A stretch of DNA of 59,417 bases, filler included, from Basidiobolus ranarum (lineage: Eukaryota), in assembly GCA_040143965.1 (NCBI GenBank). It is 8 parts of 8 records of this genome, joined end to end, with 100 filler letters (N's around TTAATTAATTAA, not from the genome) between each part and the next. Parts side by side here need not be neighbours in the genome. Positions count along the whole stretch, not along the records: positions 22,358 to 29,697 come from JASJQH010008010.1; 7 more parts are not named here. One strand, written 5' to 3'. The notes under the pieces are model-generated. The model was not told the origin of the DNA and searched no databases. It saw nothing but the letters and a program-made list of their open reading frames with translations. Position numbers and translations under genes: made by a program. Of this stretch, positions 1 through 59,417 are shown in pieces; within the stretch, counting starts at the first letter, position 1; each line of letters begins with the position of its first letter.

Positions 1-1211
1 TCCATACCCTCTCCAGTGTACCAATGCAAGAAAGCCTTACGACGGAACATGGCAGTGAATTGCTCGTTCACACGTTTGAACAACTCTTGGATAGCAGTAG
101 AGTTACCCAGGAATGTAACAGCCATTTTAAGTCCCTTAGGAGGAATGTCACAAAGTGACACCTTGATGTTGCTAGGAATCCACTCAACAAAGTAGCTAGA
201 GTTTTTCTGTTGAACACTGATCATCTGGTCATCTACTTCTCTCATGGACATGCGACCACGGAACATGGCGGCGCAGGTGAGATAACGACCATGACGAGGG
301 TCTGAGGCAGCCATCATGTTCTTAGCGTCGAACATCTGCTGAGAGAGTTCAGGAACAGACAAAGAACGGAAATCTTGAGAACCACGAGCAGTCAAAGGAG
401 CAAATCCAACCATAAAGAAATGAAGACGGGGGAAGGGAACCATGTTAACAGCTGTCTTTCTTAAATCGGAGTTCAACTGACCAGGGAAACGAAGGGAAGT
501 GGTAGTTCCACTCATGACATTAGATACCAGATGATTCAAATCTCCATAAGTAGGGTTGCTAAGCTTCAAAGTACGGAAGCAAATATCATACAAAGCTTCG
601 TTGTCAATACAGAAAGTCATGTCAGAGTTCTCTACCAGTTGATGAACTGATAAAGTGGCATTGTAAGGCTCAACGACAGTGTCAGAAACCTTGGGAGAAG
701 GAACCACCGAGAAAGTGCACATCATGCGGTCAGGGTACTCTTCGCGCATCTTAGAAATAAGAAGAGTACCTAAACCGGAACCGGTACCACCACCGAGAGA
801 GTGAGTAACTTGGAAACCTTGAAGGCAATCACAATTCTCGGCTTCTTTACGGACGACATCGAGAACAGAGTCCACCAACTCAGCACCCTCAGTATAATGA
901 CCCTTAGCCCAGTTATTACCAGCCCCACTTTGGCCATAAACCATGTTATCAGGACGGAAGAGGCTACCAAGGGCAGAACTACGAATGTGGTCCATAGTTC
1001 CTGGCTCCAAATCGACCAACACGGCACGAGGGACATACTTAGCACCAGCGGCTTCATTATAGTAGACGTTGATTCTCTCAAGTTGAAGATCTGAGTCTCC
1101 AACATAAGAACCAGAGCCATCAATACCATGTTCAGCGGAAATAGTTTCCCAGAACTTATGACCGATTTGGTTACCACATTGACCAGCTTGGACCTGAATA
1201 ATTTCTCTCAT
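1..1211 (-). CDS. TUB2: beta-tubulin, intronless, 3'-truncated at window start
   Basis: Manual translation from ATG at 1211: [17 protein letters not shown]...GGGTGSG...NEALYDIC...[12 protein letters not shown], with no stop before position 1. Missed by the ORF track because it lacks a stop. Confidence 0.98.
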
Positions 1212-2963
1212 GGTGGGCGTGCAATCAACTGCAAAGGAAGATATTGATAACGAAAGAGGTGTTGCTTTCAAGAAGAAACAGAAGACCTATTTTATATCAA
1301 CTGTAAATTACCGAGAATTGTTTTGAGATTGGAAGAGTATGAATGCGCTTTGATTGGATCAAATAAGAATGCAATCAATGATATTGAGGCTGTGAGTACC
1401 AATAAGACCTGATTGGGGGTGAGGTGATGGAGGGGGAGGGAATTTTAAACATGGGCAAAATGCATAGGATATATATTACTGCTCGGGATCAAATAGGTTA
1501 ATTTGAAAAGCGGGCATTTTCTGGTGATCTGGTTGACCCGAATTTTAGAGAGTGCCATGTTTTGTTTGATGGATAGGATTTACGATCCAGCTGTTATTAC
1601 TGAGCTTTGATACAATAGCACCATTGACAGGAGTGATCATTCAGCATCGCTAAAAGCACAGTGATATTCCAATAAGTAAGCCAGTGTGTTACAAAGAACT
1701 GACATGTACATGGTGTACATTAGTGGTAAAATCAGAGAGCTGGTCATCTGAGCAATTTGAGTTGGTGGGATTTCCCCGTGGTCTTCGATACTTTTAAGTA
1801 AGCATGCATTTCGAGAGCTTTACGAATTGGCCATCTGCTGAGCGCTAAATGGAGTATGAGTGATGAACTGCTCACTAGCATGCGCAGCCCGTAGGATCTC
1901 TGGACTCTCCAGCACAGCGTTCTGGACATTGGCTGTACACCAATAGCACACTTTCTTGAGCACTAGGTTAAGTAGTGATCAAGATGGTGATTTTGGTTAC
2001 TGGCCATCAAAGATTGCGTAAACATGGCAGGATCCTTAGACATTATTGAAATTGTAATAGAATTAGGAAAGCTCAAGTTAGATAAGTGATTCATCGTTGA
2101 TATCTAGACCCTGTACCTAGTCTGATTCACAGAACTGATTGAGCTCTTAAGGAACACAAAATCGAAAAAAAATATTTTGGGTAACTGCAACGGTAGCCTT
2201 GTTTCATTGTTCGAGTCTTGATTTTCAAATCAGCATATTCTAATCATTGCTGGACTGTCTGAAGGGTGCATGCCCGTTGACAATCCCGGCCACTACACTC
2301 TACTAGAAGTTGAAGTCCATGCACATTACGAAGCCTTACTTAGTATTAACCAGTTATGCACTCTATGTCATAGAACAACTGGCAAGAAGTCACTAGGGAT
2401 ACATTACTGTCCATGCTTATCATCGCTATAGCTCACTTTGTAAATGTCCATATGCTAAAAACATACGCGCGCCAATCATAGCCCTTTGTATGCACATTAT
2501 GTTGTGTTTCTCTAGTATTCTTAGCAGCTGTGCATCCCTAAAGTATTCTAGAAAACATAATCTACGTTTGACTACTCTACACAAACAGAATCAGCCAGTA
2601 CTGCTAAGTTGACTGCTCAGAGTGCTGATAAACCTTTAAACAAGATGCATCTCGTCAATGACTAAATGAACAGAAGATATTTATCTATCCAACAGAATTG
2701 TGGAATTGTTCTTATTTGAAATAAAGAGGAGCTTGCGGTAACACAGTAAACGATAAAGATGTGGTCAGTAATTAAATAGGGATATGGTATTCAGCCTTGT
2801 CAAACTCTAATCTTTTCTACGAGAAATACAGAAGACACTGAGTCGGTGCGGAATTGGTTCTGAAAATTACCTATCTGACACAAGCTATGGCAAGGGGCGG
2901 TATATGTTATGTCGTAGTCTATAGAGAACCTAGAGGTGTTGAGTTGTAATGTGAGCCAGCGAG

Positions 2964-4408
2964 TTAAATGATCAATGAAGTCATGTCCTTACCCTCTTTT
3001 TCGTTGATAAACACTCTTCTTTGAATGGGTATCGATGTTGGTAACGTCGATTCTAACTTCGGTTGTTTGATTTTCGAATATGTGTAAACCAAGCCGGAGA
3101 AGAATCCTTGGTAATTTGCATACATTAGTAAAACGACAACCAAAGAGTATGAGTATCCAAAACAATCAAAGTACCAAGTAGAATGGCAATAATCCCTCCT
3201 TTAGTGACCGGATCTTTAAAGTAAGCCATTGCGACAATTGCCATAGGTAGTTTGTTCAAAGCACCCACCATACTACATAGAGATTAGTATTGGTTCACGA
3301 TACGTGCTAAACCTCATTATCGTTACCTGTAGGTAGTCGAGTTGCTCATTCGAATGCACCAGGCACTGCAGTAACTGATCATAAACGAACTGCACCCACT
3401 GATTAAGATGGCAAAGACGAAGGATTTTAGCTCCTTGGAATGCTCATCATCCCGACTATATGATTTGATAGACAAGCATCAGTATTTCCCAGGAACAAAG
3501 CACCAACATTAAGTACATAAGTCACTTACTAGTAAGTAACGAGTCCGCCCCAGTTCTCAGATATCAAACTCATGAACACAAAGATCGGAACGATCATAAG
3601 ATTGTTGTAGTAAACCGTATCAAAATCTTTAAAATTAACTAGCTTGATAATCTTCCGCAAATATAACACGTATAAGGCGGAGGAGAGGCAATTAACAAAC
3701 ATCCAAAAATATCCCTCGAGGTTAAATTCAATATCGTTCCAGCCTCCAACTAACGAGCTTAAAATCTAGATACATTTTGGTTAACTAATTGCAAGCGTAA
3801 TGTATCTAGAATGCTGATTACCATCAAAATGAACGACATTAACATCCAGTTTGTTACGGGAATGCGGAACATTATTTTTTCTCCGTATGCGACTAGAATT
3901 ATGGTAAGGTTCTTGAAGATGGTGAACAGTGGAACTCGTAGAAATTGAAGGCTAGAGAGGAAAAGGTTATTAGAATGACAATAAAGATCACAAATCATAC
4001 TACGAAAGTCGAAGTGCCTTTTTCCACCAGTATACAACATGATTGACATAAGTATAGAAACGGGTAACCCTATTTTCAAGAAATATTGGTTATTTTCAAA
4101 GTGTGATAGAAGATTCAAGACGACTCGCTGCTATGTCGAGTGATAATAAGTAACTCCTAGAAGCATGAAGGTTTCTACTTACAGGTTCTCATGTCTTCCG
4201 AATTCAACTTTCGGTGCTCGATCATCCCAAACTTGGCAAAGCTCTTTACCAAAGTTATACAACACATCGACTGTATCGCTAATATAAGAAAAACCGGATG
4301 TTGTGAGAATTCAGATAAAACCAACTTGTTCACCAAGGTCATAAACACCGAGGCAAAGCAGTAGGCAAATATGGGGCCCAAAGAACGTAAACTCGGTAAT
4401 TGGATCAT
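2964..4408 (-). CDS. VRG4: Golgi GDP-mannose transporter (nucleotide-sugar transporter), multi-exon
   Basis: Exons encode [77 protein letters not shown] and [12 protein letters not shown]. Stop at 2964-2966; short GT-AG introns. Confidence 0.9.
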
Positions 4409-4861
4409 TCAAAAATCTGAATGTTGGTGGCAGTGTTAGAGTAAAGAACGTATCCAAAATTCTAATAATCACAGTTGTATATCAAACCCCACCTGAATAA
4501 GAATTTGGTGACTCAAAATATCCTTTACTCTTTTTTAACACTATTATTTTATAGGAATACAGCACATTCTTATTTCAAGGGATCTATTGGGATAAACAAT
4601 TATCATCTAATACGCCAAGTTTCATCTATTTCGGGGATCATAAATGAATGTCAGCCTAATATAACTACACAAGTATGATCTTTTTCAAGATCGGTTGTTC
4701 CTTTAATAGGTTTCTGATAAAATTGTATTTATTTACAGCGAATCTGTGGTTCTATTTAATTATAGGATCTATGGGTTCTGGGATGATTGATTTTGGGTAA
4801 TATCTGGGAGTAAATATCATCATTCTGTTAAAGTAGTTTATCGGTCAATACAATGAAAATA

Positions 4862-7361
4862 TCATTGCCACTCGTTTGTTAGCTCACCCTCAAAAACCAA
4901 TTGAGTCTTTGTGCCGAACATATGTTGAATAGAGTCCTGGATTTCGTTAGGGGTTCTGGAGATCCTTCTTGTTTTTTCTTGACGATAGAGTGTATTTTTA
5001 ATATCATCTGAAGGCGGCAACACGATATGGCTATGTACTTCTTTAGTTCTATTACGTACTCTTGGGGTTTCCTGGGATTTTAATGGAGATTTGGCCAAGC
5101 GATTTCTCAAGGCAAAGCCATAATTAGGATGTGTAGATCTTACTAAATGAGTGGCGTTGCCCTTTTTTAATACTGCTTCCTGCGGTTCTTTAGGTTTGGC
5201 GACTTCACTTGGATTTGTTTCATTCTTACGCCGATCTGGGTTGAATTGATCCATTTTATCTTCCGTCCGTCTTCTTCCGTCTCTAGTGCGAATCGATTTA
5301 CGACGTGATAAAGAAGTTGGCCTTGTACGAAGGGTTGGGATTCGGAAAGATCCTGTACTTGCATCGTATACAGGGGATCGCAGACTTGACTCTAATGCTA
5401 CCAGACAAACATACAGAGGTTAAAATTGGGGTTCAAAAGATATCATGAATGTTGGATAAATACATAAATACCTGTTTCGACTTCTTTGTATGATTCCGAG
5501 TTTGTTGGGTCTGTATTAAGATAGTTGTCTCCTTCAATATTGGAAAGTCCTAAACTTTCGTCAACTTGCACTACATTTAATTCTTCGCAGCCTAGATATA
5601 GGATGTAATTCCATTGTTCAGTCTATTGTGAGTTAACCTCAGGTGCGATAACTAACCGAAAATCATACTGACCGTCATCTTCAATCTCTTCCATCACAAG
5701 ATCCTCAATTCTAGATAAGTGTTTTAGAGTTTTTGGGTGTACTTCACTGATCTCTGACAACTCGTTGTCATAGTATTGTGGTGGTGTGCGTGGTGGATTT
5801 ACGAACGGTTTTTGGGAATTAAGTGCGAGTGGTTGATTTTCCAATTCGAAGCTATCATCGACATATTTTCTTGAGGTAACTGGAAATCCTTCACTTACAA
5901 TCTCTTTGAACACTGAATCAGCACTTGCTCTTGACCGAAGGTGATTAATTTCTCGGCCAGAGGTAACGTAAGGTGGTGGTTCCAGCGATGTTTGGTGTAC
6001 TATTAGGAGAGGGAGTTGGATAACAATAGAACTAGCAACAGAACATCTCACCGTTAGTCATTCTTCTCAACTAGCGAGATATAATATAAAATGGTATCCC
6101 TTACTTGAGTGTTCGGATTAGTGTTACCTGTATTATGTAGGATACATCCAATAATCGCGAACGTCTCACTGTTCTAGCGTCACTCTTGATGGGGAAAATA
6201 TTAGTGTGTGCTGTATAAATAAGAAGGCCAATGTTTTTATACCGGAATCTGCAATCGAAGAGTGCACTCTCGTTCCACTCCATTATCAAGACCTATCAGG
6301 ATCGACTTGCTCTTGCATACTTGACTTGCTAGAGTGGTTTGATAAGAGACTACGGGTTCAGTAAGATTCTTGGACGAGTAGGCTTTGAAGCATTGAACGA
6401 GAGATAATTTGATAGCTGAGATCTATATATTATATATTCCATTTTAATAATGAACCCACAATTGAAAACCTTGTCCAATTTCTACCTTTCTTCGAGTTTC
6501 GTTGCGGATTCGGATTCTAACTGGAATCTCATTACCAGCTGGCCAGATCTGTTTCAGCAAAGAGCATTGGACTTTTATCATCCCTTTACCTCCTAAGAAC
6601 AACTGCCTTTGGCATTCAGTGATCACAGGAAATCTCAATAGGTGAGGTAATTCTGTATTAGGATCTATCCCCTCGTACACAATAGCTTCGTGATGGGTGA
6701 TCAAGTTTCTCTTTCTATTGTGGAATGCTATCTCAACTGAGCTATTAAGTTACTTAGTATTGTTGCAGATAATGGAAAGATACGCATGTCTATATGTACC
6801 CAGCAATAATGTAGCGGATCTCGGAAAACTGGTTGGAAAACACGCTTGGTACTGTCTCGGGTAGGCTCAATGTAAATGGCAGAAAAGTCTTCCCTCTTTT
6901 TGCTGGCCACATTCCATCCGGACCCGGAGGCTCCATAGATAATTCGGGTGCAGCGCCTGTTTCAGCAGATTGTAGAGTTGTGGGCAACACCAAGAATATA
7001 TGTCTATTGCATCTAGTTGAGATCCCGCGTTTGATATTCGGCTTATCCACAATCTCTGATTAGGAGGATACTTGTCAATGAAGTGATTCAGGCAAAAGAA
7101 TCAACACAGGAATTACCTTCGAAACCGATTACCTCCACACCAATTTTACCGATGTGTAGCTTCAATTCTGTAGAGCATTCAATCTCTAATCGACCCTGAA
7201 TATTGAAACCACCCACATGCAAAGGATTATCCAGATGTATTCTTATCTTTACTTTGGGATGTCTGGTGGTTATGTTGTTAGCGCGTAAACTTAAAGAAAG
7301 AGAGTTCCTGGATCGATAGAATATCTGCCCAGCCGGCGAAATAGTGTTATTCGCAGGAATT
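4862..7361 (-). CDS. arrestin-domain (alpha-arrestin-like) protein, multi-exon, 5'-truncated by contig end
   Basis: Exons: KIRIHLDNPLHVGGFNIQGRLEIEC..VEVIGFE, FLPFTLSLPETVPSVF..EIRYIIAG, GNEIPVRIRIRNETRRKV, LDVSYIIQVTL; PPPY motif followed by a low-complexity tail. The 3' exon structure is approximate. Confidence 0.72.
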
Positions 7362-7461
7362 NNNNNNNNNNNNNNNNNNNNNNNNNNNNNNNNNNNNNNN
7401 NNNNNTTAATTAATTAANNNNNNNNNNNNNNNNNNNNNNNNNNNNNNNNNNNNNNNNNNNN
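7362..7461. other. artificial contig-joining spacer
   Basis: 44 N + TTAATTAATTAA (stops in all six frames) + 44 N. Identical spacers at 14814-14913, 22258-22357, 29698-29797, 37130-37229, 44561-44660 and 51992-52091. Confidence 0.98.
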
Positions 7462-8124
7462 CAATGGCTGGGGGATCTTAGCAATAGCAATAGAACCAGC
7501 ACCGAATCCACACACTGCAAATCCAGCCGCCAGTCCACGACGATCTGGGAACCATTTCTGCAATGCTGATACTGGAGAAATATAACCAAGACCAAGACCG
7601 AAGCCACCGATGATACCATATCCAATGTACAATAGCCACATTTGCTTGAAATGAATAGCCATGGCTGCGATTAAGTTTCCTAAGTAGAAAAGACTCGCCG
7701 AGAGGATTGCTCCCTTTCTGGGACCGTTTCTCTCGAGCCAGGGGCCCATGGTGGCAGAAGATAGACCAAACATTCCTACTGCGATAGAGAAGGTATTGGG
7801 TGCTAAACCGGCGTTTTTATCCCCACTTATATGTAAATCAATCATACTATTAAATACACTCCATGCATATAGTGAACCACAGCAGAACTGAATTAGCACC
7901 GCGGCTGGCATCAGTAACCAACGGTTGAAGACGACATCCCCGTAAAGATAACGTTCTTTCTCGATCTGTTCGGGAGTCCGGTTATTAGTGGTAGTGCCGT
8001 AGTGCCATTGAATGAATGCAAGAACTCGATTCGAAGAAGTAACATGATTCACAGAATCATCCTTGGTTGCTGCAGTGATTGAGTGAGCATTTTTCTCGCT
8101 TTCTGGACCGAAGATTTGGGACAT
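7462..8124 (-). CDS. MFS transporter, oxalate/formate antiporter (OFA/MCT-like) family, 3'-truncated
   Basis: WLLMPAAVLIQFCCGSLYAWSVFN, GPWLERNGPR (MFS motif A), GLGLGYISPVSALQKWFPDRRGLAAGFAVCGFGAG. Confidence 0.9.
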
Positions 8125-10563
8125 TTGTCAACTTCAATGTCAAACGAATGTAACTTGAGAATAGAATGAGCAGCCTTCACCTTATTTATAGCTCCATAAG
8201 CTTCTTTGCACACATGTTATGGGTAATAAGTCAAGCCTCACCCGACAACAAGCCTCACCCGACCATGAGAAACATAAGTGTACTACCTCATCTACTTGGT
8301 GATCTCGTCTTTTTCTTCTATATTAAGTTTTGATTTTGAATACAGTGATCATCCACCAGTGATCTTCCATCAGTACCATATAGGGTTTAATGATAAAAAC
8401 TGATGAGTCAGTCTTTTGAAATAAGGTTTAAACACTAAACTCTATGTGAATTTGCCCTCTTAACCTAAGCTTTTTTGGCTCACGTATTAACATCCTTACT
8501 CTCACCGATTCTTACGTGCATTGGTCATTCCTTAGCGCTATAAATTATAAACGAATCACTCAGTACATATAGAACCCATTTCTATGTATTCCAATATCTG
8601 ACTCACATGTGCTCTGTTTATGCTATTATAGACGTTCGAAGGGCCTAGCATCTACTGTAGTACAGTATTGATAATGACTCGTTTAATACGATCAATAGTA
8701 AAGTCAGTAACATGGCTGACACGAATAGTGCGAGATAAATACTGACACAAGTTGTGTGTGATTGATGGTTGAGTAATGTGAGATTAAGTCACAAGTAACG
8801 TGAGATATTATTGATCTAGTTCCATCTAACACTCTCATGGCTGTCAAGCTCGCACTATCAATGAATCAACATAGCCTCTATTCAAGAAGCTGCTATACAA
8901 CTACTATTCAGGTTTAAAGTCAGAAAATATGCCGAAATGTCTCGGACAAATTTAATGAAGTTTGTTATGAAGTGTGAACATACAACAGGAATACTTATTA
9001 TATTTATACTTCCCCAGATCCCTCGACTCCTGAATAGATGATCCTATACACAAACAAATCCCATTTTGAGATACTGTCTCTAATCAGCCACTGCAAGTGT
9101 GAATTGGCCCAATACTCGTGAACTACTTGGCTGAATCAGTGTGAAAGTAACATATTGAATCTGTACGAGGAGTGCCCAACTGGCATGTTACGAAAGTAGT
9201 GGTTTGAATTGAATCAGTGTGGAAGCAATTCGGTGACACATAGATTCCGTTCTACCCTGAATCCACTCACGTCCACTGAGAAATACCTCGGTTAAATCTT
9301 CGGTTGAATAAAAAGTGATTTTCTATTCAATTGAGAGAAAGATGAGAAGAAATTTCCTGTGGCTATCTCACGAGATAGTGAACCAGGTTATACCTAGATA
9401 TTTACCAGATATTGGCCTACCATTCCAAAACTAGTTTACCTAATCGTTAGACCTTTGGCGCGTGATTCAATAGTGCTTCCTCAGAAATGGAAACCAAACA
9501 GAACTCCATCTGCTCAGCTGACCTTGACTGGTGACCCTGTTGATGTAACATATGCCCTGGTGCTATGGATTTTCGTGTATTAAATGAGTCAATATTCTCA
9601 GTCGAAAAAGAAATCAATGAGACCCAAATGTGGGTTGAAGGGACGCTAAATGCAGGGCGTCTTTGGTGGTGCAACTTTCTCTAAAAACCTCTGCTTCTCT
9701 GTGAACATTGCTAGAGATGCTTTACCAGAGATGGTCTCTTGTAACTAGCATAAGCTGCTTGTCATATGCTACCATGCACGCGATAGAGTTTAATTAAGCT
9801 ACCTCATCTCATCTCATCCCAGACCAGACCAGGCCTGTTACCATTACTCCTGGAAATCAATGAATCTGAGATTGCTTCGGATTACTTGGATCACATTGGT
9901 GTGAACAAATCTATTGACAATATAAACCATAAGCGTACAATTGCGGGTACAGTTGTGGGTACAATTATGGGTAATACAACAACAATTATCAGATTGTTGG
10001 ATTGTTTCATGATGCAAAAGCACGATTGTAGTCAGCACCAAACACTCCACATAAATACTTGACATCATGAAAACACCCACCATTACAAATGTTGAAGAAG
10101 AATTCGTTACACATGGACCCAGTGCGCTTCGTCTTGGAGAACATGTGGAAGGTGTTTCTGCTATTTTTTCTAGCTCATGAATTCAGCGTGAAGTATTCCT
10201 CCGTCAAAAAACGTGCCATTCAATCCAAATGAAATTCATTTGTATTAACGCATAGATAGCATAGACACTTGTATAATAAACCATTTTATCTTTGACAGCT
10301 CACCCAAGCTACCATTTACAGGGTTACCTAGCCTAAGCACCCTTGTACTCGATGGATGGAGCAAGGTCTATATTCTTAATCCAAATATGATACACTAATA
10401 ATAAATTATCAATCAAAGAGTAATTTGTATACCCCACTGTTGGCCTCATGTTGATGTTTGTTACATGCTACAATCATTTGTCTGTACAACGAAAACCAAT
10501 TTTCTTTTCACTTTATCCAAGTGCCCTACCTGAAAAGAGCAACACTTTCCCAAGCTTTGAACC

Positions 10564-11525
10564 ATGCTGAACCGTTATTTCTATCGATTTTTCTTAACTA
10601 CTATATTCTTTTCTATTGCTTTATTTACTCTATATTGTTCCAAAAAATATTTATCTATAACGAATGCCGATCTCGCGTTTTCTTCTTTCATGCCTGTTAA
10701 AATTCAAACCTTGAATATCATAGAGCAGCAGAAACGTTTGATTGTTATTGGTGATGTACATGGATGTTTAAATAGTTTTGAGAGATTAATTGAGAAGCTT
10801 GACGTGACTGCCGAAGATGTCATTGTTTTGGCTGGTGACTTGGTAGCTAAAGGACCGGATTCCCTCGGTGTATTAAGAAAAGCTAAGGAATTGGGAGCAT
10901 TATGCGTTCGTGGTAACCATGACGATGAAGTCTTACGCTGGAAAAAATATCTCAATACAGTTACGGAAGAACTTCTAGAAGAAAGCAACTTACCCAACGG
11001 ATTAGTATTTGGTGAACATCAAGAGATTGCAAGGTAAATTTTTCAGAGGGTATTCTTTCACCCATAATCTTTAGAACCTTTACTAAAAACTCGTCTTCTA
11101 TCTTTTTCATAATATTTTAAAGCTCTTTACCTGAGGAATTATTTAGTTATTTAGTGAGTTGTCCAGTTATCTTATCAGTACCACAATACGAACTTTTAAT
11201 TGTTCATGGAGGTGTTGATCCAACCAAATCTTTAGAAGTTCAAGACGAATATGTAGTTATGAATATTAGAAATATTCTTGATAATGGTTCACCTACTCGA
11301 AAGACTTCTCATGGAACTTCTTGGTCTAAAATATGGAACAGAATTCAATCAACTAAAGAACACCCTACTACCATTGTTTATGGACATGCCGCAGTACGCG
11401 GTTTAAGTGTCAAACCATATTCCATCGGACTAGATACCGGTTGTGTTAAAGGAAAAGAATTAACTGCCATGATGTTTCCATCTAAAGAATTGATCAGCGT
11501 TAAATGTCACAAACATGATCTTTAA
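10564..11525 (+). CDS. calcineurin-like metallophosphoesterase (Ppn2/ApaH-like) with N-terminal membrane anchor; intron 11034-11122
   Basis: GDVHGC, GDLVAKGPDS, VRGNHD, VHGG, YGH and GLDTGCV motifs; the GT...AG intron restores the frame. Confidence 0.88.
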
Positions 11526-11651
11526 CCTAGAAAATCTCATAACATATTCCATTGAATAGATAGATTCAGTTTTTCGCCCTTAGATATGTAAATTCATTAA
11601 ACCATTGAAAAGATATTTCGAATATTTATTGAAATTAAACTTGAACCACTT

Positions 11652-12338
11652 TTAAAGTTTCTTGGTTTGAGATTTTAATTGACGACGATAAATACTAATC
11701 GCTTTACCAACATTGTTTTGAAGTCGACGTTTAAAGCTTGGTCGGTAGCCCAATTGAAATATTATCTCAAAGAACACGAAAAATGGTGCGAATAACAAAG
11801 CTATCAAAATGGAATTAATAATTTAGAAATCATAGGGTAGATATTGATATGTCATTCTTACCTTGTGCGATATTGTCCAATAAGGCAGGGGCTCGCTTCT
11901 CATGGAAAGCGTGTGTATAGAATTGACATATCCAAGCGAAAACATGGATGAAAATCGCTGTCTTATTAGCTTGAGTATGTGTCAAAAAGAAGTGAGTAGC
12001 GTGATAAGCCATTCCACCAAGAATCGGTGCATATAAAAGCTAGAGGAATAAAAAAACCAAGCATTAATATGGTGTGAGGAGTGAGGAAAAGTGAAAAAAC
12101 TTACACCGGCTACTGGTTCCAAATAGATATAGAAGAGACTATATGCTAAAGAAACCAAGGCTGGTACATATACATTCCCTAGAATTTCAGTTGAGGTCAC
12201 AACTCCAATATTCATTACGAATACTAAAGCGGACCAGTATATGAGTGGAACACAGATAACATGACAGAGTATGTTGATCTTGTTCGAGTGGTACTGGCCG
12301 TAAAAAGTGAATTGGTTCTCAAAGTTCAGAAAGCTCAT
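11652..12338 (-). CDS. MPO1: Mpo1/YGL010w-like (DUF962) 2-hydroxy fatty acid dioxygenase, 3 exons
   Basis: MSFLNFENQFTFYGQYHSNKINILCHVICVP, HVFAWICQF..HAFHEKRAPALLDN, LLFAPFFVFFEIIFQLGYRP; stop at 11652-11654. Confidence 0.88.
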
Positions 12339-12794
12339 GACAACGTCTTTTACAAGTCCAACAATAATCGCAGTCAATGATGATGGGTGATATTTGTAGT
12401 GAAGTCTTGGGGAACAGATTTCAATTAATCACATTACCAAGAAAAACGGATTACAAATTTGAAAACATTCGCTAAAACCATGGGAAGAATTGTTTCAACT
12501 GCCAAAGTTGGTTATATTTAAGTACATATTTATGCACAATGGTTGATCCTGACATTTCTTATTTAAATGTAATCGAGCCTTGGTTTAACAGCATAGGTTG
12601 GTTATGTTTAAGTACACTTTTATGCACAATGACTATCCTTGACATTTATTATTGAAAAAAAAGATGGTTTTAAAGTGATGACCATAAAACGGTCACCCAC
12701 TTTTTTTTCTACTATTCGTAAAAAAATCGGTCGAAAATTTTCAAAGTATTATATTAAAACTCGAGTGAGTGCTGAGCATACGGTATCTGCAACC

Positions 12795-14091
12795 ATGTCT
12801 TCCGAACTCAAAAACAAGATTCTTAAGCAAGTTGAATTCTATTTCAGCGACTCCAACTTACCCAAAGACAAGTTCTTAAGTGGTCTCACTAACAGCAACG
12901 ATGGTTGTATCCTTTTTCTTCTGTGCTGTATTTGGTGTTCGTATATGCTATTCTATGACCTTCGCGTTATCCTTAACTTTCAACCATTCTAAAAGGGGTC
13001 TCTATTGCTACCATTGCTTCTTTCAAGCGTATGCGTCAATTTACCGATAAGGATCTGATCGTTGAAGCTCTCAAGGAATCCCCCGAACTTCTTGAAGTTA
13101 ATGAGGATGGTACCATGGTCAGAAGAAGCAAGCCCATTGAGAACTTGGCCGCTGACTTCAAACGTTTTGTTTACGTTGTAGGTGCTTTTATTTAGAAACT
13201 CCCGAGAAAATACGCGTATTAAAGTACACCCCGTTATTTTTTTATTGGTTATTCCTAATTTTTAGAAAGGATTCCCCGAAGAATATCCCGAACTTCAAGA
13301 AGAGTTGGAACAATTCTTCGAACAACACGGAAAGGTATTGAGTGTTCGTATGAGAAGAGCCAAGCCTGGAAATAGTTTCAAGGTAGATACACATTTATTC
13401 TTCAATGTATCAACATCCCACTAACTTGTATCCAAGGGATCTGTATTTGTTGAGTTAGCTAACGCCGAAGAGGCTAGCGAATTGGCCGCCAAGAGTCTCA
13501 AATTCAAGGAAGCTGATTTGATCGTGATGAGAAGGTTTCTATCTAGAATTCATTTTATACTGTAAATTTTCAACTAATCTCAACGCCACTATTTAGGGAT
13601 GCTTATCATGCTATGAAGGAGAAGGAATATGGAAATAAGAAGCCCAACAACAAGAACAAAAAGGGTGATTCCAAGAAGACTCGTGATGTGCCCAAGGGTC
13701 GCTTGCTTCATTTCAAGGGTGTTGGTCCCAGCATTACTTGGGAAGATATCAAAGCCCGTCTTGGCGTTGCTGGAACCGTTGTCTTTGTCAAATATAACTC
13801 AGGTGACAACGAGGGTGTTGCCCAATTCAAGGAAACCATTGTCGACAGCATGGTAGAGAAGTTGACCCAAGATACCGAATTGATTTTCGATGGTGTCAAG
13901 CCAGAGTTCAGAGTCTTGAATGGTATGTTCTATAGATATTAGCTAGATCAGTGATCATATATTAACTTTCTATTTATGACTTAGATGAAGAAGTACAAGA
14001 ATTCTATGACAACAAGAATTCCAACAAGAGAAAGGCTGAAGATGAACCTGAAGTCGTTGCTGAAGCCAAAACTATTAAAACTGATAATTAA
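12795..14091 (+). CDS. LHP1: La autoantigen homolog (La motif, RRM1, RRM2), multi-exon
   Basis: KILKQVEFYFSDSNLPKDKFL, IATIASFKRMR, FKGSVFVE (RNP1), a second RRM-like region GRLLHFKG..WEDIK..GVAQF, and a basic KRKAE tail. Confidence 0.92.
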
Positions 14092-14639
14092 TTCAGCCAA
14101 TGGACTGAATCATATTAGAACATCATCCTGATAATTCAATAATAAAAAATGTATTACTATCTATTGAGACAACTGTTGACACTACTAATTTAATAACTGA
14201 ATAACATTAATTAAGTGAAACTCAGACACTAGTCGCAAAGATCATACTAGTAACTAAAATCTACATACTTAGTTTATGCTGTTATACAGCATGTGAAGCT
14301 TTCACTTAGCACTTGGCACATTACATATCCAGAATTAATTATAGTGCTGATACAAAATTCAATCTAATTTGGCACTAATAGGAAACCAAGAATGCACAAA
14401 AGTTATAGACTGTCAAGTACTCAACAAACCTGATCTATAGCTGTATTTCTCTAACCAAATGCTTCCAGACATCTCAATGCTTGAGTTATCACCAAAAGTT
14501 TCATCAAGTTTCAAGGACAAGTTTATACAAGTTATTTTGGTGATTTTAAACATGTCAAAGAGTTTTGATACAAGGTTTATGATCTTTTGGGAATATTTGA
14601 AACTCAGTGATGGAGTTTTAAATCATGACTTTATTGTGT

Positions 14640-14813
14640 AAATGTGAGATTTAAATTGAGATCAACTTAAATGCTAAAAGAGATCTATCAGTCCAATTCA
14701 AGATGACCGATTTAGGCAAACTTACGTATTTTTTAGGCCTGCAGATCCATACAGATATATTGAGCAAATCTATCACTCTGAATCAATCTAAATACATCTC
14801 AGACATTCTCAGA
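14640..14813 (+). mobile_element. Ty1/copia reverse transcriptase fragment
   Basis: Translates to KRDLSVQFKMTDLGKLTYFLGLQI...ITLNQSKYISDIL, typical of copia RT. Confidence 0.8.
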
Positions 14814-14913
14814 NNNNNNNNNNNNNNNNNNNNNNNNNNNNNNNNNNNNNNNNNNNNTTAATTAATTAANNNNNNNNNNNNNNNNNNNNNNNNNNNNNNN
14901 NNNNNNNNNNNNN

Positions 14914-15389
14914 TATTCAGATGCAAATTGGGGAAGAGATATTGAAGACAGGAGATCTACAACAGGATACTTATTTCTTTGCTGTAATGGAGCTATTTCT
15001 TGGAATTCAAAGAAACAACCTACTATAGCACTTTCAACAACAGAAGCTGCATACATGGCTGCCTGTGAAGCAACAAAAGAAGCAATATGACTAAGATAAC
15101 TCTTAACAGATTTAGTCTATTCCTCAAATTCACCAACTACAATATTTCAATATAATCAAATTTGTATCAAATTAGCTAAAAATCCCATGTTTCAAAATAG
15201 AAGCAAACATATAGATATTAAGCATCACTTCATTAGAGAGACTATAGAGAACAACTTTATTGACTTAACTTATTGTTCTACAGAAGACATGATTGCTGAT
15301 TTATTAAACAAATTATTAGCTAGACAGAAATTTGAGAAATTTAGACCTTTGTTAGGATTAGTTTATAAGACTATTTAGTTGAGGGAGAG
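14914..15389 (+). mobile_element. Ty1/copia RNase H remnant (with in-frame stops) and polypurine tract
   Basis: YSDANWG..DRRSTTGY..GAISWNSKKQPTIALSTTEAAY..RSKHIDIKHHFIRE..DMIADLL; PPT GAGGGAGAG at 15381-15389. Confidence 0.92.
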
Positions 15390-15737
15390 TGTTGAAGTTA
15401 GCTTTGCCTAAGCACCTATATACTCATATATAGCTTAGTACTTAGTTATCTTATAGTTCACTAAGTTATTACCTACTATTCTCAATTTGAATTTACTTAG
15501 AATATTTTTACCAACTTAGAAGTTCTCAGATATATAGATTTTTCAAACTTTTGCTAGGAGCCCCAAACCTGGCACACATGTTCCTGGGACCTTCCTTAAC
15601 ACATTCTACATGTTAGTTTGCTTATATCTTGACAAAATTATAAATGTCAACTTTCTACTCAATAAATCAATGAGTGAAAACCACCAATTTCTCTAATTCT
15701 CCAAACCACTTCCAACTGGCTCCCAAATACTTCAACG
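15390..15737 (+). repeat. 3' LTR of the copia element (348 bp)
   Basis: Starts TGTTGAAG directly after the PPT; homologous to 30134-30481 and, reverse-complemented, to 44308-44560. Confidence 0.88.
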
Positions 15738-17679
15738 GAATCAACTTAAATGGATTTCTTGGATCATATTTTCAGACAGCATATAAACAGCCCTCTTTTT
15801 GCACCTTTCTCTTTAGAAAAGGAACTCTTAGCAAGATTTACCAGTCTGCTAAAAAACTCTCCCTGTCTTCAAGTCACCAATTTTCCAAGAAATTACTATA
15901 GTAAACAGGCAGTTAAACTTCATTCTCCACCAGACTTTGACAATCAGCATATATTGTTACCATCTTATGCTACATTGGCTTATTTATTCAATACTTGTTT
16001 ATCTACTTGTCAAACAAATATTACACCCAGTGGTGTTTATGATCCCCCTAACCCAAAGAATGGCCAAAACAATGAGCCCAGGCTGTGATGTTAATATTCT
16101 TAGCTTTTATTTCTCCCTATATAAATATGGTATCACTGTATGGTGATATCCCTCTGTCTCAGTATCACAATTTGTAAACCTCATGTGCAAGGTAAGCGTA
16201 ATTCAATCCTGTCTTCCTGACCTCTCTAAGAAGGTTGGTAAGCCTGCTATACCACTTTTACTTGTACTTCTTCGCAAAGAAGTGTTCAATTCCAGAATGT
16301 TTGCTTTTATCTGTTGAAATTGGCAGAATAACCATCTTATTCTATGTTTACCAACTAAAACAAACTTGATCACCTCTATAGGGCCATATCAAGCTATAAA
16401 AAGGATATTGGATTTTGAGATGCAGCTACTTCTTCTCACTCTGAGAGCCTCCGTGGTGAAATGTTCCTCCGCAATGGATCCCAATGAATACAGATCGCAG
16501 TGTTGGCCTGGTTTCAAAAACTCAAATATCGAAAACACGGATAAGTAAACTGGACTTGTATATTCAGCTCTCAATCACTTATACCCTGATCAACGATCGG
16601 TGTGCGTCTGCACTTTGTGAGCAAGTGAATACGAGCAATATCTGTATCCCTGCAGTTCACAGTTAACTAGCGATGATACTGGTCTATTCTTCAATGTTGG
16701 AAATCATAAATCTGGATAACAGGAGAGTTCGGTTGAAGTAATAATAGGAGCCAGGTGAAAGAGTTGTGTAGGTGTACCACATAGTGGCATACTTCCCAGA
16801 ATTCAGTTCTACGATATATCTCATTGATTGACAGCTATCTTATACCAACTTTTCGCGGTTCAACTTGGATGCCATCAAGTCAAATTTCTTTAGAGGGTGC
16901 AATTTTAACTCTGCAGACATTGCTAGTAGCTAATTTTTAAACGAGTACACTTCAAATTGGCACCTTCCTTGCTTCATGAAACACACATTGCTACATTAAC
17001 ACAGCCGAAATTGAGCATACTCACTTGGTATTGAGTGGCATGCAATTATTATTAGATTACACAATTTACAAATGTAGCTGTTGCTATGTCATGGCATTGT
17101 TTACGGTAAAGCTTTTCTACCCATCAATCAAAGGTGTCATGCCCGCGAAAGTTCTCTTTCAAACAGACCGGTTTTCGCCTCTTTAGTTTTTGCTCTCTCA
17201 TTATCGTGTTCGTCGAGTGGGACAAACTGTCCGTAAGATATCGGTATACATCAATATTGTTATTAGATACTGGATTTTGAAGTCAATTTTCCATTGAATT
17301 CGGATGAACATTTGCAATGCATCATGATTGGGGCATTCATATTAAAGCTACTGTATTCTGCATCCTCAGAATAACTCTGGTTTTAAGTTTCATTCCTGTT
17401 CACTTGGATCTTGCATGGATCAATTGCAATTGGTGTAACACTAAACAGCGAATCAATACCCACCGAACCCCATGACTTATGTATGCATGATACCTTTCCA
17501 GAAGATTTCCTATTTGGATCTGGCTTCACGCATACTTAACCCCTTCATCTCTACCAAAATACTGGTGCCATTTTTACTGTGTAAATTTAGTAGCTATCTT
17601 ACACTATCATCTTTGAGCTTTGCATCATATTGTGTCCCTACTGTTAATAAGTACAAAGCCGCAATATATTTCTAAAGTC

Positions 17680-19118
17680 ATGTCAGATATCAATTTGGTA
17701 CATAATCCTGACCACAGTGAAAATGCTCTCTCCGAGAAAACTCAAATAGCCGTTCTGGGTACTGGGTGGTTTGGCAGAGCTATGAGTAAACGACTACTTG
17801 ACTCAGGTTACCAAGTTTTACTAGGAACACGAAATCCCACTCGAGCAAAGGGAAATTTCAAACTTCCTGTTGAGCCTGTCAATTATGTTGAGGCCATTCA
17901 GAAAACGGATATCGTCATCCTGTGTTTACCTCAGCAAGCGCATTCCTCCTTTATTAAAGACTATGGGTCTTTTGTCAAAGGTAAAATAGTCATTGACGTA
18001 ACTAATCCGCTTCATTATCATTCCGGGAACGATTTAAACATGTCTATTGCCGAAAACTTGCAAGCCGCCTTACCTGAGGCTAGGGTAGTAAAAGCTTTTA
18101 ACACACTATCTGCTTACTCCCTGGAGGTACACACACATGGATTAACACGTGAAGTATATATATGCACCAATGATCCAGGAGTTCTTCGTAAGGTATCAGA
18201 AATGGTCCGCAAGATAGGGTAACTATACTCATGATTTCATTACATTGTATTCGATATGTTCACTCCGGAAGGCTAATGTTATTTGTCATCAAAAGCTATA
18301 CCCCTGTCGATTCTGGCACTCTAGCCATGTCCCGATCAGTAGAAGCAATGCCATTATCATTTTTTGAGAACTGGAGACTACCTTTAGCTGTTTGCGCTGG
18401 ACTTCACATTTTTTTCTTTCTGTATCTGCTCATAACTCGATATGTTATAGTCGCTACACCAAATTACAACAATTTGCCATTATTTGTAAGCTGACCAAAT
18501 CTATGTAATTGTTGAATCTTAATACTAATATGGCGTAATTAGGGGTTCAATAGTACTGTGGCCGATACAGCATTGGGACTCTTTTCCCTCGCCAATTTGG
18601 CTGGTTGCGTAGCCAACATTTTTCAACTTGTCCGCGGAAGAGCAAATCAACCTTTTCCGCCTTGGTTAGCGAACTGGCTAAACTCGCGGAAGCAGCTGGG
18701 ATTGCTCGGGTTTTTGTACATGGGTGTGCATATTTTCATGTCCACATCGTATGCACATTTGTATAGGCACATAGTAGGTGGATACATTAACGGGCCAGCT
18801 CAGGCTGGACTACTCCTGGCTCATATTAGCGCACTTATATACTCCATTCTGTGGGTTGTATCTCTTCCGTCGGTTGGCAATTTGTTAAGTTGGAGAGAGT
18901 GGAGGTTTATTCAATCAACATTAGGTTGGACTGCTCTGGCCTTGGGATTCATTCACACAGTATTGATGGTATATCCTTTCTGGATGATGGTTGTGAACAT
19001 TCCAAACATCGCGATGTTAGGGTCTATCCTTCCAGTCCTTGCATTTATCTTAAAGTTTTTCCTACTTTTACCACCTGTGCAATCCAAGATCCAGCTGATT
19101 CAACAAGGAAAAGCTTAA
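17680..19118 (+). CDS. STEAP-family metalloreductase (NADPH oxidoreductase domain + ferric reductase TM domain); introns 18219-18295 and 18486-18542
   Basis: Rossmann GTGWFG, IDVTNP, SIAENLQ..VVKAFNTLSAY, TPVDSGTLAMSRSVEAMPL, RKQLGLLG, WREWRFIQSTLG, and two TM histidines (MGVHIF, GFIHTV); both introns keep the frame. Confidence 0.87.
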
Positions 19119-21185
19119 GATACGTTGGATTCACAACGCCCAATTCTATTAAATCTAAATTTACCATCACATATCTTAATATCTGTACAGCATCAGTGTA
19201 TTTCCCCAGATGTAGTAGCAATAGCTTAAGCTTGTCGGTTCATTGATAAATTGCATATTTGATCAAGGGAAGATAGTACAGCTGGAAATACTAGTTTGAT
19301 GGGATTACAGTCTAGTCCCTTTGAATAAACAGAGACTGATCAGACAAGTAGGATCAGCATCTCACTTTACTTGCATACGTCTGAAAATATACCTGGTCTG
19401 ATTGATTCATTCTGCGTTTGACCTCATTGACTTTATTGGCAAGCTAATACAAGTGACATGGAGCGAAGTAATGTTTCTCCAATTCTTCATATAGATATTC
19501 ATAAGATTCCTTCTCAATATAGCAATATTCTAGAAATCCGACGTTAGAACATGGAGTTGCATTTACCATGAACTTTGTACCGTTGTGAACTGTTTTAGGG
19601 AAGCCTCTACAGTAGCTTGCTTTTGGTCAATATAGCTTGAGTGACATGACGAGTAAGTGGTGTAAATGAGGAAGTTACCATGGTGCATCTTCATGTATTC
19701 GTAGATACGTCGTCAGCCTTGTATCACCACGATTATCGAACGTTTAATGAAAAAGCATGTACAATAGGTTTGTGAGTACAATGTGCTTTCTCGACGACTG
19801 AGCACTCTGCCTGGCCAATTCTTCTTTCAATGATCAACAACTGCACCAGCGATTTGATTGATTTGCTAAACCGCTGCCTTGCTTAACCCAATGCAATGAC
19901 ATATAGATAGGACTTACTAAAACCGGGTCTGCTAATATTATTAGTGCTACCTGTACGGTACAACGGATCGAAATATACTCAATACTTGATCCGAATATGG
20001 AAATGATCTAGAAGAAAAGACTCTTTTGGGCTCCTTAAGGGATAACGAATAGAGATTCACTTCGTGGTGAGGGAAAAGTAAAGAGTGGGTGGATATGAGA
20101 TGTGAGCATCAGCATCATCGGTATCAGTGTGTGACTCGTCGTGTTATGCGTGTTATGGCTGGCAAAGAAGACATTCTAGACGTGACGTTGATCACTAGCT
20201 GTGGAATACCGTTTCTGTAATACGATTGACTTCAGTGATCAACTTCGATAGAGTAGAGTTATTGTAATGCTACGTGGGTATCGCCATCACATCATTCCAA
20301 TCCATTTTCCGTAAACAGCTTTGGCATAGGGGCATTTCATACAATTTCTAGATAACTACCGAATTAGTGAATCAAGTATATTCTCGAATAGGTGTAAGTA
20401 GCTTCCAGCGGATTCCCTAAAGCAGCTATATTGCTGTTGATTGGTGAGGATTGATTAGTGGTGAGAAATCGTGTTACCTGGTTTGGAAAGAGCTAAGGGC
20501 TATATGATATGCATCTCAATGATTTAACGATATTCACATACATCAGTTCTGTTGCTGTATCACCTCAAGAGCAGCTTGTACCATTAGTAATCAAACTGGC
20601 TTGATTCCATCAAATCTTTCAACTATCTAAAGCTTCTACTAGTGCAGGTTTGTGCAGATTCGAAGCGTTCATTGATTGGTTTCCAGATGATTCATATCAC
20701 TACCATTCATAACTGGAACAGCAGTGAACACAATACGATTGATTAAATTAAATACGTTCGTGTTCCAATTGTTCTAGAAGGTTTCTCTATTCACAAACAT
20801 TACCATCCAACGCAGATGGCCAGTATAGTATTGATATGTACTCTAGTTTAAATCCACGGTTTCAAAAAAGGAAACTCGATGGAAAACCATTCTGGCTGAG
20901 AGAAGGACGGGAATTTCAAAGTTTATTGGGGAGTGTAGGGGGTAGATTGGGAATATGAGGGTAACACTCGAAAGGTGGGGTGGACGGAGTATGATGATTC
21001 TGCTGATAGGTAGGACAAGCGTAATGGATAAAAGCAACCCATCTACCGCTAATCCTAGATACCTCACTGCCCCTTCACTCCATTCTTCCTTTGAGTTTCG
21101 TGTGCTTTATTCATACTAAAGTTACTTTGATAAGGTGGTGCGATTTCCTCAATTTTCCCGTCAATTTTAAGTCACAAATATCACC

Positions 21186-22257
21186 ATGGTTGAATTATCC
21201 CAGTGTGTTGTGGAGCAAGTTAATAATGCTGAGAAATACGAAGTCGATGGGGTGACGACCATAGAAAACAAAGTCAGAGTGGCAGTGATTGGAACTGGAT
21301 GGTTCGGTCGAGCAATTGCGAAGCGTTTGTTATCTAATGGCTTTGATGTCTATCTAGCCTCTCGTAATCCTGGAAAAGTTGGATTTGAGTTGCCCTGTGA
21401 ACCCACCTCCTATACACAGGCCCTTACAGCTTGTCACATCATTTTCCTGTGTATACCTTGGGCGGCGCATTTAACTTTTGCTTCCGAATTTGAGGAATTA
21501 TTGAATATCAAGGTAGTTGTGGATATTGCCAACCCTGGTAACATTCACAGTGGTACCAATTTGGGGATATCGATTGCGGAGAGACTGCAAAGATCGCTTC
21601 CAGGCGCGCAAATCGTCAAAGGCTTTAATACTATCTCTGCTTACTCCATGAGTAATGATATAAAAGGCTTGAATCAAGAAGTCTACCTTTGTTCCGATTA
21701 TCCCGAGGCATTGAAAGAAGTCAGCACCTTGACAAGAACTCTAGGGTAAGTTATTTTATATTAGCAAAAGCTCTCAATATCTTGGACTTACGTAGGATGC
21801 TTTTATTATAGTTACAACCCAGTAGATTCCGGTACTCTTTCTCAGGCGCGAAATATTGAAGCCATTCCATTGGCATTGTTTGAAGAATGGCGCAAACCGA
21901 CCACTTTCACACTCATACTATTATTCTTCTTTATTTTCTACAACATTCTATCTGAGCAACTAATCAAGAATGTGAGCTGGGCGTTGTTCCCATTGAACGT
22001 AAGCTTTATCTTGTATTCCTGCATTTCAACTGTATTTATACTAATACTGCTCTATTGATAGAACATGAACTCTATTTTCGCTAGTACGTCAATGAATTTA
22101 TTCGCTGTGGCTAATTTCGCGGGTTGTGTGGCGAACGTCATTCAACTTTGGACTGGTACGGCGCAACAACAATTCCCACAATGGCTTGCTAGTTGGTTGA
22201 ATCATCGTTAACAACTTGGGCTTTATGGATTCATGTTTTTGTCCATGCATCTATTCA
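21186..22257 (+). pseudogene. second STEAP-family paralog with in-frame TAA at 22209-22211; 3'-truncated; introns 21746-21811 and 21999-22061
   Basis: Same motifs and intron positions as 17680-19118; reads WLNHR*QLGLYGF where the paralog reads WLNSRKQLGLLGF. Confidence 0.75.
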
Positions 22258-22357
22258 NNNNNNNNNNNNNNNNNNNNNNNNNNNNNNNNNNNNNNNNNNN
22301 NTTAATTAATTAANNNNNNNNNNNNNNNNNNNNNNNNNNNNNNNNNNNNNNNNNNNN

Positions 22358-23345
22358 CTTCGTCGTGTCAAGCGTCATCGCTCAGGATGCCCAGAAATCT
22401 TTGGTCGATAATACTGTTGCGAACCCTAGTCTAGCAACACTCACCACCATTGTCGGTAACCCTGCTTTTAGTGCCGTCAAGACACTTTTGTCTGGGAGCG
22501 GTCCATATACTGTGTTTGCCCCTAATGATGCCGCTTTCGCTGCTGCTCAAGTTGATACTTCAAACGTTACACTTGTACAGGAAGTACTGATGTACCACGT
22601 TATCTCAGGGAAGATCATGTCAGCAGACCTACAACCACTTCAATTCCCATCCACTCTTCTGAACAGCTCGGATCTAGTAAACCTTCCCGACGGAAAACCC
22701 CAAGTGCTTGGCGTCAGCAAGGGGAGCAAAGGGGTGGCGGTTTCCTTTGGATTGAAAAGCGCCAATGTTGTCCAAGCGGACCTTGCATCCTCCAACGGGG
22801 TGATCCACATCATTGATCAAGTGCTTATGCCTCCTACAAAGCCTAGCCAAACAGCCACTAGTGCCAACCTGACAGCACTCGTAGATATCCTGAATAAAGC
22901 AAACCTCACAGAGACAGTGGATGGACTGAAGGGAGCCACTATCTTTGCACCGACTAATGATGCTCTAACCAAGGCGAATGCCGGGACGCTAAATACCACA
23001 ATGTTGATGGATGTGCTCAAATACCACGTGATCAGTCCCAGTGTCAAATACTCTACTGACCTCAAAGATGGTGATAAGCTTACCACACTCCAAGGGACTA
23101 CACTGAGTGTCCAGGTCAGTGGAGGGAATGTGATGATCAACGGAATGAAGGTCTCCACTCCTAATGTGCTAACAAACAATGGAGTGGTCCATGTTCTGGA
23201 TGGAGTGTTGATCCCTGGACAGCAGTCTAACTCGACCCTTAGCGCGAATGGAGCTAAGCCCGCTGGTAACTCCGGAGTCGTAATCAGCTCCATTACTCCA
23301 GGTGGAGTTATGTTAGGACTCTTAGCTCTTGTTCTTGCACAATAA
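22358..23345 (+). CDS. two-domain fasciclin (FAS1) cell-surface protein, likely GPI-anchored, 5'-truncated
   Basis: Two FAS1 repeats (YTVFAPNDAAF..YHVI..NGVIHIIDQVL; TIFAPTNDA..YHVI..NGVVHVLDGVL) and a hydrophobic C-terminus. Confidence 0.92.
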
Positions 23346-23705
23346 AAGTGGATATTCCGATATGCTTTAGTCACTTAGCCCAACACCATCCAACTAGTGG
23401 ATAACTTACGCAAATTTTCAATCGGATATTTTACCATCTATATCAATAAAATCTTCAATATACTGATTATACGCAAATTGAATCAAGTGTAAATGCACTA
23501 TGTGAGTCAATCAATGATCATATGTATATTGTATGCACTTCTTAATAAATTGATCCATCTTCTTTTTACAAATCACTCTGCTAAATTTCAACACACATGT
23601 CATCAATAGACTAATTTGTCTTTACTATAACTTACATGCATTCTTTTCTCTCTCCTTTGATTTTTTCCTCTTTATCTCATATACATAATTATATATAACA
23701 CTACT

Positions 23706-25771
23706 ATGTCAGAAGAAGAAACATAAGAGGTAAATAGTGAACATACATTGACAGCCTTACTATTCTGTTCTTGTATATTTTTTGCTTTTACAGGAAGCTG
23801 AAAAGAGTTCTTGTTTTTCATCGAGTGTTAAGTGAATAATAATGGTCAAAATGTCAGTTTCTACCATTGAATAGAAGGAACAATACAGGCCTGTACTGAA
23901 AGAGTTGGCCAAAGACAATGAATTTGGCTTGAAAGAATATGTGGCAAAAGATTTTTTCATCAAGTCTTTTTGTCTCATGTTGACAAATGGGTTGGGAATG
24001 GAAGTATGACTGGCAAATCCCAGCTTTCAGCAAAAGTGTTAGGTAATAGAGAAAATAAACACTTATAGAGAAGAATATTGTCAACTTGCTTCTTATGCAC
24101 CTTTTAAATTGGTGAATGCTCAACAAATAGCCATCTATAAAAGCACCAAGATTCATACCACCTACATTAATAATGTAGCTCTGGACTTTGGAAATCATCT
24201 CAGAGTGTTTTTAAACAAGGCTTTATGAAAAAAAGAAAAGATCAAGAAGTTGACTCAAGATATGGAAAACAACAGCTGCTCAGAAGAGAAAATAAAGACT
24301 TCAGTCAAAGCCAATATACTTGATGTTTGTGAGCAGAAATATCTTCAAGAACTGTACCAACTGCACCAGCAAATATCTTGAACAACATGACTGTCCATAG
24401 AATTCAAAACTTTTTGGATGTTTACCCAGACAATTACAAGTTTGCAAAGAGCTCTGTTTACTACAATGTCAAAGCAAACCCGAAGCAACATTTACATGCA
24501 TTTTATATCCTTGCAAAAACATGTGAAGATAACAATATGAAATAATTTGATGTTTCCCCCTGCAAAAAAGCTTTGTCCCTTCTTATATGACAATAGATAC
24601 TAAGATCTTGAACTATGATATATTGAGAAACAAGAATTTCACTGGAAACAAGGTTGATATTTGGAGTAGTGTTGTCAATCTAAACTGTGAAGCTCTTAAA
24701 AGTCAAAATGCCAAGACAATGAAGTTTGTAGGGGCCATTGACAGAGTTGGTATGTCTATGCTTAAACAGAACTTTAGCACTGCCAGAAGAGGCGCTTTAA
24801 GTGGTCGCCAGAAAATGAAGGCTGTTGACGACGGTGTTCCTTATATTGAAAAGTTATCAAAAGATGAAATCCTTGAGACTACAGAGAATTGTGCTTATTG
24901 ATCCTGGTTGTGGTGATCTTTTATACCGTATGCATGAAACAATTGAAACGAAAGGAAGACACTTCTGGAAGCTTCGACAAATCTTAAAACCTGCTTGTAT
25001 TCAAGAACTTGAAAATAATCTTAGTAAAACACCTGCTTCAACAGCGATTGTTTAAACAGCTCTAAAGAGAATTCCAAGAAAGAGTATGAATATCGCCGTA
25101 AAATGGTAGATGAATTGACAGCCACCATCAATTACATGCTGGCATTACCTTTCAGAAAAATCAAGTTATCTAGCAGAATTAATAGACTACAATCTGACCA
25201 AAAATTAGCAAACAGTTTGAAGAGGAAATTCGGAGATGCTGTTTTGGTTTTAGGTGACTGGTCATCTGCGAATGTGAAATTTCATGAGCCAATTAGAGGG
25301 AAAGGAATGCGACGTATGCTGCGAGAAGCAGGGTTCAAAGTTCTGTTGTTGAACGGGTTCCACACTGCAAGTTTTTGCCTCGAATGTGAGCTCTCAGAAT
25401 TGGAAAAATTCAAAACCATTCCAAACCCAAGAGTTTTCAGACGAAACAAGATGCCAACTGTAAAATGACATGGTCTTTGAAGGTGCTGTCCGGGATGATA
25501 CAGAAAGAAAGAAAAGAAAATGAAAGCTAGTATTTTTTCGTCAAATAGGTGCACAAACCAAAATTGTTTGAAGACCATGACAGCCAGTAGCATTAGACGA
25601 CTTTGGAACCGAGACCTTGCTGCAGTACTTAATTTCCGTCATATCTTAACTTTGCTTAGAGAAAAAGCCACCCGTCCTGACCGATTTATGCCCCAAAAGC
25701 AAGGTAAAAGAAAAGGAAAGCCAAGAATCAAACACTCTTCCTCCTCAGTTATCGCTGTAGGATACCAATAG
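23706..25771 (+). pseudogene. Fanzor (eukaryotic TnpB-like RuvC nuclease), degraded; putative introns 23730-23793 and 25483-25548
   Basis: RuvC-I VLIDPG..DLL (Asp 24900-24902); VLGDWS..HEPIRGKGMRRML..GFKVLLLNGFHT then CLEC; HGL.R|CTNQNC; RuvC-III LWNRDLAAVLNF (Asp 25613-25615); N-terminal NAQQIAIY..TYINNV..FGNHLR and PSYMTIDTKIL blocks recognised from fungal Fanzors. Multiple stops and frameshifts. Confidence 0.85.
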
Positions 25772-25926
25772 TACAGGTAAGATTTTAAAAAATATGTTGA
25801 TTGTTTAGAAATTATTATGTCCACAAAAAAAAACTAAAACGTCTAGTCTTACTGCTGACATTCGTCTGAATGCTTGCTCTTCTATGATTGTCTAATTATT
25901 TTTTATAATCGTCTAATTTTAGGTTA
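25690..25926 (+). ncRNA. candidate Fanzor omegaRNA scaffold / transposon right end (copy 1)
   Basis: Overlaps the Fanzor C-terminus and continues about 155 bp past it; conserved with 27604-27868, with similarity ending sharply at TTTTAGGTTA. RNA function is inferred. Confidence 0.5.
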
Positions 25927-26185
25927 CTGTACAGGATGTAAGTTAAGTTTACTCAGAGTAAATTTCGTAAAGCTTTGTTTACTTGAGACAAAGCATCCAA
26001 ATCAATACACTAATGAATCATACGAGTAAAACCAAAGGTCATATGATGCAATAGTTTTTACCCACTTGGCATTTGTCAATGGCGTAAGTACAAATTCCTT
26101 CAATTAGTAATCAGATAATTATATTTAATGAGGTAAAAACCAACATCCCCTCTACCTGCACCACCACAACACAACCTCATACAAT

Positions 26186-26908
26186 ATGACCTTCAAAAGT
26201 ACTGGCCTTTGGATCCTTTCAATATTAACCGCTTTGATAGCTGTTGTTGTAGTAGACCGTCAGTCAGGGTCAACACTTCGACTTGGTAACCGTATGTTCC
26301 ATAGTATGTGGACATACTTGGGACCCGTGATGGACGAGTGCTTAGCTCCTACAAAAGCCCCTCTGTTGAGTCTCGCCCAAGGCAAAGTTGTAGAAATTGG
26401 ACCTGGCCATGGCTCCAATTTCAAATACTTTGCCAAAAATAAAGTGACCAGTCTTATAGCAGTTGAACCTAACACTTTAATGCACCCAAAGCTTGTAGAA
26501 CAGGCAAAGGAGTATGGTCTTGATCAATTCGAGATAGTCGGAGCAATGTGGGAGAATTCTAACCTTGAAGAAGGTAGCTGTGATGCTATCATTTCCAACC
26601 TGGTACTCTGCTCAGTAGACAATTTGTATCATACTTTGGATCTAGTCCACAAATACTTAAAACCAGGTGGGAAGTTTATCTTTATCGAGCATGTTGGTCA
26701 TCCAAATGGAACTATGTGGCGAACAATGCAAAATTTAGTCACCCCATTATGGAAATATGTTGGTGACAACTGCCACTTAAATCGTGATGTAGCTCCCGCT
26801 CTAGCAGCTATGGATGGTTGGAAAGATGTGGAGCTGAAGGTTGGAGATATGTGTGGCAGTTTTCCTCTTGTCAACCCAAAGATATACGGCTATGCTACCA
26901 AAGTATGA
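26186..26908 (+). CDS. SAM-dependent methyltransferase, METTL7/TMT1-like, with N-terminal hydrophobic anchor, intronless
   Basis: VVEIGPGHGSNF, AVEPN..M, LVLCSV, LKPGGKFIFIEHV, W..VGDNCHLNRD. Confidence 0.88.
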   Translation: MTFKSTGLWILSILTALIAVVVVDRQSGSTLRLGNRMFHSMWTYLGPVMDECLAPTKAPLLSLAQGKVVEIGPGHGSNFKYFAKNKVTSLIAVEPNTLMHPKLVEQAKEYGLDQFEIVGAMWENSNLEEGSCDAIISNLVLCSVDNLYHTLDLVHKYLKPGGKFIFIEHVGHPNGTMWRTMQNLVTPLWKYVGDNCHLNRDVAPALAAMDGWKDVELKVGDMCGSFPLVNPKIYGYATKV

Positions 26909-27603
26909 ACGATCCTTCACTTTGGCATTTAAAAGCTGATTTCGAAATGCATTGGAGATACTTTTATTGTAATCTTCTCACATCAGTAATACCCTAGCAC
27001 TTTACATATATTCGATTGTTCAAAGTACTTGCTGTACTAAATAAATACCAAGAATTACCCACAATATCAGATGTCGTGAATCTACAATAGCTGCCTATTA
27101 CCCTCTAGTGCCATATTAATATATATATGCTAAATCTGCATGTGCATGTATTTCCGTACAGACCTCTTTAGCCAATGAGACGCAACAGTATGATTCAGAT
27201 GGATTTTGGGCCCAAACTGGTGTCCATTTATATGGCTTAAAATGTAGAAACTATAGGATCACTAAAACGCTTGGAAATAGACTGCATATTTTCAATATAT
27301 TTTTGAGCAGTCATCCTAGAATAGAATGAAGCCTGCTCATTCGTAGGGGTAGGGAGTCACATTTATATGCGATTAAGTCATAATTCTCCTGCTATAAATT
27401 GGTTAAATAGAGTATAGTGATGAGAGACATGAAGAATCGTCAACGTAATGGAGTATAAAGTTGGAGCTAATAGCGAGCCTTGCAAAAGTTCCAAAAGAGG
27501 AAGGCCTAGATTGGTACTTTACATGGAATTGCCAAGATGTGAGGCTTAGTTCATGGCAAAATCGCATTCTGATCTGGGCAATGCTTGAACCTTCACCATC
27601 AAA

Positions 27604-27868
27604 GCCACAAAAGCAAGACGCCCCAGGTAAAAGAAAAGGCAAGCAAAAGGAAAGCCAAGAATCAAATACTCTTCCTCCTCAGTTATCGCTGTAGGAGTAA
27701 AGTAAGATTTTAAAAAATATGTTGATCGTTTAGAAATCCCTATGTCCACAAAAAAAAACTAAAACGTCTAGTTTTACTGTTAGCATCCATCTCAATGCTT
27801 TTCTATGATTGTCTAATTTTGATTTCAGCTTGTCTAATTATTTTTGGCAATCGTTTAGTTTTAGGTTA
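27604..27868 (+). mobile_element. nuclease-less copy of the Fanzor element 3' end (candidate omegaRNA 'ghost' locus)
   Basis: Direct repeat of 25690-25926 (e.g. CTCTTCCTCCTCAGTTATCGCTGTAGGA, GTAAGATTTTAAAAAATATGTTGAT, TATGTCCACAAAAAAAAACTAAAACGTCTAG); same terminus TTTTAGGTTA, different flanks. Confidence 0.8.
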
Positions 27869-28582
27869 AAACCCTATACACCAAATAGTGTGCTCACCGT
27901 GATAAGTTTCATATCAGGCTATCAATCAACAGCACCGAGATGTTGTGCTGGCACATCTCTGGCACCTTAGATTACGTAAAATTGTCATCGTAGTGTACCA
28001 AGTATCACTGAAACTGGGTTGATTGCTAAAAACTGTACTAAAACTATAATCTACTGAGATAGAATACAGTCAACTTTGTAGGCATGCTACTACCAAGAGA
28101 AGACTAACTCCCTTCAGCCTTTATACTCTGGAAGATAAATGTTAATTTTCTAAACCTTGAACATGTTTTTACACCAATATTTTAGTCTTTGATTCATTTA
28201 CTAGTAGTTTTTACTGATATTTTGCTCTCGAAGATGTAAGTAAGGACAATGAATGAGGAGGGTATATTAATGAACATGGAACTAAAGTAAAATCAAGTAA
28301 ATATTTGATTACGACCGTTACGGAAAACAGACATACCGATGAAGAGTGTAGCTTATTGAGTTCTATTTTCAGTAAAATCAACGATGAATTAATGAATCGA
28401 TATTAAGAATATCTCTCAGCGTGGTAAGCTACACTTCGTATGGGCCATGAAAGATAATGTGCAATGTTCCTCTCACCTGCCTCAGGATATGAAGGATTCG
28501 TAAACAAAATGATTGTTTTGTGAATCGAAAAATATGCCGACACTAATGAATACATAATGGAGAGTTTTGTGTGATTCCTTTT

Positions 28583-29176
28583 TCATTCAGATGACATCCA
28601 CATTCCCCTATTGATATTTACAGAGTTCGTTTCTTGGTTAGAACCTTTCGGCACTATTGGCAACAATGGCAATGGCCGAAGCGCCATCGATGGTGAGTAC
28701 CCGCCGTCATCAGTTTGAATGGTAGAATATTCAGAAGAATCTCTTTGGCTAGATTCCTTGGTACTGGTTTCAGTGACCGGTATAGAGCTTTCCGAACTCC
28801 AAGATTGAATGGAGTTGGTTTTGTGAGGTAGAATCAGCTTAGACGTTGAAGGTAAAGGAGTGTTTCGGGTATCAGGTGTCAGATTAGGAATAGGCCTTTG
28901 TTGAACTAGAAAATCAATAAAATCATCACGCACTCCTAGCAATTGATTTGGGCTATCAGCATACTCCAGTTGAAAATCATCGAGTACTTCCTCAATAAGG
29001 CTTCGTGGATATTCACTGGTGAAGCGTTCTTTTGATAATATGCTGAGCATATCAATATCCAGGTCATTCATCCGTAGTTTTTTAAGCTCATTGAGTTGCG
29101 GATATCGAAGCTGTAGAGTGGTATGAAAGTGCTGATATAAGTGTCGCTTCTTGGAAATATAAAGGTCAGGTAGCAT
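28583..29176 (-). CDS. hypothetical protein (197 aa, Ser/Pro-rich C-terminal half)
   Basis: ATG-initiated long ORF; no family recognised. Confidence 0.45.
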   Translation of the reverse strand: MLPDLYISKKRHLYQHFHTTLQLRYPQLNELKKLRMNDLDIDMLSILSKERFTSEYPRSLIEEVLDDFQLEYADSPNQLLGVRDDFIDFLVQQRPIPNLTPDTRNTPLPSTSKLILPHKTNSIQSWSSESSIPVTETSTKESSQRDSSEYSTIQTDDGGYSPSMALRPLPLLPIVPKGSNQETNSVNINRGMWMSSE

Positions 29177-29879
29177 GCTTAAGGTGTATGTATGAATGGG
29201 TAGGCGAGGTATTGTAATGGAAGAGAGTGGTGGCTATACAGGCTGTATTGATTCACGTTAGTGTGTTAATGGTAAAGCTTAACTCTACTTAAAAAACACT
29301 AGAGCTAGGCGTGCCGAAGATTGGAGTAAAAAGAAGAACGAAACTCTTCATTCACCGCGCAACTAAAAAACGATATTCAGAAAGTGATATTCAAGAATGG
29401 GTTCAAATGTCAAATGATAAAGACCAGGGGTTGAGTTCAGGGACAAGGGAAATAGTCCAAGATTGGCGCTTAAAAAGTTAATCAAAGGAATTGACCAGTT
29501 GGGAAAGTGGGATTTCGAGACCGGGGAAGTTTAAATTGTTGAATGAGTAGAGGTGGGGCTTTGAATGACGAAGGAATCTTTTTTTACTATACCTTAGAAC
29601 GAATGATCGCTTTTTCATATTTCAATATGGATCGAATGTGGACTATTGAGGAGGCCAATCAACAATCCAACTCTAGATGAATTGATTAATGAATTATNNN
29701 NNNNNNNNNNNNNNNNNNNNNNNNNNNNNNNNNNNNNNNNNTTAATTAATTAANNNNNNNNNNNNNNNNNNNNNNNNNNNNNNNNNNNNNNNNNNNNATC
29801 AATTTGATTGAAATTGGGGCCAACTTTCTGGAGCACAAAACCAACAGATGACCATCACAATATCAAAGGTTTGCACTCT

Positions 29880-30780
29880 GCCAGAGATTTTAATGGTATG
29901 ATGGTGGCTTCTTAGTGGTATTCTGATGTTAATCACCCAAACAAAATACTTATCTTAAATGTATGGCTTGTATTATTCAATTTCCTACAATTTTTAGAAA
30001 AACCATTTTGAAGTAGCATAATACTGGGTTTACTGATATGGGAATTTGAATTAATATGCATGCTTTTATTTAGATATAGTTGGCTTTGTATTCCAGCCCT
30101 AATGTGAATCAAAAGATTAAAGGTTCTTGTTTATGTTGAAGTTAGCATTGCCTAAGCACCTATATAGTCATATATAGCTTAGTACTTAGTTATCTTATGA
30201 TTCACTAAGATATCATCCATTATTCTCAATTGAAATTTATTTAGAATATTCTTACCTACTTGGAAGTTCTTGGATATATGGACTTTTCAAACTTGTACTA
30301 GAAGCCCCAAACTTTGCACACATGTACCTGCGACCTATCTGAACACATTCTACACATTAGTTTACTTACATCTTGACAAAACTATAAATGTCAACTTTCT
30401 ATTCAATGAATCAATAAGCAAAAACCACTAATTCCTCTAATTCTCCAAATCACTTCCAACAGGCTCCCAAATACTTTGACAGTTTATTCTCTGCATATGC
30501 ACATTTTTGACTGATTGCACCTAACTCAATAATATCAATATTCTTTGCCAGCACACTAATGGTGGCAAAATTGCCAAACATCTGAAACCTAAATTCACAC
30601 TGACAGTTTGCAAATAGCTGTCTCTTGTTATCTTTGACAATGAGAATTGGCAATGGGTTTTGGCAAATTTCCAGAAAGAATTTGGCCAAGGTATCCCAAA
30701 CTAGCAATCAACAAGTTTCCTGCCATAAGTAGAAGTGTCATTGCTTGCTTAGAATACCTCATGGATAAAGCAACACTATT
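29880..30780 (+). repeat. degenerate interspersed repeat (host of the solo LTR); second copy at about 35770-36320
   Basis: Shared blocks such as TGCATGCTTTTATTT(A/G)GATAT..GCTTTGTATTCCAGCC, AAACATCTGAAAC, TTTTGGCAAATTTCCA and GTGTCATTGCTTG. Confidence 0.75.
30134..30481 (+). repeat. solo LTR of the copia family with 5-bp target-site duplication GTTTA
   Basis: TG...CA, 348 bp, homologous to 15390-15737; GTTTA at 30129-30133 and 30482-30486. Confidence 0.9.
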
Positions 30781-31155
30781 CCCTAACAGAAATTTGAGGA
30801 TTATTATTGTAGGAAAACCATCACAATTTTAATCCATTTGGGATCAACCATTTACTTACCATCATAAAATTGTCAAGTTAGATTTGATTTTAATCAATTT
30901 TTTCAGTTTCAGGAGTGAAATTTCAAGATCTTGCAAAATAGTTGAGCATGATTGGCTAAAATCTCAGAGAACTATGGATCAACACATATGTGAAAAATGT
31001 AACTCAAATTTTACACAATTACCACTTGAACACTAATTTGTCACCTTTGAAATCCCTAGTCTCTTTGATATATTCTCCCAAATATTTTTGTAGAGTTCTT
31101 CATACTCAAGGTTTAGCTCATAATCAAATTTGTTCTTCACTTGACTTCAAAATTC

Positions 31156-31781
31156 AGAGGGGGGTAGATGTAGTTAGATAGCAATGTTGCCCACTGGCAG
31201 GTTGACTTATTTCCACTCCAAGCTCATATCGTTGCTATTGCACAATCTCTATTTTATTATCCATATTTCACTTACCCATATGATCTAGCCAATTGTATCA
31301 CACCAATAGAATATCCCCTATTACTTCAGAGTTATCAGTATTAACCTATATTAGCCCTATTATTTTCTGGAAAATCTACAATCTTTTGGAACATTCCACA
31401 CAATTCTCGGAATATTTGACAATTGATTGAATTTTGACCAATCAAAAATTGATTTGGCTTGAACATTCCATAACTTTTGACATTATTCTATAATCTTCAA
31501 GAACATTCCACAGATTACTAATCTTATGATTTATGATGATATCATATCCCAAGATCCGCACCAATAGAATTTTCTGGAACTCTCTGGAAATTCTCATTAG
31601 GAATCATTTCTACCTTCAGAAAAGTATAAACAGGAGCAATATCTTTCACACAATAATCATCCTGGTATTCAACTAACAATCACCACTTGTGATCACCCCT
31701 TATTTTCATCACCAATATGCAACCTTTGAAGAGGAAGCCCAAGAGAGACTACTGGAGAGAGTCACAGGCTACTGTGTGACA
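31156..31781 (+). mobile_element. possible PPT + LTR of a Ty3/gypsy-like element
   Basis: Purine tract AGAGGGGGGTAGA followed by TG at 31169, a TATA-like GTATAAA near 31624, and a GTGTGACA end at 31781. No second LTR to confirm. Confidence 0.35.
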
Positions 31782-32789
31782 AGTAAGTAATTGACTGGCT
31801 CCAAGCAAGTACTGACAGGTAGGTGTTATATTTCTGATACTTTATATTTCTGTCTCTAGCTTTGTCTACATAGGCAAGAAACTTTTCATATCTTTGGATG
31901 AATCCCTACTAGTGCATCCTTGTTCAAGACCATGCTTGATAAGTTAACAGTTGTTTTTGATTGGATATATTCTTTTGATCTGATCATTCTCAAATGATGT
32001 TGAAGCCAGTATATTCTTTTGTCAGGAGCAAGCATATTATTCAATAAAAAGCTGGACATTACATTGTGGTTTATCAGTCCTTAGTCATTTCTAGATACTT
32101 GATTCCATCTTACAAAGGCCCAGGAGGCAAGAGACAGACCCATATTACAGTACATCCCAGAGTTATTCAACCATAGTTATTGCACCCTTTGTACACCTCA
32201 CAAAACCCTTGAGACATTTCAGTTATAGCTACCACCTACACCTAAAAGCAACTACACCAGTTTTCCCATGAGATATCTACTTTCATGTGCCCAAGCAATT
32301 TTGAGTCATTGTGTAGGCTTAATGGTCACACACATATTCTGCTCTGCCAGATTGTCATGGTAATGTTCAAATCTATTGTGTGGGATTCATTGAAATCACA
32401 TATGAAAATGGATGGAGGGAGCAGCATGTTGCTGTAGCTGAGGTACAGCATTCTGAAGCACTTGTATCATTGTTGAGTAACTCTCTAACTGTTGACTAGT
32501 TCCTTCAAAATTCTGCGTTAATTGCAATATTGTGATATTATTGGTTGTCATGGCCTGTATAGCAGTTTAAGTTTTGATTTAGGATCAAATACACATCATT
32601 ATGGTATTCTGCCTGACATTCCCTTGTTGTAATAATTCTATCCAATTTGTCTGTGGATGCATGTTCCATAGTTGTCAAAGTAAGCATTTTGGAGGTTGAT
32701 GATCTTGACAGTGTTTCTGAACTTGGCTCAACTATTGATTTACCATGTGATTGGGGGATAATGATCTCTTCACTTGCACTCAGCTTGTT

Positions 32790-33869
32790 CCATAACTACA
32801 TATAGCTGTGGAGTATATGGCACAGAAGTTTGTTGCTTAATTGCATGTTTGGAACAAAAGCTAGGAAAGTCTTTTGAGATGTATTCTCCTCCATTATCAC
32901 CCCTTAGTACCCCTAATTTTTGTGCTGATTCTTTTGCTAACATTACATTGTAGTTGGTGAATGTGGTTAAAGCTTCAAATTATCAATTGAGAAAGAACAA
33001 CCAATTATGTCTTGTTTTGTCATTAATACAGGGCTTAAAGTACTTTTGGTTACCTAGTGAGTCTTTCATGAGCCCACATAGGTCAGATTGTGACCAGGTC
33101 AAAATTCTGAGTGGATTTAGTCTCTCCAAAGCTTAGGCTTTCCACATCTGGATGGGCTTTAAGCTGGAAACCATTGTTTCTTGTTTGACATATGCTGGGA
33201 AGCTCCTGAATCAACACACCATGTTTCTGAGTCTTCTGTAGTGGTTACTGATACAGCCGACACAAATAGATGATTCTTATCAGTGCTTACTTGATTTGTT
33301 GATCCAATTTTAGCATTTTGGCAAAATACCTTTTTCTGCAATGTTACACTTAATGACCTGGTTTTTTACAATACTTGCAGATAAATAATATCCTTTGAGA
33401 GGCAACATTACTGAAGCCTGGGGGATGTTTTACACCTCCAAAAAGTTCCTGTTCTGCATCATTTTGCTGGGAACTAGATCTCCTTAATACCTCATTTAAA
33501 AGCCTAGTACCAACATATTCCATTGTGAAAGGCTTTGATCTAGATTCTACAGCAATTAAGAGGTTACCACACCTTTTCTACTAGGCTCCCAGGTGATTTC
33601 ACAACCAAGTCATCTAAATATAGAGGTGCTCCAATGGATGATTACTGATCTGCCAAAGTTCTTATCCAATTTAAATATGCTAGCTCTGTTGGTTCCTTTA
33701 GCTCTATTTCTTCCCCTGTAACATATTCATAAAGATCCTTGTCTTTGAGCACTATTTGCAACTTGAATTTCCAAAGGTGAAAGTTTTCTCCATTAAACTT
33801 CCCTGTTATATCAAATATGCTGGTAATAATATTGGTAGACATTCTTTTAACAGTTTGCTGGGGGTTCAT
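32790..33869 (-). mobile_element. Ty1/copia gag-protease-integrase remnant, heavily degraded
   Basis: Gag KFNGENFHLWKFKL, zinc knuckle CKYCKKPGH, protease WCVDSGASQHM, integrase SDLCG, DNGGEY and TSVPYTPQ, in copia order. Confidence 0.88.
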
Positions 33870-36800
33870 TACCTAAAAGAAGTGTTTGGAGAATAGGAAG
33901 TGTTTTGGACAAGATTTGGATTTACAAAACAGACACTTAAGTTTTATTGAATTAAAGGTATCCTATTTATAGCTTATTATGATATTGAACCATTAAACAT
34001 GCTTAAAATATAGCAAACAGGCCTGTAAAGCATGGGTGAAAGTTTCAGGTGATTTATAGAAGATTGAGAAATAGTAAAAATTGGTAAATTTATCTAATTG
34101 ATTTTTCTATTGATCAGAGCTATGACCACAGGTTTTTGAAAGCCAGAATTGAGTACTAAGCTACCTGAATATGGATAAACCAACTACTAGTCTAAGACCT
34201 ACTACATTTCTACTTCTAAAAGTGGAATCAGGCATATATAATTCATATTTGTCATACCCACCGTTGATTCCTTGACTCCATTCACTAATATAATCACCAA
34301 ATTATTGCTCATTGAACTGGTCCCAATTAGTCACCATAAAGCTGATGGTATTACCAATGTACTTGATGGATATCACTGATAGAATCTGAAAAGTCAAGGT
34401 TTCTTCTGAACACATATGTTGTATCATTGGCATTGGCTCTAGATAGTTTCTTACTACACAAACCTACCATAGGCAATGGTTGCATGCCAATAATTTCAGT
34501 TGACTATAAGCTTTTGACTTTTGGATGGTACAAGAGCCACAATTTTTGCATACTGTTAATTATTTATGGACCATCATCACAAATGCTTATAAATAACTTA
34601 TTGGTGCCATTGGTTGTGGAATTTGAATAGTTATCAAATGGAACCCAGATGACTGAATATTTTTTAATGCTACTGCATTTTGTTAATTGGTGACACTTCT
34701 GTCATTAGTAAACTTAAAGGCTCTTGTAGGAACCATGCACTACCATCTTGCTGCAAACTCTGTTAGATCAATGTAGTTTGCTCCACTAAGCATATGCATC
34801 ACTGCTGTCCAAGTACAACACTAAACTCTATGATTTTGCCATCAAAAGTTTTGTCAAATTTCTACATGCTCACTGATATCAGCTTGCCAAATAGGCAATC
34901 TAGCATCACACTTAGGGTTAGTTAAGAGCCTAAGAGTATCTTGTTAAAGAGGATCAGCTAAAGCCAGAGCTTCCCATTAGCTGCTATGTAATTGCTATTC
35001 AGTAATATTCAAACACTACCAACTCAGCAATATGGTAGAAAATTTAATCTGAACAACCCTGACAAGATAGGCACAATTTTGAAATTGAAGAGAAAATGCT
35101 TGAAAACATTGAGATACCATCACATCTTACCTGGACTCCAATTGAAATCCTCTCACTTGGGCATTTACTGGACTTGTTCCATTGTGCCAGGATTTATCAG
35201 ACCTTGATTCAATATATTGGAGTAAATGTGATTCAAATTGATCATGCTGGAGGGTGATGGATAGTGCCAAATTGTGCCGCATAAATTTTAGAATACTTTA
35301 TCCAATATGATATATACAGCACAATCTGTCACTATCACAGAGAACAAGTCCACTTAAGAGAAAGGACTGGAAGTATTGGATTTGTACTTGTTAATGCAGA
35401 ATCTTTATTGGATTTCTACCCAATGGGCAATCACAATATTGGGAGATGTTTGAGAATATTACTGAAACACTCTTATGCCATTGACTCAAATTGGCAGATC
35501 ATGAGGCAATACAGGAAGTGTGCAAATAATTAGCAATTAAATGTAAAAAATAACTCAAAGGCCTAAGGAAGATTGATTGAACCTATACCTGTATTCAATA
35601 CACTCCCTGTTGCATCTTTGACAGTGCTTAGATATTATAGGCCCTTATTGTAAGTTGTGGGAGTTCCCAATCCCTAACAAAGATAACATCAATTTGATCT
35701 GGACCAGATCCACCCTCCTGAATTACAAAATTGTCAGAAAACCATCACAATATTGGTGGTTTGCATTCTGACAGGTATTTTGATGGTGTAATGGTGGTTT
35801 CTTGATGGTATTTTGACAGTATTCATACATGTTAAAATATTGATCCTCATATTTGGCATGGGTTATTCAATATCTGACAATTTTTGCAAAAATCTAATTT
35901 ACAAATGGCAAATTACTGGGTTTACTACTGTAGCAATTTGAATTTAGATGCATGCTTTTATTTGGATATTTTTAGCTTTGTATTCCAGCCATAATGAGAA
36001 GCAAAAAATACAAGAATCTCACTGTGTTTAGTCTCTACATATGCACATATGAGACTGATCAGACATAACTCAACAACATCAATAATCTTTACCAACAAAC
36101 TAATAGTGGAAAATTGCTAAACATCTGAAACTTGAATAGTATTGACACTTGAAAAATAGCTGACTCTTGTTACCATTCAAAATGAGAATAAGCTTTTAGA
36201 TTTTGGCAAATTTCCATAAAGAATTAAGCCATTATATCCCCAACTTGTAGTCAACATATGTTCTGCCACAAGTAGATGTGTCATTGCTTGAATTGATTAC
36301 CCCATGGCTAAAACAATAATACTGCATATCTGGGGCTTATCCCACCAAGAGGTTGGCCTTGCAGCTTCCCTTGAAATACTTTCAGATAATCACACAAATA
36401 AGTTAGTCCAAATTATAGAGGTACCTACTCTGTGTCCATGGATTGGGCTTTGTTGCTGTTATTGTGCTCAAACAATGTGAAAACCCATGGGCACATTGAA
36501 AAGAGCCCTCTGTTATAAGGTTAGTAAACTCTGGAGTCTTCTTAACCCATCACATTAAATCCATCACTGATTTTTCTGATATATTGTTAGTCAGATTACC
36601 ATATGGTAATACTGACAATTTCACAAGGAGCATTATTTTGCCACAGATACACTCCATTGGGAGCTCCCAGAATGTATAGCTAGGGCCTATAATATCTAAG
36701 CATTGAGAAAGATGCAGTAGGGAATTTATTGAATACCAGCATAGACTCAGTCTATCTTGTTTAAACCTGAAATTAAGTTTTTCATATCTATTACAAAATT

Positions 36801-37229
36801 TTCACACAGTCACTGTATCAGCCTGAAATCTGTCAAAGTGAGTTGATGCCATGGATATTGTTGGGAGTACTGGTAAAATATGATGGTATTTTGACATTGT
36901 CAAGCATTTTTCCAATTGATTCAGACTTTGATCATATCTTGAATGGCTCATTCATATGAAATTTTCAACATATACCTGAGTAAGAATTATTGAAATGTTG
37001 CTGAATAGTAAGTGCCTAGTGCCCAATGGGAATCTCTAGCTCCAGCTGATCCCCTTTAGAAATATATCTTAGGCTTATGGCTAATTCCAAGTTTGATGTT
37101 AGACTGACTATTTGGTGAATGGATATCAGNNNNNNNNNNNNNNNNNNNNNNNNNNNNNNNNNNNNNNNNNNNNTTAATTAATTAANNNNNNNNNNNNNNN
37201 NNNNNNNNNNNNNNNNNNNNNNNNNNNNN

Positions 37230-37730
37230 ACTTTCTACTGGGTCGCCAAGGAAAGTGATCATTCTGGCTCCAAATCTGTGAGCATCAAGACTTGCTCTGG
37301 AAAGCAAATCGCCAAGGTCTCCAGGTCTTTCGCTGAGGCAGCTCGCATGGAGGGTACTGCTCGTTTAAATAACGGAAAGGTGATCAATCTTGACTGTGGA
37401 TGCAATGGTGGTTATAACTGCTTTACTACTATCAGTCAACCTTACGGTCTCGGTGCCAGAGATAACGCTTTGAAGCCCTTTGTTAGTGTTTCAGCTAACG
37501 ATATCCCTATTGGTTCTAAGCTTATGGTAAAACAACTCAAGGGGCTCAAGATGCCCAATGGACGCACCCACAACGGCTGTGTCCGAGTGGATGATAATGG
37601 ATGGAGTTTTGGTAACAATCAAATTGATTTCTTAGTTGGTGATAAGAAGTATTACAGTCAGCTTGATCGCCAGCATGGTAAATCTCTTAGTCGTGTCGAT
37701 ATAACTCGTTCCGATTGTAAACCACAATAA
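37230..37730 (+). CDS. 3D-domain (MltA-like) protein, copy 1, 5'-truncated
   Basis: TFYWVAKE..MEGTARL..LKPFVSVSANDIPIGS..HNGCVRVDDNGWSFGNNQIDFLVG; paralog of the next two genes. Confidence 0.75.
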   Translation, partial: TFYWVAKESDHSGSKSVSIKTCSGKQIAKVSRSFAEAARMEGTARLNNGKVINLDCGCNGGYNCFTTISQPYGLGARDNALKPFVSVSANDIPIGSKLMVKQLKGLKMPNGRTHNGCVRVDDNGWSFGNNQIDFLVGDKKYYSQLDRQHGKSLSRVDITRSDCKPQ

Positions 37731-39797
37731 CTAAGAGGTCTCAAAAGAGTATCTTTGAATATTATTGAAAACCTCCTTTGACATCTTCAACATTGTAGGC
37801 TCACATGAACTGTGACAAGAGTTTTCCTCATCTTCTGGTAAGACAATTTCAACTTTTAACGGGTTGCTGGTTGCAAAGAAAATTCCATAGATGTCAGTGT
37901 TCTAGGGTATCCCCTTTATGAATTTGTTAAGGATAATTTCAATAAATAGCTTATTGGTGCGATATATATTTCCATTTATTATTTTATAAACAAAGTCAGT
38001 TGCTTAACAAGCATATGCCAATTCACTCAAAGTAGAACGGAGGTGTTAGTTTGATTTCCCACCAATTACTAAATCCCATGAATCCTCTATATTCGATGAT
38101 AATATGCATGTAGGTAAACCTAATAAACGGGCGTCAGATGATCGTGGACTTCGAAGGATTAATTGCTAAATAAGAATTTGTGAATTAAAATAAATGTACA
38201 ACATAGCTGGGTCTAGATGGTATCAGCAAATCATTACAGTGGTACCATCAGGTAAACAGGCCACTATAGTTATGAGTCGTTTTTGATACCCCCCGTTTGG
38301 TTAATCTCTAATGTAAAGTCGGGATAAACTTTAGGGTGGAGATAACCACCATTTACGGGATAGAGACATCCCGAAGTAGCCCCTATCACTGTACCGCCAT
38401 GACCTCTCTTGTCAATGATGCCCTAGCTGTGTGATACAAGATATCTTTCCATTCGAGGTTTTTCCTCAGCATTGCCGATACTTTCCAATGAAAGGAACTG
38501 TTGTTACGCAAACTTAGATGAATCTGAACTGAGTCTGCCTTACAAAGAACTTCGCATTAAAAATTGACGATGCCACATAAGATGTCACACCACTGTGTGG
38601 TGGAGGCCAATAGGAAGTTCAAAATATCAAGGAACAGACTAGCCTTGAGAGACTTCATTGAGCATTTTAGCAATGTTGCTGGAGAAATAATGTTCATTGA
38701 TACAAGAGCTTGACAATTCCTATCAGCAAGCACCCCTTTGCAAGTGAATCAATATATCTGGTTGGAATCATCTGCTTGCATGCACACTGATCGATGTTAC
38801 GTACTACTGCGTGTAATTGTTTAATCGTGATATGGTCGTGAAAAGATCTGTGACCAAACCTATCTGCATGTATAAGCGCTACACGAAGTCTAGGAAGTTG
38901 TAGTCACTGGCAGAATTTGTGCATTATCTAGACTGTGGGTGTCCTTGTAAAATGCCATACTAGATTGAGTTAACATGGGGTTTGCTAGCAGTTACTCATC
39001 ACGCAATAGAATTCGATTAATCGGAATGACCAATGGGTGGTGTGCATATAGAGCCTTCTTCAGTAGCCCCCGAGTCTGAAATCTTGGATATAGCCTATAG
39101 AGAAATTCTGGTTCTTTGCGAAAAAAAAATTGATGGTAGTTTGATGCAGCACGGAGGTTGTTTATCTTAATGAGGCGTAGTTCAATCAAATCAGATGGGT
39201 GCGATTATTAATGGATTGATCAAATCCCTTCCCAAATTGTACCATAATTCGGAGATTTCCAAACTTTAAATGCTAATGTATGACTTGACCAATTAGGGGC
39301 AATCTTGAACTATTCATTAAAATGTTGGAATATTCATATAGAAGTGTATTGGATTTCTCTCCAATTACAATTTCCGGTACTCGAACGCATTCATGATAAC
39401 GAAAGCAAAATAAAACTTGTATATGGGCTGATATTAATGCTACGTATAGATGGTATTGTTAGTAATGAACCAATTCAACGATTAGCCACGACTAGTTGGT
39501 CTTTTAGGCTCGACACACTCTAATAGAAAATACTTGAATGATATAGCTGTAGGAGTTTGTGTGACGAGCTTATTAATAATGGCGCTAACAATGAAGGATG
39601 GGAAACCTGATGAATTTAGAAAGTAACCGAGTTAGCTAACAAGAAGATCTCGAATGAAGGCAGTAAGGAAATGAAAGGAAGGTAAAAGTACAACATTGAA
39701 TTATAAATGTGGGCCAGACTTTAAGTATAAATACACACTGTTGAGATGCATAACTTATCAGATTATTACTGGAATCATACATACGACACTTCGAACT

Positions 39798-40397
39798 ATG
39801 CAATCTCTTTCCAAGCTATTTTTCATTACTCTTCTTAGCCTTGCCTTCTTGCAAGCTACAGTAGTGGCTAGAAGAGTAAAGATGACCTACTACTGGGTTG
39901 CAAACGAGAATGACCACTCAGGATCCAAAAATGTTGACATTAAGACCTGTGCAGGAAAGTCCATCGCCAAAGTTTCCTGGTCTTTCGCTGAAGCTGCTCG
40001 TATGGAGGGTACTGCACGTTTGAACAACGGTAAGGTAGTCAACCTTTCATGCAGTTGTGGTAGCGGATTCAACTGTTTCATGGCTCTTGATGAGAAGAGA
40101 TATCCCTTCGGCCTGGGTTCTCAGAGCAATGCTCTCAAGCCTTTCATCAGCATCTCTGCCAACGATATTCCATTTGGAAGCACAGTTATCGTAAAGGAGC
40201 TTCAAGGACTCAAGATGCCCAATGGTATCACCCATAACGGATGTGTACGAGTTGATGATAAGGGATGGAGCTTTGGAAACAACCACATTGATTTATTGGT
40301 TGGTGACAAGAAATATTACGAACAAATCAGTCGTCAATACGGCAGCAGGCTCAGCAACGTCGACATTACTCAAACTTCCTGCCAGCTTCAAGGATAA
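39798..40397 (+). CDS. secreted 3D-domain (MltA-like) protein, copy 2
   Basis: Signal peptide MQSLSKLFFITLLSLAFLQATVVA; three-Asp pattern ANDIP / VDDKG / IDLLVG; intronless; TATAAATA about 70 bp upstream. Confidence 0.78.
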   Translation: MQSLSKLFFITLLSLAFLQATVVARRVKMTYYWVANENDHSGSKNVDIKTCAGKSIAKVSWSFAEAARMEGTARLNNGKVVNLSCSCGSGFNCFMALDEKRYPFGLGSQSNALKPFISISANDIPFGSTVIVKELQGLKMPNGITHNGCVRVDDKGWSFGNNHIDLLVGDKKYYEQISRQYGSRLSNVDITQTSCQLQG

Positions 40398-41354
40398 GCA
40401 ATATCAGTAGTATCCTAATACTAAAGATGATCCACCTATGATGTATATGTAACTACTTGGTTTATTTGAATCTTCTGGTAAGAACAACGAAGCCAATAAA
40501 AAGTACTTATTTCAAGGAATTACCATATTTTTCATTTCTTCATACCAATCTGATATATGTTGGATTTTTTGTCGATAATCTGGCAGCAGAATTCGTTTTT
40601 GAGCAACAAAAATGCTGTGCATTTAACATAGTTCAAGCGTTTGTATCTAGTCTACTTCTAAAGAGCCTATGAGAGCAGGCAATGATGGTATCTTCATTGT
40701 GAAAGTAGTTGGCATTCTGGACTCTAGAACAAACGTGTGTTAAATGCTTAAATTGACCTGGCCAATCACCACAGATTCTAAATTATCCAGATCATACCAA
40801 ATTAGGCAACCTGCCACTGAGCGGTATTCTAAAATAGAATATGGTAACCCTAACCCTAAATGGTCATTACAAAGATGGATTGTGCAATAGTAGCTGGGTG
40901 AAGTGCAAAGACCAAATCCGATATCTCCCTAAGCCAATCGAATGGCAGATCATGTGGCCATTGCTGAGCAAATGATTGTGGAAAAAATTCGGATTGGTTC
41001 AATTGAACAACTCCTGCCAACTCCAACAAGTATCCAATCACGAGCACAAAGAGAATGCACCCAAAACTGTTAATGTCATTTGGATTTCGGACTCGGGTTG
41101 CTCGCAGCCATTTCAAAATCCATGTACCCATACCGATGAAATCTGTTTACAGAACAAACCCAAAGGAGCATGTCCAATTCTGAAGCGGTTGCCTGTTACG
41201 TTAGTTGCAAATTGAGTTTTTGAGGAAAGTGACCGAGTAATCGACCCAAAGCGATATGTATACTGCATAGTCCTCAGCGGCAGCACTATTGAAAATATAT
41301 AAATACTACCGTGAAAGCAGTGTGATTTTCATCCACTTTCTTTAGGACTTCACA

Positions 41355-41942
41355 ATGTTATCTGCTACAAAACTGGTTTTTGCTGTCTTGATTGGACTCG
41401 TGCTTCAGGCCACTGTCTTCGCCAACCAAGTTAAAATGACTTTCTACTGGGTCTCTAGAGAGAGCGATTTTTCTGGATCTAAGAGTATTGCACTCAAAAC
41501 CTGCTCTGGAAAGAGCATTGCTATGGTCAGCCATGAATTTGCCACAGCTGCTCGCATGGAGGGTACTGCCCGCTTGAACAATGGAAAGGTAATCAACCTC
41601 GATTGCAATTGTGGGGGTGGTTATAGCTGCTTCTCTATCATTGAGCAAGGTCATTTCCCATACGGTAAAGGTGCTAAGGATAATGCTCTCACTCCTTTCG
41701 TCAGTGTAGCCGCCAATGATATTCCTCTAGGCAGTACCTTGATGGTCAACCAGCTTAAAGGGGTCAAGATGCCCAACGGTCGTACTCATAACGGATGTGT
41801 TCGTGTGGACGATCAAGGGTGGAGCTTTGGTGGGAACCAGATTGATTTGCTTGTCGGTGACAAGAAATACTACCATCAAATGGATAGCCGTAACTTCAAC
41901 AAAGTAGATATCTCTCGCACCAAGTGTAATCCTGTGGCCTGA
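41355..41942 (+). CDS. secreted 3D-domain (MltA-like) protein, copy 3
   Basis: Signal peptide MLSATKLVFAVLIGLVLQATVFA; ANDIP / VDDQG / IDLLVG; intronless; TATAAATA about 55 bp upstream. Confidence 0.78.
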   Translation: MLSATKLVFAVLIGLVLQATVFANQVKMTFYWVSRESDFSGSKSIALKTCSGKSIAMVSHEFATAARMEGTARLNNGKVINLDCNCGGGYSCFSIIEQGHFPYGKGAKDNALTPFVSVAANDIPLGSTLMVNQLKGVKMPNGRTHNGCVRVDDQGWSFGGNQIDLLVGDKKYYHQMDSRNFNKVDISRTKCNPVA

Positions 41943-44307
41943 TATATACAATAGATTTGTTCCTTGGTTTCCAAACGATTTCTACTACATTGACTGTAAT
42001 CACAACCTCAAGTATTGAATGCTGAATAGAATTTCTATGTACAATATTTACATTGAATGACCTTTATAGAATAAAGAGAACTTAGAATCAACGTACTTAC
42101 CTGAACTTTTTATGGCATCTGATGACTTGTGCCTGGTTACGTCTGAGATTTCAACAGTCAAACTATCCATCTTCCAGACCAAAGGGGATGAAAGATAGTG
42201 TGAATATATTTCCGCTCTATTAAAACTTTGTTCTGGATAAGCTTGATGACATTGAGAATAATAAAGATATTTCAAACAAAAGATAAAATCTTGGCTTCAG
42301 CTCTAGCTATACTTGGAGATACGTCCTTTAATATATCAGGAAGTCGGATTTGGAAACTCTTCCTGACATTATGTGAATCTTTTACGAGCTAGCCTTGATT
42401 GCAGCTCCTACTGAGTTTGTCTGCTATTGTCTATGCTTGCAAGTTTAAAGATTGACCATAACAGTAGGGCTCAAGATGTCCATAGAATGGATTGAGTAGT
42501 CCAATAAAGTATGGGTCCATCGACACTTAAGGGAATTTCCTTCTAAGTTCACAATGAAAACGAATTAACGGAATCTGGACAGTTGAGTATAGAATAGGAA
42601 AGATTTTGAATCACTGATTTCTGCTGGGGTTTCATCTTCCACATCGGATTGGCTGGATACCCATATACTTTAGATAACTTAAAGTCATCGTAGCAACTAA
42701 CCATCCAAAAGATCGTCGACCATTGCCATCTGTTCTATGTCAGATTTCACTTTGCTTCGGAAAGAGGAACCAATGAAGCCCATGCCGTTAATTGAGTCCA
42801 TTCTCATTTTGTGACTATTGTTGAGCAAGTCCAGTTTTCATTGTTAAAGAAGCCCCAACAACCAATGTTTGTGATCTTAACAGTGGGGAACAATATTTCA
42901 GTGTAATTAGCGATACATAAACTCACAGACATATATTCTGTAAAACCTCATGTATTTCCTACAATTGAATAAGGTTTAAAACTAGTGTGTAAGCGTATCA
43001 TAATACTAGTAAAACATTGAAATGTTTTTGTACTTTTGGTAAGGTGCACATTATTCAAATTGACCTGAGTTGGCCAAAAATATGCACTGCATTATCCATT
43101 ATGATTGAATGCCACAATTTTGATTGGCTACATAATTTGGTAGCTTTATTGGTCCTTTGTTGAAGATTGATGATTTCTAGTAATACATATCACAATAAGG
43201 AACTGGACAAGGACTGGAAACAGCAACAAGAGGCTAGAAAGCAGGAGGGTACTTGGGTGTAGACTACAAAGCAAGACAAGATAAGGCTAGACAGGGAAGA
43301 TATTTTGGCAAGAATCTTTATTGATAACTGGTGTTGATCAGACTGAGATCTGATCAAGGAAAACATGGAGCTTATATAGATATTGCCAGGTGAAACATAG
43401 TATACTGCATAGGGAATATACTGTGGCAAGTTCAAGTGTTGGGGTGTTGGAGACTGCAAGGACTAATACAAAGAGGGATGATGTAAGAATGATCAGGTGA
43501 CCTTCCATGGAAGGCCTTGGCAAAAATACACTATGTGTGGGATCACATGATTGGTTAAGTTTTTTGGAATGTTCAAACAACATGACTTCCATATATGATA
43601 AACTGGATAAACTAACACAAGATTGCACAGAAAGGATGGCACAGCAGATATGATGTCATAATCTAATGATGAAGGAGTTCTATTTACAGTGGATGAGTGT
43701 GGCAAGATCAGAATCATGACACATAATCTTTTCAAAAGATGCTATAGTTATATACTATATTGCATACATCAATATTTAGAAAGATTCAACCTAATCACAG
43801 TAATATCTAAATAAAAGGCAAAGTTCCTCTATTATGAGTATTTTGGATGTATTGGAAGAGCCTGGCATAATTAGAAGGAATAAGTGACTTTCACCTGTTA
43901 TTTTATTTGATTGAAAGAAGGTAAGAACAGGGATACACTTTTGGGGTGTTTAGAAACTTGAGACTAAAGTTGGGGGTTTTGGACAAGTATGAGAATTTGC
44001 ACTTTTTCCAAGCATTCTAAATGTTAGTACAACATGTCTGAAATATATGTGACAATTTTGATTTCTCAAATGTTGACTATATGCATGTGCACTATGCTAA
44101 GCATGCTATGTGAGCAGCCAAACACTGAAATCTACTGATGTACAACCTCTTGTATACATATATGTTTGCTTTACTTGCCTTATTTTGGACTTTTTAGAGG
44201 TATAGATGTTCTTTATAACTGACTCCCTATTTTTGCATGCATCTTTAAAATGCCATTATCTCCAAACTTACTTTATGACACAAATTAGTATTTGCCATCA
44301 TGCTCAT

Positions 44308-44560
44308 TGTTAAAGTATTTGGGAGCCTGTTGGAAGTGGTTTGGAGAATTAGAGCAATTGGTGGTTTTCACTTATTGATTTATTGAGTAGAAAGTTGACA
44401 TATATAGTTTTGTTGAGATGTAAACAAACAAACATGTAGAATGTGTTAAGGAAGGTCCCAGGAACATGTGTGCAAAGTTTGGGCCTCTTTGAAAAATCTA
44501 TATATCTGAGAACTTCTAAGTTGGTAAAAATATTCTGGGTAAATTCCAATTAAGAATAAT
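44308..44560 (-). repeat. copia-family LTR, third copy, truncated at contig end
   Basis: Reverse complement matches the 3' part of 15390-15737 and 30134-30481, ending ...CCCAAATACTTTAACA. Confidence 0.88.
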
Positions 44561-44660
44561 NNNNNNNNNNNNNNNNNNNNNNNNNNNNNNNNNNNNNNNN
44601 NNNNTTAATTAATTAANNNNNNNNNNNNNNNNNNNNNNNNNNNNNNNNNNNNNNNNNNNN

Positions 44661-45080
44661 TAACTGATTCCACTCGAGGGAGTGATAGATAGGAAGGGCG
44701 GGATCCATTATAGTGCCAGCAATAAAGGCTCCTGCAGTGTGTCCATTGAAGAGCTCGGTGGTCAGTTCCTGTATCTGTGTCGATGTATTTGTCAAGTTGA
44801 ACCCCTTGTCTTGATTTACCAACGCTACTGTAAGATGTTGAATACGCCCAACTGGATCCCATAGGAAGCCTACGTACATCCATTCGTAGCCTATTGCAAT
44901 AACAATTAGCAGTATACAAACAATGACCAAGTGTTTTATCGGCAAAGAAGGCAGAAAGTCTAAACGGAACTCCGAGAGTACATGCTTTGTACCACTGCCC
45001 TGATCAGCACGAGACTCCAGGGTCGGCTCTTGCCGCTGTGTACATTGGTCTTGGTCTATTATGGCAGTGTTGTTTGCCAT
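44661..45080 (-). CDS. membrane protein of DUF3533/SNG1- or YhgE/Pip-like type, 3'-truncated
   Basis: TM helix followed by YVGFLWDPVGRIQHLTVALVNQDKG. Confidence 0.6.
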
Positions 45081-47064
45081 TGGTATAGTTCGGTTTGAAA
45101 CCCGTCTCTATGCATTTATATACATGTTACAGGATTCCGTTATTTCCAGTTGTCTGGATGCTCCTCGGCCCGATGACTCAGAACGTCTAGTTCTTATACG
45201 GCTAGAGCCTCCTCCTGGAATAAATAAGTTCTAAATAGATATCCAATCATGTTTATGGTTAGAGCAACTACTTAGTTTAATAGTACTTAGTGGCCCAAAG
45301 ATCACCAGGAAGATAGCTGTGGTAGGAGTGAAGCGCACGCAGAGTCAGGTATATAATTCATTCTCATTCATAAACTCTGTGCATCATTTCGAATACACTG
45401 TCCATAAAGTAGCTAGATATTTCAGCGTCTGCCGTGTCACAGTTTTAGTTTTACATCAAGGCCAGGTTTGGTAACTAGGTTAAACGAATCTAGACTTATG
45501 AGGTTATTCCCGAGTAACCGTCAATCCCGGTAATTGTGTTGTAATCCTGCTAATTATGTTGAAATGGTTCCAACAAGCTTTCATAATTCGAATTCGGTAA
45601 TTTTGATAACCCGAAATTGGATGTTGTTAGTGTCTTATACTTGATGATGCAAATTATATGAAACAAGCCCAGGAGGCTTTGAGTTGCTGAGAGGTTAGGA
45701 AAAAACTTTACTGAAAACCTGTACAGTCATGCTACGAGTAACTAACACAATCTTCGTCCTTTTACTGCTTTTTGATGCTCTAGAATTGTCGGACTGCTCT
45801 TACGCTTTGGCATCAGAGTAGTAAAGTCATTTCACGCTTCATATATTTTGGGTGGTTCGAATGATTTATCGGCATCAAGAAATATCGAATACACAAATTG
45901 TGCAAGAGAAATTGAAAAACCTAGTGGCGGGGATTAGGCTATTTCGAAGAATGGGTATTCGAATTCACGAAATAACAAACAACGTTGTTGTAGATCTCGA
46001 GGGCACGTGGGTCAATTTTTGGGGGGTTTTGACCATATCGGGGTCTATCTGATTTGAAGTAAATGCCGAGGGTAAATATCGGCTAGTGAAACATCCCAGA
46101 GCACCAATTAGGCGGATAGTTAGGTACGAGCATCAGATAGAGACTTGAAATCGAAGCAAGTGGAAGTGGAAACTTGGAAGTAATTCGAAGTATTAAGAAG
46201 AAATTGTGTTCTTCGTTCGTTGGTTTATGGACCAAAAACAGGGTAGAACTTCCTAGAACCAAATATGGGATTGTATTGTAGGAGGTCATGGAAGGATGTG
46301 GGCAAGTTTGGGGTCTTTTCAGTACATGAAACTTCATGATATACGAACTATTACGGGCGACCTAATTATTTGAAAAATATTCGCACTAAATGCGATATTA
46401 ACTGCATTCATAACAACACAGACAGCTTTGTCTGGAGTTAGAATATGAATTCGGCAGTTGGCTCCAAAGCATTAACAGTTTCAGCGCTAATCATAACGGT
46501 GTAGGTTCTGGAACACGTGCTATCTGGTTTACATGTACGCGATCCACTGTTTATTCATTGTCGGATTTTCAGTCACTTTAGTGGAAGGTTCCTTACCAAA
46601 AATTTCATCGCTAATAACGGTAAGGTTTGTTCCTTTGACGCTTAGATCATTCACAGAAGATTTCCAAACTTACCTTATTCAAAAGGAATACCTCATGTTT
46701 CATCAACCCTTAGATATTGTTTTCCCTTGGTTCCCTTCAAGCAAAAGTGATAAAAAGTTAGAATGATATACATGAACCAATTACTATGGTTACTCCTGTG
46801 TTAGCTTGGAATCTATGTACAAACTTAAACTCCAAGGCTTGAATGATCTTATGGGTATCATATGAACATTGATCTGTCATAATGGAATGAAATAGCGTAT
46901 AGAAAAACCCTAACCCTATCCATTTATGATTAGCAAAATTATGGATCTAAATCAAATTTCCATTGTTAGCACTGCGCATATATTCTAACCCCTAATTCAC
47001 CTGATTTATTCACCTGATTTTACCTAAATGATTATTTATTTATGTTTACAGTGGTTCATTCTAC

Positions 47065-47138
47065 CTAATAGTCAACAAGGTAATAATAATAACTAATTGT
47101 CAACAAGGTAATAATAATAACTAATTGTCAACAAGGTA
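47065..47138. repeat. 28-bp tandem repeat (about 2.6 copies) duplicating the hydrolase stop region
   Basis: CTAATTGTCAACAAGGTAATAATAATAA units start at 47065, 47093 and 47121. Confidence 0.9.
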
Positions 47139-48044
47139 TTGAGTATAGTATTGGCCCAATTTTTGTACAACTGGGTCCACATACTTTAGTACGTCATAAA
47201 GATCAACATGAGATGCTCCTGGAACAAGGAACAACTCCTTTGGCTCTTTGGCTTTTTGTATGGCGTTCTCACTCAGGTACTTAGTATCAGCATCTGTTCC
47301 GGCAATCAGCAAGATCGGACGAGGGGAAATCAAATGCACGAAGTTGAATGCTGAGAATTGTACCAGCTTATCCATGCTTCGGAAAACATATTCATTTGTA
47401 CTGCGAGGGTGCTGAGCACGAGGTGTACGGTAATAATCGTATGCTTCCTTGTAGAGGCTACGAGGTGGTAGTGTTGCTGCATCTGAGGCAGTTTTTGGAA
47501 CCCAATTACTCAGGTAAGGCTCCTCACCTTTTGCTTCCCTTGTCCGCTGTCTTGCTGCTTCTTGCAGACCTTGTTGCAACTCTTCAAATGAAAGACTGCC
47601 ATTCATACCTTCCCTCCACAGCTCTCCAGTGTCCGCTGAGCTAATCCCGGCTACAGCCTTGATACGTACATCAGTTTGTGCCGCACAGGTTGCATATCCT
47701 CCTGCAGCACAGATACCTAGAACACCAATTCTCTCCGGATCAACTTCATCCAAGGTGGTGAGATAGGATACGGCACTTTTGAAGTCCTCTACTCTCTGAT
47801 TAGGATCCTCCAGGTATCTGGGAAGACCTTCACTTTCACCTTGGTAAGCAGCATCAAACGCCAAGGTAATGAAACCAAGATTTCTAAGCTTTTCAGCATA
47901 AAGACCCGCGGTTTGTTCTTTCACACCTCCACCAGGATGGCCGATCACAATAGCAGCATGCTTTTTAGGCTGAGTATTTTCTGGAAGATAGAGATTTCCG
48001 GCAACTTTGATACCTTGACTATGGAAAGACACTGTGCGAGGCAT
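47121..48044 (-). CDS. alpha/beta hydrolase, YcjY/COG1073-like (Cys nucleophile), intronless
   Basis: HPGGGVKEQTAGLYA, AFDAAYQGESEG.PR, IGVLGICAAGGY, ISPRPILLIAG, GASHVDLYD. Confidence 0.9.
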   Translation of the reverse strand: MPRTVSFHSQGIKVAGNLYLPENTQPKKHAAIVIGHPGGGVKEQTAGLYAEKLRNLGFITLAFDAAYQGESEGLPRYLEDPNQRVEDFKSAVSYLTTLDEVDPERIGVLGICAAGGYATCAAQTDVRIKAVAGISSADTGELWREGMNGSLSFEELQQGLQEAARQRTREAKGEEPYLSNWVPKTASDAATLPPRSLYKEAYDYYRTPRAQHPRSTNEYVFRSMDKLVQFSAFNFVHLISPRPILLIAGTDADTKYLSENAIQKAKEPKELFLVPGASHVDLYDVLKYVDPVVQKLGQYYTQYLVDN

Positions 48045-49304
48045 ATTTAGAGATTATTGCTGATTATACTGTCAAATTAATACTGTTAGTCTATATATAT
48101 ACGGATGCTTACGTGATATAATTGAGATGTTTTGAAAATTTATCTGTTACCACCATGCCCATGAGTAAGAGCTATTTTACCCGCTGATTGGTGTGAGAGT
48201 TCTAGGATTAGATGTAACAAACTGTATAAATTATTATATATCGATTAAAATAGAAATTGATACCGCAAGTGTCAAGTGACCCTCCAACCATGAAAGGTTA
48301 GATAAGAAGTATGCTGCGGACTAGAGCTAATGGGTATTTATGCGGATTTCCTCATAGCGGATTTCCTCATAGTATATCTAGGGTGTGGCTGGTGACAGAA
48401 AGATTGAGCTTTTAATTATTTTTCATTAGTTCTAACAGTTGGAAAAGATCTTATTGATAAGGGTTGATATAGTCATCGTATTATTACCAACTGACACCAT
48501 AAAAGTCTAGTTCAATGACTAGGCATCTCGTCCAATTTCACAAGAGCGATTAAGTTATCCACGTATTAGTATAATCAGGCTAACAGTTGATTCTATATAG
48601 TATCATCAGTCTTAAGATTTGTCGAGAAGTCATCCTATGTTTGATACATTAAAGTGAAAATCTATTTGACCTTGTGATAGAGGGAGGTCAAATTCCCAAA
48701 GAGGCGGCTCTAATAATTATTATCAATATGCCAAAGTGCCACAACAGTTAAATAGCTTTCTATAATATGTAACAATCAGTTAATATGTATTAAAATTATC
48801 ACGCTTAAATCTTTTTTAAAGTCTCCATCTTCTCACGATTCATAGTTTATTAGGTCTATATATTATATTAGTTTCTTCGCATAAATTACTATACGAGGGT
48901 TTAAATAGCCTAGCTTGCGGTTCATCATACTGGCTTTTTATTTGAAGCGTTTTCCCGGAATGTTGATGAGAGGGTCCTAACCCTAAGATGTGGCCATTAG
49001 AACGCAAAATGTGGATGTAAGATAAAATTGATATCAAAAATTTCCACCTGCTAACATTCACTAGATTAACTAAGCCCCATGCCACCCCCCCCCGTGGTGG
49101 CAAAACATATAACAAAAAGAACAAGGCAAATTAGCAAGTGGATAGATGGATAGATGATCCTGTTTTAGTAACAATAGGGGAAAAGCTTACCCCACACGCA
49201 GTATCAACATTCAAGTATGCGAAATCGGACTCAATTGTTCCCGACAAATCTTACACAGCAGATCTTCATCCAGGTTGCTTGAAATTACTGCGATGAATAA
49301 GATT

Positions 49305-49426
49305 ATTTCTAGATTACCCACTCATTTCTAGATTACCCATTCATTTCTAGATTACCCATTCATTTCTAGATTACCCATTCATTTCTAGATTACCCACTCA
49401 TTTCTAGATTACCTACTCATTTCTAG
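49305..49426. repeat. 19-bp minisatellite (6 full copies + partial)
   Basis: ATTTCTAGATTACC(C/T)A(C/T)TC head to tail with no spacers. Confidence 0.95.
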
Positions 49427-49569
49427 CGTCAATCGCGGTCGCGGCTGCTTTGGCTTAAAGAAATAGCTTAAAGTATCTGAGTCACTGCGGTGAAGAATGA
49501 AAAAAGATTTCTGGGTGAGGAATGAGATCTAAAGCAAAAGCATAGTGAATCCAAATGCAACCCTTTCCA

Positions 49570-50079
49570 GAGCCACTCTACAGAGAAGGTCTTGGGGGTA
49601 CGCAATCTCCAGATGATTTAAAGAAGATGCTCGAGGAGGCCGGTAAAGAAAGAACCAAAGAAGCACGTGGCGCTGCACCACGTCTTGATCACATAGTTCC
49701 TCACACTGTAGAAGATGCAGCTAAGGTAGCACCACCTCGTACACTCTTTCGCGAAGGTACTGAGTACTACCGTACATCGCGCGCACAGCATCCTAATTCA
49801 CCAAACTGGTACGTCTTTAGAAGCTTGGATCAACTTGCTTCTTTCTCTGCTTTCGACCATGTGGATTTGATCTCACCTCATCCTCTTCTTCTCATTGCCG
49901 GAACCGATGCCGATACACTTTACTTCAGTGAAATAGCATACAAGAAAGCCAAAGAGCCAAAAGAATTATTTTTGATAGATGGAGCCACTCATATTGATCT
50001 ATACGATAAAGAACAGTATGTTGGACCTGCAGTGAAGAAATTGGATAACTTCTTTACCCAATATTTGAGTGGTAACTGA
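49570..50079 (+). pseudogene. C-terminal half of a paralog of the 47121-48044 hydrolase, lacking the N-terminus and nucleophile
   Basis: LYREG..ERTKEARG..EYYRTSRAQHPNS..ISPHPLLLIAGTDADT..GATHIDLYD aligns with the C-terminal half of the full gene; no N-terminal half recognised upstream. Confidence 0.72.
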
Positions 50080-51537
50080 GAAGATTTTGTATGATAGAGT
50101 TAGTGAATATGGATATTAAAATAATAAATACTGCATTTATATTCTTCTATATCTTCTATTGCATTTTGAACCATCTTATTAAGAGGCGCTTTTCCATTAT
50201 CAGCGGGTCAAAACAACCTACTAACTATGACAGGTTTGTTCTAGGCGTTGCTGTGCTTATATGACACTGTTGTGTTTGCAATGTTGCGAAATTGACACTT
50301 GGCCCTATCATAATAATTCCCATTCGATCTATCATAGTAGCTTCATTTTTGTCACTGTCCTTTAATCTCATATATACGGGACTGGACCTTATTGTTATTC
50401 CGAGGATAATATCCAAATATTATGACTGATGGCCACTGGTGATGAAGAAATTCAAAAGTGCGCATAACAATTAATCCGTACTTGATCTATTATTTACGGT
50501 ATGTTCTTCACCACATTAATAGTTTCACTTCAAAAGCGATGAATTGGATTCTATGCATCAGTAAGATAACCATAACTTAGAATACTAGGAGCTAAACATT
50601 GATACCAGTAATTGTAGCATAAATAATATTCTAATTTACTGTGCATCACCAGTAGTAGCCCAACTGATCAGATACTACTTCACTAAGTATAAAAGATCAC
50701 TTCTCAATGTACTGCTCTGAGCAACAATAAGTTTCATCAGCCATCCATATGTTACTTATAATCCATCAAGTCCGATTTTTTCATTTCCACGTCCTCTGTG
50801 GCTATGATTACTTCTGGATTAAGAGAGTGGTGCTTTGCTAAGTAGTCTTCTTAACTTTACGTAACTTTTGTTAGTAACATTCGTATATGACGTATGACAC
50901 TCTACCTAGGTACAATGAGTGGTAAATATTCAACACAAGAGCAATATATTGTGATGTTTATCATCTTGATTGATTAGCCAAGTCCGTAATTATAGTTGAA
51001 TATTATTTCGATCAACAGAAAACATCAACTGCGCTTAAAAGTACATGAATACAATAACTGCAAGCTATGATTGAAGTCTCGAAGTAGCAACAGGATCTAC
51101 TTTGTCAAGACTGGAGTTTGTGATAAACAGGTAATACGTAAAGAAAACAAGTAACGTCTCTATACGGGGGAATTGTGCATATATACATTTGTACGTTGAT
51201 ACACACGCTATGATCCAACACAATGTAGATTTCATCTCTTCATTGCAAGCCTTTCTATGAGAAATTTTTCTTGATAACAGGTACACAACTCATTTAGCTA
51301 TATTGGTAAAGAGTTTGTTTCAAATTCTGGAGAAATTTGCAACATTTGGAATAACCTACCCTATTCATTAGGTCTAATTGGTAAGCAAAACCTGGGGCAC
51401 TTGGATAAAGTCTAAAACTCTAGATACTCCCACTCTTCTAATCGAAAGTAGATGAATTATGCTGGATAGTTAGATATCTATATCTTTAAGAAACTATAAA
51501 TACTCCAAAGCTAAGTAATTGTCAGCAACAACCTACA

Positions 51538-51991
51538 ATGATCTTCAACTTCTTCCATTCTTCCATTTACTTACTTGGCTTGGTGGCGTTGACTGTCGCT
51601 CATATGGAAGTGATTCAGCCTCCGCCGCGCCACTCACGGTACAACCCAACATGGAAAGGTACTCCAGACTATAATATGGTTAATCCATTAGGTGTTTATC
51701 CCTGCAAGGGGTATGAGCAAGGTGGAATTGTCCAAACTGTAGCGGCTGGCGGTTCAATCCAGGTGAAACTTGGTGGAATTGCCACTCATAATGGAGGTCA
51801 TTGCCAGTTCGCCATTTCTTACGACAAAGGCCAGACTTTTGCGGTACTGGAAACTATCTACAGTGATTGTCTAATTGCAAGTAAAGAGTATTCAGTGACT
51901 ATTCCTAGTACTGCTGGCTCCAGTAGAAATGTCATTTTTGCCTGGGGATGGATCAAAAAAATTGGCAACCGAGAATACTACATGAACTGTG
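51538..51991 (+). CDS. lytic polysaccharide monooxygenase, AA11-like, secreted, 3'-truncated
   Basis: Signal peptide then N-terminal His (HMEVIQPPPR), YPCKG, ATHNGGHCQFAISYD, FAWGW..IGNREYYMNC. Confidence 0.85.
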
Positions 51992-53069
51992 NNNNNNNNN
52001 NNNNNNNNNNNNNNNNNNNNNNNNNNNNNNNNNNNTTAATTAATTAANNNNNNNNNNNNNNNNNNNNNNNNNNNNNNNNNNNNNNNNNNNNTTAAGTCTA
52101 GAGCTCTCAATGGATATCTTTGAGTATGGATGTATTGAGAATTAATCAAGATTTTGACTACTTTGCCTAACTTTGATTGAGGCCCACAAAATGATTTTCC
52201 TCACCGTTTTTCAGTTGAATATCTATGTTTTTATTTAGTATCATTGCACGATAGACCAGTTACCATTATACTATTTCGTCGTTTCACGCCATTATGTGGC
52301 AACTCAATTTGATTTATATTTATGAACTATGTAGGAGTTTGGCTTATGATTGCTGCATTGAAGATCCAAATGATTTTACATAAAGTATTGAATATCCTTA
52401 ATTGAAGAGCCTAGATTTCTGATGTGGATTTGGTTTAAGATGGCTGGAGGTATCGGGATAGTTTTTTAATTTGCGCAGGAGAGTATTACAGAGGCTTGGA
52501 TTTCACCAATGCCTGAACACAAGCACTGATTGACATCCATAGTTGCTGAATATGTCTTTGGCCATCTCACTTTGCTGGAGCTAGTGTTGGGAATCATTGG
52601 CCAAGAGGCTTCTTCAGTAATTTCTTGGATTTTGCATGATATTGACGTTGCCTAATATTATCAGAGAACACACTGCTATCCTCCACAATGTATAATCATG
52701 CAGCACGAACGGTTCCAAGATCTCTAGTAAGACATACTCAATGAAGGGAATTAGTGGATTGCAGTCAAATCTGAATTTCTCGCAATTCCTTATAACCTGC
52801 CAGAGCATAATACGAAATCTACCTCAGCTCACCTGATTGGCCAAGCGTCAGCCTTTTCATGTACTACCATATTCCTTAATTTAATCCATTCCATTTGTTA
52901 GCCTTTCATTACGCTCTTCATCCTAATTTCACTTTCACTCACACCAAGCAATATAAGCTCACATCTACCCCTTTGTTTATGTTAACCCCGCTTGTTTTCA
53001 ATATTCTCATAGCATACGTCAATTGAAGAAACCTTTCTTGCGTTCTCCTTTGTCAAATATAAATATTTC

Positions 53070-55172
53070 ATGGGATTTTTTACCTCTTTCCGTCAAGCTC
53101 CTGTCAATAATACTTTGGATGATGCCAGAATAGATCAGTTAAAAACGATGTTTCCTGATGGAGGTAGTTATTTTGTTTAATCAGAGTTCCAAATGCTAGT
53201 TGATATTCACCCCTTGCACATTTTATTCCTAGACGTTGAGTATTTTCGACATTGTCTGAAGTTTTACAAAGATCAACATGTCGAACGCATTACGGAAAAA
53301 ATATTAACTAGTCAGTATGGTTACTACCCAAGAAGCGTACCGACGGAAAACCCAACCATCAACGAGGAGCAGAATTATTTTCTCGACAAACTAAACGAGA
53401 TCTTCCCTGATTGCGAGGTTCGTTGCATTCGGGAAAAGATCAAAAAACTTACCCATAGTCATATTGATCTTGCTATCGATTATTTGCTTAATTTGGACCA
53501 AAATACCCGTAACGGATATCCTCAACGACTCAAGACTGGAGTAATCGATCGCTCCGATTATGTTCGCTCTCCAGCATATATTAAAGGAGCCAAACACCGA
53601 CTTTATAATGAATTTCCATTCGCATTTAAATCCTCTATCAAAGCAGTCATGGCCGAACTAAATAACGATTATGTCCAAAGCTACGATTGCCTTCAACAGA
53701 TGAGTTCATTAACGTGGTGGGCTTCGTGGCTTAGCTTTATGCAGCGTAGGCCATACAACTCACCTGAAATGTATGATCCTGAATTAATGAGAGATGTGGA
53801 TGTCATAACAAGTAGAGAGCGAACAAAGCAGACCAAAAACGACGAAGATGTGGCCAAAAGTTTAAACTTTTCGGAATATCAAAAACATAATGAACTCTTC
53901 GAATGTGGTTGTTGCTTTAGTTCTTTCGTGTTTGAAGATATGTCCACTTGTCGGGAAGGACACATCTTTTGTTGTGACTGTTTAAAGGCTTATATCAAAG
54001 AAGGCCTATTTGGACAAGGTAATTTACGTGGGAAATCCATCCCATGTATGGATTCGAGTGAATGTGCGTCCTTTTTCGCACTCGAGGAACTTGAACGTGT
54101 CCTGTCACCCGATATATATCATGCGTATATGGACTCCTTGATTGAGGAAGAGTTCAAGCAACTTGATATAGATCTTGTGCAATGTCCTTTCTGTTCATAT
54201 TGTGAGTTTGATGATGATCCACTTGACCTCCGAAGACTGCGTCTTTATAGGCTTTTTATTTGTTTGGGAATCATGGTATACACCTCAACATGGCTTGCCA
54301 CCCACGTTATGGACATACTAGAAGCAACGTTTTGCTCTTGGAGCGGTACTTTTGTCTTTGGATGTGTTGCTGGCTTCACTGGTATTCAAATACGACGAGT
54401 TGTATCTATTGTTCAACGTCAACTAATTCGTAGACGGAAGCGGTCCAACATTCTATACTGCCAGAATCCACGTTGTGGCAAATGCTCTTGCCTGTCGTGC
54501 GGCCATGAGCACAAACCATTACACCGTTGTCATGAAAAAGAGCAAGATAAATTGCGTCTGTACGTGGAGCAAGCAATGGCAGATGCTGTTAAGCGCACAG
54601 TAAGTTTATTTTGAAACCCCTGTGTTAATGCTACGTTTACTAATGGTCTTTCGTAGTGTCCCAAATGTCAGCTATCTTTCACAAAATCCGATGGATGTAA
54701 CAAGATGACTTGTCGCTGTGGTATAGTAAATCATTCTCACCATTTCCTTCGTCCATCCTCCATTAAATCAGCCTCTCTTTTACAGGATATCAAATGTGCT
54801 ATATTTGTCGTAAAGATATTCGCCAGGAGTCGTACTCGCACTTTTGTGACCATTTTCGCGATATACCTGGACAAGGTTGCATTCAATGTAACAAATGTGA
54901 TCTTTATAAGGTTCAATCAGAAGACAATGCGGTCAAAGAAGCAGCTATCAGGGCTCATGCGGAATTTCTAGCTGCCAATCCAGATGTCACACACCGCGAA
55001 CGGGTTGGTTTGGACAAAATCGGGCCTAGTTCACAAACATTCTCTGAAGGTAAAGCCATACCACATGTTTGTTAACATTCAGTACACTAACAGCATCTTT
55101 ACAACAGTATTTTCGATTGACTACATTATCGAGAAAATCAGCGATCGTCTGATTGACCACTTTTTTGATTGA
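53070..55172 (+). CDS. RBR-type E3 ubiquitin ligase, RNF216/TRIAD3-like, multi-exon (first intron 53164-53232)
   Basis: CUE-like MFPD/IFPD motifs; RING1 CGCC..CREGHIFCCDC..C..C; IBR CPFC...CQNPRC..CLSC..H..C; RING2 CPKC..KSDGCNKMTCRCG..MCYICR. Confidence 0.9.
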
Positions 55173-56506
55173 CATTCAACTAAATTATTAATCTCGCCTC
55201 AACACTTGGTTTTATATTATGATTTACTTTATTCATTTGAAGCAGTTTAAAATCCAACCCATTACCTCAACGTCGAAGATCTGCCCATATCATTGGAATC
55301 ATTTAAAATATCTTATCAGCGATGAGACGTTGTAAATTCTGTACCATTAATCGTAAGACGCGATATCGATTCAACCCTGGGCTTTGTAGTTGGTCATAAC
55401 ATTGAACATGAAAAATAAAGCAACAATTAACTGAAATGGGGTGTAACACGGGTTTTTACCGGTGAGCTCTGTCTCAAACAAGCGATGAACGAACCAAGTA
55501 TTTGTTATTTCGGATATTCAAATGCCAATCGCGCCATTTTCCCAGTGGTGAAAGATTGCCCACTAATACTAAACTAATTGAGTGCAGTCAAGACAGTACT
55601 TATGAATACTAACCGCTTTTGCTTGCAGTTGAGAGTCCAAATGGGCTATCAGTATTCCCACGAGCTCTACAAGTACCACTTCTGTATCACAGGTGCGGAA
55701 TGCTAGAATACGGTACTTGCCTTGAGACCATTCTTTCAGCAATATGATAATTTAGACAAGTTCTCCTGACTAAGGCAGTTCTGCGTCATTTTAACGTAGC
55801 TGATGTAATGTGACTGGTGGGGTTCGAATCGATCTTTATCATATGATGCTTTCTATTCCACACTTCCACTTCCTACATTGCTAGATATCTTAAGTGATGA
55901 ATCATCCTACGAATAGCACTTTTCTGCATCTATGGCGATCTATCACTCTCAACATACCATCTCATTTTACTCTGGACGCGACGCAGAAACATCGAACACC
56001 CTCTTTGTTCTTTCTCTAATGATTTCCATTTAGAGCCATTATCACGTTCACTTGGTGTTACTGCGCAATTACAACATGACTGAGCTTACTAAATGCTCGT
56101 TCCAATTCGAATATTCTGGCGATGCAAGAAGTCAACAAGAAATCAATCCACCACAAGACTCGATGAATGCGCTTATATTCTAGATGGAACTTATCACTCC
56201 GCCATCAATGCTATACTGAGAGCTTCTAATCTTTTTGACCAATCACCAATCGATCCTTCAGCTCCCCATTACACCATGTCTGGTGTCAAATGAGGAGTTT
56301 TTCATCAGCTGATGTATCCACCGACTCTGTATCGTAATTGCTACTTGTCTAATAGATTACTTCATTTTTGAAAGAGTTAACCTGAACTACGTTAACAGTT
56401 CATAGATTGTTCTACCGCTGAAAGATATCCCAGGATGCTAGTGACTCTGACGAATAAAATCTTCATTAAAATACTCCTTTGACATTGTCAGTATTTATTG
56501 TGATAT

Positions 56507-57241
56507 TCAGTTGTACATCAAATCAGATCTGAGAACATATTTCACACCGCTGAGAACCTCTTTGCCCTCATGAAGTAGGCACTTGGCACCATGTCGGTGA
56601 AGTAAAGCACTACCACGTATTGGCTTATATGAAAGTGGTGGATCCTTGGGCTTCATCGAATAAAATACCGTTTCTCCACCACGCAGTGGAAAATCTGTAT
56701 CATCGACTCCATTCAAGTATATTAACAGAGTGAATTCACTAGTACGTCCTTGAGAGTCCTTAACACTATCATCATAATGTTGATCAAACTTTTGGCCTGG
56801 ATTGTACTTGTATAGTCGTATATTATCGTTTAGACCGACCGCTTTTTTCGTGCCAGCACTCCAGTTTTCACATAGCTCTTTTATTCCATTTTCCCATATA
56901 CATTGAGCAAAAGAAGCGTCTTTTATGGAGAAACGGTCGTTATCCCGAAATGCCTCCCCTTTCTTGGGGATTAGTCCTTTCACTGCAGGTTGAAAGTGTA
57001 ATGTTTCTTCACTAAACTGAATCAACTGTTTACATTCTTTTGCCGTGAAGAAATCTTCGATAATATAAATTTGTGACTTTAATAACTCTTCTAGTTGCAA
57101 GTTTGTTTTGGTGGAAAGTCTTGGCCAAATTAGGGGAGTATCTTCCGTAATTTCATTGACTTTTTTCTTACGTTGTGAAGTATTCGTTTGGTTCTTAACT
57201 TGTCTCTTATTTGTGAGAGGTTTGTTCTTGGGTGGTGCCAT
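56507..57241 (-). CDS. 2OG-Fe(II) oxygenase, prolyl 4-hydroxylase-like
   Basis: IEDFFTAKEC, RLYKYNPGQKFDQHYDD, TLLIYLN, GGETVF, LLHEG..V..GVKYVLRSD. Confidence 0.9.
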   Translation of the reverse strand: MAPPKNKPLTNKRQVKNQTNTSQRKKKVNEITEDTPLIWPRLSTKTNLQLEELLKSQIYIIEDFFTAKECKQLIQFSEETLHFQPAVKGLIPKKGEAFRDNDRFSIKDASFAQCIWENGIKELCENWSAGTKKAVGLNDNIRLYKYNPGQKFDQHYDDSVKDSQGRTSEFTLLIYLNGVDDTDFPLRGGETVFYSMKPKDPPLSYKPIRGSALLHRHGAKCLLHEGKEVLSGVKYVLRSDLMYN

Positions 57242-58327
57242 TTAAGGGGACTTCTCTTTAAGGAACAAAGGAAGAATCGTCAACCCAGTGGTATTTTCGC
57301 TAAGAAATTTTCATTCATTTGTTCTTCATTAAAATATTGGTAATTTCATCATTCACTAGAAGGATAACTTTTGTCTATTGTTCTATTCCTATAAATAGCA
57401 TCATAATTTTGGGTCAGATTCGATAATTATGGATATTTATTGGATTTAATGTAAAAGGAATATCATTGAATATTAGCTTGTAAATTAACCGAAAGTCACT
57501 ATTAAGGATAGACACTATATCAAACTAATTTGTCCATAGTTACCAAATCAGTCACGACCCCCTCATAAACTATTATAACAATGGTTGGGTAAGATCTATT
57601 GAATTTTCTGATATTATATATATATATATTATGTAATTTAGTCAAATACAACCACTGAAAATCAATTCCTATGGAATAATGTGCTGCGTGTGTGTACTTT
57701 GGTTAGAATTGCATTAAATTGGGTTTACTGGAACTAGAGATCCTTTAAATGACATGAATTCCATCAAAGGATTTATTTGAATCCAAGACGAGAGTAGGTG
57801 GTATATTATCATTTAAGGCGTTGCTGGGATACCATGAAACTGAACTTAAAAAGTCGATTCAGCGTTGACTAAGGAGAAGTTGAACTTTCGTAGAAGACAC
57901 TTGCATACAAAAAGTGATGAAAAATCTCTGTGACTATACAAAAGACCAGTCCCAAACGCTTTGGAATTCAATTACAGATAGTGTCTACTTAAACCAGTTT
58001 CTATCAATACCACATTGCTCAATAATGACGTAGGATCTTAGTTTCATATCTAACAGCGGTAAGGCTAGTGACTTGCGTAGCTTCTTTCAGACGCAGTTGA
58101 GCACAGTTCACAATTGTAAACATAGAATTTCATTTCATAATATTGGTATCATTGTTGGAGTTAAAGTTGCTCACTATATTTGTCAGCTTTACGTATCGAA
58201 CATGTTTGTACATGAGGTGAAGATAGGTTACATGCTACTGAAATAGTAGATAGGAAGGCATATATGTACAATGACTTAGTAGCCACAGATAACAGGTAGG
58301 AGAGATAAAGTGGAGTAGGCTAGAGAA

Positions 58328-58738
58328 TTAGCGACTACAATCGATTAGTTGAGGTTTGTGGTAAGTAAAGGATTTGGAAAGTGAGATAAGATACAATGGG
58401 CTGGTTGACATAAGAAGTAAGTCAAGGGCAGCAAATGGTTTTTTTACAAGTCTTGATATGACTGAATCGAAATGTAACCGGATATTCTTCGTACATCCTT
58501 CAGGGACCGCCGCTTCTGCGATGTAATAACCTCTACGATCGACATGAATAGTAACGGATATGCCCTCTAATAGGGTAAAGCTGAAAACACCCCAGGGACG
58601 GGTCGGATCCATTAGGTCTGGATTATTTATTGATATCACTACTAGAGACTCCTCGTTAATGCCGGAGCGAATTTCTCTGAGAGCTTGGATAAGGTCTTGT
58701 TCTTGTATTGGTTTGTTGTTGGACAGCATAATACTCAT
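58328..58738 (-). CDS. GSKIP (DUF727)-domain-like protein
   Basis: TLLEG..VTI..RGYYI...F..LDLLLMSTSPLY pattern resembles the GSKIP domain. Confidence 0.55.
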   Translation of the reverse strand: MSIMLSNNKPIQEQDLIQALREIRSGINEESLVVISINNPDLMDPTRPWGVFSFTLLEGISVTIHVDRRGYYIAEAAVPEGCTKNIRLHFDSVISRLVKKPFAALDLLLMSTSPLYLISLSKSFTYHKPQLIDCSR

Positions 58739-59417
58739 ATTGCTAGAAAATGGGTGGGATGAGCGTTCGTTGATTGGAGGGAGAAGATAGTTAAGGAGAC
58801 CATGGAGGAACTCGAGGGGTTATATACTCGATAGAACATGAAGATCTTGGTTTTGACTATGACTAAACATGGCAATGATCCAAGGAATTAGGGTTGGTTC
58901 GAGGATCTCAGACATATATTTCGGGGATCCTGGCTAAGCCCAGCTCGATTCTGTGCTGTGGTATCTTCATGATCTCGAGCAGGACCTCAGAAAGCCCTAT
59001 GATTGGCCACTAGATCCTACTAAAGATGGTCCACGGGTTGATCACGGGAGTGTTTCCCATCGATTGGATAAATCAGTCTAGACTGTGTATGAGACTGAAT
59101 TAGAAATTTACGTCGCACTACTAAAGCTTTGTTGAGCAGCAACCCCGACATTCCTTGAAGAATTGGTGTTCGGTAACGGTGTTGCTTTATTGCGCTGGAA
59201 AGGATTCCAGTTTGGATTCCAGTTGGGAGGTCGTTGTGGTGCCTGCTTTAGTTCGTTTCTTTTTACTCGCCGTCTCATACTCTCCTAACCCTCAAAGGCC
59301 CCTTCTATAGGAACCAATTGGCCATGTCTAAGACATGCTGAAGATGTGCCAAAGAAACTGCGGGTGGTAGTCTTCTGCATCGTATTTCAGCTATATTTAC
59401 GAACTGTCACATGCTCT

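Follow-up and report, generated by a model that had tools for sequence, protein, structure and literature searches.

Fanzor1 proteins are eukaryotic, TnpB-like RuvC endonucleases that are guided by an omegaRNA. As genome editors of eukaryotic origin they are compact, and the mining of their natural diversity goes on. Prokaryotic TnpB, encoded by IS200/605 elements such as ISDra2, is described as combining a RuvC fold and its D-E-D triad with a TNB domain of zinc-finger type, and as taking its guide RNA from the right end of the element (PMC10530073). In Fanzors, the Glu that directly precedes the zinc finger is reported to be a 'rearranged' catalytic Glu and not the canonical TnpB position (PMC10530073, PMC11423790). 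PpFz1, the Fanzor1 of Parasitella parasitica with a solved structure (PDB 9cf0-9cf3), is reported as an active nuclease with the TAM 5'-ATN and a 75-nt omegaRNA (PMC11423790). SPu-1 of Spizellomyces punctatus carries the Fanzor1 gene of SpuFz1 (PDB 8gkh) in a short, non-autonomous element bounded by terminal inverted repeats (TIRs). Partial and ORF-less 'ghost' copies of SPu-1 are described as common (PMC10432273; PMC3627910), and its omegaRNA as spanning the right inverted repeat and taking the guide from the flank (PMC10432273). The Fanzor1 families of Mucorales are described as carried by non-autonomous DNA transposons and having the motif D..[TS][TS]xx[C4]..RD, some of them having fuzzy or truncated 5' ends (PMC3627910).

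Here we analysed 59,417 nt of joined genome parts of Basidiobolus ranarum (assembly GCA_040143965.1; in the following, the window). By its sequence relationships, the segment 23836-25771 on the plus strand is a Fanzor1 pseudogene. We regard it as very likely that the locus is the relic of a non-autonomous, TIR-type DNA transposon with a Fanzor1 gene of the lineage that contains PpFz1, and that it decayed after insertion. Going by their published description, the ROr, MCi and PBl elements of Mucorales (Bao & Jurka 2013) are alike in being fungal Fanzor1 genes on DNA transposons. The locus is the remnant of a known kind of fungal transposon; it is dead and offers no new enzyme. The features discussed below are, in window coordinates:

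22359-23345, plus strand: fasciclin-domain protein, host gene upstream; intact ORF after a masked N run (Pfam Fasciclin, E 1.5e-51)
23730-23793, plus strand: formerly proposed first intron (GT at 23730, AG at 23792-23793); no comparative support
23836-25771, plus strand: predicted Fanzor1 pseudogene, from the N-terminus 'IIMVKMSV..' to TAG at 25769-25771 (tblastn, frameshift-aware alignments and HMM pieces)
24900-24902, plus strand: RuvC-I Asp codon GAT in VLIDPG, aligned to LIDPG, LIDPN or YIDPG of relatives
25253-25264, plus strand: GDWS, followed by HEP and GKGMRR
25355-25357, plus strand: GGG (Gly) in NGF, rearranged catalytic Glu site
25376-25387, plus strand: CLEC, first Cys pair of the zinc finger (TNB); Cys in 140/151 and 131/151 relatives
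25466-25480, plus strand: two in-frame TGA stops (25466-25468 and 25478-25480), where PpFz1 reads C-H-G-L-L
25483-25548, plus strand: predicted intron of 66 nt, GT..AG, phase 2, inside an Arg codon (AG/G) of HGLLR/C
25613-25615, plus strand: RuvC-III Asp codon GAC in WNRDLAAVLNF
25690-25931, plus strand: 3' module of ORF tail, 3' UTR and putative right TIR, common to the second copy
25706-25720, plus strand: basic tail KRKGK, a candidate NLS; relatives have comparable basic tails
26186-26908, plus strand: class I SAM methyltransferase, resident host gene between the right ends; intact ORF (Pfam Methyltransf_11, E 5.7e-13)
27604-27878, plus strand: orphan right end, second 5'-truncated copy; ORF tail remnant and right TIR ending ..TTAAAACCCTATA

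Homology and catalytic motifs of the coding remnant

The coding remnant was aligned to the relatives P0002, P0008, P0013 and P0153 by tblastn and frameshift-aware alignments. When searched with phmmer against the PDB, a 146-aa piece matched PpFz1 (9cf0) with an E-value of 4.2e-31 and SpuFz1 (8gkh) with 1.8e-10, and a 90-aa piece matched the same two with 3.1e-11 and 0.0079; both pieces found Fanzor1 chains only. Exhaustive phmmer searches of the protein library delivered 964 matches at E<=1e-3, of which 291 reached E<=1e-10, with a top identity of 62%, and were needed because a word-indexed protein search with longer lengths returned one protein only. Relatives with a species name come from Mucorales (Helicostylum, Spinellus, Rhizopus, Cokeromyces, Parasitella) and from Basidiobolus ranarum. 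With a Fanzor1 HMM built from 36 full-length relatives, eight pieces at 23875-25768 were collinear with profile positions 54-653, and there was no other match at E<0.4 in the 59-kb window. The PDB E-values, the library matches and the collinear HMM pieces put the Fanzor motifs far beyond chance. An earlier note on this DNA, which had proposed a Fanzor/TnpB-type RuvC nuclease gene, is borne out by them, both against the solved chains and against the Fanzor1 profile.

PpFz1 is the better of the two solved matches and is collinear with the window over the half comprising RuvC-II, TNB and RuvC-III. Motifs common to both are LPFRK, G[DN]WS, HEP, DE-x-x-TSS-C, CHGLLRC-N-x-x-C and WNRD. In contrast to the active PpFz1, however, the window copy is broken and has neither the catalytic Glu nor most of the FRI (Fanzor RuvC Insertion) region, and its host is Basidiobolus instead of a member of the Mucorales. 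The FRI domain sits between YY-x-NE and LPFRK. In P0002, P0008 and P0038, the FRI-type insertion has a C-terminal end to which about 40 aa of the window align; an alignment to P0153, which has no FRI, puts these residues elsewhere. The window lineage is related to PpFz1 and probably FRI-bearing, and such a lineage is now placed in Basidiobolus. A literature search did not find Fanzor together with Basidiobolus, a pair that survey supplements may list. The expression 'uncharacterised programmable nuclease' in the earlier note went too far, since PpFz1, which is solved and biochemically tested, is one of the two PDB matches. Working copies may be sought in L001, which is a nearly intact Fanzor1 element of a contig from a public metagenome, and in the host genome.

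The motifs IDPG, GDWS, HEP, GKGMRR, NGF, CLEC, CTNQNC, NRD and KRKGK, which the earlier note had listed, were all found in place by direct reading of the sequence, IDPG being encoded by ATT GAT CCT GGT. The Gly of GDWS occupies the canonical TnpB RuvC-II Glu site and is a Fanzor-typical substitution (Gly in 144 of 151 relatives). Unlike TnpB, the window gene has Gly at the canonical Glu site and a rearranged Glu site; it further differs by a spliceosomal-type intron, a eukaryotic host and TIR-type ends, and the Pfam TNB model remains below threshold even on its intact relatives. At the rearranged site, relatives read L-I-D-E-F/Y-x-T-S-S, in agreement with the alignments to PpFz1 and SpuFz1. 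Glu is present here in 135 of 151 relatives and the window has Gly, so that the loss of this residue, as read before from NGF, is confirmed. In addition, the Asp before it is changed to Asn, and the T-S motif reads T-A (Ser in 140/151 relatives). The Gly points to loss in a pseudogene and not to a different family.

The C4 zinc finger is incomplete as well. CLEC is intact, but the third Cys codon is replaced by the TGA at 25466-25468; the TGA at 25478-25480 falls at a Leu position of PpFz1. Beyond the intron, where CTNQNC follows from 25549, the fourth Cys is retained. At the C-terminus, the KRKGK tail is a possible NLS; at least three consecutive K/R occur in 21 of the 45 relatives having a tail of at least 25 aa.

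The right end, a second copy and the neighbouring genes

L001 shares 54% identity with the 146-aa piece. Unlike the window copy, it still has both 135-bp TIRs (89% complementary), its start codon and the full set of catalytic residues; an FRI insertion is absent, and a single possible frameshift lies within a T8 run. The right end of the window copy is homologous to both TIRs of L001, and the right-end blocks of the two elements correspond (AATCGTCT-ATTTTAG-TTAAAAC-CTATA). Judged by this homology, the 3' end up to 25931 is probably the right TIR of a TIR transposon. It extends over about 25820-25931, contains GTCTAA-like subterminal repeats and has the tip ..TTTTAGGTTA, followed by a 5-bp deletion and CTGTA. 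The end coordinate 25926 given previously falls 5 bases before the likely tip of the element at 25931. SPu-1, whose nuclease is homologous to the window pieces, has inverted repeats of 30-33 bp, and the sections of its description that concern us mention no intron; in the window family, by comparison, long TIRs (135 bp in L001), GTCTAA-like repeats and a conserved intron are found. In this way, the family is linked to transposon ends in which long TIRs go with subterminal repeats. Over the whole window, the subterminal motif YGTYTARWY shows no enrichment (24 observed versus 21 expected); it is clustered only locally, in the two right ends.

A left TIR was searched for in three ways, and none was found in the window. 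The 17-nt tip pattern with up to three mismatches and an nhmmer TIR profile both matched only the two right ends, the latter in the whole 59 kb. Local alignments of 23346-23905 with the reverse-complemented right ends and with the L001 left end scored below the shuffle means. For the window copy, no target-site duplication was found, including the 9-bp (MuDR-type) kind, and no 9-bp repeat flanks L001. The TA flanks of L001 are ambiguous, as its TIR tip is the palindrome TATA.

The second copy lies 1.9 kb downstream and consists of the right end only. Compared with the 3' module, it shows 82-90% identity and several indels; HMM and tblastn searches of 26909-27603 revealed no Fanzor coding remnant upstream of it. 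Two right ends in direct orientation flank a single intact gene, the methyltransferase, and it can be asked whether the Fanzor, the first right end, the methyltransferase and the second right end are one composite unit that arose by read-through or by one-ended capture of a host gene. Bao & Jurka (PMC3627910) describe fuzzy 5' ends for Mucor Fanzor families and one-ended events for further Fanzor1 elements, which would be compatible with such a unit. However, the divergence and the indels between the right ends fit two old, separate insertions, and the methyltransferase looks resident, having a homologue of 61% identity in Basidiobolus meristosporus. We therefore consider a composite unit very unlikely and retain the interpretation as a decayed transposon inserted beside resident genes.

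Breakage of the reading frame and the intron

In the frameshift-aware alignment to P0008, 253 of 567 residues are identical, with 6 frameshifts and stops at 24226, 24543 and 25466. The alignment to P0153 has 229 of 530 identical residues, 7 frameshifts and stops at 23872, 24226, 24330, 24548 and 25466. Altogether, the remnant is spread over three frames and carries about 6-7 frameshifts, no fewer than 5 in-frame stops and 3 internal deletions. The first deletion removed 22-26 aa near 23893 and the second 13-17 aa near 24945, while the size of the third, at about 25040-25075, depends on the relative (about 155-164 aa versus P0002, about 120 aa versus P0008 and about 22 aa versus P0013). Two of the stops replace conserved residues: the TAG at 23872 a Trp, and the TGA at 25466 the zinc-finger Cys. 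The stops and frameshifts that had been noticed before are thus real, and the copy is dead, as had been supposed; the deletions and the exchange of the catalytic Glu for Gly come in addition. From its sequence, this copy cannot make a nuclease.

Could the gene in fact be intact, and its breaks be errors of assembly or sequencing? The single frameshift of L001, within its T8 run, could be an error of this type. In the window, however, most lesions are not homopolymer slips: stop codons arose by substitution, several codons at a time were deleted, and invariant sites carry missense changes. Intact ORFs of 328 and 240 codons lie on either side, which argues against a general sequence error, and we hold an origin by error to be highly improbable.

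Two GT-AG introns had been proposed in the earlier note, of which the downstream one stands. Removal of the 66 nt between GT at 25483-25484 and AG at 25547-25548 gives a gap-free alignment to PpFz1, and in L001 the same codon is interrupted, in the same phase, by a GT-AG intron (4038-4096). Among motif-bearing relatives, 18 of 77 gene models break at this site: 11 stop exactly at HGLLR and 7 derail, as intron-naive gene callers cut proteins at the conserved intron. These comparisons support a spliceosomal-type intron at 25483-25548, whose site and phase are kept among relatives of about 50% identity. The other candidate, 23730-23793, lacks such comparative support and is probably not part of the gene. 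Joined to an ATG at 23707, it leads to a TAA six codons in, and this reading was not confirmed. An upstream exon is not needed, because P0152, P0153 and L001 start just before the homology that begins at 23836, about 5-7 codons upstream of it.

The supported intron is frame-neutral, and Fanzor genes can be intron-rich (PMC10530073), so the other frame changes might be taken as unrecognised introns of a living gene that makes a working Fanzor. At four frame switches, however, adjoining segments of homology meet directly or share 1-10 nt, so that no intron would fit between them, and L001 has a single intron only. Stops at the conserved Trp and Cys positions, the lost catalytic Glu and the deletion of conserved segments equally speak for a dead copy. 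A living gene is already strongly disfavoured and, in our view, hardly credible.

In Pfam scans, neither a relevant family nor an OrfB/TNB domain came up for any of the 8 frame pieces; at the gathering threshold, OrfB_Zn_ribbon / Cas12f1-like_TNB (PF07282) was assigned to 0 of 8 window fragments. Even among five full-length relatives, only two showed the TNB model, below threshold (19.8 and 20.3 bits versus 26.3). By Pfam alone, the Fanzor1 family of the window would be overlooked. No DDE or other transposase family appeared in the scans of fragments and relatives, and no linked transposase among the 10 other large ORFs of the window. Apart from the missing OrfB/TNB domain in the fragments, nothing in these data favours another transposase, e.g. 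a DDE enzyme with chance motifs, and this identity, refuted by PDB matches to Fanzor1 chains only (E down to 4e-31), by the matches of P0008 and L001 to PpFz1 (E 5.6e-197 and 3.2e-135) and by scans free of any DDE family, has practically no chance of being correct.

Proposed history and the omegaRNA

An intact element would have resembled L001, with about 2.9 kb, 135-bp TIRs and a single ORF (about 690 codons) that one short intron interrupts in the zinc-finger (TNB) region. By analogy to SpuFz1, transcription of its omegaRNA may have run across the right inverted repeat, and the guide would have come from the flanking DNA. The window copy would then have moved as a non-autonomous element into the site between the fasciclin and methyltransferase genes and undergone neutral decay. 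In the course of this decay, it lost its start codon and left TIR as well as the catalytic Glu, and gained the 6-7 or so frameshifts, the five or more stops and the three deletions, the third of which would have taken most of the FRI-type insertion together with a conserved helix.

Following the published account of SpuFz1 (PMC10432273), an omegaRNA scaffold would lie in the right-end module (25690-25931). Folding of the right end was no better than that of shuffled sequences (z -0.36 to -1.41), and its consensus folds were weak, with -7.55 kcal/mol for two sequences and -0.29 kcal/mol for three. A search of 23000-28500 against Rfam at E<=1 gave no match. An 8-9-bp hairpin (25884-25912) occurs in both window copies and was considered as an omegaRNA stem; it is not kept in L001 and was dismissed.

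The module of about 240 bp is kept at 82-90% in the two copies, and all else is decayed. It is conceivable, though unlikely, that the module has been conserved as an inverted repeat that doubles as omegaRNA gene, and that the orphan at 27604-27878 is a stand-alone guide-RNA gene, a 'half-ghost' serviced in trans. If this were true, the servicing enzyme would be an intact FRI-type Fanzor1 elsewhere in the Basidiobolus genome, outside the Mucorales in which such Fanzors were described. The tip of the right end is still about 80% like the L001 tip, compared with a protein identity to L001 of only 54%.

Identity of the element

The assignment of the relic (coding remnant 23836-25771, +) to Fanzor1 was decided by comparison with solved structures. 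Pfam recognised none of the eight frame pieces of the window; at threshold it also returned nothing in all five full-length relatives tested. In a PDB search, the 146-aa piece 25028-25465 matched Fanzor1 of Parasitella parasitica (PpFz1, 9cf0; E 4.2e-31) and of Spizellomyces punctatus (SpuFz1, 8gkh; E 1.8e-10) and no other chain, and for a 90-aa C-terminal piece the values were 3.1e-11 and 0.0079. An exhaustive phmmer search against 1.84 billion representatives delivered 964 hits at E<=1e-3, of which 291 reached E<=1e-10; the top hit showed 62% identity. Named members of the hit clusters are Mucorales (Helicostylum, Spinellus, Rhizopus, Cokeromyces, Parasitella). Whole-length matches to PpFz1 were obtained for the database protein P0008 (E 5.6e-197) and for the protein of L001, a near-intact element on a metagenome contig (E 3.2e-135). 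Alignment of 36 full-length relatives yielded an HMM that placed eight collinear pieces within 23875-25768 at profile positions 54-653, and found no further match at E<0.4 in the rest of the 59-kb window. The Fanzor/TnpB identity proposed in the earlier note agrees with these PDB, phmmer and HMM matches; the failure to match, named there as the contrary outcome, was not seen. Judged by its sequence, the locus is a dead Fanzor1 relic, of a kind already known and characterised. [quoted passage not shown]

Catalytic site, introns and decay

By direct reading, all motifs and GT..AG pairs reported before were recovered where the earlier note had placed them:

23730/23793, +, GT..AG pair
24900-24902, +, IDPG, RuvC-I Asp codon
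25253-25264, +, GDWS, then HEP and GKGMRR
25355-25357, +, NGF, Gly codon GGG
25376-25387, +, CLEC
25483/25548, +, GT..AG pair
directly 3' of 25548, +, CTNQNC
25613-25615, +, NRD, Asp codon
25706-25720, +, KRKGK

According to excerpts of Jiang et al. (PMC10530073), Gly or Pro occupies the canonical RuvC-II position of TnpB in Fanzors, which instead use an alternative Glu lying about 45 residues from it; excerpts of Xu et al. (PMC11423790) locate this Glu between the fifth strand and the zinc-finger (TNB) domain. The canonical position corresponds to the Gly of GDWS, which 144 of 151 relatives share. The alternative position, just 5' of T-S-S-x-C, is Gly in the window and Glu in 135 of the 151, and its neighbouring Ser, present in 140, is replaced by Ala. 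The claim that a Glu is missing before the zinc finger is therefore right for Fanzors and, as read from its codons, the window copy lacks the catalytic residue in addition to the damage of its ORF.

Comparative support for the predicted intron 25483-25548, claimed to split R/CTNQNC, is good. Once these 66 nt (GT..AG, phase 2, within an Arg codon) are excised, the translation aligns without gaps to CHGLLRC-N-x-x-C of PpFz1, and L001 has a GT-AG intron (4038-4096) at the identical codon and phase. Among 77 relatives bearing HGLLR, 11 predicted proteins end exactly after this motif and seven continue into unrelated residues, one of them keeping an in-frame insert. Gene callers run on into the conserved intron here, so that many family proteins end or derail; P0002, P0003, P0011, P0016, P0022, P0023 and P0041 are database entries of this sort, besides others. 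The other proposal, a 5' intron at 23730-23793, is unsupported on sequence grounds: the GT..AG pair alone is present, the seventh codon of the supposed first exon is TAA, and P0152, P0153 and L001 start 5-7 codons 5' of the homology beginning at 23836. No ATG is found in the window where these three relatives start.

The frame moves among all three plus-strand frames, leaving only short stop-to-stop ORFs. Four frame switches are indels and not introns, because the homologous segments there abut or overlap.

Frameshift-aware alignments of the relic
P0008: 253/567 identical; 6 frameshifts near 23961, 24051, 24333, 24551, 24881, 25037; in-frame stops 24226, 24543, 25466
P0153: 229/530 identical; 7 frameshifts; in-frame stops 23872, 24226, 24330, 24548, 25466

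Several of the stops hit conserved residues: the Trp of G-W-K is lost to TAG at 23872, the third zinc-finger Cys to TGA at 25466, and a Leu of CHGLLRC to TGA at 25478. Relative to other family members, 22-26 aa are absent near 23893 and 13-17 aa near 24945, after MHET. A larger gap at ~25040-25075 amounts to ~155-164 aa against P0002, ~120 aa against P0008 and ~22 aa against P0013, and removes the conserved F-x-E-Y-L..Y-Y helix. The copy had been called dead for its lost Glu, stops and frameshifts; these are present, and three missing segments are added to them. Residues just 5' of LPFRK (CLNSS..KKEYEYRRKMVDEL..) correspond in alignments to the final part of a long insertion in P0002, P0008 and P0038, which in P0008 is continuous in alignment with the FRI domain of PpFz1. 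From this we infer an FRI-bearing ancestor, with the reserve that the alignment to the FRI-less P0153 puts the same residues elsewhere.

Element ends and candidate omegaRNA

The block 25690-25931 is repeated in direct orientation at 27604-27878 with 82-90% identity and indels. Since it starts within the basic tail of the ORF, the second copy represents the genuine right end of a Fanzor element (ORF tail and right TIR); no coding remnant was found 5' of it. It lies 1.9 kb downstream, with an intact methyltransferase gene between the two ends.

L001 contains an ORF (2220-4361) with one intron and every catalytic motif, between TIRs of 135 bp (1721-1855 and 4446-4580, 89% complementary). Its frame changes once, within the T8 stretch at 2417-2432 (..GACTTTTTTTTAAAG..), which could reflect a fault of the assembly or a true frameshift. 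Both of its TIRs can be aligned to both window right ends through the common blocks GTC-ACAAAAA, YGTCTA, GTCTAA-TTATTTT and AATCGT-T-ATTTTAG-TTAAAAC-CTATA, copy 1 lacking 5 bp near its tip; the 3' end of the window element thus reads as the right-hand terminal repeat of a DNA transposon of the TIR type. A left TIR was not detected anywhere in the window, nor a transposase among its 10 other large ORFs. TA flanks are compatible with a target-site duplication, but ambiguous. Excerpts of Bao & Jurka (PMC3627910) describe SPu-1 as flanked by TA, and report families of MuDR type in Mucorales that duplicate 9 bp, as well as Mucor families whose 5' ends are fuzzy. Upstream of the element, L001 also carries a 43-nt perfect inverted repeat (975-1017/1192-1234) and a related direct copy (904-940), which may form a small MITE-like or hairpin element.

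The PpFz1 omegaRNA comprises just 75 nt, in which SL1 has 7 bp and SL2 has 4 bp (excerpts of PMC11423790). By analogy, the candidate scaffold would be the last 55-75 nt 5' of 25931 and of 27878. Folds of the right ends were no better than shuffles, consensus structures were weak, and Rfam gave no match for this region.

Genomic surroundings

The relic is flanked by intact ORFs for a fasciclin-domain protein and a class I methyltransferase, the latter with 61% identity to a Basidiobolus meristosporus protein (next best <=44%). Taken with the fragment P0038 described below, this match suggests a Basidiobolus-like host. We found no literature naming Fanzor and Basidiobolus together, though supplementary lists of large surveys may include such cases.

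The Basidiobolus ranarum annotation itself holds a very close fragment, P0038, with 64-80% identity to the window copy. This hypothetical protein of 191 aa is a Fanzor1 remnant. It passes directly from ..KFGEDAV to SSNR, the latter being the last three codons of the window intron plus Arg, so that the whole Glu/zinc-finger segment is absent; by its sequence it is a pseudogene annotated as a gene.

Three further open frames, 53181-54611 (+), 39675-40394 (+) and 28586-29233 (-), with 477, 240 and 216 aa, had no Pfam family at E<=1e-3. Paired 44-N runs recur every ~7.43 kb (7362-7461, 14814-14913, 22258-22357, 29698-29797, 37130-37229, 44561-44660, 51992-52091; 616 N in total) and seem to be masked or withheld sequence, not a biological feature; the fasciclin ORF is shortened at its 5' end by one of these pairs. 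The ORFs 17617-18219 and 21171-21746, on one strand and 3 kb apart, have in common an F420_oxidored/NADP-binding domain, with E 2.9e-17 for the first and 4.5e-14 for the second, and are probably tandem paralogues.
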